From IMG/VR virus record IMGVR_UViG_3300046804_003055, positions 1-58,669 of that record: a stretch of 58,669 nucleotides of DNA; one strand, written 5' to 3'. This document shows positions 1 to 58,669 of the stretch, piece after piece (within the stretch, counting starts at the first letter, position 1; the number at the start of each line of letters is the position of its first letter). This stretch comes from a virus. Taxonomy: Duplodnaviria > Caudoviricetes. The notes below the pieces were generated by a model that ran no database searches, had not been told where the DNA came from, and saw only the letters and a list, made by a program, of their open reading frames with translations. Position numbers and translations under genes: made by a program.

Positions 1-184
1 CAGCCGCTACCCAAGCTTCTGCTAAGTCTTGAAAAGTCCTTTCTCCTGCTCGAACTTGCGCACTGATCGCACGTAATACATCAGCAACAGCACTACTGCC
101 TCGTGCAGTAGCTCTGAGTACAGTTACCCAAAGAGTTTCTTCATTTAGAATACGCGATTCTGATATTATTTCATAAACTTTCAT
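1..184 (-). CDS. Hypothetical late/virion protein, N-terminal part only (MKVYEIISESRILNEETLW...), truncated by the window edge
   Basis: Translated by hand: ATG at 184, frame open to position 1, TAAATA box at 191-196 just upstream. Not in the ORF track. Confidence 0.75.
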   Translation of the reverse strand, partial: MKVYEIISESRILNEETLWVTVLRATARGSSAVADVLRAISAQVRAGERTFQDLAEAWVAA

Positions 185-190
185 AGTTAA

Positions 191-196
191 TATTTA
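191..196 (-). promoter_or_regulatory. Putative late promoter (TAAATA, T4 TATAAATA-like)
   Basis: GATAAATA 6 nt upstream of the ATG at 184. The same box recurs before structural genes, and the phage encodes a gp55-like sigma factor. Confidence 0.6.
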
Positions 197-199
197 TCG

Positions 200-611
200 A
201 TGATGAACTACGTTCATCAGTTCTTCGCTACCGCTCGAACTTTTCTCAACAACACGAAGTGCTTGTAAATATTATCCAGATTGTTCAGTCACACTTAGCC
301 CAGATTGGGCAAAGAACATTATCCGAGTTGAACATGTCACACAGCAGTAGAGCATTACAGAGGCGGTTGTCCGGTACCTCGAGCCCAGTCTTTTTACAGC
401 GGCGGTTTAGGTAAATCTGCTATCACTTGCCTAAACGTGCAGGTTTTCCCTGCTCATTTTGCCTTTTTGTCTATTCAAACAACCAAACAGCAAGGTCTTT
501 GCCATCGTCATCCTAATGGGTAGTGGTTGAGCACTCTTAACGGCGAGAGATTTCCTTCCCTGCGACCCGAGGTCCAGGTTTTGGGGCACACGAAGTTAGC
601 CTGTGCCAGCT
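200..611 (-). ncRNA. Candidate large structured ncRNA, family not recognised
   Basis: ORF-free gap in an otherwise gene-dense genome. GC counted at 36/60 (541-600) and 33/60 (361-420) versus an AT-rich background. About ten stems: 585-607, 559-578, 534-549, 481-528, 439-453, 405-436, 360-380, 294-314, 282-287/329-334, 249-266, 201-219. Several G-U pairs work only on the minus strand. Confidence 0.7.
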
Positions 612-1055
612 TTAACCGTTGGATTTTGCCTGTGCTTGTTCTATTAATCGCTGTCTTAGTATAGCAGATCCGCCTACACGCACATTAATAATGCCATTGT
701 AGTATTCATCTGACTCTAAAACACGCCGTTCAAATTGTTCTCTTGCCTCTAGGTATGACATTTCTGCCTTACTTTTGCAATAGTATAATATTTCTCGGGT
801 GAATTTTTCTGGACCTTGTGCCTGGACGTCTGCGTTTAACCTATCAGAAGAACCCCAATAGTCGCGCCAATCGCTTTCTACAGTACTTCTTCTTTTGAGC
901 TTTTTGCCTTTGAGTGGTGGTTTTGTGCGTTTAAACTGTGCTAGTTTTTTGCCTATATATTTTTGTCCAGTTGTGAGATTGGTTATTAAGTAAACAAATC
1001 CAATATAACCTTCAGGTATTTCTTCAACTGTTTGTGTTTGATATGTCCATAGCAT
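612..1055 (-). CDS. GIY-YIG (Seg-like) endonuclease-family protein, catalytic domain only
   Basis: GFVYLITN...KYIG, DYWGSS, FTREIL, conserved Glu (LEAREQ) and YYN; Lys/Arg-rich insert KRTKPPLKGKKLKRR. Confidence 0.75.
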   Translation of the reverse strand: MLWTYQTQTVEEIPEGYIGFVYLITNLTTGQKYIGKKLAQFKRTKPPLKGKKLKRRSTVESDWRDYWGSSDRLNADVQAQGPEKFTREILYYCKSKAEMSYLEAREQFERRVLESDEYYNGIINVRVGGSAILRQRLIEQAQAKSNG

Positions 1056-1058
1056 CTA

Positions 1059-1322
1059 CTATGTATCGTTAGCCTCTTGCTTGGCCTGTCTCTTTTGAGC
1101 TTGCCTACGTGCTTCTTTTTCAGCCAAAATTGCTTCTTTTTCTATTGCCCATTCACGCACAGCCACACGCCGCGCTGAACAGATGCGCCTAATTTCACTT
1201 AAACTTTGCCTTAATCTTATAGCAGATGCTTTGGTGGCTTCATTCATCCACTGCTGGTTGGCCGCAAAATAGCGTCTAAATTCAGCCATCAGTTGATCGT
1301 GAAGCTCTTCATCTTGATGCAT
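1059..1322 (-). CDS. Small helical protein resembling the histone H1-like Hc1 N-terminal domain
   Basis: TKASAIRLRQSLSEIRRICSARR resembles the NKAAxxRxRxxxxxLxKxxxxxR pattern of Hc1-like proteins. Confidence 0.45.
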   Translation of the reverse strand: MHQDEELHDQLMAEFRRYFAANQQWMNEATKASAIRLRQSLSEIRRICSARRVAVREWAIEKEAILAEKEARRQAQKRQAKQEANDT

Positions 1323-1713
1323 CTATAACTCTCTGCCTTAATTCGCTGGTGCTAAACGAATGCCGCCTTTTATTAAAATAAAATTCCATGGGAATATCGT
1401 GTCCTGTAAATTCTCGGCTTTGATATTCTTCGCCTAATATCCTAACATCAATAGGAAAAGAAAGCAACACATCTCGAAGTTCTTTTTCTGTAGCATAGAC
1501 CACAATTTCGTCCACAAACTTGCAGGCCTGTAGTTGTACATAGCGTTCAAAAATACTTTGTACAGGTTTATTTTTAGTGTCAGGCCTGTCAATGGTTGGA
1601 TCAGTTTGTAGGCCAACTATCAAATAATCGCATTGGGCTCGTGCTTCTTTAAGCATCATAATATGCCCTGCGTGAAACAGATCAAATGTTGAACAAGTAA
1701 ATCCTGTTCTCAT
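1309..1713 (-). CDS. Cytidylyltransferase (TagD/glycerol-3-phosphate CTase-like)
   Basis: TFDLFHAGH (HxGH), LIVGLQTD and C-terminal RRHSFSTSELR. Confidence 0.85.
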   Translation of the reverse strand: MRTGFTCSTFDLFHAGHIMMLKEARAQCDYLIVGLQTDPTIDRPDTKNKPVQSIFERYVQLQACKFVDEIVVYATEKELRDVLLSFPIDVRILGEEYQSREFTGHDIPMEFYFNKRRHSFSTSELRQRVIDASR

Positions 1714-3485
1714 TCAGAAATCTCCAAGTCTGTAGCATAGCTGGTAAAACCGTTTTCTTTGATCACTTTGAGTACATTGTTAACACGACCAATTAGTTCG
1801 TCTTTGTGCGAAATTAAGAAAATGTTCTTCTTACGTCCTCGCGACATCTTCTTAAGAACTGCCAGTGCGCCTTCAACTCCGCTAGCATCTAAGCCGTTGT
1901 CAATCAGCTCGTCAACAAACAACAAGTTGATCTGTTGATATAAACTTTCCCATACATCACGGAATGCCCACGACAAGCCAAGAATTAGACGGTTTCGTTC
2001 CCCACGACTTAGATTATCAAAATCTAAATCTTGACCTAGCTGGGTAATTTCAACTGTTAGATCATTCTGGAATACCACGGTATGCGGCAAGCCCATCTTG
2101 TCCAAGTAATAGGTCAATCTATTATTAAGATATGCTAGGTTTTGATCTATGATCTTTTTACGAATAAAACTGTCTTTACTGGTTAATAATTTTAACAAAA
2201 ATTCTTGGTGTTCTTTAAGGTCATTGAGCGTGTTCACAGAATCCCAGGAAATTTCCTGCATGGCAGTATTGAGCAATTCGTCAATCTGCTCCTGATAAGG
2301 ATCTGTTTCGCCTGCTTTGACTGTCAACTGTGTTTCTAAACTTTTTAAATTATTTTGATGTTTTAGTGCTTCTTCTACTGTGTCATAGTAAGTGTCGGGC
2401 CTTAGGCCTAACTCGTCAATTTCTTTAATTTCCGACTGTATCTTGTAAAAGTCATTCATCAGTTTGGTAACATAGGCCTGCGCCTCATTCAAGTGATGCT
2501 GAGCCGTAGTCGTCATTTCAGTATGCTTGTGATCGTGTAGTTCTTGTTCACATGCGTGGCACTGCTTATTCGCCAACTTCATAAGCTCGCCGTTGTACTT
2601 CGTAACGCTTCGCTCTGCTTGCGCTATCGCGCTTTCTAACGTAGCACGTTCTTTTTCTAGGCTTTTCAGCTTCGCTGATTTTTCTAAGTACGCTTTCAGC
2701 GCGGCATGCTTTGCAAGTTCAGCATCAATATCTACATTTTCTAGCTCTACAATAGCTCTACCGATTTTTTCTAGTTCACTATCGTGTTGCGTATTCCATG
2801 CGTTTTGCCTTAGAATCAACGCATCAATACTTTGTTGTATTTTTTCATTAGATTTCTTAGCTGCCTCTATATCTGCTGTTTCTTGGAAAATAGCGTCTTT
2901 GGTTTCTTTAATTAATTCTTTTAAATTTTCAGCTTTTTCACTTAATAATGTTATTCCCAATAACTGCTCAATAATCAAACGTTGATCATTTGCCCGCATA
3001 CTTAAGAAAGGTTCTGTATATGTGTTTAGAGCTACAATATGTTTGAACATATCATGACTCATATCTAACAATGCATCAATGTCTTTTTGTGTTTCTCTAT
3101 TATCTCCTTGAGCATCGTCGGTTTCTTGGTCCTCTTGCTCAACTTCATTTACATAAAACTGGAGTATGTTAGGTTTACGCCCCCTCTCAATGCGATAATC
3201 TATGCCGTTCTTTTCAAAACTTAGCGTAACTAACATATTCTTATTGTTAATTTTATTAATAAGATTGTCTTTTTTAATGTTAGTTAGGGCATTACCGTAT
3301 AGTGCATAACTAAGAGCATTGACGATAGTAGTTTTACCTGTACCATTCCTTGAGCCCGAGTCATCCCCGCCCTGATCAAGATTTTCTCCTAATACAAGCG
3401 TTAAATTTTCTTTATCAAATTGTACAGCTTGGGTTTGATTACCCACACTCATAAAGTTTTTTACGGTTAATTCTTTGATTCTCAT
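1710..3485 (-). CDS. 46: Recombination exonuclease ATPase subunit (T4 gp46/SbcC/Rad50-like)
   Basis: Walker A NGTGKTT, coiled coil with CHAC zinc hook, signature LSRGE, Walker B LLFVDE, ISH. Confidence 0.93.
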   Translation of the reverse strand: MRIKELTVKNFMSVGNQTQAVQFDKENLTLVLGENLDQGGDDSGSRNGTGKTTIVNALSYALYGNALTNIKKDNLINKINNKNMLVTLSFEKNGIDYRIERGRKPNILQFYVNEVEQEDQETDDAQGDNRETQKDIDALLDMSHDMFKHIVALNTYTEPFLSMRANDQRLIIEQLLGITLLSEKAENLKELIKETKDAIFQETADIEAAKKSNEKIQQSIDALILRQNAWNTQHDSELEKIGRAIVELENVDIDAELAKHAALKAYLEKSAKLKSLEKERATLESAIAQAERSVTKYNGELMKLANKQCHACEQELHDHKHTEMTTTAQHHLNEAQAYVTKLMNDFYKIQSEIKEIDELGLRPDTYYDTVEEALKHQNNLKSLETQLTVKAGETDPYQEQIDELLNTAMQEISWDSVNTLNDLKEHQEFLLKLLTSKDSFIRKKIIDQNLAYLNNRLTYYLDKMGLPHTVVFQNDLTVEITQLGQDLDFDNLSRGERNRLILGLSWAFRDVWESLYQQINLLFVDELIDNGLDASGVEGALAVLKKMSRGRKKNIFLISHKDELIGRVNNVLKVIKENGFTSYATDLEISE

Positions 3486-4495
3486 AGGCTGTTGTATATC
3501 TCCAACAGGGTGTTTTTATTATACTTGTCGCTATCAATGCTTACGATTTGACTAGATACAATTTGATCTACACTTTCAAACGCTTGTATGTCTATGTCAG
3601 TGCTAATCTCAACTTGTTTTTTTTCAGTTATTAAGGTAAGCTCTCGAATTTTGTATTGGGCCATGAAGTTTTCTTTGATAAAACTTGCTTCTTCATAGGT
3701 AATATCAATATCTAATGCCACACGTAAATGTTGTTTTGGTAATATAATACTATCCGCTTCGTCAATTAGCTGACTTAGTTTAACTGTGCGGAATGTAGGT
3801 TGGTCTGGCCAGCTATGATATTCTGGTTCCTTGCCCCATTCTAGTATCATCATGCCACGTTCATCGTCCCATGCATCTGCATAATTGTGCGGAAAAGCAT
3901 TGCCAATATAAATCATGTTTTGTTGTTGCTGACGCTTGTGAAAGTGTCCGCTAAAACCTAGTTCATAATTTTGAAAATCTTTTAATTGAATCTCGCCATG
4001 ATCTGGCATTTGCACCATTGCGTTCATAAAAAAGCTAGGTAATTCAAAGTGGCCAAAGATATACTTGCCACCTTTTTTGCCTACACTTTTCCATTCATCA
4101 CCTACAAGCCACGGACAGAGTGTAACATTCCCAACGGTAGTCGGTTCGTGGACCACTGTGATTCCGGGGATATATTTTCCAAACTCAACGGAGTGAATAT
4201 CCCGCTTGTCTTTGTAATACAAATCATGATTACCAGGGAAAAAGTAAAATGCATCAAACGCCTGACCGAGCTTTTCCAAGGCCCTAAGGCTATAGTCCAT
4301 AGTAGTGATATTAAGACTATTACGATTATGATGCCAATCGCCCATAAAAATTCCAACATCGCAACCTTCCTCCTTGGCCTTCCTAATATACCAATCTACA
4401 AAATCTTCGCAATCTTGATTGTGTACCGAGCTGTTAGATTTTAACCCAAAGTGTATGTCTGTAAAACAGGCAACTTTTTTAAACAAGTTTGTCAT
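3482..4495 (-). CDS. 47: Recombination nuclease subunit (T4 gp47/SbcD/Mre11-like)
   Basis: Metallophosphoesterase motifs DIHFG, GDWHH, GNHD, GHFH; adjacent to gp46. Confidence 0.93.
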   Translation of the reverse strand: MTNLFKKVACFTDIHFGLKSNSSVHNQDCEDFVDWYIRKAKEEGCDVGIFMGDWHHNRNSLNITTMDYSLRALEKLGQAFDAFYFFPGNHDLYYKDKRDIHSVEFGKYIPGITVVHEPTTVGNVTLCPWLVGDEWKSVGKKGGKYIFGHFELPSFFMNAMVQMPDHGEIQLKDFQNYELGFSGHFHKRQQQQNMIYIGNAFPHNYADAWDDERGMMILEWGKEPEYHSWPDQPTFRTVKLSQLIDEADSIILPKQHLRVALDIDITYEEASFIKENFMAQYKIRELTLITEKKQVEISTDIDIQAFESVDQIVSSQIVSIDSDKYNKNTLLEIYNSL

Positions 4496-5319
4496 TCATG
4501 ATCCTCGTTATGGCGTTTTAATGCAGCCTCGTGCTCGCCTTGTCCGGTTCTACTGTAACTAGGATTCATACCGTTAATTTCTAAGATATCGTCACGAATA
4601 TTTTGATTACGCTTCTCAATATTAATAACACGAACAAAACTATTAGTAACGGCGGCAGTAAAATACGCAAAAGGATTATCAGATTTACTTTCATCAAATT
4701 GTAGTCCTATCTGTGTTAACTGTAAAATAGCCTGACCCTTCATCTCGTCGTTGTAGGTATATCCACGAACATTACCGCGGGTAGCATATCTTTCACATAA
4801 TTTAATCATCATTCGTGCTAGGTTATTAGTAATTTGCCCAGCATCTTTATCAAAATATCCTTTAGTTAAATCACCCTTCCAGTGACTTTTTCCAACACAT
4901 TCTAATTCTTCATTTTCATTAAATTTATAATGTTGAAATGGCGGAAAATTTACTTTATCCCTGTGATCAGCTGTGCTTTTTGGATTCTTTTTGCGTGTAT
5001 TGTTTAGCGGAATATGGTCATAAGTCATTATTCTAAAAACTAAATCCGTTTTAGGTATCTTTTTGTAGTCAATTTCACAATCTGCTTGTTTGACTTTTTC
5101 TCCAGCTTTGCGCCTAGAATCAAAAATTTCTAGTCCTAATCGCTTTGCTCGGTTTCGCTTGGCTTCCGCTATCGTTCTAATGTTAATCTTATCTACACTG
5201 GGTAAAATTATATCATATTGATGATATTCTGGTTTGGTAAAACTGCAATATGTACTTTTCGATTTGTGTATTTCTACTAACATGTCTTTATTATTAAGAT
5301 AGTTGACTTTAGTATTCAT
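4492..5319 (-). CDS. 55: Late-transcription sigma factor (T4 gp55-like)
   Basis: YLNNKDML, YTYNDEM and FDESKSDNPFAYFT motifs; T4-like order 55-47-46. Start moved to ATG 5319 because of an AGGA RBS at 5328-5331. Confidence 0.85.
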   Translation of the reverse strand: MNTKVNYLNNKDMLVEIHKSKSTYCSFTKPEYHQYDIILPSVDKINIRTIAEAKRNRAKRLGLEIFDSRRKAGEKVKQADCEIDYKKIPKTDLVFRIMTYDHIPLNNTRKKNPKSTADHRDKVNFPPFQHYKFNENEELECVGKSHWKGDLTKGYFDKDAGQITNNLARMMIKLCERYATRGNVRGYTYNDEMKGQAILQLTQIGLQFDESKSDNPFAYFTAAVTNSFVRVINIEKRNQNIRDDILEINGMNPSYSRTGQGEHEAALKRHNEDHE

Positions 5320-5340
5320 GTAATCAATCCTATTTTGTAA

Positions 5341-5369
5341 ATTATAAACTATGCACTTAATAAAGTCAA
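5341..5369 (-). promoter_or_regulatory. Sigma70-type promoter for the gp55-47-46 operon
   Basis: TTGACT (5369-5364), 17-nt spacer, TATAAT (5346-5341). Confidence 0.75.
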
Positions 5370-5370
5370 A

Positions 5371-5376
5371 TAAATA
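5371..5376 (+). promoter_or_regulatory. Putative late promoter for the baseplate operon
   Basis: TAAATA upstream of an AAGGA RBS and ATG 5398. Confidence 0.65.
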
Positions 5377-5397
5377 TATTACCAAAAAGGAAATATT

Positions 5398-6396
5398 ATG
5401 GGTTTATTAGACAGTAATTCAGCTTTGTCGGGTGCTACCAACCTAGTTAATAGTGTATCTGGAGCAGTAAATACAGGTGCTAATTTAGCCTCGGCTTTAG
5501 CTAAAGGATATGATGATGGCGACGTTTTGTCAGCAATTAGAGCTATCAATTTACCTGATGCAGGTGAAGCAATAGGAGACATAGCAGGTGCTTTAGCTAG
5601 TTTTGGTGGAGATGCTAATCCAGACGATTGGCGTGTAAGATTAAGCATGGCTAATTGGTCTGCTTTTAGATCCAGCCCTGTTTTAAAACCTTTAATAGAT
5701 GCGGGGGGTTTAATTTTTCCGTATACTCCTACTATTAGCCTTAATAATTCTGCAAAATATAGTGCAGTAAATGTAACTCATAGTAACTATCCTTTCCAAG
5801 CATTTCAATATAGCGACCCGGGCTCGATTCAAATCCAAGCACCAATGTATGTTGAAGACCCCTCACAAGGATTGTATTGGGTAGCAGCCTTGCATTATTT
5901 ACGTAGTCTTACAAAAATGTTTTCAGGAAATGATCCTAAAGCAGGAAACCCACCGCCTGTAGTCTTTCTAAATGGATATGGAAATTATGTTTTTAAAAAT
6001 ATACCAGTTGTTGTTACAAAAATTTCAGTCCAGCTAGAGAAAGATTGTGATTATTTAGGTGTAGATGTTGTAGGTAGTGCCGCCGGTGCCCTGGAAGGTA
6101 TTACAGAAGGTGTTTCGTCTTTGTCTGATAATGTTAGTAACCTCTTTCCAGGATCAGCTGTTTCGGCCGCAGCTGAGTCAATTAGTACTGTTGCGGGCAC
6201 AGTCGGCGGCTTTGCATCACTAGCTGGAACGTTTGGATTAGGCGGAACAATATCAGGCGGTGTTACCCACGTACCGACAAAGAGTAATTTTACTGTTGAC
6301 CTTCTACCTGTGTACAGCAGAGACAGTGTTCGCAAATTTAGCCTTGATAGATTTGTTGGCGGCGGATACTTAAACAATAATTTTGGATATATTTAA
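5398..6396 (+). CDS. Putative baseplate/tail-tube initiator (gp48/gp54-like) structural protein
   Basis: LIFPYTPTI and PPVVFLNGYG..FKNIPVVV core; first gene of the baseplate cluster. Confidence 0.5.
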   Translation: MGLLDSNSALSGATNLVNSVSGAVNTGANLASALAKGYDDGDVLSAIRAINLPDAGEAIGDIAGALASFGGDANPDDWRVRLSMANWSAFRSSPVLKPLIDAGGLIFPYTPTISLNNSAKYSAVNVTHSNYPFQAFQYSDPGSIQIQAPMYVEDPSQGLYWVAALHYLRSLTKMFSGNDPKAGNPPPVVFLNGYGNYVFKNIPVVVTKISVQLEKDCDYLGVDVVGSAAGALEGITEGVSSLSDNVSNLFPGSAVSAAAESISTVAGTVGGFASLAGTFGLGGTISGGVTHVPTKSNFTVDLLPVYSRDSVRKFSLDRFVGGGYLNNNFGYI

Positions 6397-6398
6397 TT

Positions 6399-6701
6399 AT
6401 GACAGCTCAATATTCAAACACTAGTCCTTGGTATATAACACCAATTACACACAATGTTTTAGATATACTCACAATTAGACCGGTGAGTGCAGAAACTGAT
6501 GATTTTTATTATACAATTGAACCCCAGTACACTTATCGACCAGATCTGCTAGCCTATGATCTATATGGTGAGGCATCTTTATGGTGGGTGTTTATTCAGC
6601 GTAATTTAGATGTAATCCAGGATCCGATATTAGATTTTGTGCCAGGCACAAAAATATACATTCCAAAAAAATCAAGTTTAGACGTTGTGTTAGGTTTATA
6701 A
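6399..6701 (+). CDS. Baseplate wedge protein (gp53-like, LysM-like)
   Basis: YRPDLLAYDLYGEASLWWVF..RN...DP motif. Confidence 0.75.
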   Translation: MTAQYSNTSPWYITPITHNVLDILTIRPVSAETDDFYYTIEPQYTYRPDLLAYDLYGEASLWWVFIQRNLDVIQDPILDFVPGTKIYIPKKSSLDVVLGL

Positions 6702-6702
6702 A

Positions 6703-8871
6703 ATGTTAGATCAAGCAACTAGTGCCATAAATTCAGCAATTAAAACAGTAGCAGTTATAGGATCGGTAGTTTCGGCCTCCTCAGCTATAAAAGATAAGAT
6801 AAACGGTACTGACACGATGGTAAAATCAGTGCCCGGTTTAAAATTACCATTACCCAATCCATTATTTAAATACGCAACATATGATTATGTTTTAGGTATT
6901 GCAGTTTTAACTGACGATGAGTTAAATTATCCTGACAAGTCTTATCGATCAGGTAAAAGATTATCGTTAATATGCAAATCTGCCAACGCAGATCCTAGCA
7001 ATAGAGTATTAACACCTTACGGAAAGTTAGATTTTTTTATAGAAAATTTAACGTTAAACAGCACATTAGGTTATGAAGCAAATAATAATACAAACGTAAC
7101 CGGTATTAGCTTTGAAATTATTGAACCGTATAGTATGGGATTATTTACGATTGCTTGTCAGCAGGCAAGTTGGAAAGCCGGCCACAACAATTGGCGCTCA
7201 GCCCCATTTGTACTAACAATAGATTTTAGAGGCAATCAAGAAAATGGCACTATGGCTAAAATTGCCGGTGCTAGTAGACAAATTCCTTTTAAGTTTACTG
7301 AAATAGAAGCAACTGTAAAAGAATCAGGAACAGTTTATCGCTGTACAGCCATGCCTTATAATCAATTAGCATTTACTACAAAAAGTGCAGTATTAAAATC
7401 TGACACAGCAATATCAGGAGCAACAGTTCAAGAAGTTTTGCAAACAGGAGACAAAAGTTTACAAGCTGTTCTAAATAAACGATTAACACAACTAAAAACT
7501 GATGGTATAGTAGCAGTTCCCGACGAAATAATTATTTTGTTTCCCACCGATTATTCATCACAAGCATCTTCACCTGGAAATACAGATGCAGGCGCAACAT
7601 CTGACCCTAAACAAATTTCAGCAGAAGAAATTTATAAAGTATTAGGAGTTACTAAATCTGGTAATAATTTGGCAGTGCAGGCTACGGCAGACTGCAATGA
7701 ATTGGGTTTATCTTCTTTAGGTTTTGATCAAGCAAGGAAAGGTACACCACCTATAGGAAAAGATAATCAAATTTATGATCCTAAATTAAAAGTTAATGTA
7801 AGAGCCAATAATACAGCAGATCCTTCTGTGTCAGATTTTAAATTTAGCCAAGAATCGGATATTCCAAACGCAATAAATCAAGTACTTTTACAAAGTAAAT
7901 TTGCAGTAGATACGTTGGGAGCAGATAGATTAAGTCCTGAGGGGTGGAGAAAATGGTGGCGAATTGATTCTCAGGTTTATATTGTATCAACAGATGCAAA
8001 TGATAGTTCTACAGGCGAAAAACCAAAAATTATTGTTTATAGAGTCATACCATATAAAGTGCATGCCAGTACCGCAGCTCCCCCTAATGTTAAAGTTCCA
8101 GGCTTTGACAAATTAAAACTTGAAGTAGTTAAAGAATACAATTATATCTATACAGGTAAAAACGTTGACGTTTTAAGATTTGACATTACTTTATCAAATA
8201 CATTCACCGCAATGTTAGCAGCTGACGGTTTAAAAAGAAGTCAAGACGTAAAAACAGCAGCCGACGACGGCGGAACAGACACTACCGATACTAATATAGC
8301 GCCAGCAGTTAATGGAAACCCGGTAGAAAAGAAAGCAGGCGTTACTCCTACTTCAGTTAGTTACACTGGATTAAACACAACTAGTGATAGGAAAGGTGGC
8401 GGTGGCCCTGATACAGAAGGTACGCGAGCTGCTCGCGTTTTTCATGATTCTATAACTTTAGGTAAAGATTTAATAAGATTAAACATGGAAATAATAGGAG
8501 ATCCTTATTTTATAGCACAAAGCGGAATGGGTAATTATACTTCTAGAATTACTCAATTTAATAATTTAAATTCTGACGGAACCATCAATTATCAAGACGG
8601 AGAAGTTGATATTCTAGTAAATTTTAGGACCCCTGTTGACATTAATCAATCAACCGGCCTTTACAATTTTAGTAAAAGCAGTAAAACTGCCCCCGTACTG
8701 CAATTTTCGGGGTTATATAGAGTAACAAATGTAACTAGCGTCTTTAAAGAAGGTAAATTTACTCAAACATTAGAAGGGCCGCGCAGACCAATGCAAGAAG
8801 GTACAAAAACAGCAACTAAAACCCAAACTTATAATACAAGTAATACAGCACCTACGGAGCCTAAAACATGA
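6703..8871 (+). CDS. Putative baseplate hub protein
   Basis: Lies between gp53-like and gp5-like genes; C-terminal IIGDP and SGLYRVTNVTSVFKEGKFTQTL hub-like strands. Confidence 0.5.
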   Translation: MLDQATSAINSAIKTVAVIGSVVSASSAIKDKINGTDTMVKSVPGLKLPLPNPLFKYATYDYVLGIAVLTDDELNYPDKSYRSGKRLSLICKSANADPSNRVLTPYGKLDFFIENLTLNSTLGYEANNNTNVTGISFEIIEPYSMGLFTIACQQASWKAGHNNWRSAPFVLTIDFRGNQENGTMAKIAGASRQIPFKFTEIEATVKESGTVYRCTAMPYNQLAFTTKSAVLKSDTAISGATVQEVLQTGDKSLQAVLNKRLTQLKTDGIVAVPDEIIILFPTDYSSQASSPGNTDAGATSDPKQISAEEIYKVLGVTKSGNNLAVQATADCNELGLSSLGFDQARKGTPPIGKDNQIYDPKLKVNVRANNTADPSVSDFKFSQESDIPNAINQVLLQSKFAVDTLGADRLSPEGWRKWWRIDSQVYIVSTDANDSSTGEKPKIIVYRVIPYKVHASTAAPPNVKVPGFDKLKLEVVKEYNYIYTGKNVDVLRFDITLSNTFTAMLAADGLKRSQDVKTAADDGGTDTTDTNIAPAVNGNPVEKKAGVTPTSVSYTGLNTTSDRKGGGGPDTEGTRAARVFHDSITLGKDLIRLNMEIIGDPYFIAQSGMGNYTSRITQFNNLNSDGTINYQDGEVDILVNFRTPVDINQSTGLYNFSKSSKTAPVLQFSGLYRVTNVTSVFKEGKFTQTLEGPRRPMQEGTKTATKTQTYNTSNTAPTEPKT

Positions 8872-10400
8872 CAAACTACAATGAAGATTTTGCACCTCAC
8901 CGGCCTGCAGAATCTAGACCAGGCCCGTATCTAGCTAGGGTAGTTAGTCACCTTGATACTACCTATATGGGAGTATTAGAAGTTGAAATTTTAAGACCTG
9001 TAGGAAATACTCAAGAAGAAGGCCAATTACACCAAGTAAAGTATATGAGCCCATTTTATGGTGCTACCGATTCTTCTTTTCTTGGTAAAGATCCTGACGA
9101 CTATAATAACACTCAAAAATCTTACGGATTTTGGATGATACCGCCAGATGTCGGCACAACCGTAATTATAATTTTCATTGACGGCGACCCAAAGCGTGGT
9201 TACTGGATTGGTTGTGTACCAGATGAGAATATGAATTTTATGTTGCCAGGACTTGCCGCAACAGGCCAAGTGATAGATAGCGAAAAAAGAAGTCCTACAG
9301 CTGAATACAATAAAGTAGTAAATGATAGTAATGCAGATCCAAACTCATTTAAAAAACCAATACACCCATTAGCCGCGGTACTTGAATCTCAAGGACTTTT
9401 AGAAGATGACATTAGGGGAATAACAACTTCTAGTGCTCGCCGAGAAACACCTAGTATGGTATTTGGCATTAGTACTCCTGGCCCGGTTGATAAACAACCA
9501 GGAGCAAAACAAGGCCCTATCGGAAAGGCAGAACATCAAATACCTAATGCTTATGTTAGCCATTTAGGTGGCACTACTTTTGTAATGGATGACGGTGATG
9601 ACAAATTTTTGCGTAAAACTAATGCTAGCGAAGGTCCGCCTGATTATTCTGCTGTAGAACAAGGTGAAACAGACGGTGATGTTACTATTCCTCATAACGA
9701 GTTATTTCGTATAAGGACTCGTACTGGACATCAAATTTTATTACATAATAGTGAAGATTTAATTTATATTTCAAATAGCAGAGGAACTGCATGGATAGAA
9801 TTAAGCAGTGATGGTAAAATTGATATCTATGCCAAAGATAGTATTAGTGTAAGAACAGAAAACGATTTTAATTTTTACGCCAATCGAGATTTTAACATTG
9901 AAGTTGGTAGAAATTTTAATTTAAAAGTAGCAGAAAGGCACCAGACAGAAGTTGGAAGTAATAAAATTTCTATAGTAAACGGCAATGTAGTTTTACAAGT
10001 AGATGGAAATAGAGATGAAACAGTTAGTGGTACAACAACTTTATCTACAGGCAGCGGTCATACAATAACTGCTGGCGGCGATTTTGAAGTAAAAGCAGCC
10101 AATACTAATATTGACGGCGGAAATATTCATTTGAATTCAGACAATTTTGGAGGAACCGCTGCCGACACTCCAGAACCCTTAAATACTTTTGAAAATCCAA
10201 CCGAAGTAGAAGGCGAAACAGTTGAAAGTATCATGTTGCGTGTGCCTACGACAGAACCTTACCCGCATCATGAAAATTTAGACCCTGTAAATTTTAAAAC
10301 AGAAATGACAGATAGAGAAACCGGAAGTGTTATAAATGTACCAGATTATTGGAAAAAATACTCAACAATTACAGACACTTTTTTAAAAATAAAAGGATAA
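8868..10400 (+). CDS. Baseplate central spike (gp5/VgrG-like OB-fold plus beta-helix)
   Basis: SYGFWMIPPDVGTTVIIIFIDGDP..GYWIG OB-fold; RTRTGHQILLH; beta-helical repeats. Confidence 0.75.
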   Translation: MTNYNEDFAPHRPAESRPGPYLARVVSHLDTTYMGVLEVEILRPVGNTQEEGQLHQVKYMSPFYGATDSSFLGKDPDDYNNTQKSYGFWMIPPDVGTTVIIIFIDGDPKRGYWIGCVPDENMNFMLPGLAATGQVIDSEKRSPTAEYNKVVNDSNADPNSFKKPIHPLAAVLESQGLLEDDIRGITTSSARRETPSMVFGISTPGPVDKQPGAKQGPIGKAEHQIPNAYVSHLGGTTFVMDDGDDKFLRKTNASEGPPDYSAVEQGETDGDVTIPHNELFRIRTRTGHQILLHNSEDLIYISNSRGTAWIELSSDGKIDIYAKDSISVRTENDFNFYANRDFNIEVGRNFNLKVAERHQTEVGSNKISIVNGNVVLQVDGNRDETVSGTTTLSTGSGHTITAGGDFEVKAANTNIDGGNIHLNSDNFGGTAADTPEPLNTFENPTEVEGETVESIMLRVPTTEPYPHHENLDPVNFKTEMTDRETGSVINVPDYWKKYSTITDTFLKIKG

Positions 10401-10405
10401 GTTAA

Positions 10406-10843
10406 ATGGCTTCTACAATATATTCCAAACCAGTAGTTACATCCGTAAACAATATTAATACGCCCTCTATGATGATGTATAGGGGATTTAGTACAGTTAG
10501 CTCTAATACACAGAACTATAGTCTTTATGATTTAGAGTTAATTAAACAAGATTTGTTAAATCATTTTTATGTAAGAAAAGGTGAGCGCTTGATGAATCCT
10601 CGCTTTGGCACAATTATATGGGATTTGTTATTTGAACCCCTTACTGAACAAATTAAAAATTTAATAATACAAAATGTGAACGAAATACTAAATTTTGATC
10701 CTAGAATAAGCGCAGGAAATATCATAGTAACACAATATGATACTGGATTACAAATAGAATGTAGCTTAAAATATTTGTCTTATAATTTAACTGAAAATTT
10801 GAAAATACAATTCGACCAAAATAACAATTTAATGATATCTTAA
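10406..10843 (+). CDS. Baseplate wedge/sheath initiator (gp25-like)
   Basis: RKGERLMNPRFGTIIWDLLFEP and FDPRI motifs. Confidence 0.85.
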   Translation: MASTIYSKPVVTSVNNINTPSMMMYRGFSTVSSNTQNYSLYDLELIKQDLLNHFYVRKGERLMNPRFGTIIWDLLFEPLTEQIKNLIIQNVNEILNFDPRISAGNIIVTQYDTGLQIECSLKYLSYNLTENLKIQFDQNNNLMIS

Positions 10844-10865
10844 ACTACGCATATTATTTTTCAAA

Positions 10866-10871
10866 TAAATA
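10866..10871 (+). promoter_or_regulatory. Putative late promoter
   Basis: TCAAATAAATAT context identical to 5366-5377; upstream of AGGA and ATG 10890. Confidence 0.6.
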
Positions 10872-10889
10872 TCTAATATAGGAATAAAA

Positions 10890-13800
10890 ATGAGCTCAAC
10901 TGATCGTCAAAATAATTTGTTAGTTTCAGAGGACTGGCAAAAAATTTATCAAACATACAAAAATGCCAATTTTCAAAGCTATGATTTTGAAAATTTACGC
11001 AGAATAATGGTTGATTATTTAAGAACAAATTATTCTGAAGATTTTAACGATTATATAGAATCCAGCGAATACCTTGCTTTAATTGATTTGATTGCATATA
11101 TTGGACAAAGTATAGCTTTCCGTGTTGATCTTAATGCTAGAGAAAACTTTTTAGAACTTGCAGAGCGTCGTGAGAGCGTGTTAAGATTAGCAAAGTTAAT
11201 AGGATATAATGCTAGCAGAAATAAACCATCACAAGGCCTGTTAAAAATTAATACAATATCTACAACTGAAACCGTTTTAGATACAAACGGCAGAAATTTA
11301 GCAGGACAATTTATAACTTGGAACGATCCTAGTAACGTAAATTGGTATGATCAATTTATTAAAAACATTAATGCAGCCTTGCTGACAACAAATCAATTTG
11401 GAAACCCAATAGACTCTGCTAAGATTTACAATGTTCCAACCGGACAGTATAGATTTAATAGTTCAAATTCTAATGTTCCAATTTACAGTTTTTCAAAAAC
11501 TATTTCTGGTAGGGCAATGAATTTTGAAGTTACAAGTACAACTTTTAAAGGTGAAAGTTACATATATGAAGAAGCGCCTAAGTTAGGTAATAGCATGGCT
11601 TGTATTTTTAAAGATGATGGGTATGGTGCCGGTAGTGCTGGAACTGGTTTTTTCTTTAATTTTATTCAGGGAACATTAAATCAGGGAACTTTTACAATTA
11701 CTCAACCTAGTAGTAATCAAACAATTGACATTGATTCTGATAATGTTAATAATAATGATATTTGGTTGTATCAGTTGGACACTAATACCGGAGCAGAAAA
11801 TACTTTATGGACAAAAGTTCCCGCTTTAGCAGGAAATAATATAATCTACAACAGTATAAACACAAATACAACTACCGTTTATTCTGTTACAACAAGAACA
11901 AACGATAATATAACTTTAAATTTTGGTGACGGAACATTTGGAAAACTTCCAGTAGGAACTTTTAAAATTTATTATAGAATTAGTAACGGGTTGAGTTATA
12001 CAATTAACCCGTCGGATATCGTGAATGTTTCTATTAGTATACCATATGTTTCTGCTAAAGGTCAAAATGAGACGCTAAGTGTATCATTAAACTTACCTTC
12101 AAGTGTTCAAAATAGTTCGCAAACTGAGTCTAATACAACTATTAAAAACAATGCTCCAGCAGTATATTATACTCAAAATCGAATGATTACCGGAGAAGAT
12201 TATAATATAAGCCCATTGTCCTCATCAACGTCTGTTGCAAAAATTAAAGCAATAAATCGTTCAAGTAGCGGAATAAGTCGTTATTTTGATTTGGTAGATC
12301 CAACCGGCAAGTACAGTAGCACAAATCTATATGGGTCAGATGGAGTAATTTATAAAGATGAATACACTAATAAATTTACTTTTTCTTACCAAACTAAAAA
12401 TGACATTGAAGGCGAAATTGTTAATACTATAATACCTTTGCTGTCTTCTGCAGAACTCAAGAATCTCTACTATTCATATTTTAAAAATTATGTTACAAGT
12501 AGCCTTAATATTTCTTGGTACGTTAAAAGCTCGGATAGCAATACTTCAACAGGATATGTTGGAGATATTGTAACTGAAAGACCTTATCAAGTGGGTTCTT
12601 ATACAAATACAATCTTAAAATATTGTACTCCGGGATCTTTAATAAAATTTATTGCACCTACTGGATATTATTTTAATTTAAAAAATAAAAATTTGTTAAC
12701 GCAAGGATCTCAAGGAGTTTCAAACTCATCATCTTACATTTGGGCAGAAGTTGTTTCGATTATTGACGATGGTACATCTAACGGTACTGGGGTTTTATCA
12801 AATGGTCTAGGACCGATATCATTAGCACAAAACATACCTGCAGGTGCTATAGTTTCACAAATTATACCTAAGTTAACTACGGTATTATCTAGTTCAATTA
12901 TTGCAACTATGATTGATTTAATAAGTGAAAATAAGTTTTTTGGTTTAAGATATGATGCAGATAATCAATTATGGAAAATTATTTTTGAAAGTAACTTGAA
13001 TCTAATTAATAATTTTAATTTAGGCAATCAAGGTAGTACTAGTAATCTTCAAACTGACTCGAGTTGGTTTATATTGTTTACTACAGATAATATTAACTAC
13101 ACAGTTACTACAAGAAATTTAAGGTATGTTTTTGAAAGCGCAAAAGAAATTAGTTTTTATTTTGAAAATGATCAAAAAATCTACGATGTAGTTTCTGGAT
13201 CAATTGTAAATGATAATATTAATATATTAAGTATTAATCAAAACTATGCATCTAATAATGGTACAGATAGTTTTACCAATGATATATCATGGAAAGTAAG
13301 CTCTAAATTTATAGGATTAGACGGATATACTGATCCAAAAAAATTAATTTTAACTTTTACAGATGTTGATAATAACGGAACTGTAGATAACCCACAAATT
13401 TTTGATGATATTCTAGCCGAATCATCAGGCGCCGCCAACAGTAAATTTATAGTCCAACAAAAATATAATATTTCTGTAGGACAACAAGATTACAAATATG
13501 TGCCAAACAATTATCTAACTGGACCTGTAATAATTTTAACCACCGATCCAAGCGATACAAGCACTTACACAGACGGCCAATATTTTTATATTACTTCAAC
13601 TAATGTTGTTAAGAAATATAATTCAACAACAGGGGAACTTGTTCCAAACCTTGACTATAAAGTTTATAAAGGAAGAGATAATTTAAAATTTCAGTATACT
13701 CATAGCGCAGACTATGACAGTAGAATAGATCCCGGAAGCAGTAATATTATTGATTTATATGTTCTTACCTCTAGTTATGATACAAACTTTAGGCAATGGT

Positions 13801-14363
13801 TAGCCGGAGCTAATATGACTCAACCATTGCCCCCAAGCGCAACAGAATTAAGTAATACCTTATCTAGTACATTAAATCCAATTAAATCAATAAGTGATGA
13901 AATAGTTTATCATCCTGTTAGCTATACTTTACTATTTGGTTCTTTAGCAGACACAAGTTTGCAGGCAAATTTTAATGTTATTATTAATAGCAATTCTGTA
14001 GTTTCAGAGTCTGATGTTAAGGCAAGAATTTTAACTGCAATAAATTCTTTTTTTGCTTTAGAAAACTGGAATTTTGGAGACACATTTTATTTTAGTGAAT
14101 TAGCTACCTATGTTATCAATGAACTAACTCCGGATATTACTGGATTTGTAATTGTACCAGTACAAACAGACAAGTATTTTGGTAGTTTATTTCAAATAGA
14201 ATGTTCTAGTAATAAAATTTTTATAAGTTGTGCCACTACCGATAACATAAAAATAGTTTCAGGCTTTACCTCGGATAATTTAAAAACAGTAGCAGGGTCG
14301 TCTGTTTTGTCTGTTGTTTCACAAACTATTTCTAGCTCGACAAACGGAGGCTTGAATGGCTAA
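10890..14363 (+). CDS. Baseplate wedge subunit (gp6-like)
   Basis: DFENLR, ENFLELAERRESVLRLAKLIGY, FGDGTFGKLP and QNRMITGEDY motifs. Confidence 0.85.
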   Translation: MSSTDRQNNLLVSEDWQKIYQTYKNANFQSYDFENLRRIMVDYLRTNYSEDFNDYIESSEYLALIDLIAYIGQSIAFRVDLNARENFLELAERRESVLRLAKLIGYNASRNKPSQGLLKINTISTTETVLDTNGRNLAGQFITWNDPSNVNWYDQFIKNINAALLTTNQFGNPIDSAKIYNVPTGQYRFNSSNSNVPIYSFSKTISGRAMNFEVTSTTFKGESYIYEEAPKLGNSMACIFKDDGYGAGSAGTGFFFNFIQGTLNQGTFTITQPSSNQTIDIDSDNVNNNDIWLYQLDTNTGAENTLWTKVPALAGNNIIYNSINTNTTTVYSVTTRTNDNITLNFGDGTFGKLPVGTFKIYYRISNGLSYTINPSDIVNVSISIPYVSAKGQNETLSVSLNLPSSVQNSSQTESNTTIKNNAPAVYYTQNRMITGEDYNISPLSSSTSVAKIKAINRSSSGISRYFDLVDPTGKYSSTNLYGSDGVIYKDEYTNKFTFSYQTKNDIEGEIVNTIIPLLSSAELKNLYYSYFKNYVTSSLNISWYVKSSDSNTSTGYVGDIVTERPYQVGSYTNTILKYCTPGSLIKFIAPTGYYFNLKNKNLLTQGSQGVSNSSSYIWAEVVSIIDDGTSNGTGVLSNGLGPISLAQNIPAGAIVSQIIPKLTTVLSSSIIATMIDLISENKFFGLRYDADNQLWKIIFESNLNLINNFNLGNQGSTSNLQTDSSWFILFTTDNINYTVTTRNLRYVFESAKEISFYFENDQKIYDVVSGSIVNDNINILSINQNYASNNGTDSFTNDISWKVSSKFIGLDGYTDPKKLILTFTDVDNNGTVDNPQIFDDILAESSGAANSKFIVQQKYNISVGQQDYKYVPNNYLTGPVIILTTDPSDTSTYTDGQYFYITSTNVVKKYNSTTGELVPNLDYKVYKGRDNLKFQYTHSADYDSRIDPGSSNIIDLYVLTSSYDTNFRQWLAGANMTQPLPPSATELSNTLSSTLNPIKSISDEIVYHPVSYTLLFGSLADTSLQANFNVIINSNSVVSESDVKARILTAINSFFALENWNFGDTFYFSELATYVINELTPDITGFVIVPVQTDKYFGSLFQIECSSNKIFISCATTDNIKIVSGFTSDNLKTVAGSSVLSVVSQTISSSTNGGLNG

Positions 14364-17300
14364 AAAAAATACTCCTTTTGGAAATAATTCTACTACAGTA
14401 AACCTATTACCAAAATTTTACCAAACTGCAACTAATTCAAAATTTTTAAATGCAACAATAGAGCAGTTATATCAGCCAGGAGCAACTACTAAAATAAATG
14501 GGTACGTAGGAAGACAAAATGCAAAGGCTGCTACCGCCTCTGACATCTTTATACAAGCCCAGTCTAATGATAGGCAAAATTATCAACTAGAGCCTGGCGT
14601 TTCAATAAACGACGATTTAAACAATATTAAATTTTATAAAGATTATATTGATTATATTAATCAAATAAATGTCTTTGGCGGCAACACATTAAATCATAGT
14701 AGACTTAACGAACAAGAATTCTATAGTTGGGATCCGCACATTGATTGGGATAAATTTGTAAACTTTCAAAATTACTATTGGCTTCCATACGGGCCTGATA
14801 CTATTGATTTAGGTCTAGTTCCTTACTTAGTAAGTACATATTCTGTCAATCTTCAACCTACTAGCGATGCTAATGTTTATGTTTTTTCCCCAGACGGTAA
14901 ATCTTATAACCCTATTTTAAAGTTATATAAAGGTATAACTTATAAATTTGTAATTGATAGTCCTAATAATCCTTTTAGTATAAAAACATTTAGATCAATT
15001 GGCGAATCTAATAGATATTCAACAAAAGATTTAATTAATGGTATTGAAAAAGGCACTTTGACCTTTACAGTACCCTTTGATGCACCAAGTTTGTTATTCT
15101 ACCAAAGCGAAACAGACATAAATGTTGGCGGCGCAATCGAAATTTCAACATTAGACGAAAGTTTTATTTTTGATGTAGAAAAAGATTTAATAGGAAAAAG
15201 AAATTTTACTTTATCAAATGGTCAATCTTTAAGTAACGGAATGAAAATTTCTTTTGCAAATAATGTTCTTCCTAAAACTTATTCTACTGGAGAATATTAT
15301 GTAGAAGGTGTGGGGTCAGCTATAAAATTAATTAAGGCCGCTATTACAAATGTGGCTGGTTCTTATGCCTTAACTCAAACAACAAAGTTTGATTTTACAC
15401 CGTTTGATACAGAACCATTTGGTGATAGTATCGGATATCCTGCTGATAAAGATTACTTTACAATTAATAGAGCAAGTAAAGATGCTAACCCGTGGAGTAG
15501 ATATAATCGCTGGTTCCATAAAGATGTTATAATAGCCAGTGCATTATACAATAATGCTGAAACTAATATCGATCAATTGCAAAGAGCGGTTAGACCTATT
15601 ATAGAATTTGAAGCAGATCTTAAACTTTATAACTTTGGAAATATTTTATTAGCAGATATTGATGTAATTGATACTTATACGACTGATGTTTTTTCAATAA
15701 TTGAGGGGTCAAAAGGCTATAATATTGATGGTATTAATTTGTCTGATGGACATTTGGTACTTTTTACTGCTGATACAGACGAATTAGTAAAAAACAAAAT
15801 TTACAAAGTAAGTTTTGTAAACATTCTTGGCTATAGACAAATACATTTAGAAGAATATGCTACCCCTACTATCAATAATACTGTTATTGTTAGACAGGGA
15901 GTTTTAAATCAAGGCAAAGGTTATTGGTTTGACGGCTCTACATGGTTATATGCACAACAAAAAACTACAGTAAATCAACCACCTAAATTTGATATTGTCG
16001 ATGATAATGGTATTAGTTTTAGTAATTTTGACACTTATCCTAGTAGCACGTTTACTGGTACAACACTTTTTGAATATAAAAAAGGTAACAGCATTATTGA
16101 TCCTGTTTTAGGATTTTCTTTAGCCTATCAAAACGTTAACAATATAGGAGACATTGTTTTTAATTTTACTCTAGAAACAGATTCTTTTAATTATAAGATT
16201 AATAATGCAATTGTTACTAAAAATATCAATGTAGGTTATTTGTCAAAATTAACTATAAGCGATAATATAGAATTTGTTAATGGGTGGACAACATCTTCAA
16301 TTACTGATTACCAAGCAGCAGTAAGAATTTACAAAAATATTTTAGGATCAAGTATACTTTTAGATGCATATGATGATGCAAATAAATTAGATGATATAGA
16401 TATTAAAGTTTATATTAACGGTAACAGAATTAATAGAGACCAGTGGACGCTAACAGATACTAGTCCTTATAAAACAATCCAATTAAGTTCTAATATTCAA
16501 ATATCTACTAATGACATTATTACAGTTAGAAGTTTTTCATCACAACCAATAAATGACAATGCATTTTATGAAATTCCTATTAACTTACAAAATAATCCTT
16601 TAAATGGAACAATTGGAGATTTTACTTTAGGAGAAGTTATTAATCATGTAGACAGCATTATTGATAACATTAGCAATTTAGGACCTTCATATAAAAATAT
16701 TTTACCAATTGATTTTATAGGAACATTTCCTGGATCAAGTAATCTAAGAGATTGCGGGAACTTAACATCTTACGGCACAAAATTTGTACAACATAGCGGG
16801 CCATCTAGTCTTAGTTTATATCATGTAACTAACGAAAATAATAATATTGTAAAAGCATTAGAGCAGGCAAATGCAGATTACAATAATTTTAAAAGGCAAT
16901 TTATTAATACAGTATCTTCATTAGGGTATGATGCTGATGCATATAATATTGTTAACAAAGTATTCCAACAAATAACATTAAACAAGCCCTCAACAGCTCC
17001 ATATTATTTTAGTGATATGGTTCCTTTTGGAGCGTCTGTAAAAACTAATCTTAATGTGGCTGATTATAGGATAAAAAAATATCCATTAACTAGCGTTTTT
17101 ACTTTAGATGAGCTTTCAAATAAAGCAGTTGGTGTATACTTAAATGGTAATCAATTATTATATAAAAAGGATTATATTTTTGATGAATTGGGATTTATTG
17201 AAATTTTATGCAATTTAAATAATGATGATGTTATTACAACCTATGAGTATGAAAGTACAGACGGATGTTTTGTACCAGCAACACCTACTAAATTAGGTCT

Positions 17301-20300
17301 ATGGCCAATATACGAACCAAAAATTTATTTAGATACAAGTTTAATTACACCTCGCTGGATGATTCAAGGACATGATGGTAGTCAAGTACTAGCATACGGC
17401 TCTTATAGTGAAGGTGATATTCCTGACTATAGAGATAACGTTATTTTAGAACTTGAAAAAAGGATTTTTAATAATATAAAAGTTCAATATGACCCTACAA
17501 TTTTTAACATTTACGATATTTTTCCAAGATACGATCGTCCATCAAAATATACACTAGAAGAATTCAACGAAGTTTTAGCCCCAGCATTTTATAAATGGAC
17601 AGAATTAGTAGGAGCAAATGGTAGTAAACCTTTAAATTATGATATTAATAATTCTTTCACATTTAACTATACAGGACATGAACTACCTAATAAATCTACT
17701 TCATTAGGCTATTGGCGAGGAATTTATAGGTACGTTTTTGATACCGACCGTCCTAATCTATGTCCTTGGGAGATGCTAGGATTAACAATTGAACCTTCTT
17801 GGTGGACTGAGGTTTATGGCGAAGCTCCTTATACTAATAATAATATTCCTATGTGGAAAGATATTTCTGAAGGAATTATTAGAGAGCCTGGAAAACAAAT
17901 AGTTTACTTAGATGACTATAAAAAACCATTTTTATTAAATCATATTCCTGTTGACGAATATGGAAATTTATTAAGTCCGCTATCTTGCGGAATTACAAAA
18001 GGAACTATAACACCTAGCGTTAACGGAAAATATGTGTTTGGTGATGTTGCTCCTGTAGAGGCTGCATGGAGAAGAAGTAGCCATTTTCCGTTTAGTATTA
18101 TTACTGCTTGCTCTATATTAATGCCATCAAAAGTATTTGGTGTTGCTATAGATAGGTCTAGAATAGTTAGAAATAAAGCAAATCAGTTAATCTATAAAGA
18201 TACTAGCTTAAGAATTACTCCTAATTCCATCCAATTACCAAGCGTTTATACAAGTTCTGTAAGAGTACAAACAGCAGGAATTATTAATTACATAGTTGAT
18301 TTAATTTTTAATTATATTTTTAGCAATAATCTTAAATCATACGAAGTTTATGCAAACGACCTAAGTACAATGACAGTCCAACTTGGTTATAGAACTGGAT
18401 CTTTTACAAGTAAAGATCAATTTTCTTTACTGCTTGAATCAAAAACTCCTCTAAGTTCAGGAAATTTATTTGTCCCCCAAGAAGATTTTACTGTTGTATT
18501 AAAAAAATCAAATCCTGTACGTACAATTAACTATAGCGGAATTATAATTACTAAAATTTCGACAGGTTATGAAGTTAAAGGTTATAGTAAAACTCATCCA
18601 TTTTTTAATTATTATTCCTATATTAAAACTTCAGGAGAAATTAATATTGGCGGTATATCGTCAACATTTGTTAATTGGAGCCCTAATAGTACGTACCATG
18701 TGGGTGTAATTGTGTTTTTTGATGGTAATTACTATAGAGCTAAACAAACAGTTACATCCGGCCAAAGTTTTAATTTATCAGAATTTTCTTATATACCAGC
18801 CTTACCTGTAACTGGCGGCCGGACTGTACAAAATAGAATTTCCTGGGATAGAAAAAATATAATAAAGGTTCCTTACGGACACGAATTTACAACAGTCCAA
18901 GAAGTTTATGATTTTATCATCGGCTACGGCGAATATTTAAAAGACCAAGGCTTGATATTTGATGACTATAATAATAATTTAGGCAATGTTTCAAATTGGA
19001 ACACTAGCGCCAAAGAATTTTTATTTTGGACGACTCAAAGTTGGCATGCCGGCCAAGAAAAATGGAGCGACTGGCTTTCTAACCAACCAATTTTATATGG
19101 TACTGTTGTACGATATAATGGAGATTATTATAGTGCTAAATCTAATCTAGCGCCATCGGCTATATTTGACTATGACAATTATATTAAATTAGACGGTTTA
19201 AGTAATGTCGGTAATAGTGTAATAAGTCTAAGTCCCGCCGCCTATAAAATTTCTGTTGTTTCTGATTATGCTGTAGTAGATAATATAAGCAATCCTTTTA
19301 ATACCTATGAATTTTATAAGGTAAATGGAAATCCAATACCAGTTGCTAGTATCAGTATTAGTAAAATAGATAATGTAACTAGTTTTAGTTTAATAGATGA
19401 CGATGGTATCTATAGCGCCAGTTTTTATCTAGTTCAACATGAGCATGTTGTAGTCATCAAAAATAAATCTATCTTTAATGATATAATTTATAATTTAGAA
19501 AGCGGCTATAGAAGAGACAGGATTAAAGTATCCGGCTACATAACTTCAGATTGGAATGGAAGTTTTGATGTTCCTGGTTTTGTTGTAGACCAAGCAGTTA
19601 TAGAAGTATGGAAAGCATGGACCGATTATAATGTGGGCGATGTAGTTAATTTCCAAGGTAATTATTATACTGCTAATGTTTTTATTGCAGGGTCTACCGA
19701 GTTTGAAATTATAAACTGGTCAAAATTAAATTATAGGCCTGTCCCAACACTAATACCAAACTGGACTAATTTAGCTACGCAATTTACTGATTTTTATAAT
19801 TTAGATAGTGACGGTTTGAATGGCAATCAACAAAAAATTGCTCAGCATTTAATAGGCTATCAACGACGTTCTTATTTAAAAAATATACTTCAAGATAACA
19901 TTAGTGAATTTAAATTTTATCAGGGTATGATAAGAGATAAAGGTACTGAAAATGTATTAACTAATTTATTTGGAGTTTTAGGAGCAGATGGTAAAGATAG
20001 CTTAACTTTTTACGAAGAGTGGGCGTTAAGGACTGGAAGATATGGTGCTACATCTTCTTATGAGGAAATAGAATTTGTAATACCAGAAACAAATAAAAAC
20101 TATAATCCTTTAGGTGTAATTTTAACCAATACAGTTGATACTACTCTACCAGCATTTTTATTACAACAAACACCAAATGATATCTATTTAAAACCTCTTG
20201 ACTACAGCTCAACACCTTTTATAACTACTTCTTTGCCAAAAACACTTTTGCGTGATGCAGGATATGTTAATAATGATGATGTAAAAGTATCTTTAGGGAC

Positions 20301-23300
20301 ACTTGGTGAAATAACTACCTATAACCCTAAAGATTTTGTTGAAGGAGATTATGCGTATTGTGCATTTGTTGGAACAAGCTGGAATGTTTACAAATATATA
20401 AATTCAAATTTATCTGTATCTTCAGTTACATATTTGTCTAATATTTTAACTATTACCTTTACTACTTTGTCAGGATTAAAAGCCGGCGACTATATTGGAA
20501 TTTATTCAATTGATGAAATTACAAATTTTTATAAAGTTGCATCTGCTACTTTAAATTCAATTACAATTAGTACCGTCATTAAAGGATGGGTTAATCCTTT
20601 TACTCAAACTAATGATGTTAAAATTTTTAAATTTATTCCTTATAGAATTGCTAATATAGATAATTTAGATTCAGTTGATCTAAAAACTTTAACAAAAAAT
20701 AGCCTTGTATGGGCAGATAGTACCTATTATGGATCTTGGGGAGTTTATAAAAATTCTAATGTATATACAGAAGAAGTTGTTGAAAACCCTATACGCCAAC
20801 CAAATTTATTATTAGGTACAGCAATAGCTGTAAGCAAAGATTCAAAATTTTTAGCATCGTCGACAAGCCAAGGCAGAATAATTGTTTATAACAAAGCAGG
20901 CGAAAGTTTGCCATGGACTTATACACAACTTATTGAAAGACCAGCCATTTCTTCAGATAATAGTTACTTAATTTCTGCAACTTTAACTGCTAGTTCTACA
21001 GTAATTTATTCATCTGCGGCAAGCAATAGTCATTTAGGAGGCAAAGTTGTTGGTACCGGTATTCGAGAAAATACCTATGTAATTTCAGTTTCTCCGGGAG
21101 TTTCTTTACAATTAAGTTTATCGGCTGCTAGTTCTGGTTTAAATTCTTTAACCATTATAACAAATGTTAATACATCAACTACTGGTTCTTCTTTAGCTCT
21201 ATCAGAAGATGGAACATGGCTTGCTGTAGGATCTCCATTTGCAAATTATGCTACTAGTAACTATGTTGGTAATTATAATAATAGTACAACTTATGCTGCT
21301 AACAGTATAGTAACATTGTCAACTACTATTGATGGCGTTACTGTAACAACTGCATACAAAGCATCCTCTCAAACTTCCGGTACTTTAGTCGTCGATTCAA
21401 CAACAAGATTGCCAGTTGGAAATATACCATGGACATACATGCCTTATATACCTGTTGATACTACTGGAACTAATTCTACTCTTACAAACCAGGGAGCAGT
21501 TTCGATTTACAACCGTGATATTAATGGTGTTTATAATTTAGTAGATACAATCTTAAGCCCAAACCCGGCCGATAATGAAAAATTTGGTTATCAAATATAC
21601 TTTACTTCCGGGCTGACCACTAATATTTCTGAATCTTTATATATTTCGGCCATAGGCCATAGTTCCAATGCAGGACGAGTTTATAAGTTAGATTATGGTA
21701 ATATTACTAAAGTTTCTACCTCATATAATCCTATAGGTAGCTCTGGAACTACGATTAAAGTTCAATCAACTTCAGGAATATCAAAAGGTATGACTGTTGT
21801 AGGAACAGGTTTTAGTTCTGGACAAACAGTCAAAACTGTTGTAGATACTAAAACCCTAATTTTAAGTTTAGCACCAGATTCGACTCCAACCGGCACTTTA
21901 AATTTTGGTATTATAGGGTGGGGATTTTTTGATTTTTATGCAAATTATGTAGGAGATTCAAATACACAAAATTTTGGAACCTCAATAGTTGCATACAATA
22001 ATAAATTAGCGATATCTGGTTTATCATCAGTTACAAATCAAGGCACTGCCGGATATGTCAACATATACACAAATCTAAAATATGGTTCTGCTAAACCATC
22101 ACCTCAACGATTATTTAGAGACTTATCAAGTTTAGATCCTCAATTGTCGGGAAAAATCTCATTTGGCAAATCAATTGATTTTTCTCCTAACGGATTGTAT
22201 TTGGTTGTTTCGGATGTTTATTATGATAAAGATAGTTCTCCCCTCGCCGGAAAAGTAGCAATTTATTCTCAACAAACTAATGATCAATTTATCTTACTAC
22301 AAGAATTGGTTAATCATCATGTAACTCCTAGTGGAAATTTTGGTAGCCACGTATCATTTTTAACAAATAATACAGTTATAGTGTATAGTATAACGGCAGC
22401 AAATAGATTTGAACAAATATTTGATAATGGAGATACAACATTTGATAATGATAGAACATTTATTTTAGAACCATCTAATCCTAATGGCAGAGTTGACATA
22501 TATGATAGATACAATACTACTTGGGTCTATAGTGAATCATTAGATGGAACATTTGACGAACCAGTAGGTTACGGCTCATCAATAGCTGCTTCTAATAATT
22601 GTGTATTAGTGGGATCTCCAAACGCCCTAGACAAAAATATTCAATCTGGTAAAATATATTACTATACTAAATTAGCTGATATATTTTCTTGGCAATTAAT
22701 TGATTATGGACAACAAGTACCAGATGTAACTAAAATTAAAAAAGCATTTTTGTATAACAACCAATCTAATAATTTATTAACTTATATAGATGTTATAGAT
22801 CCTTTACAAGGAAAAATTGCTGGCCCAGCAGAAGAAGAAATTAAGTATAAAACTTTTTATGACCCAGCCAAATATTCAAATAGTACACATACAAACCTAC
22901 TAGATGAAAAATCTTTTTGGACAGATAAACAAGTAGGTTTATTGTGGTGGGATTTAAGAAATGCTAAATTTTTAAACAATTATTCTTCTAATTATGTTTA
23001 CAGAACTAGTTTATGGAATACACTTGCTCCAAGTGCAAGTATAGACATTTACGAATGGGTTGAAACTAATTTATTACCATCTAAATGGGATGCTTTAGCA
23101 GACACACCAACAGGATTAGCGCAAAATATAAGTGGTACATCATTATATGGTGATGATGTTTATAGTGTAAGAAAAACATATGATAATATATCAAAAAGTT
23201 ACAAAAGCATTTATTACTATTGGGTAAAAAATAAAAAAATTGTTCCTTCTAATATTAGCGGAAGACATATATCAGCCAACGACGTTTCTTTACTAATATC

Positions 23301-26300
23301 AAATCCAAGAGGCCAAGGTTATGTATGTGCTGCATTAACTGGAAATAATTCTTTTAATCTAATTAATGTTTCTTCTTACCTTTCAGATTTGAATACAATA
23401 TTTTCTTTAGAATATTGGACTATAGATAAAACTGATCAAAACATTCATACCCAATGGAAAATTATTAGCAATGATGCGTCAGTAACTTTACCTAATTTTA
23501 TTATTGAAAAATGGATAGATAGTTTATGCGGTTACGATGCTGTTGGTAGAAGTGTACCAGATTTAACCCAACCTGCAAAATTAAGGTATGGAATTGAGAA
23601 TAGACCTCGTCAAAGCATGTTTATTAATAGGATAGAGGCTTTAAAACAAATTATTGAATATGTAAATGATATTACAAAAGTAAATCAAATTTCAGAAATT
23701 AAAAATTTAAGCACACTAGAATCTTACGAAACTGAACCAAATCAAATTTTAGGTCTCTATGACGACGTTATTGACACAGATTTAGAACTAAGATTTACAT
23801 CGGCTACTTCGTTTAAACAACCAAATCTAAATATTCAAGTTAGTAATGACGGAAAGATTGTTGGCATTACGATAAATTATGCTGGACAAGGTTATAAAAA
23901 TGCACCATATATTGATGTTGTAGGCACCGGAACCGGCGCCGTTGTTCAGAGTGTTATTGATAGTCTAGGAAGAATTGTAGGAGTCACTATAGTTGAAGCC
24001 GGTCAGGGATATGACAGTAATACATACTGCACTATTAGGAATTATTCAGCTTTAGTTCATACTGATTTAAGTTCTTCTAATTCTTGGGCTATCTATTCAT
24101 ATAATCCAAATACAACTACCTGGACTAGGATTAGGACTCAGGCTTACGATGTTAGAAAATATTGGGAAAAAATTGATTGGTACGCCACTGGATATAATCA
24201 ATTTACACTGGCAGATTTTGTAGTAGACACTACTGTAGATTTAAATTCTATAAATGATGAAATAGGTAATATAGTAAAAGTAAAAACAGACAGCAAAGGC
24301 CAGTGGACACTATTAGAAAAAATATCAAACAGCTCTTCAGTGTTTAATGATTGGACACAAATTTATAAAGTAATTGGTATAGAAAATGGTACAATTCAAT
24401 TTAAATCTAATTTGTATAATTTTGTAGGCACCGATGTTGGATATGATTCTGAAACATATGGCAGTTCTGATTATGATATTGTAGCATCTAAAGAATTGCG
24501 TTTAATTCTAAAATCTTTAAACAATGACATTTTAACTAATGATTTAAAACAAGAATTTTTAAATTTATTTTTTATAAGTGTAAAATATTCCTTAAGTGAG
24601 CAATTATATGTAGATTGGATTTTTAAAACTAGTTTTGTAAAAGCAAATTACAACTTAGGAATGTTAGATCAGCCAGTAAATTATCCAATAGATAACTTAA
24701 AAGATTTTGAAGATTATATTAGTGAAGTAAAACCTTATAGAACAAAAATTAGAGAATATATAAGTCAATATCAAACCCTAGATAATAATCAAACCGCAGT
24801 TTCAGATTTTGATATGCCTCCAGTTTATGAAAACGGGTCGATAAAATTAGTTAATTCATTTGTCACTGCCAATGACACAATACGTGTACTTGATCCTGCA
24901 ATAACAACAGCACCGTGGAAAAATTGGTATGACAATGTAGGTTTTAAAATAATTGAAATTAAATTAATTGACGGCGGCTCTGGTTATGTTTACGAACCTT
25001 CTGTTGTTATCAATAGTAAAAGCGGAAAAGGTGCAAAAGCTCGTGCGTTTATTTCTAATGGTAAAGTTAGAAATATATTAATTTTAGACTATGGAACAAA
25101 TTATTTAAGTACCCCTATAATTTCTATTGTAGGAGGTTTATCTGCATCCGGCATAGCTGCAAAAGCAGTTGCTATTATCGGTGATGGAGTTGTAAGATCT
25201 AATTTATTAGGAATAAAATTTGATAGAATAACAAAAAATTATTTTATAACACAAAATAAACAAATAGAAACATTTGTTGGATCTGGATCATTATTACAAT
25301 TTGCGTTAAAGTGGCCTCCTGATGTAAGGGTAGGTCAATCTAGTGTTACGGTCAACGGTCAACCTGTACTAAGAGAAAATTATTCGTTTACAATTGTTAC
25401 AACAAAAGATTCTTACACTAAACATACAGGTTTATTAGTATTATCTTCTGCACCGCCAAAAAATTCTCAAATTGTAGTTTCTTATCAAATTGATCAAAGT
25501 GTTTTTACCGCAGTTGACAGAATCCAATATTATTATAATCCAGAGTCTGGAAGTTTTGGTAAAGACTTATCTCAATTAATGCTTGGTGTAGACTATGGCG
25601 GAGTAGTGGTAAGTGGATTATCTTTTTCCACCCCAACCGGATATGATTCAGAACCCTTTATGGCAAGTAAATGGGATGCATTTGATTCAACAAATAATAA
25701 TTTTACTGTTATTTTATCTGCAAATACTAGAACAATTACATTGCCGTTTACCCCATTATCTTCTGATGTGTTTAATATCTATAAAGAAGTGGTTGCCGAA
25801 CAACTAATAAATGGTGTAGATGGAATAACTACAAGTTTTAATTATAGTCTAAGTGTATATGATCCTGAAGTTTATGTGTCAAAAACATCAAACACTGGAC
25901 AATACTTAAATCGAACATTCTCAAGTGTAAGTTTCGTTGGCTCAATTATTACAATGGTAATAAATGATACTACCGGGATAGTAAAAGGCATGGGTATAGT
26001 TGGCACTGGTTTTGGCAGATCTCAACTAGTAGACACAATAATAAATTCTACAACAGTAACTCTTACAGCATTACCAAATGTTTCTTTAGTTTCTATTAAC
26101 CAACCATTAGTTTTTACATTTAATTATTCAGGAAGTTCTACCCTTATTGTTAGCAGCACTCAAGGAGTGTATGCAGGTGATACAGTTTCTTCAACTACAA
26201 ATACATTTACCTACGGAACAAAAGTAAAATCAGTAGTTAATTCTACAACAATTATATTAGATAATATTTTATATAATAATATTCCTTTAAATTCAACAGT

Positions 26301-29300
26301 TAAGTTTCAAAGAAAACTTACAAATTTAATTGATGTAACTATATCACCTAATGGCGTAATTAAATTTACAAATGCGCCAACCGCCGGAAGTAATATAAGA
26401 ATTACAGGCAGAACTAATCCGTTAAGATTAGACGACGAATACTATGATACAGTAAGACAAAAGAATAAAGATGCAATTTTAGCTAGCCCAACAGGATATA
26501 GTGTTGATAGCATTACAGTATTAGAGCCCGGTATATATACAAGAATACCAAAAATTCTAATTCAAAATTCTCCAATTGCAGGAAATAGTCCTGAATATAC
26601 TGCTACAGTTTCTACTATTTCAGCCCAAGCAGTAGGGGCTATTATTAGTAGTTACGGAACTGGATACGCAGTTGGGGATACATTAACCGTAGCTAACCAA
26701 GCTACTTTTAAAATAACTGCTCTTAATACAAATACAGGAACTGTTATATCTACATCTGGTGCTGACGTTACTTTATCTTCAACACAAGGTATGGCAGTAG
26801 GTGATTCGTTTGTGATTGCTGGAAACGGAACAGGATTGTTACAAGCAACTTCTGTCTATTACGTTTCAAGTGTTTCAAATAATACAATTCATCTTGCAAA
26901 TAGTCTTGCTAATGCTCTTATAGATAATTTTATTATATTTCCTAATAGTACAGTATCAAATACTACATTTAATTCTGCAAGTTTGATTGGTAGACCAAAA
27001 ACACTAGTTATAGTTACAGCTGGTACCTTTAGTGGCAATTTAACAAATACAGCCCAAGCAACTACAACTAATTCTCTTTATGGAACAGGGTGTACTTTAA
27101 TACTACAATATGGAATTAAAAATATAACAGTATCACAAACCGGTGGTGGCTATATTACTGCACCAAATATTCTTATAGGTACACCTTGGAGTGCAAATTT
27201 ACCAGTTTCTCTAAATGACGATGTAGTTTACCAACATAGACATTATTTGGTTACAGTTGCCGGAACTTTAGATTCAAGTCCTCCGTTACACATAACAGGA
27301 TCAATTGTTTATGGCACTGCTGAGTTAACTTATATAGGTCCAGCAGCAAGTGCTTTTTCAACTCTGTCAATAGGTAAAATTACACTTCCACAATCATTAA
27401 CTGTAAACGACGGAGACACTTTTATTATAAGAAATAGTACTAGTGATGGAAGTTATCAAACTAAAGATTCTGATTATGATACTGCTTTATCGGGCGGCGA
27501 TCTAACATATTCTACTGCGTTAGGTATAGCAGCAGATGATATTATTGTAGATGGTGATGGTTTTGTAACTGCTACTACAAGTCCGGCACCTGAAGAAGTT
27601 GTGCCAGGACAAATTGTAGATTCGTTAGCAGTTAAAGTATTTGACACTCAATCAAGCTCCTCAGCACAAGTTAAAGTAGACAATTACAGTTCTGACGGCG
27701 TAACAACAGGTTATAAAATTAGCCAAACACCAAATAGTAAACAATCTGTTATTGTTAAAGTTGGGGCTGATATTTTAACATACGATGATGATTATACAAT
27801 TGATTATAAAAATAAAACAATTAATTTGAGTGTAGCACCTAGTGCTGGTACTATTATTAGTATTTTTAGTTTAGGTTTTGGCGGAAAAAATATATTAGAT
27901 TTAGATTATTTTATAGGTAATGGCAATACAACCGAGTTTGTTACAAAGGCTACCTGGCAAGATGATATTACAGTACTTGTTTATGTAAATGGTATAGTAT
28001 CATCTCCTCAAGTTTTTAGAACTGACGGTACTTATATAATAGAAAATTCAGTAGGTTTTAGATACGGAGCTCCTCCGGTACAAGGAGATTTAATCAATTA
28101 TGTGATTGTTTCTGGATCATTACCATCGTTTACTATATCTTCTAAAGAACTGATCTATACAAACGGAAGTATATCATACCAATTACAACAACCAATAGGT
28201 AATAATTTACCATTAGATGCAAATATGATTGTACGTAACGGTCAAAATATTTTAACAGCATCAACTAATAGTTATTTTACCATAGGAAAAAACAGATTAA
28301 ATTACACCATTGATAAAACAGTAATTGTACCAGGATCAGTTATTGCATCACAAATTTTTGTATCAGTTGGTGATACACTTTTAACATTTGGTACAGATTA
28401 TGTTTTAAATTTAAATGGGATAACAATTACCATAACAAGAAATATCTATACTCAATATTCTGGAAAAACTTTAGTTATAAGTGTTACACGAGATAATCAA
28501 TATTTTTATAATTCTGTAAACAACACAATTAGATTTTCTCAAAATTATAATGGGGATATTATAGAAGTTATGAGTTTTTATGTTCATGATATATTAGATA
28601 TTCAAAGAACATCATTAACATATAATTCATCTTCTAATTTAACTGCTGATAGTGTTGCTTATTTTGACTATAAAGAAATCGGCCAAGGAACTATTAAGTT
28701 AGATAGGGCAGTCTTAGATGATAGTTATGTTTGGGTTACAAAAAATAATAAATTGCTTGTGCCTGGGATAGATTATAGATTAGTTGATAATAATATCTTA
28801 CAACTTAATGGCACTGTAGTTAACAATGATGTAATTTCTTTAATGACATTTGATTCAAATTTAACAAACGGATCAAGAAATATTGCGTATATGCAATTTA
28901 AAGATATGTTAAACAGGACAACATATAAGAGATTAAGTGCAAAAAAACAAACTTATTTGATTCAAGATTTAAACTATAATGACCGATACATTCGTGTTAA
29001 CGACACTAGTAATTTAACTTTACCTAACAAGCAATTAAACAAACCTGGTGTGGTTGAAATTCAGGGAGAAAGGATAGAGTATTTTGAAGTACGCCAAAAT
29101 ACCCTAAGCCAACTAAGGAGAGGAACACTTGGCACTGGCGTAAGAAATATCTATGTTTCAGGATCTTATGTACAAGACATTGGTGCTAGCGAAACTATTC
29201 CTTATGTTGATGATACTAAGATAAATCAAATTATTTCTGATGGAACAACAACAATTAATTTAGATTATATTCCTAAATCAGTTAATGAAATTGAAGTTTT

Positions 29301-29829
29301 TGTTGGAGGATATGATAATCTTAATGAATGGAGCGCAAATGTAGCTTATGAAGTAAATGATATAGTTGTTGTAGGACAATACACATATAGATGTTTAAAT
29401 AATCATACAAGCTCATCAACATTTACTTTAGATTTAGCCAAATGGACATTCTTTGTTGGCAATATAAGATTAAAGAAAACTAGCTATAAAACTCATAATG
29501 TGAATAAGGCCCCCTATAGTCCAGCCGGCGACATAACTATGCCCGCTGATTTCACTGTTGATGGGTTAACAGCTAAAATTACTTTAACAAACAATCCGCC
29601 TATTGGAATTTTTATAACTATCGTGAGAAAAACAGGTATTTCGTGGGATGTAGATGGATTGTTTAATACAAATAATAAAATTGCAAATTTTATTAAAGAA
29701 GAACCAGGTATTTGGTATTATAGCTATAAGGACAGTGCGTATGCTGGTCGTCCAGCCCAACAAGTGTTTACTTTAGACGATGATAAGACCAGTATGGATG
29801 GAACAAATTTAACGTTTGATCAAGGATAA
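14356..29829 (+). CDS. Giant 5157-aa virion/baseplate protein with carbohydrate-binding-like and beta-propeller-like repeats
   Basis: Uninterrupted 15.5-kb ORF overlapping the gp6-like stop; W-x5-Y-x2-G-x2-V-x-Y-x-G-x2-Y repeats; FG-GAP-like blades. Confidence 0.8.
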   Translation: MAKKNTPFGNNSTTVNLLPKFYQTATNSKFLNATIEQLYQPGATTKINGYVGRQNAKAATASDIFIQAQSNDRQNYQLEPGVSINDDLNNIKFYKDYIDYINQINVFGGNTLNHSRLNEQEFYSWDPHIDWDKFVNFQNYYWLPYGPDTIDLGLVPYLVSTYSVNLQPTSDANVYVFSPDGKSYNPILKLYKGITYKFVIDSPNNPFSIKTFRSIGESNRYSTKDLINGIEKGTLTFTVPFDAPSLLFYQSETDINVGGAIEISTLDESFIFDVEKDLIGKRNFTLSNGQSLSNGMKISFANNVLPKTYSTGEYYVEGVGSAIKLIKAAITNVAGSYALTQTTKFDFTPFDTEPFGDSIGYPADKDYFTINRASKDANPWSRYNRWFHKDVIIASALYNNAETNIDQLQRAVRPIIEFEADLKLYNFGNILLADIDVIDTYTTDVFSIIEGSKGYNIDGINLSDGHLVLFTADTDELVKNKIYKVSFVNILGYRQIHLEEYATPTINNTVIVRQGVLNQGKGYWFDGSTWLYAQQKTTVNQPPKFDIVDDNGISFSNFDTYPSSTFTGTTLFEYKKGNSIIDPVLGFSLAYQNVNNIGDIVFNFTLETDSFNYKINNAIVTKNINVGYLSKLTISDNIEFVNGWTTSSITDYQAAVRIYKNILGSSILLDAYDDANKLDDIDIKVYINGNRINRDQWTLTDTSPYKTIQLSSNIQISTNDIITVRSFSSQPINDNAFYEIPINLQNNPLNGTIGDFTLGEVINHVDSIIDNISNLGPSYKNILPIDFIGTFPGSSNLRDCGNLTSYGTKFVQHSGPSSLSLYHVTNENNNIVKALEQANADYNNFKRQFINTVSSLGYDADAYNIVNKVFQQITLNKPSTAPYYFSDMVPFGASVKTNLNVADYRIKKYPLTSVFTLDELSNKAVGVYLNGNQLLYKKDYIFDELGFIEILCNLNNDDVITTYEYESTDGCFVPATPTKLGLWPIYEPKIYLDTSLITPRWMIQGHDGSQVLAYGSYSEGDIPDYRDNVILELEKRIFNNIKVQYDPTIFNIYDIFPRYDRPSKYTLEEFNEVLAPAFYKWTELVGANGSKPLNYDINNSFTFNYTGHELPNKSTSLGYWRGIYRYVFDTDRPNLCPWEMLGLTIEPSWWTEVYGEAPYTNNNIPMWKDISEGIIREPGKQIVYLDDYKKPFLLNHIPVDEYGNLLSPLSCGITKGTITPSVNGKYVFGDVAPVEAAWRRSSHFPFSIITACSILMPSKVFGVAIDRSRIVRNKANQLIYKDTSLRITPNSIQLPSVYTSSVRVQTAGIINYIVDLIFNYIFSNNLKSYEVYANDLSTMTVQLGYRTGSFTSKDQFSLLLESKTPLSSGNLFVPQEDFTVVLKKSNPVRTINYSGIIITKISTGYEVKGYSKTHPFFNYYSYIKTSGEINIGGISSTFVNWSPNSTYHVGVIVFFDGNYYRAKQTVTSGQSFNLSEFSYIPALPVTGGRTVQNRISWDRKNIIKVPYGHEFTTVQEVYDFIIGYGEYLKDQGLIFDDYNNNLGNVSNWNTSAKEFLFWTTQSWHAGQEKWSDWLSNQPILYGTVVRYNGDYYSAKSNLAPSAIFDYDNYIKLDGLSNVGNSVISLSPAAYKISVVSDYAVVDNISNPFNTYEFYKVNGNPIPVASISISKIDNVTSFSLIDDDGIYSASFYLVQHEHVVVIKNKSIFNDIIYNLESGYRRDRIKVSGYITSDWNGSFDVPGFVVDQAVIEVWKAWTDYNVGDVVNFQGNYYTANVFIAGSTEFEIINWSKLNYRPVPTLIPNWTNLATQFTDFYNLDSDGLNGNQQKIAQHLIGYQRRSYLKNILQDNISEFKFYQGMIRDKGTENVLTNLFGVLGADGKDSLTFYEEWALRTGRYGATSSYEEIEFVIPETNKNYNPLGVILTNTVDTTLPAFLLQQTPNDIYLKPLDYSSTPFITTSLPKTLLRDAGYVNNDDVKVSLGTLGEITTYNPKDFVEGDYAYCAFVGTSWNVYKYINSNLSVSSVTYLSNILTITFTTLSGLKAGDYIGIYSIDEITNFYKVASATLNSITISTVIKGWVNPFTQTNDVKIFKFIPYRIANIDNLDSVDLKTLTKNSLVWADSTYYGSWGVYKNSNVYTEEVVENPIRQPNLLLGTAIAVSKDSKFLASSTSQGRIIVYNKAGESLPWTYTQLIERPAISSDNSYLISATLTASSTVIYSSAASNSHLGGKVVGTGIRENTYVISVSPGVSLQLSLSAASSGLNSLTIITNVNTSTTGSSLALSEDGTWLAVGSPFANYATSNYVGNYNNSTTYAANSIVTLSTTIDGVTVTTAYKASSQTSGTLVVDSTTRLPVGNIPWTYMPYIPVDTTGTNSTLTNQGAVSIYNRDINGVYNLVDTILSPNPADNEKFGYQIYFTSGLTTNISESLYISAIGHSSNAGRVYKLDYGNITKVSTSYNPIGSSGTTIKVQSTSGISKGMTVVGTGFSSGQTVKTVVDTKTLILSLAPDSTPTGTLNFGIIGWGFFDFYANYVGDSNTQNFGTSIVAYNNKLAISGLSSVTNQGTAGYVNIYTNLKYGSAKPSPQRLFRDLSSLDPQLSGKISFGKSIDFSPNGLYLVVSDVYYDKDSSPLAGKVAIYSQQTNDQFILLQELVNHHVTPSGNFGSHVSFLTNNTVIVYSITAANRFEQIFDNGDTTFDNDRTFILEPSNPNGRVDIYDRYNTTWVYSESLDGTFDEPVGYGSSIAASNNCVLVGSPNALDKNIQSGKIYYYTKLADIFSWQLIDYGQQVPDVTKIKKAFLYNNQSNNLLTYIDVIDPLQGKIAGPAEEEIKYKTFYDPAKYSNSTHTNLLDEKSFWTDKQVGLLWWDLRNAKFLNNYSSNYVYRTSLWNTLAPSASIDIYEWVETNLLPSKWDALADTPTGLAQNISGTSLYGDDVYSVRKTYDNISKSYKSIYYYWVKNKKIVPSNISGRHISANDVSLLISNPRGQGYVCAALTGNNSFNLINVSSYLSDLNTIFSLEYWTIDKTDQNIHTQWKIISNDASVTLPNFIIEKWIDSLCGYDAVGRSVPDLTQPAKLRYGIENRPRQSMFINRIEALKQIIEYVNDITKVNQISEIKNLSTLESYETEPNQILGLYDDVIDTDLELRFTSATSFKQPNLNIQVSNDGKIVGITINYAGQGYKNAPYIDVVGTGTGAVVQSVIDSLGRIVGVTIVEAGQGYDSNTYCTIRNYSALVHTDLSSSNSWAIYSYNPNTTTWTRIRTQAYDVRKYWEKIDWYATGYNQFTLADFVVDTTVDLNSINDEIGNIVKVKTDSKGQWTLLEKISNSSSVFNDWTQIYKVIGIENGTIQFKSNLYNFVGTDVGYDSETYGSSDYDIVASKELRLILKSLNNDILTNDLKQEFLNLFFISVKYSLSEQLYVDWIFKTSFVKANYNLGMLDQPVNYPIDNLKDFEDYISEVKPYRTKIREYISQYQTLDNNQTAVSDFDMPPVYENGSIKLVNSFVTANDTIRVLDPAITTAPWKNWYDNVGFKIIEIKLIDGGSGYVYEPSVVINSKSGKGAKARAFISNGKVRNILILDYGTNYLSTPIISIVGGLSASGIAAKAVAIIGDGVVRSNLLGIKFDRITKNYFITQNKQIETFVGSGSLLQFALKWPPDVRVGQSSVTVNGQPVLRENYSFTIVTTKDSYTKHTGLLVLSSAPPKNSQIVVSYQIDQSVFTAVDRIQYYYNPESGSFGKDLSQLMLGVDYGGVVVSGLSFSTPTGYDSEPFMASKWDAFDSTNNNFTVILSANTRTITLPFTPLSSDVFNIYKEVVAEQLINGVDGITTSFNYSLSVYDPEVYVSKTSNTGQYLNRTFSSVSFVGSIITMVINDTTGIVKGMGIVGTGFGRSQLVDTIINSTTVTLTALPNVSLVSINQPLVFTFNYSGSSTLIVSSTQGVYAGDTVSSTTNTFTYGTKVKSVVNSTTIILDNILYNNIPLNSTVKFQRKLTNLIDVTISPNGVIKFTNAPTAGSNIRITGRTNPLRLDDEYYDTVRQKNKDAILASPTGYSVDSITVLEPGIYTRIPKILIQNSPIAGNSPEYTATVSTISAQAVGAIISSYGTGYAVGDTLTVANQATFKITALNTNTGTVISTSGADVTLSSTQGMAVGDSFVIAGNGTGLLQATSVYYVSSVSNNTIHLANSLANALIDNFIIFPNSTVSNTTFNSASLIGRPKTLVIVTAGTFSGNLTNTAQATTTNSLYGTGCTLILQYGIKNITVSQTGGGYITAPNILIGTPWSANLPVSLNDDVVYQHRHYLVTVAGTLDSSPPLHITGSIVYGTAELTYIGPAASAFSTLSIGKITLPQSLTVNDGDTFIIRNSTSDGSYQTKDSDYDTALSGGDLTYSTALGIAADDIIVDGDGFVTATTSPAPEEVVPGQIVDSLAVKVFDTQSSSSAQVKVDNYSSDGVTTGYKISQTPNSKQSVIVKVGADILTYDDDYTIDYKNKTINLSVAPSAGTIISIFSLGFGGKNILDLDYFIGNGNTTEFVTKATWQDDITVLVYVNGIVSSPQVFRTDGTYIIENSVGFRYGAPPVQGDLINYVIVSGSLPSFTISSKELIYTNGSISYQLQQPIGNNLPLDANMIVRNGQNILTASTNSYFTIGKNRLNYTIDKTVIVPGSVIASQIFVSVGDTLLTFGTDYVLNLNGITITITRNIYTQYSGKTLVISVTRDNQYFYNSVNNTIRFSQNYNGDIIEVMSFYVHDILDIQRTSLTYNSSSNLTADSVAYFDYKEIGQGTIKLDRAVLDDSYVWVTKNNKLLVPGIDYRLVDNNILQLNGTVVNNDVISLMTFDSNLTNGSRNIAYMQFKDMLNRTTYKRLSAKKQTYLIQDLNYNDRYIRVNDTSNLTLPNKQLNKPGVVEIQGERIEYFEVRQNTLSQLRRGTLGTGVRNIYVSGSYVQDIGASETIPYVDDTKINQIISDGTTTINLDYIPKSVNEIEVFVGGYDNLNEWSANVAYEVNDIVVVGQYTYRCLNNHTSSSTFTLDLAKWTFFVGNIRLKKTSYKTHNVNKAPYSPAGDITMPADFTVDGLTAKITLTNNPPIGIFITIVRKTGISWDVDGLFNTNNKIANFIKEEPGIWYYSYKDSAYAGRPAQQVFTLDDDKTSMDGTNLTFDQG

Positions 29830-29833
29830 TAAT

Positions 29834-32800
29834 ATGTCAAGACAAGTAATTTATGTAGGTCAAGTACCTAATGATGGAACAGGCGACAGTCTTAGAATTG
29901 CCGGCCAAAAAGTTAATCAAAATTTTGAAGAAGTTTATACAGCTTTAGATACTTTTAATTATACGCTGCCCGCTGCTACTACAAGTACACTCGGTGGAGT
30001 TAAAGTAGATGGTTCTACAATTATTGTAAATAACCAAGGCGTTATAAGTGCCACGTCTACTGTGCCAACAAATATTACAGGTAACGCAGGAACTGTAACA
30101 AACGGTGTATATTTAAACGGATCCTATGCTGATCCAAGTTGGATTACAAGTTTAAGTTATTCAAAATTAATTGGCGCACCTGCTCTTTATACATTGCCGC
30201 CTGCAACAACCAGTATATTGGGTGGTGTTATTGTAGATGGTACTAGTATTACTATCAACAATATTTCAAATATAATACAAGCCAATGCCGGTGCGTTGAT
30301 TGGTAGTAGTCTTGCAACAAATGTTACAAGTATTGGTGCCAACACAGGAACAACAACAATTAACAATAGTTTAACTGTAACTGGTAATTTAGATGTTAAA
30401 GGGTCAACTACTTTTGTAGAATCAACTGTTGTCCAAGTTGCAGATAAAAATATTGAATTAGCAACATCAACATCGCCAACTGATGTTTTAGCAGACAGCG
30501 GCGGAATTACATTAAAAGGCACTACAAATAAAACTTTGCAGTGGGCTTATGCTAGTTCTTCGTGGACTTCGAGTGAAAACTTTGACTTATCAAACGGAAA
30601 AACTTATAAAATTGGTGGTGTAGATGTACTCTCATCGTCTAGTTTAGGTTCTGGCATAACAAGTTCAAGTTTAACCAGTGTTGGTGTATTAGGTACATTA
30701 GTAGTTGGCACAGGTGGTCTTGCTGTTAATAGTTCTTCGGGTATTAGTACTACACAAACTACATTTCCATTATTAACAACAACCGCTACAACTATAAATT
30801 TTGCTTCGGCTGCAACTGCTTTGATCATAGGTGCGTCGACCGGAACAACTACAATTAATAGCCCTACAATAACTTATCCAAATGCTACTAATGTAAATTA
30901 TAATGGAGTTAGTCCAACACTTGCAACTACTAGTACAGGAACTGTAAGTTTGTTTAACAACAACGCATTGACAGCTAACCTGTTTGGCGATGCAACTAGT
31001 ATAAACATAGGATCTAGTAATGGTACTCTTACTGCGGCTAATCCAACAGTTACATTTAGCAATGCTACTAGTTTTAATATTAACGGCAGTAATCCAACAC
31101 TTAATACCAGCTCAACTGGTACCTTAACATTATTTGGAAATCCTAAGACTGTTATAGCATTTGCAGGTGCCACAACAACAACTATTGGATCAACTAGTGG
31201 ATTAACTAAAATAGCCAACAGTTTAGTAGCAACCGGTGCAACAAATGTTTCATTAAGTGCAACAATCATAACTGGTACAGCAGGACAATTTCAATGTAAT
31301 GCCAGCATTTTAAAAGTAGGAGATACAGTAACCGTTGCTGGAACACTAGTTGGTACAGCAACTATAACTGGTTATTCTAATCCAACAACTTATTATATCA
31401 TTACCACAGATGGATCTACTACATTTACTCTAAGTGCGATTGCAGGCGGATCAGCTATTGCAACTACAGCAGGTACAACCACTGGACTAACATTTACTCT
31501 TAATAGAGGAGCAATTGTAATTGATAGTTCTAACGGTATTACTACTACACAAACTTCAATTAGTTTATTAAACACCACAGCAACAACCATTAATGCTTTT
31601 GGTGCAGCAACATCACTTAGCATTGGCGCTTCAAGCGGCTCAACTACAATAAACAATACATTAACTCTTGCAAAATATTTTACTGCTTCAAATGTTGCTC
31701 TTAATTACACCAGTACTGCTTCGGCTGGTACTACAACAACTTTAACTAATACTTCTACTTATTTTCAGGCAATAACTGGTAGTTCAAATCAAAATATTAA
31801 ATTACCGGATGCAACAACTCTAGTAACTGGATTTGCTTTCAAAATTTTTAATAATTCTACTGGAACACTAACAATTCAATATAATGATGCAACTACTCTT
31901 AATACAGTAAGTGCAGGCGGAAGCAGATTATTAGTTTGCTCAAGCACATCAACAACAAATGGTGTTTGGGAAGTACACGGATTTTTACCAAATAGCGGAT
32001 TGTTTGGCACAAATCTTATAGATTCTAGCACAGCAACATTTAGTGTGTTTACATCACCATCAACCTTAACAGTTGGATATACTGGCGCAGCCGCCAGCAT
32101 TACTTACCTTTCAAATGGTGCAACTACATCATCCACGACTAAACGTATTGATATAGGTGAATCTGGTCTTGCTAGTTCAGTTACTAATATAAACATTGGT
32201 AGTTCGGTGTCTGGAGCCCTCGGAACTACAACTATAAATTCACCAACAGTCACTTTATCAAATGCAACAGTATTAAACATAAATGGTGCAAGTCCAAGCA
32301 TAGTTACTTCTAGTACAGGTACTGCATCAGTGTTTAATACTAATGCTCTTACCGGCAGTTTATTTGGTGCAGCTACTACACTAGCTATTGGAAATACAGT
32401 AACAGCCGCACAAACAGTAAACATGTTTACTGCTAGTACCGGTGCCAGCACTTACAACTTTGCCACAGGTGCAACAGTTAACGGTACTACAAAAACAATT
32501 AATATCGGCACTAACGGTGTAAGCGGATCAACAACAAATATTGTTATAGGATCTAGTGCAGGTACAAGCTCTACAACAATTTACGGTTTTACAGTCGGCA
32601 GTAATATTGTAACAAGTTCATCAAGTTTTGATTTAATTAATACCACAGCAACAACACTTAATATTGGCGGCGCCGCAACAACATTAACTTTAGGTAATAC
32701 TGCTACTACGGCTCAAACAGTAAACATGTTTACAGCATCAACTGGTGCTAGTACTTATAATTTTGCCACTGGCGCTACTCTTAACGCAACTACTAAAACA

Positions 32801-33532
32801 ATTAATATTGGAACAGCAGGTGTAAGCGGATCAGTTACTAACATAGGTATTGGTAGTACAGTAAGTGGTGCAACAGGAACAACAACTATTGGTGGTGTTA
32901 CAACAACCCTCACCGGTACAACCTTAAACATAAATGGCGCAAGCCCAAGCATAGTAACCAGCGATACCGGCACAGCCTCAGTATTCAACACTAATGCTCT
33001 TACCGGCAGTTTATTTGGTGCAGCCACTACTATTAACATAGGAAATACTGTAACCACAGCTCAAACTGTAAACATGTTTACAGCTAACACTGGTGCTAGT
33101 ACTTACAACTTTGCCACAGGCGCAACATTAAATGCAACCACTAAAGCAATTAATATTGGCACTAATGGTGTATCAGGCTCAACAACTAATATTACAATTG
33201 GTGGCTCTGCAGGTACAAGTACAACTACTATTAATGGAACAATTAAAACTACAAATGCTATAGCAACTACTGCCGCAGCACCTACTATTGCTAGTGCTGG
33301 AACTATTGCTCCTACTGCTTATATCACATTTATTTCAGGTACTACTAGCATTACTACAATTACTGCTCCGGCGTCAATGACTGGCTCCGGCGGACAAATT
33401 GTGTTAATTCCTACAGGAACTTGGAGCACAGCAACATCTGGTAATATTGCTTTAGCATCTACTGCTGTGGTTAATAAGGCGTTAATTATGTATTACGATA
33501 GTGCTACAGGCAAATGGTACCCAAGTTATTAA
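29834..33532 (+). CDS. Thr/Ser-rich fibre protein with a T4 gp9/gp10-like N-terminal baseplate-attachment motif
   Basis: NDGTGDSLRIAGQKVNQNFEEVY N-terminus; start moved to ATG 29834 (AAGGA RBS); extensive internal repeats. Confidence 0.75.
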   Translation: MSRQVIYVGQVPNDGTGDSLRIAGQKVNQNFEEVYTALDTFNYTLPAATTSTLGGVKVDGSTIIVNNQGVISATSTVPTNITGNAGTVTNGVYLNGSYADPSWITSLSYSKLIGAPALYTLPPATTSILGGVIVDGTSITINNISNIIQANAGALIGSSLATNVTSIGANTGTTTINNSLTVTGNLDVKGSTTFVESTVVQVADKNIELATSTSPTDVLADSGGITLKGTTNKTLQWAYASSSWTSSENFDLSNGKTYKIGGVDVLSSSSLGSGITSSSLTSVGVLGTLVVGTGGLAVNSSSGISTTQTTFPLLTTTATTINFASAATALIIGASTGTTTINSPTITYPNATNVNYNGVSPTLATTSTGTVSLFNNNALTANLFGDATSINIGSSNGTLTAANPTVTFSNATSFNINGSNPTLNTSSTGTLTLFGNPKTVIAFAGATTTTIGSTSGLTKIANSLVATGATNVSLSATIITGTAGQFQCNASILKVGDTVTVAGTLVGTATITGYSNPTTYYIITTDGSTTFTLSAIAGGSAIATTAGTTTGLTFTLNRGAIVIDSSNGITTTQTSISLLNTTATTINAFGAATSLSIGASSGSTTINNTLTLAKYFTASNVALNYTSTASAGTTTTLTNTSTYFQAITGSSNQNIKLPDATTLVTGFAFKIFNNSTGTLTIQYNDATTLNTVSAGGSRLLVCSSTSTTNGVWEVHGFLPNSGLFGTNLIDSSTATFSVFTSPSTLTVGYTGAAASITYLSNGATTSSTTKRIDIGESGLASSVTNINIGSSVSGALGTTTINSPTVTLSNATVLNINGASPSIVTSSTGTASVFNTNALTGSLFGAATTLAIGNTVTAAQTVNMFTASTGASTYNFATGATVNGTTKTINIGTNGVSGSTTNIVIGSSAGTSSTTIYGFTVGSNIVTSSSSFDLINTTATTLNIGGAATTLTLGNTATTAQTVNMFTASTGASTYNFATGATLNATTKTINIGTAGVSGSVTNIGIGSTVSGATGTTTIGGVTTTLTGTTLNINGASPSIVTSDTGTASVFNTNALTGSLFGAATTINIGNTVTTAQTVNMFTANTGASTYNFATGATLNATTKAINIGTNGVSGSTTNITIGGSAGTSTTTINGTIKTTNAIATTAAAPTIASAGTIAPTAYITFISGTTSITTITAPASMTGSGGQIVLIPTGTWSTATSGNIALASTAVVNKALIMYYDSATGKWYPSY
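32260..33230 (+). repeat. Intragenic tandem duplications in the fibre gene
   Basis: 35-nt exact repeat at 32339-32373 and 32990-33024 (offset 651 nt = 217 codons); three copies of AQTVNMFTAxTGASTYNFATGAT. Confidence 0.85.
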
Positions 33533-33560
33533 CCTTTATATTAGCAGTTAATAAAACACA

Positions 33561-33566
33561 TAAATA
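33561..33566 (+). promoter_or_regulatory. Putative late promoter
   Basis: Intergenic TAAATA upstream of ATG 33586. Confidence 0.55.
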
Positions 33567-33585
33567 TTGAATAAGAGAGATTTTT

Positions 33586-34194
33586 ATGCAAACGAAAGAA
33601 CAAACTGGAGTGTATATAAGAGGACATATTAAAATACATGATCCTAGCACACAAGAGATTTTTGTAGACAAAAGTAATGCTATTCATTATGAAAACATGA
33701 GTATAGCGTTGGCTCAAAGTATAGCAAATAGTGGCAACGGATTTATATATAATATGGCTTTTGGCAATGGCGGAACTGCCGTTGATCCTACAGGAATAAT
33801 AACTTACTTGACTCCAAATACATCTGGCACTAACGCAAGTTTGTATAATCAAACATACAGTAAAATAGTAAATCAAACGTCAAGCTCAAATAATGATCCA
33901 ACAAGAAATTTTGTAGAAACACGCCATTTGACAGGTCAAAATTATACTGATGTGTTTGTTACATGTTTTTTAGATTACGGGGAACCAACCGGACAAAGCG
34001 CATATGATACTACAACAGCAGGAGAAAGTGCTTATGTATTTGATGAATTGGGTTTACAAACTTTAGATTCTTCAGGTAATGTAATGCTACTTACTCATGT
34101 AATTTTTCATCCGGTCTTAAAAAGTTTAAATCGATTAATTCAAATTGATTATACTGTAAGAATTCAAAGTTTAACCGGTTTGGTAGGAGCATAA
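33586..34194 (+). CDS. Putative structural (baseplate/fibre adaptor) protein
   Basis: Sits within the tail cluster; beta-rich; LDYGEP, FDELGL and [14 protein letters not shown] motifs. Confidence 0.6.
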
Positions 34195-34195
34195 A

Positions 34196-36628
34196 ATGAC
34201 TTATTCGGTAACGTTCACTGAATCAAATAATCCTGCTAAAACCCCTATAGTAGTAGCAGACGGCACTTTAAATCAAACAACAAATTTATCTTTTGTAGGA
34301 CAAAATTATTCAGGTTACGGCGGCGCTTTAGCTAAAAATTTCCTACATTTATTAGAAAATTTTGCAAGCCCAACATCGCCTGGTGCTGTCGGATCTACTA
34401 TCACAGGTACCCCAGTTCAGGGGCAGTTATGGTACGATACATCTACAGGACTTTTAAAAGTTTGGGATAGCACATCTTGGGTTCCAACTGGTAGTGTTAA
34501 AAAACAATTTGAAATTCCCTCAACTAGCAGTAGCTCTACTGGAGATTTATGGGTTGATTTAAATACAACACAATTAAAAATGTGGACAGGATCAACCTGG
34601 GCATTAATTGGTCCTCAATTTACTTCAGGAAACTTATCAGGCCCACAAGTTGAAACTATTGCTGATACAAGTAATATTGATCATTATGTTGTATCAATGT
34701 ATGCTAATAATAATAGAATAGCCATATTCAGTAAAGAAGCTTTTACTCCTAAATATTCTATTAGCGGTTATTCATTAATAAATGAAGGTATTACACTTAG
34801 TTCAGTAGATTCAACATCTACAACTTGTCAATTTATTGGATCGATATCTGGAAATGTATTAACTGTTAGTCAAGTTTCGAGCGGACAAATAAGTGTAGGT
34901 ATGGTAATTACAGGTTCTGGTATTCAAACAGGAACCTTTATTACTGGACAAGGAACAGGATCAATAGGAGTTGGAACTTATTACGTAAGTGTATCGCAGA
35001 CAGTTACACAAACTACTGCCACCGGTTCAAATTCAAATCTAACCAGATTTTGGGGAACAGCATCAACAGCAGATTCGTTGCTTATTAATAATAGTTTAGT
35101 AGCATCATCTAATTTTTTAAGATCTGACCAATCAAGTACAACAAACTATCCTTTAGGAATTAGACAAGATGGTGGGTTGACAGTAGGAAATAATTTAACA
35201 TTCAATATCGGTGTTACTAGTAATATTGCTAGTTTGTATAATCAAACTAATAATTCTAGTATGGAATTTATTTTAACTAGATCAAATTCTAGACAAGTTT
35301 TAATTCATATAGATGGCGTAACTGGAAGAATTGGTTTAGGAGCAAACAATGTTAGTCCAAGTGCAACCTTAGATCTTGCAGGCGAAGCCTTAATAAAAGA
35401 TGATACAACAAACAGTGTACCTGGAAGATTAGTTATTACCGGTACAACAAATGTTGGAGATACTAGTACTGGCACTCAAGACCCTGGCGGAGCAAGTATT
35501 CAAACACTAGGCGGTTTAACAGTTGCTAAAGACGCCTCTATAGGCGGCTCACTAGCTTCAGGACCAATTGTCCTCAATAATTTTATATCGCAGTCAACAA
35601 CACCAAATAGCTCAGTTCCGATTATTCAACCAGGCTCTGACTCTGCTGATGCCGCGTATGATATAGGATCTTCAAGTAGAAGATTTAGAAATATTTACGC
35701 TCAAAATTTTGTAGGAGCATTTAGCGGATCATTTAGCGGATATGTACAAGGTAGTATTAGCGGCTCAGCGGCAAAACTAGCTAGCCCAACAGTTTTTCAG
35801 ATTAGAGGTGATGTAACTTCTATAGACGGTGATGTTACTTTCAACGGACAATCTACAACCCAAACAGCAACTTTCCAAACCTCTATAAGTCAAACGCTAA
35901 TAACAACTAAGACTGCTTTAACAGATTCAACTGGAACTGATAAATTTTTAGTTTATAGAAGTGGTTTAAATTCTGGATTATATAGCATGACTAAGGATGT
36001 GCTATTAAAACATGTTCCCACAGTTCCAATTGGGTGTATTTTTCCATTTGCAGGACCGTCTAGTCAAGTGCCTACTGGTTATTTGTTGTGTGATGGTAGC
36101 GAAGTACAAACAACTGTATATGGATTGTTGTTTGGTGTAATTGGTTATGCGTACAAACCAGCTGCATTACTATTAGGATCTGGAACATTTGCATTACCAG
36201 ATTTAAGAGGAAGATTCCCCTTAGGTGCAGATAATATGAATAATGGTAATACAGTTCCAGATAAAAATAATATTAATAATTTAATTACTACTATTACAAC
36301 TCCTGCTAATCGTGTGTCAGATGTAACAGCAGACACAATTGGAAATTATAAAGGACAACAGGCAGTTTCGTTAACAGTTAATAACTTACCAGAACATACT
36401 CATACCCTAAATAGTGGAATTGCACAATATTATGCATCTGGAGTTCCAGGCGGCACCCCAGATGCAACAGTCGGTGCGCAAGCTGGATATGGTATGCCAG
36501 CATCTAGTACCGGTTATGGTTTTGCCGGCTCCGGAGGTGTTACTCACACAGGTACAATGGGCACTGCTATTAACGTTATGAACCCCTATCAAACAATAAA
36601 TTATATAATTTACACTGGTGTACTATAA
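34196..36628 (+). CDS. Tail fibre protein with C-terminal collar domain
   Basis: Shared N-domain (LLENFA...GQLWYD); collar [29 protein letters not shown]; C-terminal [10 protein letters not shown]. Confidence 0.8.
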
Positions 36629-38040
36629 TGAGCTATACAATAACATTAACAAACGGAACAATTAAAACGGAAGTTGCTGACGGACAAATCAACCAAGTTG
36701 CTACGGATCTAACACTAATTGGAAAAAATATCTCCGGATACGGAACTTATATTAATGATAATTTTATTCGCTTATTAGAAAATTTTGCAAATACAAGTCA
36801 ACCAAATCATCCTTTATTAGGTCAATTATGGTATGATACAAATGATAGTAAATTAAAAGTTTATAATGGATTGGGTTTTGTTCCAACAACAAGTACAGCA
36901 GTTGTTAATACAATACCCTCGACAATCAGTTCAGGCGACATTGTAATCCATAGCACCTTTGGCCAACTATTTTTTAACGACGGCATAGCTACTCGCCTCG
37001 CAGGCCCAATTTATACAACTGATCAAGGTTTATCTGGATTTTATGTAGATACAATTTTAGAAGCTAACAGTAATAATTCACACGTAATTATGTATTTGTA
37101 TCTAGGTAAATCATTATTAGGTATTTTTGCAAAAGAAAGATTTTTGCCTAAGGTAGATATACCAGGCTTTCCTTCAAATACTTATTTAGAAGTTGGATTT
37201 AATGTAAGCTCGTTTGCGGGAATGAAGTTTAACGTTCCAGTAACCTCGGCTCAATATTTGGTAGATTCAAATGATAATTTGATTGCTCCTGAACAATTTG
37301 TTTCAACAACTAATTCAACATCAACAATGTCTGGATCTTTGTTTATACAAAATTCTATACCTTTAGTGTTTGGTGTACAGAATAACAACGAATTTTTAGT
37401 AGATACCTCTGCTTTTATTATACAATCAAATTTATCAAATCAAAATTTTGGCATTAACACAAATGATGGGTTAGGAGTTAAGAATGCGTTATTCATCAAT
37501 GGAACTACTAATAGAGTAGGAATCTTTAAAAATAATCCTACAAAAGTTTTAGATGTTGCTGGTACCGGTAATTTTGATAGTTCTGTAACAATTCAAGGAA
37601 GTTTAACAGTTGGACAAATTGGAGATGCACAGCTAGCTCCAACCTTTACTACAGGACAGCTTTATAAAATTGCATCTATTGGTTCTACTGATTTTACTTC
37701 TTTTGGAGCAGCATCAAACACTGTAGGAATATATTTTACAAAAAATTCTAATAGTTCAACCGGAACTGGTACAGCTAATTTAATTACAAAGGCACAAATT
37801 TCTAATGTTGCAGAGCCTGTAGACTTGTTTGACGCTGCAAATAAAAATTATGTTGATACTAGACCATTACCGTTATACGTGCCTACAACAAGCAATTCGA
37901 CAGCAGCCTCAATATTAATAAAAGTTTTTCCAAATAATGAACATCCAGAGGCTACTATAGCACGAGTTGTTTACTCTGATGGTTCTGTTCATAGATTTAT
38001 TTTAACAAGTGGCTTGTGGGTCCATGATACAACATTATAA
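36628..38040 (+). CDS. Tail fibre protein (paralogous N-domain)
   Basis: IGKNISGYG...NFIRLLENFA...GQLWYD; DAANKNYVD motif. Confidence 0.7.
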   Translation: MSYTITLTNGTIKTEVADGQINQVATDLTLIGKNISGYGTYINDNFIRLLENFANTSQPNHPLLGQLWYDTNDSKLKVYNGLGFVPTTSTAVVNTIPSTISSGDIVIHSTFGQLFFNDGIATRLAGPIYTTDQGLSGFYVDTILEANSNNSHVIMYLYLGKSLLGIFAKERFLPKVDIPGFPSNTYLEVGFNVSSFAGMKFNVPVTSAQYLVDSNDNLIAPEQFVSTTNSTSTMSGSLFIQNSIPLVFGVQNNNEFLVDTSAFIIQSNLSNQNFGINTNDGLGVKNALFINGTTNRVGIFKNNPTKVLDVAGTGNFDSSVTIQGSLTVGQIGDAQLAPTFTTGQLYKIASIGSTDFTSFGAASNTVGIYFTKNSNSSTGTGTANLITKAQISNVAEPVDLFDAANKNYVDTRPLPLYVPTTSNSTAASILIKVFPNNEHPEATIARVVYSDGSVHRFILTSGLWVHDTTL

Positions 38041-38053
38041 GGATTAAAACACT

Positions 38054-40189
38054 GTGGCTTATCAAATCAATCATTATAACGGAACTACACTTACTACTGT
38101 ATTAGATGGTGTTATCGATAACACTTTAGATATAAAATTAGTAGGAAAAAATTCAGCTGGCTATGGCGAAGCACAAAATGAAAATTTTGTTTTCTTATTA
38201 GAAAATTTTGCTAGTACCGCCGCACCATCAAGAGCTATTCAAGGACAAATATGGTATGATAGTTCTCCAGGAGTCCAACGTTTAAAAGTTTATGATGGCA
38301 ATGGAACTTGGCATCAAAATGCAAGTATATTGTTTGATCCTAATCTAAGCGGTAAAGTAGACGGTGATCTGTATTGGAATTCAACCGACAAAAAATTGTA
38401 TGTTTATTCTGGAGGGTCTTTTAATTTTATCGGCCCGCAACGAATACCTAATTATGATAAAACTGAATTAGAATCAAAATTAGTACAAGATACTGCAAGT
38501 CAAAATAAACCTATAATTCAAGCAGTATTAAATGGATTTGTAGTTTATGTTATAAGTGATAATGCAGATTTTCAATTAGCTCCTAATTCATTAACAGGTT
38601 TTGATTGGATTAAAAAAGGCATTACTTTAAGAGACGATGTAAAATTAAACGGAATATCTACTCACGCAGAGTTTTTAGTAGATAAAGTCCCAGATGATTT
38701 TATATATTCTGCTAATCCTACTTTCTCAGTAATTGCTAATTTTGCAGATGCAGGGTTTAATGTAAATTCAAAGTTATTAGTTTCTAATATTTCTAATATT
38801 CCTACACTAACAACAACAGGATCAACTTTACAATTTAAAACTCAAACTGCTAATTCATTAACTTTAATTAATGCTGACATAATTCCAGGCACACCTAATG
38901 TTTCTAATATTGGATCCTCTGGTAGTAAATGGAATAATTTATACGCTAACTATGTCTATTCAACTGCTCAACAGGCAGATAGTTTAAAAGTTAACCAAGT
39001 TTACAGGTCTGCAAGCGTAAATGGAAATTCTATTGACACAATTGTTGTCAGAGATTCAAATGCTAATATTAATTCAACTACATTTACTGGTGATTTAGTA
39101 GGTAACGCATCGTCAGCTACAGTATTGGCTACTGCAAGAACCATTAACAGTGTCAGTTTTGATGGATCAAGTAGTATAACTATTACTGCATTGACTACTA
39201 ATTCTTTAAATCCAGGTACTGATATTGTTGGCCAATCATTTAACGGATCATCACAAATAACTTGGAACGTTGATTCATCTAGTACAAATACCGTAAGTAA
39301 AATTGTAAAACGAGATTCTAGTGGAAACTTTAGTGCAGGAAGAATAACTGCTTCCTTAATAGGTAATTTATTGTCCTCCTCAACAGGAAATACAGTTGTT
39401 AATACAACTACTACTATTGCTAGTTTTACAGGATCTTTAATAGGTAATGCAGATACTGCAACTAAATTAGCAACAGTAAGAACTATAAATGGGGTTAACT
39501 TTGATGGAACACAAAGTATTACTATAGTTGATGCAAGTAAAGTTAATAAATCCGGCGATACTATGACAGGATTTTTAACATTAAATGCTAACCCGTCAAG
39601 TAATCTTCATGCCGCTACCAAACAATACGTAGACACATATGGTTGTCCAACAGGCGTTATAGTTATGTGGAGCGGTAATACAAATACTATTCCTACAGGG
39701 TGGGCTTTATGTAATGGACAAACTGTAAACAATTTAACTACTCCAGATTTACGAAATAAATTTATTATCGGAGCAGGTAACAGTTATTCGGTGGGGCAAA
39801 CTGGAGGATCAACAAGTCAAACATCTTCTACAGCTGGATCACATAGCCATACTTCTACAACTGGAGCAACTAGTTTAACAACAGGCCAATTACCTAGCCA
39901 CCAGCACACTTTTACTGATGTCTATGCTATAGTAGGTGATTATGGATTAGGGGGAAGTACCGCATCTGACAGAGACAGAAACGGAACTTATATATACCCG
40001 AGCATTTATGCAGGCAATGCTAGTGACGGAGATCAAGATAATGGATCTTACGGATTTCCAAGTATTACAGATTCTGTAGGATCTAGTCAAGGGCATTCAC
40101 ATTCAATTAATACTGATGGTTCGCATTCGCATACTGTGACTACTGTTCCTCCCTACTATGCCCTTGCATACATTATGAAAGTTGTGTAA
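38054..40189 (+). CDS. Tail fibre protein with collar domain and His-x-His tip motifs
   Basis: GTG start after AAGGA; shared N-domain; PTGWALCNG..PDLRNKF; HSH/HQH motifs; PPYYALAYIMK. Confidence 0.8.
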   Translation: MAYQINHYNGTTLTTVLDGVIDNTLDIKLVGKNSAGYGEAQNENFVFLLENFASTAAPSRAIQGQIWYDSSPGVQRLKVYDGNGTWHQNASILFDPNLSGKVDGDLYWNSTDKKLYVYSGGSFNFIGPQRIPNYDKTELESKLVQDTASQNKPIIQAVLNGFVVYVISDNADFQLAPNSLTGFDWIKKGITLRDDVKLNGISTHAEFLVDKVPDDFIYSANPTFSVIANFADAGFNVNSKLLVSNISNIPTLTTTGSTLQFKTQTANSLTLINADIIPGTPNVSNIGSSGSKWNNLYANYVYSTAQQADSLKVNQVYRSASVNGNSIDTIVVRDSNANINSTTFTGDLVGNASSATVLATARTINSVSFDGSSSITITALTTNSLNPGTDIVGQSFNGSSQITWNVDSSSTNTVSKIVKRDSSGNFSAGRITASLIGNLLSSSTGNTVVNTTTTIASFTGSLIGNADTATKLATVRTINGVNFDGTQSITIVDASKVNKSGDTMTGFLTLNANPSSNLHAATKQYVDTYGCPTGVIVMWSGNTNTIPTGWALCNGQTVNNLTTPDLRNKFIIGAGNSYSVGQTGGSTSQTSSTAGSHSHTSTTGATSLTTGQLPSHQHTFTDVYAIVGDYGLGGSTASDRDRNGTYIYPSIYAGNASDGDQDNGSYGFPSITDSVGSSQGHSHSINTDGSHSHTVTTVPPYYALAYIMKVV

Positions 40190-40195
40190 TAAATA
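40190..40195 (+). promoter_or_regulatory. Putative late promoter
   Basis: Intergenic TAAATA before AAGGA and ATG 40217. Confidence 0.55.
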
Positions 40196-40216
40196 TCAAG
40201 ATAAGGATTTAATAAA

Positions 40217-41719
40217 ATGGCAGCATATACTATCAAAAAAACAAATGGTACAGCAGTTGCAACTGTAGCTGAAGGTACCATTAATACTTCATTAGACATA
40301 ACCTTGATAGGAAAGAGTTATGCTGGATACGGTGAAGCACAAAACCAAAACTTTGTTTATTTACTAGAAAATTTTGCAAATTCTACTGAACCTGCAAAGA
40401 AAATTATTGGACAAATTTGGTTTGACAGTTCTATTAATAAATTGAAGTTTTTAGATAATAATAAAAGATGGCGTTTAGCAGGTGGCTCAGAAGTTAGTAC
40501 ATCTGAACCTGCGGGCTTAGTAAAAGGAGATTTTTGGTTTAAAGAGTCAACAAACCAAATTTTTGTTTGGACAGGTACTAGATTTAATTTAGTAGGACCA
40601 CAATCTCCGTCATCGGCTAGTGTTACACAGATGGTAACTACTACATTATCTGACACTAGCAATAATTCTCATACAATTATTCAAGGAATTAACAATAATC
40701 AAGTTATTTTTACAGTAAGTGCAGATGCAGATTTTCAAGTTAGCGGCTTAACAGGTTTTGATTATGTTCGTCAAGGTATTACTTTAGTAAACACTAATAA
40801 TTCAAACGCCCCAGGCCAAACTACAGGAAATTATAGATTTTATGGAACATCAACAAATTCAGATAGGCTAGGGGGATATTCTGCCAATTCATTTGTATTA
40901 GGATCTAGTGCAAATTTTTCTGCATTGGTTAATTTTTCTGATTTAGGATTTACTGTAGGTAATCCGCAGGCAAGATTAAAAGTTTATAATGAAAGTTCTA
41001 CAACACCTATTATTATAAATCAAATTAGTGATACTATAAAATTCCAAACAACATCAAATTCAGTAGTAAAAACTCCGCTAACATTAGTCGGCGCAGATAT
41101 TTTACCAGGAGTTGATGCAACAACAAACTTAGGTAACACTAATTTAAAATTTAAAAATATTTATGCAGGTTATGTTTATTCTACAGCCCAACAAACAGAT
41201 GCTATGAATAATGGCAGTGGAACTTATGTATCAGCAAACGTAGCAGCAACCTCTGGAACCATCCCTGTTCGAACATCCTCATCACAAACAATTAATAATG
41301 TCACTGTTTCTGCAGGCTCTCTTCAAGCAACATATTTTGTTGGTACAGCATCTACTGCTTTATATGCTGACTTAGCCGAAAATTATGTTGCTGATAAAGA
41401 ATATGAAATTGGTACGGTTGTAAGTGTAGGCGGCGACAAGGAAGTAACTGAATCAAAATGGGGAGATAGGGCATTGGGTGCTGTAAGTCAAAACCCTGCT
41501 TACTTAATGAATTTTGGACAAGAGGGTGCCACCCCTATAGCATTAAAAGGCCGTGTTCCGGTTAAAGTTATAGGAGCAGTCACTAAAGGACAACGATTAG
41601 TGGCAGCAAATAATGGTTGTGCAGTTGCAGCCGTTCCACATGCAAATGATGTATTTGCTATTGCACTAGAATCTAATTCTAGTGCAGATATTAAATTAGT
41701 TGAATGCGTGATTTTGTAA
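40217..41719 (+). CDS. Tail fibre/spike with C-terminal peptidase-G2-like intramolecular chaperone domain
   Basis: Shared N-domain; C-terminal YADLAENY...GTVV...GAVS.NPAYLMN...IALKGRVPVKVIG. Confidence 0.7.
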   Translation: MAAYTIKKTNGTAVATVAEGTINTSLDITLIGKSYAGYGEAQNQNFVYLLENFANSTEPAKKIIGQIWFDSSINKLKFLDNNKRWRLAGGSEVSTSEPAGLVKGDFWFKESTNQIFVWTGTRFNLVGPQSPSSASVTQMVTTTLSDTSNNSHTIIQGINNNQVIFTVSADADFQVSGLTGFDYVRQGITLVNTNNSNAPGQTTGNYRFYGTSTNSDRLGGYSANSFVLGSSANFSALVNFSDLGFTVGNPQARLKVYNESSTTPIIINQISDTIKFQTTSNSVVKTPLTLVGADILPGVDATTNLGNTNLKFKNIYAGYVYSTAQQTDAMNNGSGTYVSANVAATSGTIPVRTSSSQTINNVTVSAGSLQATYFVGTASTALYADLAENYVADKEYEIGTVVSVGGDKEVTESKWGDRALGAVSQNPAYLMNFGQEGATPIALKGRVPVKVIGAVTKGQRLVAANNGCAVAAVPHANDVFAIALESNSSADIKLVECVIL

Positions 41720-41726
41720 ATAAATA
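41717..41726 (+). promoter_or_regulatory. Putative late promoter (tandem TAAATAAATA)
   Basis: Upstream of a GAGGA RBS and ATG 41750. Confidence 0.55.
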
Positions 41727-41749
41727 CATATATTATTGAGGATTAACCC

Positions 41750-43171
41750 ATGGCTGTAGGTACACAGATTTTAAATTCAGAATACAATGCAATTTATAGT
41801 GCTATTAATTCACTTTCGGGCAAAACTGCTTACGGATCTACCGGATGGGGGCAAACATTAAATTCGTCAAGTGTAGCCGCTAACGGGCAAATAACAACAG
41901 CCCAATGGAATAATTTACGAAAAGATATTGTTGCTGCATATATTCATCAAAATAATGGATCTGCACCTTCAGGCCTTAATACACCAGCATCTGCTGGAGC
42001 AAGTTTTAGTATTAGCGGTATTAGTACAGGAGCACCTATTACGTTTTCTGGAACAATTAATGGAACATCATTAACTATTACTTCTGCACCTACAGGGACA
42101 CTAATACAGGGTATGGCTTTAACTGGCCCCGGAGTTATTGCAGGTACATACTTATCAGCTGGCAGCGGTCTTAGTTGGACTGTTGCTACAGGAACAAGCC
42201 CAACACCGAGCCAAACTGTAACTACATCATTTACAGCTAATCTTGTTACAATGACAGTCAGCACAGTTACTACAGGCTGGGTAGAACCTGGACAAAAATT
42301 AAATGGTGTTAGTCTTTTAGCAAATACAATTATAACAGGCTGGAATGCCACCTACGGCTCATTATCCGGTACCGGCGATAGCGGAACTTATAGTTTAAAT
42401 TTAGCTCAAACTAGTGGAAGCGCATCTATTACTAGTACAAAATTAATAACTAATTCAGACCTTGTAACATATCAAAGTTTAAACTCAACTGTAACTGGTG
42501 TAGGAAATATTATTCCTGTAGGCAGTAATGCAGCGGTGTCGTCATTCAATAAAACAGTTGGCGCAAGCTCAAAAACAGCAGCCTGGAATGGTACAATTAC
42601 TCACACTGCAACCTGGACATGGAATGCAGGTACTGGCTATTCAGCTGCTCAAGCCGCAGCATGGTTTTTTAATTCAGGCAGTACTATAAGAATAAGTGCA
42701 GATTATCCTTATGTGGGGACAGCACCTAAGGATCTTGCCTGGAAAGCATTTTTGAGTGAAGTTGGTACTATTGAATTAAGTGCTTATACTACAACTGTTA
42801 CAGGCAGTAGTGGTGCTACTTCCACAGTTAATTCTAGTGTCGGCTATTGGACCCTTACAACTGTAAACACACAAATTTATTCAAAGACTTTCTCAACTAC
42901 AGTCAGTGTTGGTGATGCTAATGAACTTACATATCCTTCAAATTACTATTCTATTTCGGCAAAGATAGATAATACATCTGCTAGAGCAGTACTTACCATA
43001 ACTGTCACCATAGCCGATGCAAATAATCCTACCGGTGGAAGAATTGATGAAAATGTAAATTCTTCAACAACATACCCTTTAACTAGTTATCAAGGGTACT
43101 ATTACGCATCTGGATCGTACGTATCAGTTACTTCATATTTGCCAACATATACTGCAACAGCCACTTTATAA
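41750..43171 (+). CDS. Putative virion structural/fibre-associated protein
   Basis: GWGQ...ITTAQWNNLRKDI N-terminus; FFNSGSTIRIS; Thr/Ser/Gly-rich beta repeats. Confidence 0.6.
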   Translation: MAVGTQILNSEYNAIYSAINSLSGKTAYGSTGWGQTLNSSSVAANGQITTAQWNNLRKDIVAAYIHQNNGSAPSGLNTPASAGASFSISGISTGAPITFSGTINGTSLTITSAPTGTLIQGMALTGPGVIAGTYLSAGSGLSWTVATGTSPTPSQTVTTSFTANLVTMTVSTVTTGWVEPGQKLNGVSLLANTIITGWNATYGSLSGTGDSGTYSLNLAQTSGSASITSTKLITNSDLVTYQSLNSTVTGVGNIIPVGSNAAVSSFNKTVGASSKTAAWNGTITHTATWTWNAGTGYSAAQAAAWFFNSGSTIRISADYPYVGTAPKDLAWKAFLSEVGTIELSAYTTTVTGSSGATSTVNSSVGYWTLTTVNTQIYSKTFSTTVSVGDANELTYPSNYYSISAKIDNTSARAVLTITVTIADANNPTGGRIDENVNSSTTYPLTSYQGYYYASGSYVSVTSYLPTYTATATL

Positions 43172-43185
43172 TTTACGCCAATTTC

Positions 43186-43214
43186 TTTACAATACCTTCA
43201 AAATAGTGTATAAT
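43186..43214 (+). promoter_or_regulatory. Sigma70-type promoter for the glycosyltransferase cassette
   Basis: TTTACA (43186-43191), 17-nt spacer, TATAAT (43209-43214); overlaps TAATTA. Confidence 0.65.
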
Positions 43215-43239
43215 TACTCTATTAACCTTGGAGGGTCTC

Positions 43240-43590
43240 ATGGACGAAAAAATATCCAAAGCATTTGAAGTTGCCAATTATATGGCAACCTTATCTAATC
43301 AGCGCCGAGTTATTTTAGAAGAATTTAATCAGCAATTATTATTTTATAAAAATGGTGCAACTTTTAAAATTAATCAGGAACTTATAGTTTTTGTTAAAAC
43401 TATGATTGATTTAGGGCAGATAGAAGATGTTGCTTTTCTTGATGCTAATAATTTTCCTGTATTAATTCAAGATGTAAAAACATTTTTTGACGAAATAACA
43501 GTCATTTATTTCCAGGCAATAAATCAGTATGCAATTAAATTTGCAGAGATTAAATCTAAAAGAAAAGTTGCTGATTTGATTAATCTATGA
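43240..43590 (+). CDS. Hypothetical protein
   Basis: GGAGG RBS before ATG 43240; ATGA overlap with the next gene. Confidence 0.7.
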   Translation: MDEKISKAFEVANYMATLSNQRRVILEEFNQQLLFYKNGATFKINQELIVFVKTMIDLGQIEDVAFLDANNFPVLIQDVKTFFDEITVIYFQAINQYAIKFAEIKSKRKVADLINL

Positions 43591-44435
43591 AGACCGGCGC
43601 AGTTATATTTGCTCAGAATACTCCGCAGGTTGATTATATAAAACTTGCTATATATGCAGCCTTTAGGATTCAAAAATACCTAGACATTCCAGTTTCTTTA
43701 ATTACCGATAGCAGACGATGGTTAGAGAAAACATACCAATCGCATCCATTTGATCAAGTCATCGATCTTACTGGATTTTATAAAGAGCAAGATAGAATAT
43801 CATTTGACGGATCATTAACTTCTGGCGTAACAACGTGGAAGAATTTTACAAGAAATGTAGTATATGACCTAACGCCCTATGATAAAACACTAGTAATAGA
43901 TAGTGATTATATTGTTTCCTCTTCAATTTTAAAAACTGCATTAGCGAGTGATTATGATTTGCAATTATATCCTTGCGGTATAGATTTAGCTGCCTGGCGT
44001 TCCCTTAACGAGTTTCAACGTATAAATGAATTTAGTATTCCGTTTTATTGGGCAACTGTATTTGTTTTTCAAAAAAATTCAGTAATGAATTCTTTTTTTA
44101 ATTTAATTGAATACATTAGGGACAATTGGGTTTATTTTAAAACTTTATATAGCATACAATCGTCAACATATAGGAATGACTTTGCATTTAGTATAGCTAT
44201 ACATATTATGAATGGTAAGACAAATGGCGAGTTTGCAACTAATTTACCAGGATCTATGGTTTTTATCAAGGATAGGGATTATCTAATTGATATAGATGAG
44301 TCTAGAATAAAGTTTCTAGTTGAGAAAAAGGATCATAAAGGTGAATACATTGCAACTAAAACAGATGGATTAGATGTACATATAATGAATAAGAATAGTT
44401 TAAGTAGATTTATAGACGGAGGTTATGGTGTCTAA
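43587..44435 (+). CDS. GT-A-fold glycosyltransferase-like protein
   Basis: TPYDKTLVIDSD (DxD motif); paralogue of the next gene. Confidence 0.65.
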   Translation: MKTGAVIFAQNTPQVDYIKLAIYAAFRIQKYLDIPVSLITDSRRWLEKTYQSHPFDQVIDLTGFYKEQDRISFDGSLTSGVTTWKNFTRNVVYDLTPYDKTLVIDSDYIVSSSILKTALASDYDLQLYPCGIDLAAWRSLNEFQRINEFSIPFYWATVFVFQKNSVMNSFFNLIEYIRDNWVYFKTLYSIQSSTYRNDFAFSIAIHIMNGKTNGEFATNLPGSMVFIKDRDYLIDIDESRIKFLVEKKDHKGEYIATKTDGLDVHIMNKNSLSRFIDGGYGV

Positions 44436-45267
44436 AGGATTTTTAGTTTTAGCAAAGAATACTGACTCTATAAATTATGTTGAGCAAGCCTATGCGTTAG
44501 CTTTATCGATTAAATTTAGTCAACAGAATATAAAAAATATTTCATTAGTTACAAATAATTTAGTACCAGAAGAGTATATTTCTGTGTTTGACAAAATATT
44601 ACCAATACCCTGGATAGATGAAGAAAAAAACAGTTTATATGTAGCAGAAGATAGATGGAAATTGTATCATGTTACACCATATGAAGAAACAATAGTCCTT
44701 GATACTGACATGTTAGTATTAGAAGATATTACAGAATGGTGGGAATATTGCAAAAATTTTGATATTACTTTTTGTTCAAAAATTAAAAACTACAAACTTG
44801 AATATGTAAAAGATTCTTATTATAGAAAAATGTTTGTAGCTAACAAATTAACAAATTCATATGTAGCATTACACTATTTTAAAAAATCAGATAATGCCTA
44901 CAATTTTTATAAAGTTTTAGAATTTGTTTGTAATAACTGGGAATGGTGCTATACTACATTTGCTCCAGAGGAATATCAAAATTGGCTAAGCCTAGATGTT
45001 GCTGTAGCAATAGCAATTGAAATAATAGGAAACCATCAATCTATTGTAAATGATACTAGTCCTTTAGAATTTATACATATGAAACCGGCACTTCAAAATT
45101 GGAGTATAGTTCCTGCAAGTTGGCAAGATACTGTTCCTTATGTTCTTAATTCTAAAGGAGATTTGATTGTAGGAAATATTAAACAGAGTAAAATATTTCA
45201 TTATGTAGAAAAGGATTTTTTAACTACCACAATCTTAAATCAATTAAAAAGGCTTGTATATGAATAA
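44425..45267 (+). CDS. GT-A-fold glycosyltransferase-like protein
   Basis: TPYEETIVLDTD (DxD motif); FIHMKP. Confidence 0.65.
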   Translation: MVSKGFLVLAKNTDSINYVEQAYALALSIKFSQQNIKNISLVTNNLVPEEYISVFDKILPIPWIDEEKNSLYVAEDRWKLYHVTPYEETIVLDTDMLVLEDITEWWEYCKNFDITFCSKIKNYKLEYVKDSYYRKMFVANKLTNSYVALHYFKKSDNAYNFYKVLEFVCNNWEWCYTTFAPEEYQNWLSLDVAVAIAIEIIGNHQSIVNDTSPLEFIHMKPALQNWSIVPASWQDTVPYVLNSKGDLIVGNIKQSKIFHYVEKDFLTTTILNQLKRLVYE

Positions 45268-45829
45268 ATTTGGTTGTTTTGTTTACTACAATAAAAAAAC
45301 TGGTAACATAGAATTAATAACAAATGAGCGCCAAGGCAAGAAAAAAAATTTTATTGAAATAGACCCTGATCTGTATAGTAAACTAGTATCTAATGAATAT
45401 AATCCATTAGATTATGCAGCAGGATATTTACGTGATCCTAATGGTTCGGTTGTGTTAAGTTTAGTTAAAAAAGAACGAAAAGAAATTTATGTATTTCGAA
45501 GTACTGAATTTGTTTCAATAACTAACCCCCCTACTAAAGATACCGAATTAATTATATCATGGAAAAAGAAGAGTTGGGAATTTGAACTTAGTAGCTCGGC
45601 AAAATCTAGAATTAATAATAGCCTAGATCAATCAATGCTTATGTTTTTTGTTACTTTAGAAAGCGACTTTGATTTTTTAATAAGAACGATTTTTATTGAA
45701 CCTTATGAACTAAGGACAAAGAAAAAAATTATTATTCCTTTTGAAACAGAATACGAACAGAATATAGATAAAATATCAATTGCATCTAAATTAAGTTTAC
45801 AATCTTATGGAATACAAAAATATGAATAA
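45260..45829 (+). CDS. Hypothetical protein
   Basis: ORF with coupled overlaps at both ends; ATG 45260 preferred. Confidence 0.65.
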   Translation: MNKFGCFVYYNKKTGNIELITNERQGKKKNFIEIDPDLYSKLVSNEYNPLDYAAGYLRDPNGSVVLSLVKKERKEIYVFRSTEFVSITNPPTKDTELIISWKKKSWEFELSSSAKSRINNSLDQSMLMFFVTLESDFDFLIRTIFIEPYELRTKKKIIIPFETEYEQNIDKISIASKLSLQSYGIQKYE

Positions 45830-46718
45830 AATAAAAATTATAGAACAAGACATTATATTTTTGAGTTATGATGAACCAAATGCTGAAAAAAATTATGTAG
45901 ACTTATTATCAAAAGTACCTTGGGCAAAACGTGTACACGGAGTTAAAGGTAGTGATGCAGCACATAAAGCCTGCGCGGCATTAAGTGATACTGAATACTT
46001 TGTTACTGTTGATGCAGATAATATTGTAGATCCTAAATTTTTAGAAGTAGAAGTAGACTTAGAAGAATTAGGACTTACACCAGACCATGTGTTTAGTTGG
46101 TGCGGAAAAGTAAATGTCAATGGCCTTATGTATGGAAATGGCGGACTAAAGATGTGGACTCGTAAGTTTGTTAATGAAATGCGTACACATGAAAATAGTG
46201 ATCCAGATGACGTTAAAGGCAAAGTTGAATTCTGTTTTGATAATCGATATTATCAGTTTAATGAGAATTATAGTGAAAGTGTAATTACAGGAAGTTCCTT
46301 TCAGGCCTGGAGAGCAGGATTTAGAGAAGGAGTCAAAATGAGTTTGAACCAAGGCGGAAAAGTAACTGACTTAACACTAACTTGGTGGCAAAACTATCAT
46401 AGATTATTGATTTGGTGCAACATTGGAGCAGATGTTGGCAACGGCATATGGTCAATGCTAGGAGCAAGAGAAGGCTGTTATAAGACTAATTGTACTGACT
46501 GGGATTATTCTAATGTAAGAGATTTTGAATGGCTAACTAACTACTGGAAAGAACAAGGCTACGGCCCTGCAACTGATATTGAATACCGGTATAATTGGTT
46601 AGGCGATCAATTAAAATCTAATTGCAATCTAGCAATTTCAAATATAGATGCCCAGGGTAGTAAGTTTTTTAAAACAGTTTACAATAATACCCCAAGAATT
46701 TTAAGCAGAGCAAAATAA
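45822..46718 (+). CDS. GT2-like glycosyltransferase
   Basis: IIFLSYDEPNA...RVHGVKG...FVTVDAD; AWRAGFREG; paralogue of the next gene. Confidence 0.6.
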   Translation: MNKIKIIEQDIIFLSYDEPNAEKNYVDLLSKVPWAKRVHGVKGSDAAHKACAALSDTEYFVTVDADNIVDPKFLEVEVDLEELGLTPDHVFSWCGKVNVNGLMYGNGGLKMWTRKFVNEMRTHENSDPDDVKGKVEFCFDNRYYQFNENYSESVITGSSFQAWRAGFREGVKMSLNQGGKVTDLTLTWWQNYHRLLIWCNIGADVGNGIWSMLGAREGCYKTNCTDWDYSNVRDFEWLTNYWKEQGYGPATDIEYRYNWLGDQLKSNCNLAISNIDAQGSKFFKTVYNNTPRILSRAK

Positions 46719-47380
46719 TGTACGATATTGTTTTTATAAGTTATAACGAACTCAATGCAGAAGAAAATTATGCAAGATTGAAAGAACGATTTCCTTTAGC
46801 TAAACGTGTTAATGGAGTTAAGGGCATACATCAAGCCCATATAGCTGCCGCAAAAAAAGCATTTACTCCTATGTTTTGGGTAGTAGATGGAGATGCTGAA
46901 ATTTTAGATACATTTAAATTTGACCATGTTGCATCCGAATGGGACCAAGACGTTGTTCACGTATGGCGCAGCCGTAATCCTGTCAATGGGCTTGAATACG
47001 GATATGGAGGAGTTAAATTATTACCTCGTAAACTAACTTTAGAAATGGATGTTAATAGTGTAGATATGACTTTGGCAATTAGTAGTAAGTTTAAAGCAAT
47101 GGATGATGTTAGTAATATCACAGCCTTTAATACTGATCCTTTTAGCACCTGGAGGTCAGCATTTAGAGAATGTTGTAAGTTGTCAATTATTAATAATGAA
47201 GAATCTATAATTCGTCTAAGACGCTGGTGTACAATTGGCCCAGACGAAATAGCAATAGCAGGCGCACTCGCCGGAAAAGAATACGGTGAAAAAAATGCCT
47301 CCAATAAGGAGGCGCTTTCTAAAATAAATGATTTTAATTGGCTACAAGATCTGTGGCTAAAGGAAAAACCTCAGCAATAA
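46718..47380 (+). CDS. GT2-like glycosyltransferase
   Basis: IVFISYNELNA...RVNGVKG...FWVVDGD; TWRSAFREC. Confidence 0.6.
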   Translation: MYDIVFISYNELNAEENYARLKERFPLAKRVNGVKGIHQAHIAAAKKAFTPMFWVVDGDAEILDTFKFDHVASEWDQDVVHVWRSRNPVNGLEYGYGGVKLLPRKLTLEMDVNSVDMTLAISSKFKAMDDVSNITAFNTDPFSTWRSAFRECCKLSIINNEESIIRLRRWCTIGPDEIAIAGALAGKEYGEKNASNKEALSKINDFNWLQDLWLKEKPQQ

Positions 47381-48017
47381 CTTTTGCGCAGGCTATAGCA
47401 ATATTTTGATGTTCTAATTGTGTTCCGTTACCACTACGTAACTCAATAAAATGAACCCAACTACGTAGTGTACCGTTCATATACAAACGGCTTTCAATTA
47501 ACCCTTCTGGCAATACAGCACGAGCTTGCTCTTTAGCAATACCATTGGCAATTGCCCATTCATACGCTTCTCGACTTTTCTTAATAAGATCTCTTTGAAT
47601 ATTTTCCCAACCTGCGGCCAAGAAACGATCATCATCATTATTAAGATTTAATCCTATACTGTTTTGTCGATTTTTCTCATCTTGGCGTCGTGCGTCTCTG
47701 AGTACAAAGTTGAGATCTTTTGTTGGGTCTGCGTAACGCTGACTAAACTCTTGGAAACTAAAACTTCTGTGTCTAAGGATTTGCCGTGCAATATCTCGTG
47801 TCGTCGTAATTTCCAAGCAAGCTGAAACCATTTCGAGTGGGCTCCAGTGCTGATGTCTAACGAGGTACTTAATGAGCTTTTCTGAAGTGTCAGTGTTGAA
47901 CTGGTTACTTGGGTTTGAGACACGGGCGCAGTAGGCAATGAGTTCTTGAGCATCATCGATTCCCATGTTTGCAAATTCGTTTGTTGGCTGTGAATAGGAT
48001 AGGAGTTTAACATTCAT
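47334..48017 (-). CDS. thyX: Flavin-dependent thymidylate synthase
   Basis: RHRSFSFQEFSQRY motif; HWSPLE; EQARAVLP; LRSWVHFIELR. Confidence 0.95.
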   Translation of the reverse strand: MNVKLLSYSQPTNEFANMGIDDAQELIAYCARVSNPSNQFNTDTSEKLIKYLVRHQHWSPLEMVSACLEITTTRDIARQILRHRSFSFQEFSQRYADPTKDLNFVLRDARRQDEKNRQNSIGLNLNNDDDRFLAAGWENIQRDLIKKSREAYEWAIANGIAKEQARAVLPEGLIESRLYMNGTLRSWVHFIELRSGNGTQLEHQNIAIACAKVIAEVFPLATDLVAN

Positions 48018-48337
48018 TATAATTTTTTCTTTTTAAGAAATTTTTTAGTTGACTGTTCGATATCTTTTCTTATTTTTAAAGTGTCTATCTTAAAATCTAT
48101 GTTGTCGATTCTATGCTCGTACGATCTACATAAATCTGATAGATTTTTTTCAAACACTTGCCAGCCTTCTTTTTTAGTAGAAGTAGTTATACGTATTTCC
48201 CAAGTTTTTCCGTCTTTAAAATTTATTAAGACAGCTTGGAGATATTTTAAGGGTAATACGTTTAGTTCAACATCATTAAAAACTTCTGGCCAATGTTCAA
48301 TTATTTCTTTTGAAAGGATGCGCCCAGAAATCGTCAC
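48017..48337 (-). CDS. Hypothetical protein
   Basis: ORF coupled to both neighbours. Confidence 0.7.
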   Translation of the reverse strand: MTISGRILSKEIIEHWPEVFNDVELNVLPLKYLQAVLINFKDGKTWEIRITTSTKKEGWQVFEKNLSDLCRSYEHRIDNIDFKIDTLKIRKDIEQSTKKFLKKKKL

Positions 48338-48978
48338 TTTGTTTTTTTAGTTGGTACTAGTTCTTCTGCTTTTCTACGAAATGCTGCCGCCTCTTTTGCT
48401 AATTTATCAGCTTGGCTTCTATAAAATTTAGCTTCAGAATCTACAGAATCAAATGTTGTAGGCATAGCCATCGATGTTGGCATGCTACTATTATCAACGC
48501 CGTCCCCTGAGCTAGTTGTCTTAGCCGCTGGGTTGTCGTTGTTTTTTGTTTTTGGAATATCTAATTCCTTTGTCTGCTCTACAGGGGTAGAAGGACGCAC
48601 TGATAATTCGTCTACAGCTACACCACGTTGTTCAGCAATAATCTGATTTAACTCAGACAATAGAACTGAAAAACCTGTAGTAGGAGTCATTTCTATAGCA
48701 CTTGTAGGAGCCTTAATTAGTCTTCCAGTAGTATGTAATGTTCTAAGCATATTAGATCCATCTGGAAAGAAATTTCTATCTAATGCTTCTGCAAACTCGT
48801 AAGATTCTTGTCCAGCGGCACTCTCTACTAAATTTATAAGAGAATTATGATATGTATCTGGCAAATTTTCTGTAGGAACGATTAAGCAATAATGTGCGTC
48901 GCCTGGCAATGTTCTGTAGGCAACGACACATTTTTTATTGGTAGCACTTACTCTACCTACGTGTTTTAATTCAGCCAT
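48334..48978 (-). CDS. Hypothetical protein
   Basis: ORF; start moved to ATG 48978 (AGGAG RBS). Confidence 0.7.
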   Translation of the reverse strand: MAELKHVGRVSATNKKCVVAYRTLPGDAHYCLIVPTENLPDTYHNSLINLVESAAGQESYEFAEALDRNFFPDGSNMLRTLHTTGRLIKAPTSAIEMTPTTGFSVLLSELNQIIAEQRGVAVDELSVRPSTPVEQTKELDIPKTKNNDNPAAKTTSSGDGVDNSSMPTSMAMPTTFDSVDSEAKFYRSQADKLAKEAAAFRRKAEELVPTKKTK

Positions 48979-48979
48979 A

Positions 48980-49210
48980 TTAAGCTCCTGGTGTTTGTGC
49001 AGATTGCTGTTTTGATACTGCATCTAAGAAAGCAGTTAGTTTAGTATAAGTTTGGCCAACAGCCATCATTTCGTTTGGTTTAAAAGCACCCCTAGAACTA
49101 GCTATGTCAATGATTACTTTCATAGCATTTAAGTCGTTTATAGACAGATCATTAGATGCTTGCTCTTGTTCTTGTTCTGTTGCTTCTGATTGTTGTGTTT
49201 GTTCGGTCAT
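48980..49210 (-). CDS. Hypothetical protein
   Basis: AAGGAG RBS; IIDIASSRGAFK core. Confidence 0.7.
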   Translation of the reverse strand: MTEQTQQSEATEQEQEQASNDLSINDLNAMKVIIDIASSRGAFKPNEMMAVGQTYTKLTAFLDAVSKQQSAQTPGA

Positions 49211-49244
49211 AATATCTCCTTAAAATACACGTATATAATTATCT

Positions 49245-49526
49245 TTAATTTTGAAACGGACAAGCAATCTTGAAAAAACTTAATTCTTTTTCAACTTCAA
49301 AACCAACTTCTGTTACATATACAAACGAGTTAGTATAATCTAACGTAAGTCCTTGCCCTATATAATATCGATTATTTAAATTTGCTTTAATCCACTCATC
49401 TATGTTAGATACTATAGTGGGATTATATCTGTTGATTTTGGTATAAACAAAATGTGGTGGGGCAAACTCAACCCTGCGTAAGTTAAAGTAATTTAAAGGA
49501 TTGGGTTTGCCTGCCTTTAATGTCAT
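49245..49526 (-). CDS. Hypothetical protein
   Basis: ORF with ATGA overlap to the vWA gene. Confidence 0.65.
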   Translation of the reverse strand: MTLKAGKPNPLNYFNLRRVEFAPPHFVYTKINRYNPTIVSNIDEWIKANLNNRYYIGQGLTLDYTNSFVYVTEVGFEVEKELSFFKIACPFQN

Positions 49527-50707
49527 GCAGTCTCTTTTAATGCTTCGTAATAAGCATATTCGCCAAATGGTGGAATAATATCGTTGCTACCGTGAATAAT
49601 AAAAACGGTATCACAGTAATCAGGATCTCCCCAAGTACCACATGGATACCCATCTGTAAACATGATAAACTTTTTAGGATTAATATCATGCCTAGACATG
49701 TATTTCCAATTGGCTTCAAATGCAGTACCGCCACCGCCCATTGGCTCATATTCATCGAACTCTTCCATGCTATAACCGTCATAGTCTTGTTCGTTATATA
49801 CTTTAGTATCAAAGCACCAGAGTTTAATTTTAAAATCTTTATATTCTTGCATGATGCCTTTGATTTCACTTAAGAAGTCTTTAGCCTGTTCATTACTAAT
49901 AGAACCACTCATATCAATACTAACGCAAATATCGATAGTCTCTTGAAATTGTTGACCCGGCAAAATTGCGTTTAGATGCCAACCTTTACGGTTAGGACGC
50001 AAGAAACTAAAATCATCTTTAATAGTACTTTGGATTTGTTGACGCAAAATTTCACGCCAATTCATTTTAGGTTCAGTAAATTCTTTGATCATTCGTTGAA
50101 TTGATGCAGGAACATTGCCCGCACCCGCAGCCTGTGCCGCCGCCACTGTAGCTTCACGAATTTCATCACGAATTTCTTTTAATTGTTCTTTTGTATATTT
50201 TGGCTGGCCATTCTTACCATCTTTAGACCAGTCAATATGTTCGTCTAGTAGCTGGCCTAATGCTTGAAGTTGTTCCTCATCCATCTTATCATAGATTTCA
50301 TCGTAAACTTGTTCAGCACTCTTGCCATAATGAGCAGAATCGTGGAAGATTTTGATGTCGGGAATATTGTGGTCACCAATTTTATCTCGAACCAATTGTC
50401 CGTTTACACAATAGTCAGCGGCAATGTTCCATATATTTTTTTCTCGGCCCTCTACCCTTAGCATATGGTCGAATACATTATGCAAAATTTCATGTGCAAT
50501 AACAAATTCGACCTGTTTTGTACTAAGTTTTTCAAAAAATTCACGGTTAAAATAGATATGGCGACCGTCAGTTGCGGCAGTAGGCAACCACTCACCACCT
50601 TCTTCAATTTTCAAACGTGTTGCCATGTTGCCGAAGAATGGATGTCTTAGTAGCAATGCTACACGAGCTACAATAATTTTGTCGATAATTGGATCAGAAT
50701 GTGCCAT
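49523..50707 (-). CDS. Metallopeptidase-like (HExxH) plus vWA domain protein (DUF2201-like)
   Basis: TAATDG, AHEILH, WNIAADY; MIDAS DMSGS; GGGGT; FTDG. Confidence 0.85.
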   Translation of the reverse strand: MAHSDPIIDKIIVARVALLLRHPFFGNMATRLKIEEGGEWLPTAATDGRHIYFNREFFEKLSTKQVEFVIAHEILHNVFDHMLRVEGREKNIWNIAADYCVNGQLVRDKIGDHNIPDIKIFHDSAHYGKSAEQVYDEIYDKMDEEQLQALGQLLDEHIDWSKDGKNGQPKYTKEQLKEIRDEIREATVAAAQAAGAGNVPASIQRMIKEFTEPKMNWREILRQQIQSTIKDDFSFLRPNRKGWHLNAILPGQQFQETIDICVSIDMSGSISNEQAKDFLSEIKGIMQEYKDFKIKLWCFDTKVYNEQDYDGYSMEEFDEYEPMGGGGTAFEANWKYMSRHDINPKKFIMFTDGYPCGTWGDPDYCDTVFIIHGSNDIIPPFGEYAYYEALKETA

Positions 50708-50734
50708 TGTATTTCCTATTTTGCTGATGTTTAA

Positions 50735-50763
50735 ATTATAACAGGACCCACAGGTCCTGTCAA
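50735..50763 (-). promoter_or_regulatory. Consensus sigma70 promoter with an 8-bp inverted repeat in the spacer
   Basis: TTGACA (50763-50758), 17-nt spacer, TATAAT (50740-50735); ACAGGACC-caca-GGTCCTGT at 50741-50760. Confidence 0.8.
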
Positions 50764-50779
50764 TTAACTTTCCATCGAT

Positions 50780-51874
50780 TTACTTTTCAGTTGCGGCTGA
50801 AATATATTTACCGAACTTGGCATGGAAGTCATCAAAGCAGGCAATTTCGTCCGGATCCAATGGTAATTTGTACTGGCTAAGAGCAACTTTTGTACCCATA
50901 ATAACAAGCTCAGTTTCAAAATTATCCATCATAAAACTGAAGAAGTTGTTAACTTGACTATTCCAAAATTTGTTAGAACCATTCTTATCACAAGAATCTT
51001 TTAGCTCATAGCAAAGGCTAATAACCAAGGAATATTGTGCTGAAATCTCTTTAGATTCCATCTTCTTAACCTTACCACTCAAAATGTCAGAGGGGTTAGG
51101 CATCTTACTGGCGTGTTTACGGTGAGCCATAAACTTAACAGCAAGTCCTTCACCAATTGAACCACTTACTAAGTCTGTAAGTGTATCGGTATCTACGTCG
51201 TCATCTGTAAGAAGTTCGCTTACAAATGACCAAGAGCGAGGTGTAGCAAATGCTCTCGAGCCTGACTTAGGATCAAAGTCGTACAGGTCTTTTTTGCTGA
51301 AAGAAAGGAAACCTACAACATCTTTATGGATTTTGTTTTCAGTAGCCCACTCAAAGTAGTCATCAAAGTCAACTGCCATTTCCAAGTGAACAAAACGGTT
51401 AGCCAACGGAGCAGGCATACGATAAGTAACACCCTTATCACTTTCACGGTTACCCGCCGCTACCATAACAACATTGTCTGGCAATTCGTATGCACCGACT
51501 TTGCGATTGAGAACGAGCTGATAGGCCGCCGCCTGTACAGCAGGAGCCGCAGAGTTCATTTCGTCCATGAACAGAACAATGTTTTTGTGCTTAGACGCCA
51601 TTTCTGCATCAGGCAGTTCGGCAGGCGGAGCCCAAACCATTTTACTAGTGTTTGAGTCAAAGTATGGAATGCCTTTAATATCTGTCGGCTCCCACAAGCT
51701 CAAACGAACATCAATAACGTGCGCATTAAGTTCGGAACCTAATTGCTTAATAATGTCCGATTTACCAATACCTGGAGGACCCCACAAGAAAATTGGGCGT
51801 TTGTTTTTGAATGCTTTACGTAGGGACTTTTTTGCATTTTTCGGTCCAACTGTACGACTGATAATTTCTGCCAT
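50780..51874 (-). CDS. MoxR-like AAA+ ATPase
   Basis: GPPGIGKS, LFMDEMN, AAGNR, LANRFVH, TPRSW. Confidence 0.9.
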   Translation of the reverse strand: MAEIISRTVGPKNAKKSLRKAFKNKRPIFLWGPPGIGKSDIIKQLGSELNAHVIDVRLSLWEPTDIKGIPYFDSNTSKMVWAPPAELPDAEMASKHKNIVLFMDEMNSAAPAVQAAAYQLVLNRKVGAYELPDNVVMVAAGNRESDKGVTYRMPAPLANRFVHLEMAVDFDDYFEWATENKIHKDVVGFLSFSKKDLYDFDPKSGSRAFATPRSWSFVSELLTDDDVDTDTLTDLVSGSIGEGLAVKFMAHRKHASKMPNPSDILSGKVKKMESKEISAQYSLVISLCYELKDSCDKNGSNKFWNSQVNNFFSFMMDNFETELVIMGTKVALSQYKLPLDPDEIACFDDFHAKFGKYISAATEK

Positions 51875-51912
51875 TGTGTTTCCTAAGAGGGTTAATAAAA
51901 ATTTGTAACCTT

Positions 51913-51941
51913 ATTATATGTAATAAGCATTAGATTGTCAA
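51913..51941 (-). promoter_or_regulatory. Consensus sigma70 promoter
   Basis: TTGACA (51941-51936), 17-nt spacer, TATAAT (51918-51913). Confidence 0.85.
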
Positions 51942-52349
51942 TCATATTTCGGCATTATTTACGTCATTTTGGCGTTCATTTATTGCTTTAACTAATCCAT
52001 ATTTTCGGATATCGTCCGAAAACAAAAATAGCTCAAAACTTTTTCTTTCAGAAAAAACACTTATACTTTCTTGTGTCAAGTAATATGGACAATCAATATA
52101 CTTTTCAAGAAAGATTATTGTTTGGGGACTTAATTCTATTGGTTCTGTGAATGGAATTTCATACATTTTGATTTCTAACGTATTAGTTAAAAACTCAAAA
52201 CCTTCATCAGTTAATCTAAGGGCAGTTGGCTTGTTGACTCTATTTGATTGCCACCATTTTCTAGAAAATAATTTAACATTTGCTTCATCAATACTCTTAC
52301 CCCACTGTTGCAGGAATATTTTAGTAAGAACATCTCTTGTTAAATTCAT
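51942..52349 (-). CDS. Hypothetical protein
   Basis: ORF in the operon; LRLTDEG motif. Confidence 0.7.
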   Translation of the reverse strand: MNLTRDVLTKIFLQQWGKSIDEANVKLFSRKWWQSNRVNKPTALRLTDEGFEFLTNTLEIKMYEIPFTEPIELSPQTIIFLEKYIDCPYYLTQESISVFSERKSFELFLFSDDIRKYGLVKAINERQNDVNNAEI

Positions 52350-52630
52350 GAAATAATAGTTCCTTGAGTTAACTTTACAACTTGGAAGTCTTTTGTACCA
52401 AATGTTAAATTTAATTTTTTAGCAAGATTATGAGCATGACCGGGATTAGAGAACGATACCTTTTTGTATTTTGGCCCAGGGTAGCTTACAATACTACTAA
52501 AACTTTTAAGATTGAATGGCTCACCCTTATAAAAGACCGCCCAGATAGCTTCTGCCTCCAAAATTTGTTCAGATTTGTATGTTTTTTTATTTGTGTATTC
52601 AAGTAAAATTTTTGGTTTAGGTCTGCTCAT
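52346..52630 (-). CDS. Hypothetical basic protein (MSRPKPKILLEY...)
   Basis: Start moved to ATG 52630 (GAGGA RBS). Confidence 0.7.
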   Translation of the reverse strand: MSRPKPKILLEYTNKKTYKSEQILEAEAIWAVFYKGEPFNLKSFSSIVSYPGPKYKKVSFSNPGHAHNLAKKLNLTFGTKDFQVVKLTQGTIIS

Positions 52631-52665
52631 ATGCGTATCCTCATTATCTACGCATATATTTATCT
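52629..52665 (-). promoter_or_regulatory. Late promoter overlapping a hairpin that occludes the translation start
   Basis: TAAATA at 52662-52657; 9-bp stem ATATGCGTA/TACGCATAT enclosing GAGGA and pairing the AT of the ATG. Confidence 0.65.
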
Positions 52666-52919
52666 TATTTTGGCTGTTCGAATCCACCACCATCTAATTG
52701 TATACTAATTACTTCTGGATTGGATGCTTTTTTCAATAAATTAAACAATGATTCGTAATCTTGATTTAATTTGTCTAAAATTTCTAATAGTGTTAAATTA
52801 AGTGTCCTTGCTTGTTGAATAGATAATTTAACCTCTTTAGATTGATTTGCCTCAGCACTTTTTACAATTTGAGCAAACTGTGTTATAGGGGTTAAATTAA
52901 TCTGATTTTGCATTAGCAA
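52665..52919 (-). CDS. Hypothetical protein
   Basis: ORF; C-terminal LDGGGF. Confidence 0.65.
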   Translation of the reverse strand: MLMQNQINLTPITQFAQIVKSAEANQSKEVKLSIQQARTLNLTLLEILDKLNQDYESLFNLLKKASNPEVISIQLDGGGFEQPK

Positions 52920-53379
52920 GCACTGCCTTCATTTCTAATTCTGTCTTAAAAGGACCTTTAAATTCATTTCGTTCTAAAGTAATTAATTTAGGACAGAAAC
53001 TTTTAACCCAACCTTTATTAAATTTAATTATATAATAGCCTGCACAATACAAACTCTTACTAGCATTTGATTTGGTAAATAATGGTAACTTGCGTCTAAT
53101 ATCATACATAGCATTGTATGGTGAGCAACTGGTAACAAATCCGTGACACTCGTTAGGTTCTGTACTTGTAGATACCTTAATTTTTTTAACTGTTTGAAAA
53201 AAGTCCTTACCAAAATGTTTTTTTAAATCATCTTTTTTGTTAAAGAAAATTTCCCCAGTTGTGCTACTGAGTAAGAATTTATTGTTTTCTTTTTTGTGTA
53301 AAGTGGCAATTTTTACACCCGCTTCTTCTACAATCCAAAATTTGCCGTCTACAATTGGCTTTGCATGTATCTCTGTCAT
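52897..53379 (-). CDS. Hypothetical protein
   Basis: AGGGG RBS; SLYCAGYY..WVKSFCPK. Confidence 0.7.
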   Translation of the reverse strand: MTEIHAKPIVDGKFWIVEEAGVKIATLHKKENNKFLLSSTTGEIFFNKKDDLKKHFGKDFFQTVKKIKVSTSTEPNECHGFVTSCSPYNAMYDIRRKLPLFTKSNASKSLYCAGYYIIKFNKGWVKSFCPKLITLERNEFKGPFKTELEMKAVLANAKSD

Positions 53380-53396
53380 TTTAGTCCCCTTTATAA

Positions 53397-53438
53397 GAGC
53401 CCCGTAGGCACTCTATTAATGTACGCATATATTTATCT
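53397..53438 (-). promoter_or_regulatory. Late promoter followed by a cUACGg leader hairpin
   Basis: TAAATA at 53435-53430; AGAGU(G)CC-UACG-GGGCUCU stem in the 5' leader. Confidence 0.55.
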
Positions 53439-53444
53439 CTTATT

Positions 53445-53978
53445 TTAGTCGGTCTCGCCGCCTTCGCTGTCTGGGCCAAATGGCCAACTTGTACTTGGTG
53501 TCGGCCTTGTTCTTAATCCGACATTTTCTTCAATAACTGTACCGTCATCCTCGCACAAACTAACTTGATAAGGAGCATCGATAACAAGGTAGTCATCTTC
53601 AACTTGCCAATCATGATCACCGTCAAATAGCCAAGCCGCACCGCCACGTTCGTCATCGTCGTCCGGGTCACACTCCAAGTAACACTCTTTAATACGCTCT
53701 TGTTCTTCTTCGGATATATCATCGCTAAACTCAAACCAGCAAGCGTGTTGGTCGTCTAGTTCAGCACCCCATCCGCAGTCTGTTTTGGCGTATGCTTGGA
53801 TATCTCCTTCATAAGGCAAGTTACAATCCATATCTTCTTCAACAAAGCCTTGTCCCCAGCGATAGTGGTCATCAATATTAAACCAACTAATTGTACCGTC
53901 CGCATTTTCGCGGAACATTTCGATACGCCAGCAAATACTTTTCTTTTCTAGTGGTTTAATTAGATATACACGTGACAT
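53445..53978 (-). CDS. Hypothetical acidic protein
   Basis: Start moved to ATG 53978 (AAGGAG RBS); Asp/Glu-rich. Confidence 0.7.
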   Translation of the reverse strand: MSRVYLIKPLEKKSICWRIEMFRENADGTISWFNIDDHYRWGQGFVEEDMDCNLPYEGDIQAYAKTDCGWGAELDDQHACWFEFSDDISEEEQERIKECYLECDPDDDDERGGAAWLFDGDHDWQVEDDYLVIDAPYQVSLCEDDGTVIEENVGLRTRPTPSTSWPFGPDSEGGETD

Positions 53979-53979
53979 A

Positions 53980-54966
53980 TTATTCTCCTTGATACTTTGC
54001 TTGGAATGGCTCAGCATATTGCTGAATGTTATCTGCAATTTTTTTCATATCCCAAGTATTACAAAATTTTAGTAAGCGTATACCTACTTGAGAAATATTT
54101 TTTGGTATAGCATTATTTTTAACAGTTACGTCAATAATAGTTCTAATATCATCGGGTTGTGCAGATAAATCACATAGTTTGACATTACGCTGATAATCAT
54201 CTAACACACGGTGTTCTTGCCCATTGTGGTCAACCCACCTCTGAAGCATGAGATTGTTCCACGAATATCCTTTGGACTTACGGTCTTCGAACGCTTCAGT
54301 AAGCCCCACTTTGTTTTTACTGCCTTTAGTACGCACACCCGGATACGCTGAGAAGACATTATCACTGGTATCACCACGCATACATTTTTCAAATAAGAGC
54401 CATTCTGGATTCGGAACTTCTTTAGGCTCTTTTGTTTTCTTGTCGACAACAAGTTTACCTTTAGCATCAAAAATACCTTTATGTGTTATATGATGTTCTT
54501 GTACCCCATTGTACTGACTTACATTAGGAGCAATGAGCTGGTAAAAATCGCTATCTGTTGAAATGATAACGTGATCGTTATTTGGATGATTTTGGATAAA
54601 GCCAGCAATTAAATCATCTGCTTCTAGTTGAGGATGATGCAAGACTGTACAATTAGTTTTTTCGTTAATGAACGACTTAAATTCGTCAAACGCTTCCCAG
54701 AATACTTTATCTTCTTCTTGCTCTTTTTGGGTCATTGCCGCACGAGTTTCTTGTCTGTTGGCTTTGTAAGGCTTGTAAAAATCCTTACGCCAGCTACGAC
54801 CTTCGAGGCAGAATACTACATGACTACCATTAAAGTCTTGCCATGCTTTTTTGATCGAATTGAAAGTAATATGAAAGGCCATGCCGAGTTTAATATCGGA
54901 TGACCCTTGTATTACATGCCTTGCACGGAAAAATGTATTTGCCGTATCTACTAAAATATATGTCAT
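53980..54966 (-). CDS. rnh: 5'-3' exonuclease/RNase H (T4 rnh, FEN family)
   Basis: ILVD, SWRK...YKANR, EADDLIA, STDSDFYQL, RGDTSDNV. Confidence 0.9.
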   Translation of the reverse strand: MTYILVDTANTFFRARHVIQGSSDIKLGMAFHITFNSIKKAWQDFNGSHVVFCLEGRSWRKDFYKPYKANRQETRAAMTQKEQEEDKVFWEAFDEFKSFINEKTNCTVLHHPQLEADDLIAGFIQNHPNNDHVIISTDSDFYQLIAPNVSQYNGVQEHHITHKGIFDAKGKLVVDKKTKEPKEVPNPEWLLFEKCMRGDTSDNVFSAYPGVRTKGSKNKVGLTEAFEDRKSKGYSWNNLMLQRWVDHNGQEHRVLDDYQRNVKLCDLSAQPDDIRTIIDVTVKNNAIPKNISQVGIRLLKFCNTWDMKKIADNIQQYAEPFQAKYQGE

Positions 54967-55409
54967 TCTATCTGTGCCTTGCCACCAGCAAGTTTTGTTA
55001 CGTTGATATAACCTGCATTGTGTCTATTAGGCTCAGATACACCTGCTTCTGCTAGCATATTTAAAGCCAGCTCTCTAAACCACCTATCCACAATCTCTTC
55101 GTCCGGATCACCTTCAAAACCGTATCCAGCTTGTTTTAATTGTAAAATAAATTGTTCGTTCCAGTCAAGTTCAAAAAATCCATTTCTAATGTTTTCTTTA
55201 TTAACATGGGTATTTAAAACCGAAACCCAAGGTTCATTTTTAGCAGTTGCACGTTCTTTTGGGCTTAGTTTTGCCAATTCTTCTGCTTCTTGGGCTCGAA
55301 CTGTTTCGGCAATGGCTTTATCTCGGGCTTCTAGTAAAGCCTGTTTTTCTTCTTCCAGTTTTTCAATACCAAATATTTTCTTAATAAATTTTTTCATTAT
55401 GTACCCCAC
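54963..55409 (-). CDS. Hypothetical protein
   Basis: ORF; GFFELDWN..F, EEIVDRWF; start may be a few codons downstream. Confidence 0.7.
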   Translation of the reverse strand: MGYIMKKFIKKIFGIEKLEEEKQALLEARDKAIAETVRAQEAEELAKLSPKERATAKNEPWVSVLNTHVNKENIRNGFFELDWNEQFILQLKQAGYGFEGDPDEEIVDRWFRELALNMLAEAGVSEPNRHNAGYINVTKLAGGKAQIE

Positions 55410-56242
55410 TCATTTTTAAATAGTGGCACTTGTAACCTATCACTGTAGCGCAAGCCATTCTTCATAGCTAGTTCTGCTACACGACGATTATTAAGAGTAT
55501 ACACAGACTCTACCCCACCAACTGGCATAAGATAAACAGGTCCTTCAAAACCGTGTGCTCTATAAATGTCCACAGTTTGGATAGCTTCTTCAGCATCTTC
55601 TTCTGTTGCTATTACAAACTTTAAATAGGTATAACCAACATCTTGATATTCGTTTACAACTTCAGGCAAGATAGCTTCATGTCTTAACTCACCGCTACAA
55701 CTTAATTTAGCACTAACACTAAAGGTAAAATCTGTATGTCCACTTCTGTAAGCTAGATATTTTTTAAAGTCTTCTGAAAGTTTTTGAGTTCCGTTTGTTT
55801 CAAAAGTAACTTCTTTACAAGCTCGCATGGTATCGTGCTCTAATAAGTCTTTGTATGAACGCTGCCAGCCTAACAATGGCTCGCCACCTGTAATTACTAA
55901 ATGTTCATCTTGCCATTCATTAAATGGAAGGATTTCGCAAATACGTTCTGCAATAGCATCTGTTGTGAGCATCGGACTAAGATCTTTAAAATCTGGGTGC
56001 CAGCTAGCATAACTATCACAACCTGTATTAACTAATGGAAGATCCTCGTACTTTGTATAAGGTTTTAGTTTATGTTGAACTGCAATGTCTTCGGCTTCCG
56101 CACTTAGCTCACCCTTAGGCATACCAAAGCCGGCACATTTAAAGTTACATCCAAATGTACGTAAGAAAACAGACGGTACACCCATGTAACGTCCTTCACC
56201 TTGTATGCTATAAAATAGTTCAGCTATTTTTATTTTTGACAT
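55397..56242 (-). CDS. queE: 7-carboxy-7-deazaguanine synthase-like radical SAM enzyme
   Basis: ELFYSIQGEG...VFLRTFGCNFKC...CDS, ITGGEP, ETNGT, LKFV, RLQ; folE nearby. Confidence 0.8.
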   Translation of the reverse strand: MSKIKIAELFYSIQGEGRYMGVPSVFLRTFGCNFKCAGFGMPKGELSAEAEDIAVQHKLKPYTKYEDLPLVNTGCDSYASWHPDFKDLSPMLTTDAIAERICEILPFNEWQDEHLVITGGEPLLGWQRSYKDLLEHDTMRACKEVTFETNGTQKLSEDFKKYLAYRSGHTDFTFSVSAKLSCSGELRHEAILPEVVNEYQDVGYTYLKFVIATEEDAEEAIQTVDIYRAHGFEGPVYLMPVGGVESVYTLNNRRVAELAMKNGLRYSDRLQVPLFKNEWGT

Positions 56243-56579
56243 TTCGTTCTTTCTTAAATTTTTCTACATCTTCTATAGCACTTAATAGTGTATGAGCATA
56301 GTTAAATGCTTGTTGGCGTTTTAAGATTACTGTAGACTCTGTATCAATATAGCCTTTTGTTAATAAGGTCCAAATAGCATGCCAGCGAGTTTTACTCCAC
56401 CAATTGCTTTTTATAGTTGTATAAACAGTAACAGTAACATCATGTTCATCTGCCTCTACCCATATATGATGATCGTGATCGCTTGCTCCACAATCACAAG
56501 TAACTCGGTAGACTTTACTGTCTCCCCAGTCGTGTGTTTTCATAATGCCTTCAGCAGGTGTTTGATATGTTACTTGCAT
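56220..56579 (-). CDS. Hypothetical protein
   Basis: ORF in the operon; CDC...H motif. Confidence 0.65.
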   Translation of the reverse strand: MQVTYQTPAEGIMKTHDWGDSKVYRVTCDCGASDHDHHIWVEADEHDVTVTVYTTIKSNWWSKTRWHAIWTLLTKGYIDTESTVILKRQQAFNYAHTLLSAIEDVEKFKKERNVKNKNS

Positions 56580-56788
56580 GTTTCAATCCATTCGTCTAAA
56601 CGATTAATAGCTTCTTCAAAATCTACAGCCCATACTTTAGCTTCAATTTCGTCGTCTTTAATATTAATATCAAACGGCACAGTGCCGTTAAATCTAAAAT
56701 CATGTGGTATATTAACACATACTGTAAACTCTTGCAAGTTCTTAGCACGGTTAATAAAATGATCCATAATATCTTTAGCTGTGCTCAT
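56570..56788 (-). CDS. Hypothetical protein
   Basis: ATGA-coupled to folE. Confidence 0.6.
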   Translation of the reverse strand: MSTAKDIMDHFINRAKNLQEFTVCVNIPHDFRFNGTVPFDINIKDDEIEAKVWAVDFEEAINRLDEWIETCK

Positions 56789-57570
56789 CTTGGCGCAAAC
56801 TCCTGTTGTAGTTTAATATTATCCATAAACTCTTTCTTAGTTCCTGAGTCGTCTTTGAACGCACCTTTAAGTACTGTAGTCTGTGTTAGACTAGAGTGTG
56901 CCATAATGCCTCGATTCTCACAACAACCATGTGTTGCTTGAATATACACACCTAAGTCTGTTGCTCCTGTTGCCTTTTGGATTTCCCTAGCAATGTCATT
57001 ACAAAGTTCCTCTTGGAGAGTACCTCGTCGGGCGCACCACTGAGCGATACGTGTGTACTTGCTAAGTCCAATGAGCTTTTGTGCGGCAATAATACCAATA
57101 TAAGCAACGCCAGTAACGGGTTGGTGATGATGGCTACACATACTACGAAGCTCACTACGAACAACCAACATACCTTCGTAGCGATCCTCCGAATCATTTG
57201 GAAATGCTGTTGCATCTGGTCTTGGATCATATCTTCCTGCCATTATTTCGTTAAAGTACATCTTAGCAAGGCGTTGAGCTGTACCCTTGCTGTTAGGATC
57301 TGTTTCGCGATCAATTAGGAGTCTATCTAGGACTAGTTCAAATGCTTCTGTTGCTTCGCTGATTAGTCTTTCCTTATCGCCGTTGGTTAGATAGTCGCTG
57401 ATATTGTCGCCGGCCCAGAATCTTTTTCCGTCTCTCTTCATTTTAGCGCAAATATAATTACCTAAGTATTTTTCTACCTGATAGCCGCCATCACCTGCCA
57501 TAGCGTCTACTGCTGTTTCATTATCGTGCGGTTCAGGATCATTACTAATATATGCTTTTTCGTATACCAT
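56785..57570 (-). CDS. folE: GTP cyclohydrolase I
   Basis: SMCSHHHQP, GLSKYTRI, LQEEL, HGCCENRG; start moved to ATG 57570 (GGAGG RBS). Confidence 0.92.
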   Translation of the reverse strand: MVYEKAYISNDPEPHDNETAVDAMAGDGGYQVEKYLGNYICAKMKRDGKRFWAGDNISDYLTNGDKERLISEATEAFELVLDRLLIDRETDPNSKGTAQRLAKMYFNEIMAGRYDPRPDATAFPNDSEDRYEGMLVVRSELRSMCSHHHQPVTGVAYIGIIAAQKLIGLSKYTRIAQWCARRGTLQEELCNDIAREIQKATGATDLGVYIQATHGCCENRGIMAHSSLTQTTVLKGAFKDDSGTKKEFMDNIKLQQEFAPR

Positions 57571-57606
57571 CTTTCCTCCTTTATACAATTTATTTAGATC
57601 TATGAC

Positions 57607-57870
57607 TTAAACTTCAATTTTTTCGCTTAGTAGTAATCTACATAGTTCAGCATCTTTTATACTTTTAAAAGTAAAAATCATATAGTCTGGATATGGTTTA
57701 TAATAAAATCTATTGCCCGGTAACCCAAACACTTCTAAGACATCAGCACAAGTCTCATTCCACCATTTGTTATGTTGATTATTCCAATCAATGCGAACTG
57801 TATGTTCTTGAGGTATTTGGAAATTCCACCACTCAGGACGCGGCGGAATTTCTATTTTTTTGTGCTTCAT
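57607..57870 (-). CDS. Hypothetical protein
   Basis: ORF; WWNETCADVLEVFGLPG. Confidence 0.65.
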   Translation of the reverse strand: MKHKKIEIPPRPEWWNFQIPQEHTVRIDWNNQHNKWWNETCADVLEVFGLPGNRFYYKPYPDYMIFTFKSIKDAELCRLLLSEKIEV

Positions 57871-58012
57871 TTAGTTCGTACTCTAAATATTTTTTGTATT
57901 CTTGTAATGCAGATATTTTTAACAAATCTTCACCAGCACTTTCAAATTTTTTAATATCGCCTGCTACTCTGGCAATTTTTTCTTCAAGTTCCGGTATAGT
58001 TAAATCCGTCAT
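57833..58012 (-). CDS. Hypothetical 59-aa coiled-coil protein (MTDLTIPELEEKIARV...)
   Basis: Translated by hand; ATGA overlap with the upstream gene; fills the gap; below the ORF-track length cutoff. Confidence 0.65.
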   Translation of the reverse strand: MTDLTIPELEEKIARVAGDIKKFESAGEDLLKISALQEYKKYLEYELNEAQKNRNSAAS

Positions 58013-58242
58013 ATTGTTAGCCCATAAGCCAGTGCCTGTAACTCATCTTTGGTCATGTTAAAACTATAAACACTAGAAAAATTAACTTCACCATTGTCGT
58101 CTAAACATTCTTGAATAATGTCTAAAGAATAAAATCCAGGAATTATACTTTCCCATTTCTCCATCCTTACTCTAAATGCTTTATTTTCTTTTACTGTCAT
58201 TTCTACAGCAGTATTTTTTATACTTGAATGTAAATCTCTCAT
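58009..58242 (-). CDS. Hypothetical protein
   Basis: ATGA-coupled ORF. Confidence 0.6.
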   Translation of the reverse strand: MRDLHSSIKNTAVEMTVKENKAFRVRMEKWESIIPGFYSLDIIQECLDDNGEVNFSSVYSFNMTKDELQALAYGLTI

Positions 58243-58493
58243 TGTAAATTCCTTTTTTCGTTACCAACGATTGCGTTCAAAAGATGTTCAAACTCGTCAT
58301 CTGATAAGGATTCATCTTCTAAAAGACGATCAATATCTACTGGTTGACTTCTTGATTCTAATTCTTCAGGAGTCAAATGTGCAAACAGGTCTTTGATCTC
58401 ACCCATTAATTCATCTAACTCTTCCTGAGTGCCTTCAAAATGATCAAAACAGCCAGGGGCAAAATTGATCTTTATTTTCTTTTCTTCAGTCAT
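58239..58493 (-). CDS. Hypothetical acidic protein (MTEEKKIKINFAPGCFD...)
   Basis: Start moved to ATG 58493, which overlaps the stop of the upstream ORF. Confidence 0.65.
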   Translation of the reverse strand: MTEEKKIKINFAPGCFDHFEGTQEELDELMGEIKDLFAHLTPEELESRSQPVDIDRLLEDESLSDDEFEHLLNAIVGNEKRNLQ

Positions 58494-58669
58494 TTTCGGA
58501 GCCTTTAATACGTTCCCAAGTTTTATACTTTTCCAATTCGTGCATATATTGTTTGTACAGTTCTGCAAGTTTTGGATACTTAGCCTCCATTGTAACATCA
58601 CGAGTTGGAATTTGCAAGAGTGTTTCGATTACATTTAGCCGTTCTTCCAAGTCTACTCCATTAATTACC
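58486..58669 (-). CDS. Hypothetical protein, C-terminal part (...VINGVDLEERLNVIETLLQIP...GSEND*)
   Basis: Translated by hand; frame open from the window edge to TGA at 58488-58486. Confidence 0.65.
   Translation of the reverse strand, partial: VINGVDLEERLNVIETLLQIPTRDVTMEAKYPKLAELYKQYMHELEKYKTWERIKGSEND

What the first reader, a model, noticed from the sequence alone, without database searches (positions are those of the whole stretch)
200..611. Unannotated large, multi-helix ncRNA candidate
Seen on the minus strand, 5' to 3': GGCACA/UGUGCC (607-585); CCUG-GACC/GGUC-G-CAGG (578-559); CUCU/AGAG (549-534); AACCA/UGGUU (528-481) closing a junction containing AUGGCAA/UUGCUGU with G-U pairs; GCAGG-GAAAA-CCUGC (453-439); GUUUAGG/CCUAAAC (436-405); GAGG-UAC-CGG-ACAA-CCG-CCUC (380-360); GCCCA/UGGGC (within 314-294); then three terminal hairpins, including the perfect UGAUGAAC/GUUCAUCA (219-201). 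A-rich linkers separate the stems, and local GC reaches 55-60%. I do not recognise tRNA, tmRNA, RNase P or intron signatures. It could be new, or a member of a large phage RNA class such as GOLLD or ROOL.
Basis: partly seen in the sequence, partly recalled or inferred. Interest (0 to 1): 0.8.

Follow-up and report, generated by a model that had tools for sequence, protein, structure and literature searches.

The report
Large phage RNA extending Polynucleobacter-1
The region encodes a real structured RNA of about 410 bases in a giant freshwater phage; its first third is a catalogued motif, and the rest, with two pseudoknots and two always-identical short elements, appears undescribed.

Summary
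Window 611-201 (minus strand) is a conserved, highly structured RNA. Its 5' 135 nt match Rfam RF01718 (Polynucleobacter-1) over the whole model at 108 bits (cut-off 37). The remaining ~275 nt match no Rfam family, but they are conserved and covary in more than 150 IMG/VR phage contigs.

On 49 non-redundant sequences, a model of 87 pairs in 18 helices, two of them pseudoknots, is 96% paired. Compensatory changes occur at 56 pairs. Folding energy alone is not significant (z = -1.2).

The 5' and 3' parts always occur together. The RNA is single-copy in T4-like phage genomes of up to 355 kb. It ends an early-type gene block (late sigma factor, SbcD-like, SbcC-like, small GIY-YIG protein). An ATAAATA late-promoter-like motif and variable genes follow it.

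Two direct repeats about 50 nt apart carry a 7-nt core. The core differs between phages (at least 8 versions) but is identical in both copies of every RNA examined. No complementary partner was found in cis.

Best reading: an independent trans-acting RNA. It is probably neither a leader of the downstream gene nor a cofactor of the nuclease. Function is unknown. It is not GOLLD, ROOL, tmRNA, RNase P or an intron.

The parts
201..611 (-). Whole structured RNA (about 411 nt), from the base after the GIY-YIG stop codon to the last hairpin
   Evidence: Conserved and covarying across 49 non-redundant relatives. Coordinates.
477..611 (-). 5' domain, equal to Rfam RF01718 Polynucleobacter-1 (helices P1-P5)
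   Evidence: cmscan 108 bits against a gathering score of 37, model positions 1-141 of 141.
586..606 (-). P1 hairpin GCACA/UGUGC
   Evidence: 5 pairs, 3 with compensatory change, 100% paired.
559..578 (-). P2 hairpin CCUGGACC/GGUCGCAGG, followed by the invariant GGGA.GGAAA
   Evidence: 8 pairs, 97% paired, 2 with compensatory change. Invariant columns.
534..547 (-). P3 hairpin CUC/GAG
   Evidence: 3 pairs, 95% paired.
480..529 (-). P4 (529-524 with 485-480), enclosing P4a (523-509) and P5 (506-486)
   Evidence: P4 has 6 pairs, 4 compensatory. P5 has 6 pairs, 4 compensatory. The P4a loop and P5 loop switch together between two versions.
439..453 (-). P6 hairpin GCAGG-GAAAA-CCUGC
   Evidence: All 3 counted pairs show compensatory change.
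405..436 (-). P7 long hairpin; its loop (423-417) forms pseudoknot PK1
   Evidence: All 12 pairs show compensatory change, 94% paired.
341..347 (-). 3' strand of pseudoknot PK1 (CUGCUGU), pairing with the P7 loop AUAGCAG at 423-417
   Evidence: 7 pairs, 6 compensatory, 99.4% paired.
396..400 (-). 5' strand of pseudoknot PK2 (GCUGU), pairing with ACAAC (370-366) in the loop of P9
   Evidence: 5 pairs, 3 compensatory, 94.7% paired.
350..386 (-). P8 (GGGC 386-383 with GCUC 353-350), enclosing P9 (GAGGU 380-376 with GCCUC 364-360) and the invariant GGUAC..ACCGCC
   Evidence: P8 has 4 pairs, 3 compensatory. P9 has 5 pairs, 2 compensatory. The top mutual-information pair of the whole alignment lies in P8.
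317..328 (-). Repeat copy A: ACUC + core GGAUAAU + G
   Evidence: Core identical to copy B in all RNAs examined. Unpaired in the consensus structure.
294..314 (-). P11 hairpin CUUUGCCC/GGGCUAAG, lying between the two repeats
   Evidence: 7 pairs, 91% paired, 2 compensatory.
270..281 (-). Repeat copy B: AUCU + core GGAUAAU + A
   Evidence: As for copy A. Columns 379/440 read GG 28 and AA 21 of 49; columns 380/441 read GG 39, CC 8, AA 2.
251..264 (-). P13 hairpin with a UUCG-type loop
   Evidence: 106 of 136 relatives have a hairpin of at least 4 bp here. The loop is CUUCG in 87 and CUACG in 9, with 58 distinct stem sequences.
222..239 (-). P14 hairpin with a conserved GAGCG..AGCGAAG interior capped by a GNRA-type loop
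   Evidence: Pairs 522-524/558-560 are all compensatory. Loop variants are read from the alignment.
201..219 (-). P15 terminal hairpin UGAUGAAC/GUUCAUCA
   Evidence: 8 pairs, 5 compensatory, 92% paired. It is not a consensus intrinsic terminator by the simple scan.
191..197 (-). ATAAATA, a late-promoter-like motif between the RNA and the next gene
   Evidence: All 5 plus-strand copies in the window lie 25-30 nt upstream of the starts of ORFs of at least 200 aa. It is present after the RNA in 71 of 89 entries.
2..184 (-). Start of the downstream variable gene (MKVYEIISE...), running off the window
   Evidence: Its family differs between loci (F9, F14, F22, F31, F33), and none has a PHROG match.
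612..1055 (-). Upstream 147-aa GIY-YIG protein (SegE-type nuclease domain only); its stop codon abuts the RNA
   Evidence: Pfam PF19835, E = 1.1e-35. phrog_447, E = 2.3e-38.

Best explanation
Window 611-201 (minus strand) is the full-length form of the Polynucleobacter-1 RNA. It is a single-copy, compactly folded non-coding RNA gene of about 410 nt, found in a clade of uncultured freshwater T4-like phages with genomes of up to about 355 kb.

Shown:
- The 5' 135 nt are a member of RF01718.
- The next ~275 nt are equally conserved and covarying, with about ten further helices and two pseudoknots.
- The two parts never occur apart in the sample tested.
- The RNA sits at the 3' end of a same-strand block of early-type genes: late sigma factor, SbcD-like, SbcC-like, an 87-aa protein, and a GIY-YIG protein.
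- An ATAAATA late-promoter-like motif, or convergent genes, follow it.

Inferred:
- It is transcribed with, or just after, that block.
- It ends at the terminal hairpins.
- It acts in trans as a folded RNA.

Proposed mechanism (my odds about 0.3): the scaffold displays two single-stranded copies of one phage-specific 7-nt sequence. These base-pair with two copies of the same complementary sequence in a host or phage nucleic acid, or with a two-fold symmetric target. The RNA would then work as a sequence-specific decoy, sponge or guide.

The confidence given (0.55) is for the reading 'independent trans-acting structured RNA'. That it is a real structured RNA and a member of RF01718 I hold at above 0.95.
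For: Identity:
- RF01718 at 108 bits over the full model.

Extension:
- The downstream 275 nt align across 49 non-redundant relatives that are 67-83% identical to the window.
- RNAalifold gives 73 pairs, 43 with compensatory change.
- My 87-pair model is 96.2% paired, with 56 compensatory pairs and 0 of 500 shuffles as good.
- Both pseudoknots are among the strongest mutual-information signals.

One RNA, not two:
- 14 of 14 loci found only through a 3'-module pattern carry a full-length RF01718 match upstream, at 60-111 bits.

Non-coding:
- 574 of 655 indels relative to the window are not multiples of three.
- Every frame contains stop codons.
- ORFs overlapping the region occur in a minority of loci and have shifting boundaries.

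Single copy:
- One match in each of 5 large records, two of them 99-100% complete at 345 and 355 kb.

Not a leader of the downstream gene:
- ATAAATA lies between the RNA and the ORF. In the window all 5 plus-strand copies of this motif precede large ORFs by 25-30 nt.
- The downstream genes belong to at least five unrelated families.
- In 7 loci the RNA is followed directly by convergent genes.

Not dependent on the nuclease:
- The GIY-YIG family occurs in 245 cultured-phage records.
- 3 of 3 such records examined lack RF01718 anywhere and have no large gap after the gene.
- One locus has the RNA without the gene nearby, and one has 1.8 kb inserted between them.

Twin elements:
- The cores are identical in 72 of 72 loci of the first, unbiased set and in 130 of 131 regex-parsed loci overall. 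The one exception is a mis-anchored regex match.
- At least 8 core versions exist.
- On a tree built without those columns, the first variable base changes 10 times in each copy, and 7 of 7 independent pairs change the same way, p = 0.016.
- Both copies are unpaired in the consensus structure.
Against: - No transcript evidence exists; no RNA run was available to test expression or ends.
- No promoter-like site for the RNA and no consensus terminator were found in the window, so the transcript boundaries are inferred.
- The trans partner is unknown. Complementary 7-mers are not enriched in flanking phage DNA.
- 11-nt complements are no more frequent in four large phage genomes than a reversed-pattern control.
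- Because the two repeats lie about 50 nt apart, recombination between phages could carry both together. The number of truly independent concerted changes is therefore lower than the tree count suggests.
- The RNA abuts the GIY-YIG stop codon (0-66 nt) in 82 of 84 loci with upstream sequence. This still allows a functional link.
- Folding energy alone is not significant.
Confidence: 0.55

Rival explanations
1. Cis-regulatory leader or attenuator. The RNA would be the 5' untranslated region of the downstream gene, or a read-through control element between the early block and the late genes. It would control their expression. This is how the motif was classed when first described.
For: The 2010 table rates the motif cis-reg 'y' (probably) and switch '?'. 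An ORF on the same strand follows in 71 of 89 entries. 33 of 61 unique N-termini share M-[KR]-h-x-[DEQH]-[ILVF]-[ILV]-x-E, so the downstream genes form a functional class. Early read-through transcripts would carry the RNA in front of that ORF.
Against: The ATAAATA late-promoter-like motif sits between the RNA and the ORF, so late transcripts would lack the RNA. The downstream proteins fall into at least five unrelated families. Seven loci keep the RNA with no same-strand gene after it. No conserved pairing with the start region was found. The paper states that its cis-regulatory calls rest on position upstream of ORFs.
Confidence: 0.12
2. Partner of the adjacent GIY-YIG protein. The 142-147-aa nuclease has no DNA-binding domain. 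The RNA made from the same transcript would bind it as a guide, targeting scaffold, regulator or inhibitor, or would be the conserved target next to which a homing nuclease gene has settled.
For: The gene ends 0-66 nt before the RNA, on the same strand, in 82 of 84 loci with upstream sequence. The protein is only a GIY-YIG domain with a lysine-rich insert. Twin identical 7-mers would suit a two-fold symmetric target. T4 likewise has the GIY-YIG gene segB directly upstream of tRNA-Arg and the stable RNAs rnaD and rnaC.
Against: The protein family is present in 245 cultured-phage records. Melnitz (65% identical), S-SRM01 and phiM12 have no RF01718 match in the whole genome and no room for such an RNA after the gene. 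L063 has the RNA without the gene and L104 has 1.8 kb between them. The adjacency occurs within one conserved gene order, so the 82 loci are not independent observations.
Confidence: 0.12
3. Self-processing RNA or ribozyme. The conserved junctions would form a catalytic core. The two identical repeats would be equivalent processing sites read by one internal guide, for example to excise or join at the ~50-nt segment holding P11, or to free the RNA from the upstream mRNA.
For: The RNA has the size and complexity typical of ribozymes: two pseudoknots, GNRA and UUCG loops, a block switch between GAAA-with-CUAAG and another loop pair, and invariant single-stranded junctions. One recognition element acting twice would explain the identical sites. 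The 5' end abuts a stop codon.
Against: No match to any ribozyme or intron family in Rfam, even at E up to 10. No internal sequence complementary to the cores. No split gene flanks the RNA. No experimental data.
Confidence: 0.12
4. Not an RNA feature. The conservation would reflect a small protein-coding gene or DNA-level sites such as promoters, protein-binding sites or repeats homogenised by gene conversion.
For: ORFs of 44-73 codons are open in the region. The repeat cores resemble -10 hexamers. Direct repeats can be homogenised by recombination.
Against: 56 of 87 pairs show compensatory changes that keep base pairing. 574 of 655 indels break any reading frame. ORFs of at least 60 aa overlapping the RNA occur in 36 loci (antisense family F5) and 8 loci (sense family F24) of 89, with shifting ends. 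Fixed differences between the two repeats (ACUC versus AUCU, and the flanking bases) sit within 0-4 nt of the concerted positions, which argues against conversion tracts.
Confidence: 0.02

Closest known systems
Polynucleobacter-1 RNA motif (Rfam RF01718; Weinberg et al. 2010, Genome Biol 11:R31)
   Same: Window 611-477 matches the whole 141-position model at 108 bits. All modelled helices are present and covary. The habitat fits the paper's 'Burkholderiales, fresh water/estuary'.
   Different: The model stops at the 3' strand of P4. The natural RNA continues for about 275-360 nt with at least ten more helices and two pseudoknots, and the 3' part was never found without the 5' part. The 'probably cis-regulatory' rating is not borne out here. 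The paper's supplements, which hold the motif's discussion and drawing, could not be seen.
GOLLD and ROOL large phage-associated RNAs
   Same: Large (over 400 nt), intricately folded RNAs of unknown function encoded in phage genomes. This is resemblance in kind only, and is recalled.
   Different: No Rfam match to either family at E up to 10. No tRNA genes are nearby: none in the 58.7-kb window and none in 142 kb of related loci at the gathering threshold. Whether this RNA forms multimers is untested.
T4 stable RNAs rnaC and rnaD (species 1 and 2) in the tRNA/segB region
   Same: These are phage-encoded stable RNAs of unknown function lying directly downstream of a GIY-YIG endonuclease gene (segB, then tRNA-Arg, rnaD, rnaC), in a region flanked by internal-protein genes.
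   Different: They are 139 and 119 nt, adjacent to tRNAs, and one ends in a tRNA-like arm. I saw no sequence resemblance on reading them and ran no formal comparison.
Guide RNAs encoded beside their nuclease (omega RNAs of IscB/TnpB, formerly the HEARO motif)
   Same: A large structured RNA immediately next to a small nuclease gene on the same strand, with short phage-specific sequence elements that could confer specificity.
   Different: The nuclease here is a GIY-YIG domain whose family occurs widely without the RNA. The variable elements are internal, duplicated and only 7 nt long. No target was found.

Membership tests
Rfam RF01718 Polynucleobacter-1 | Covariance-model score at or above the curated gathering score (37 bits) | tested here: met
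   108 bits, E = 1.7e-22. The same match appears in the own-genome search.
Rfam RF01718 Polynucleobacter-1 | Full-length match with all modelled helices | tested here: met
   Model positions 1-141 of 141, not truncated. P1-P5 are 95-100% paired in 49 relatives.
Rfam RF01718 Polynucleobacter-1 | Cis-regulatory position in the 5' UTR of the downstream gene, as rated in the 2010 paper | tested here: not met
   A late-promoter-like motif separates the RNA from the ORF. The downstream families are unrelated, and 7 loci have no same-strand downstream gene. This is an interpretation in the paper, not a membership criterion of the model.
GOLLD / ROOL large RNAs | Match to the Rfam covariance models | tested here: not met
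   No hit in bases 1-1400 at E up to 10, and none in 14 related loci at the gathering threshold.
Group I / group II introns | Rfam match, and a host gene split into exons | tested here: not met
   No Rfam hit. The flanks are a complete GIY-YIG ORF with its own stop codon and a separate ORF with its own start.
tRNA / tmRNA / RNase P RNA | Detection by ARAGORN or the Rfam models | tested here: not met
   ARAGORN found 0 genes in the window. No Rfam hit.
Nuclease guide RNA (omega-RNA-like) | Obligate co-occurrence of the nuclease family with the RNA | tested here: not met
   3 of 3 cultured phages carrying the GIY-YIG homologue lack the RNA. 245 cultured-phage records carry the protein, while blastn found no cultured phage carrying the RNA.
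Nuclease guide RNA (omega-RNA-like) | A variable segment complementary to a target | tested here: inconclusive
   Twin variable 7-mers exist, but no complementary site is enriched in phage DNA. Host genomes were not testable.
GIY-YIG nuclease, SegE type (Pfam PF19835), for the upstream gene | Pfam score above the curated cut-off | tested here: met
   123 bits against a cut-off of 25, covering profile positions 1-123 of 123.
T4-type internal (capsid-targeted) proteins, for the downstream gene | N-terminal capsid-targeting sequence ending in a protease site | tested here: inconclusive
   T4 IPII and IPIII begin MKTYQEFIAE. 33 of 61 unique downstream N-termini fit M-[KR]-h-x-[DEQH]-[ILVF]-[ILV]-x-E, one residue shorter than in T4. 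No family match exists, and cleavage or packaging cannot be tested with these tools.

The most novel reading that the evidence does not exclude
The RNA would be a new class of programmable phage RNA. A rigid pseudoknotted scaffold presents two copies of a phage-specific 7-nt specificity element. These base-pair with a duplicated or two-fold symmetric nucleic-acid target. The RNA would either act alone as a decoy or ribozyme, or recruit the adjacent GIY-YIG nuclease, which lacks a DNA-binding domain, as an RNA-directed endonuclease.
Probability: 0.12. Interest if true: 0.9.

Novelty: new variant of a known kind. Interest (0 to 1): 0.6.

Why it matters
Large, intricately folded RNAs are rare, and most that have been characterised turned out to be ribozymes or cores of ribonucleoprotein machines. 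This work shows that a 141-nt motif catalogued in 2010 as a probable cis-regulatory element is really the first third of an RNA of about 410-500 nt. That RNA has two pseudoknots, occurs once per genome, and appears in more than 150 contigs of giant freshwater T4-like phages.

The finding has three consequences:
- It changes what should be modelled in Rfam.
- It removes the basis for the cis-regulatory label.
- It adds a candidate to the short list of large phage RNAs of unknown function.

The two elements that vary between phages, yet are always identical within one RNA, give a concrete and testable handle on specificity. Such a handle is unusual for an orphan RNA.

Tried and rejected
Expression and earlier notes
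- Public RNA runs: none was listed for window 150-1100.

Searches for the RNA elsewhere
- blastn of window 150-700 against 50,697 cultured phage records gave no match.
None of the 120 passed the motif filter, so nothing can be said about bacterial genomes or the host.

Searches for a partner of the twin cores
- No 9-mer complement lies within -600 to +1000.
- No column covaries with the cores by standard pairs.
- The only recurrent 7-mer complement, in 36 of 73 loci, is the U-rich 3' strand of P4. It would pair through G-U only and fails for the GC-type cores. Rejected.
- Complementary 7-mers of a phage's own type are not enriched in its flanks.
- The 11-mer complements in four large genomes give 1-4 extra sites per genome, against 2-4 for a reversed-pattern control.

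Structural ideas tested
- Antiparallel pairing of copy A with copy B works for GG cores but loses pairs for AG, GC and GA cores. I checked this by hand; rejected.
- A helix between the segments preceding the two repeats (window 334-329 with 287-282) is perfect in the window. Across 68 distinct versions, however, it is not better than with shuffled partners. It stays tentative and is not listed as a part.
- RNAalifold's long-range pair of columns 2-4 with 347-349 is rejected in favour of P8.

Other readings considered
- Translational bypass as in T4 gene 60 (matched codons followed by a stop codon, a recalled comparison): the cores read as NNA followed by UAA or UGA. But no ORF leads into them, the landing copy is also followed by a stop, and two divergent lineages (L063, L101) lack the stop pattern. 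Rejected.
- Promoter and terminator scan: no minus-strand promoter-like site near 611 and no terminator-like site at 201-219.
Full report
**What is there.** The window is an IMG/VR virus record of 58,669 bp, estimated at 16% complete. On the minus strand, a 147-aa ORF (1055-612) ends with a stop codon directly before base 611. The next ORF starts at 184.

**Rfam identity.** A cmscan of the whole window against Rfam 15 gave one hit: RF01718 Polynucleobacter-1 at 611-477 minus, 108 bits against a gathering score of 37, E = 1.7e-22, covering model positions 1-141 of 141. A permissive scan of bases 1-1400 at E up to 10 added only three chance-level matches. Nothing credible covered 476-200. ARAGORN found no tRNA or tmRNA in the window.

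**Folding energy.** Minimum free energies are not distinctive. For 200-611 minus, z = -1.23, with 10 of 100 shuffles as good. For 200-476 minus, z = -1.79. For the plus strand, z = -0.50.

**Relatives.** Of these, 88 pass a filter for the next conserved element. Reading them showed that conservation does not stop at the end of the Rfam model. It continues for another 280-360 nt, up to two terminal hairpins and an ATAAATA motif. From the 5' end to that motif the RNA measures 412-498 nt.

Seventy complete copies reduce to 49 at 95% identity. These are 67-83% identical to the window and were aligned as A1.

**Structure.**
- RNAalifold predicts 73 pairs, 43 with compensatory change.
- Mutual information with average-product correction exposed two long-range helices that a nested prediction cannot give.
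- PK1 joins the loop of the long hairpin P7 (window 423-417) to 347-341.
- PK2 joins 400-396 to the loop of the GAGGU/GCCUC hairpin (370-366).
- The strongest single signal in the alignment lies in P8 (386-383 with 353-350), which replaces a weak long-range pairing proposed by RNAalifold.

I wrote a structure of 87 pairs in 18 helices and counted it on A1. The results were:

| Measure | Model | Controls |
|---|---|---|
| Cells paired | 96.2% of 4247 | 35-43% with partners slid by 1-3 columns |
| Pairs with change on both sides | 56 | 21-28 in the slid controls |
| Covariation score | 0.429 | 0.177 in shuffles; 0 of 500 reach the observed value |

The structure was derived from the same alignment, which inflates the contrast somewhat. 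Even so, helices such as P7 (12 of 12 pairs compensatory) and PK1 (6 of 7) leave little doubt.

Further marks of a compact fold:
- P13 carries a UUCG-type loop. A hairpin of at least 4 bp is present in 106 of 136 relatives, with loop CUUCG in 87 and 58 different stem sequences.
- P14 is capped by a GNRA-type loop.
- The P4a loop and the P5 loop switch as a block between two versions: GAAA-type with a CUAAG-containing loop, or a UUUACA-type with another loop. I recall that GAAA with CUAAG is the hallmark of a tetraloop-receptor contact. That is a lead, not a test.

**Not coding.** Of 655 indels relative to the window, 574 are not multiples of three. All six frames of the window copy have 3-12 stops. 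ORFs of at least 60 aa overlapping the region occur in 36 of 89 loci (antisense) and 8 of 89 (sense), with shifting ends.

**One RNA, not two.** A second scan used a pattern from the 3' part only.
- It listed 114 stretches, 95 of them new loci.
- 63 of the new loci carry the conserved mid-region motif and 64 the matching upstream repeat.
- None of the 60 with at least 400 nt upstream matched my strict 5' pattern.
- Yet cmscan of 14 of them, chosen for diversity (142 kb), found a full-length RF01718 match upstream in 14 of 14, at 60-111 bits. No other Rfam family was found.
- So the family is broader than either pattern, and the two parts go together.

**Copy number.** In five large records, two of them 345,154 and 354,680 bp and 99-100% complete, the family occurs exactly once.

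**Other genomes.** No cultured phage has the RNA by blastn.

**Context.** Gene families around the RNA are in a conserved order, with names:
1. late-transcription sigma factor
2. SbcD-like nuclease subunit
3. SbcC-like nuclease subunit
4. in some loci, a further small protein
5. an 87-aa basic protein
6. the GIY-YIG protein
7. the RNA
8. variable genes
9. two convergent genes, one a baseplate hub
10. a large gene

Other window genes are virion and baseplate proteins, so this is a T4-like myovirus.

*The GIY-YIG protein.* Its ORF (142-147 aa; Pfam PF19835; phrog_447, which carries the label 'NAD synthetase') ends 0-66 nt before the RNA in 82 of 84 loci with upstream sequence. L104 has 1.8 kb inserted between the two. 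L063 has another gene in its place.

The protein family is not tied to the RNA. tblastn finds it in 245 cultured-phage records, 160 of them Synechococcus phages. The closest is Methylophilales phage Melnitz at 65% identity. Melnitz, S-SRM01 and phiM12 have no RF01718 match anywhere and only 29-148 nt after the gene.

*Downstream.* ATAAATA follows the last hairpin in 71 of 89 entries, and an ORF starts 11-58 nt later. In the window all 5 plus-strand copies of ATAAATA lie 25-30 nt before the starts of ORFs of at least 200 aa, including virion proteins. This fits the T4-type late promoter TATAAATA, a motif I recall rather than tested.

The downstream proteins belong to at least five unrelated families with no PHROG match. 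Among their 61 unique N-termini, 33 fit M-[KR]-h-x-[DEQH]-[ILVF]-[ILV]-x-E. This resembles the MKTYQEFIAE start of T4 internal proteins II and III. A T4 head review describes those proteins as a highly diverse set of defence proteins sharing only a capsid-targeting sequence (PMC3012670, passages read). In seven loci no such gene is present and the RNA is followed directly by the convergent genes.

*A parallel in T4.* T4 shows a loosely similar layout: segB (GIY-YIG), tRNA-Arg, and the stable RNAs rnaD and rnaC, with internal-protein genes on both sides.

**The twin elements.** Two segments about 50 nt apart, each following a GUGAC motif, read ACUC-core-G (window 328-317) and AUCU-core-A (281-270).
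- The 7-nt core is GGAUAAU in the window. In other phages it is AGAUAAU, GCAUAAU, GAAUAAU, GGAUGAU, AGAUGAU, GAAUGAU or GGAUGAA. More divergent lineages carry other shared cores.
- The two copies are identical in 72 of 72 loci of the first set, where the search did not require identity.
- Overall they are identical in 130 of 131 parsed loci. The one exception is a mis-anchored regex match.
- In A1 the first variable column reads G/G 28 and A/A 21. The second reads G/G 39, C/C 8 and A/A 2. No other column covaries with them by standard pairs.
- On a tree built without these columns, the first base changes at least 10 times in each copy, and 7 of 7 independent pairs go the same way, p = 0.016.

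Recombination could move both copies together, so the number of independent events is smaller than the tree count. But the combinations of states seen require repeated concerted change, and no mixed intermediate was seen. Fixed differences between the copies lie within 0-4 nt of the concerted positions. This argues against gene conversion.

No complementary partner exists in cis. Complementary sites are not enriched in phage DNA. The columns are unpaired in the consensus. The simplest reading is that both copies recognise the same sequence in trans. I could not identify that sequence, and this remains the main unexplained observation.

**Interpretation.**
- Established: a real structured RNA, a member of RF01718, about three times longer than the catalogued motif, single-copy, in a clade of giant freshwater T4-like phages.
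- Inferred from position: it is the 3'-terminal product of the early-type gene block and acts in trans.
- The 2010 paper rates the motif RNA 'y', cis-reg 'y', switch '?'. It says such calls rest on position upstream of ORFs (Table 1 and passages read, supplements closed). The late-promoter-like motif, the unrelated downstream genes and the seven loci without a downstream gene speak against that label.
- A functional tie to the GIY-YIG protein is possible, but the protein's wide occurrence without the RNA weakens it.
- A ribozyme cannot be excluded.

**Literature.** A full-text search for 'Polynucleobacter-1' found only the 2010 paper. A search combining GIY-YIG, RNA-guided, noncoding RNA and phage listed four of the five papers it found.

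**Verdict.** The feature is a known family whose true extent and architecture appear undescribed, with an unusual concerted pair of specificity-like elements. Interest is moderate to high for RNA biologists. Function is unresolved.

Noticed in passing
window 14356-29829 (+): A single ORF of 5157 aa, flanked by ORFs of 1157 and 1238 aa, in the structural-gene region. It is unusually large even for a jumbo phage.
   Followed up: no
window 612-1055 (-) and cultured-phage records: The small GIY-YIG protein family (phrog_447) is labelled 'NAD synthetase' in many phage records, yet it matches the SegE GIY-YIG nuclease domain over its whole length. The label looks like a propagated misannotation.
   Followed up: partly
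window 1309-1713 (-): A cytidylyltransferase-like gene (Pfam PF01467) sits between the SbcC-like gene and the 87-aa gene in the window and its close relative L114. Most related loci lack it, so it is a lineage-specific insertion.
   Followed up: no
window 5370, 10865, 33560, 40189, 41720 (+): All five plus-strand ATAAATA motifs lie 25-30 nt upstream of large ORFs. They are likely late promoters of this phage.
   Followed up: partly
window 523-486 (-); alignment A1 columns 99-148: The small hairpin loop and the neighbouring hairpin loop of the Rfam domain switch together between two versions, about half the sequences each. This suggests two interchangeable tertiary contacts.
   Followed up: partly
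window 342-335 and 294-287 (-): The GUGAC motifs preceding the two repeats also change in parallel in a few lineages (AUGG or AUGA in both), so the concerted unit is about 28 nt, not only the 7-nt core.
   Followed up: partly
L063 about 9091 (oriented coordinates), L104: There are two exceptions to the GIY-YIG/RNA adjacency. L063 has a 172-aa unrelated ORF in place of the nuclease gene. L104 has about 1.8 kb, including a 151-aa ORF, inserted between the two.
   Followed up: partly
window 1059-1322 (-): The 87-aa protein with a strongly basic C-terminal half is conserved in the same position in most related loci (family F2). It has no Pfam or PHROG match.
   Followed up: no
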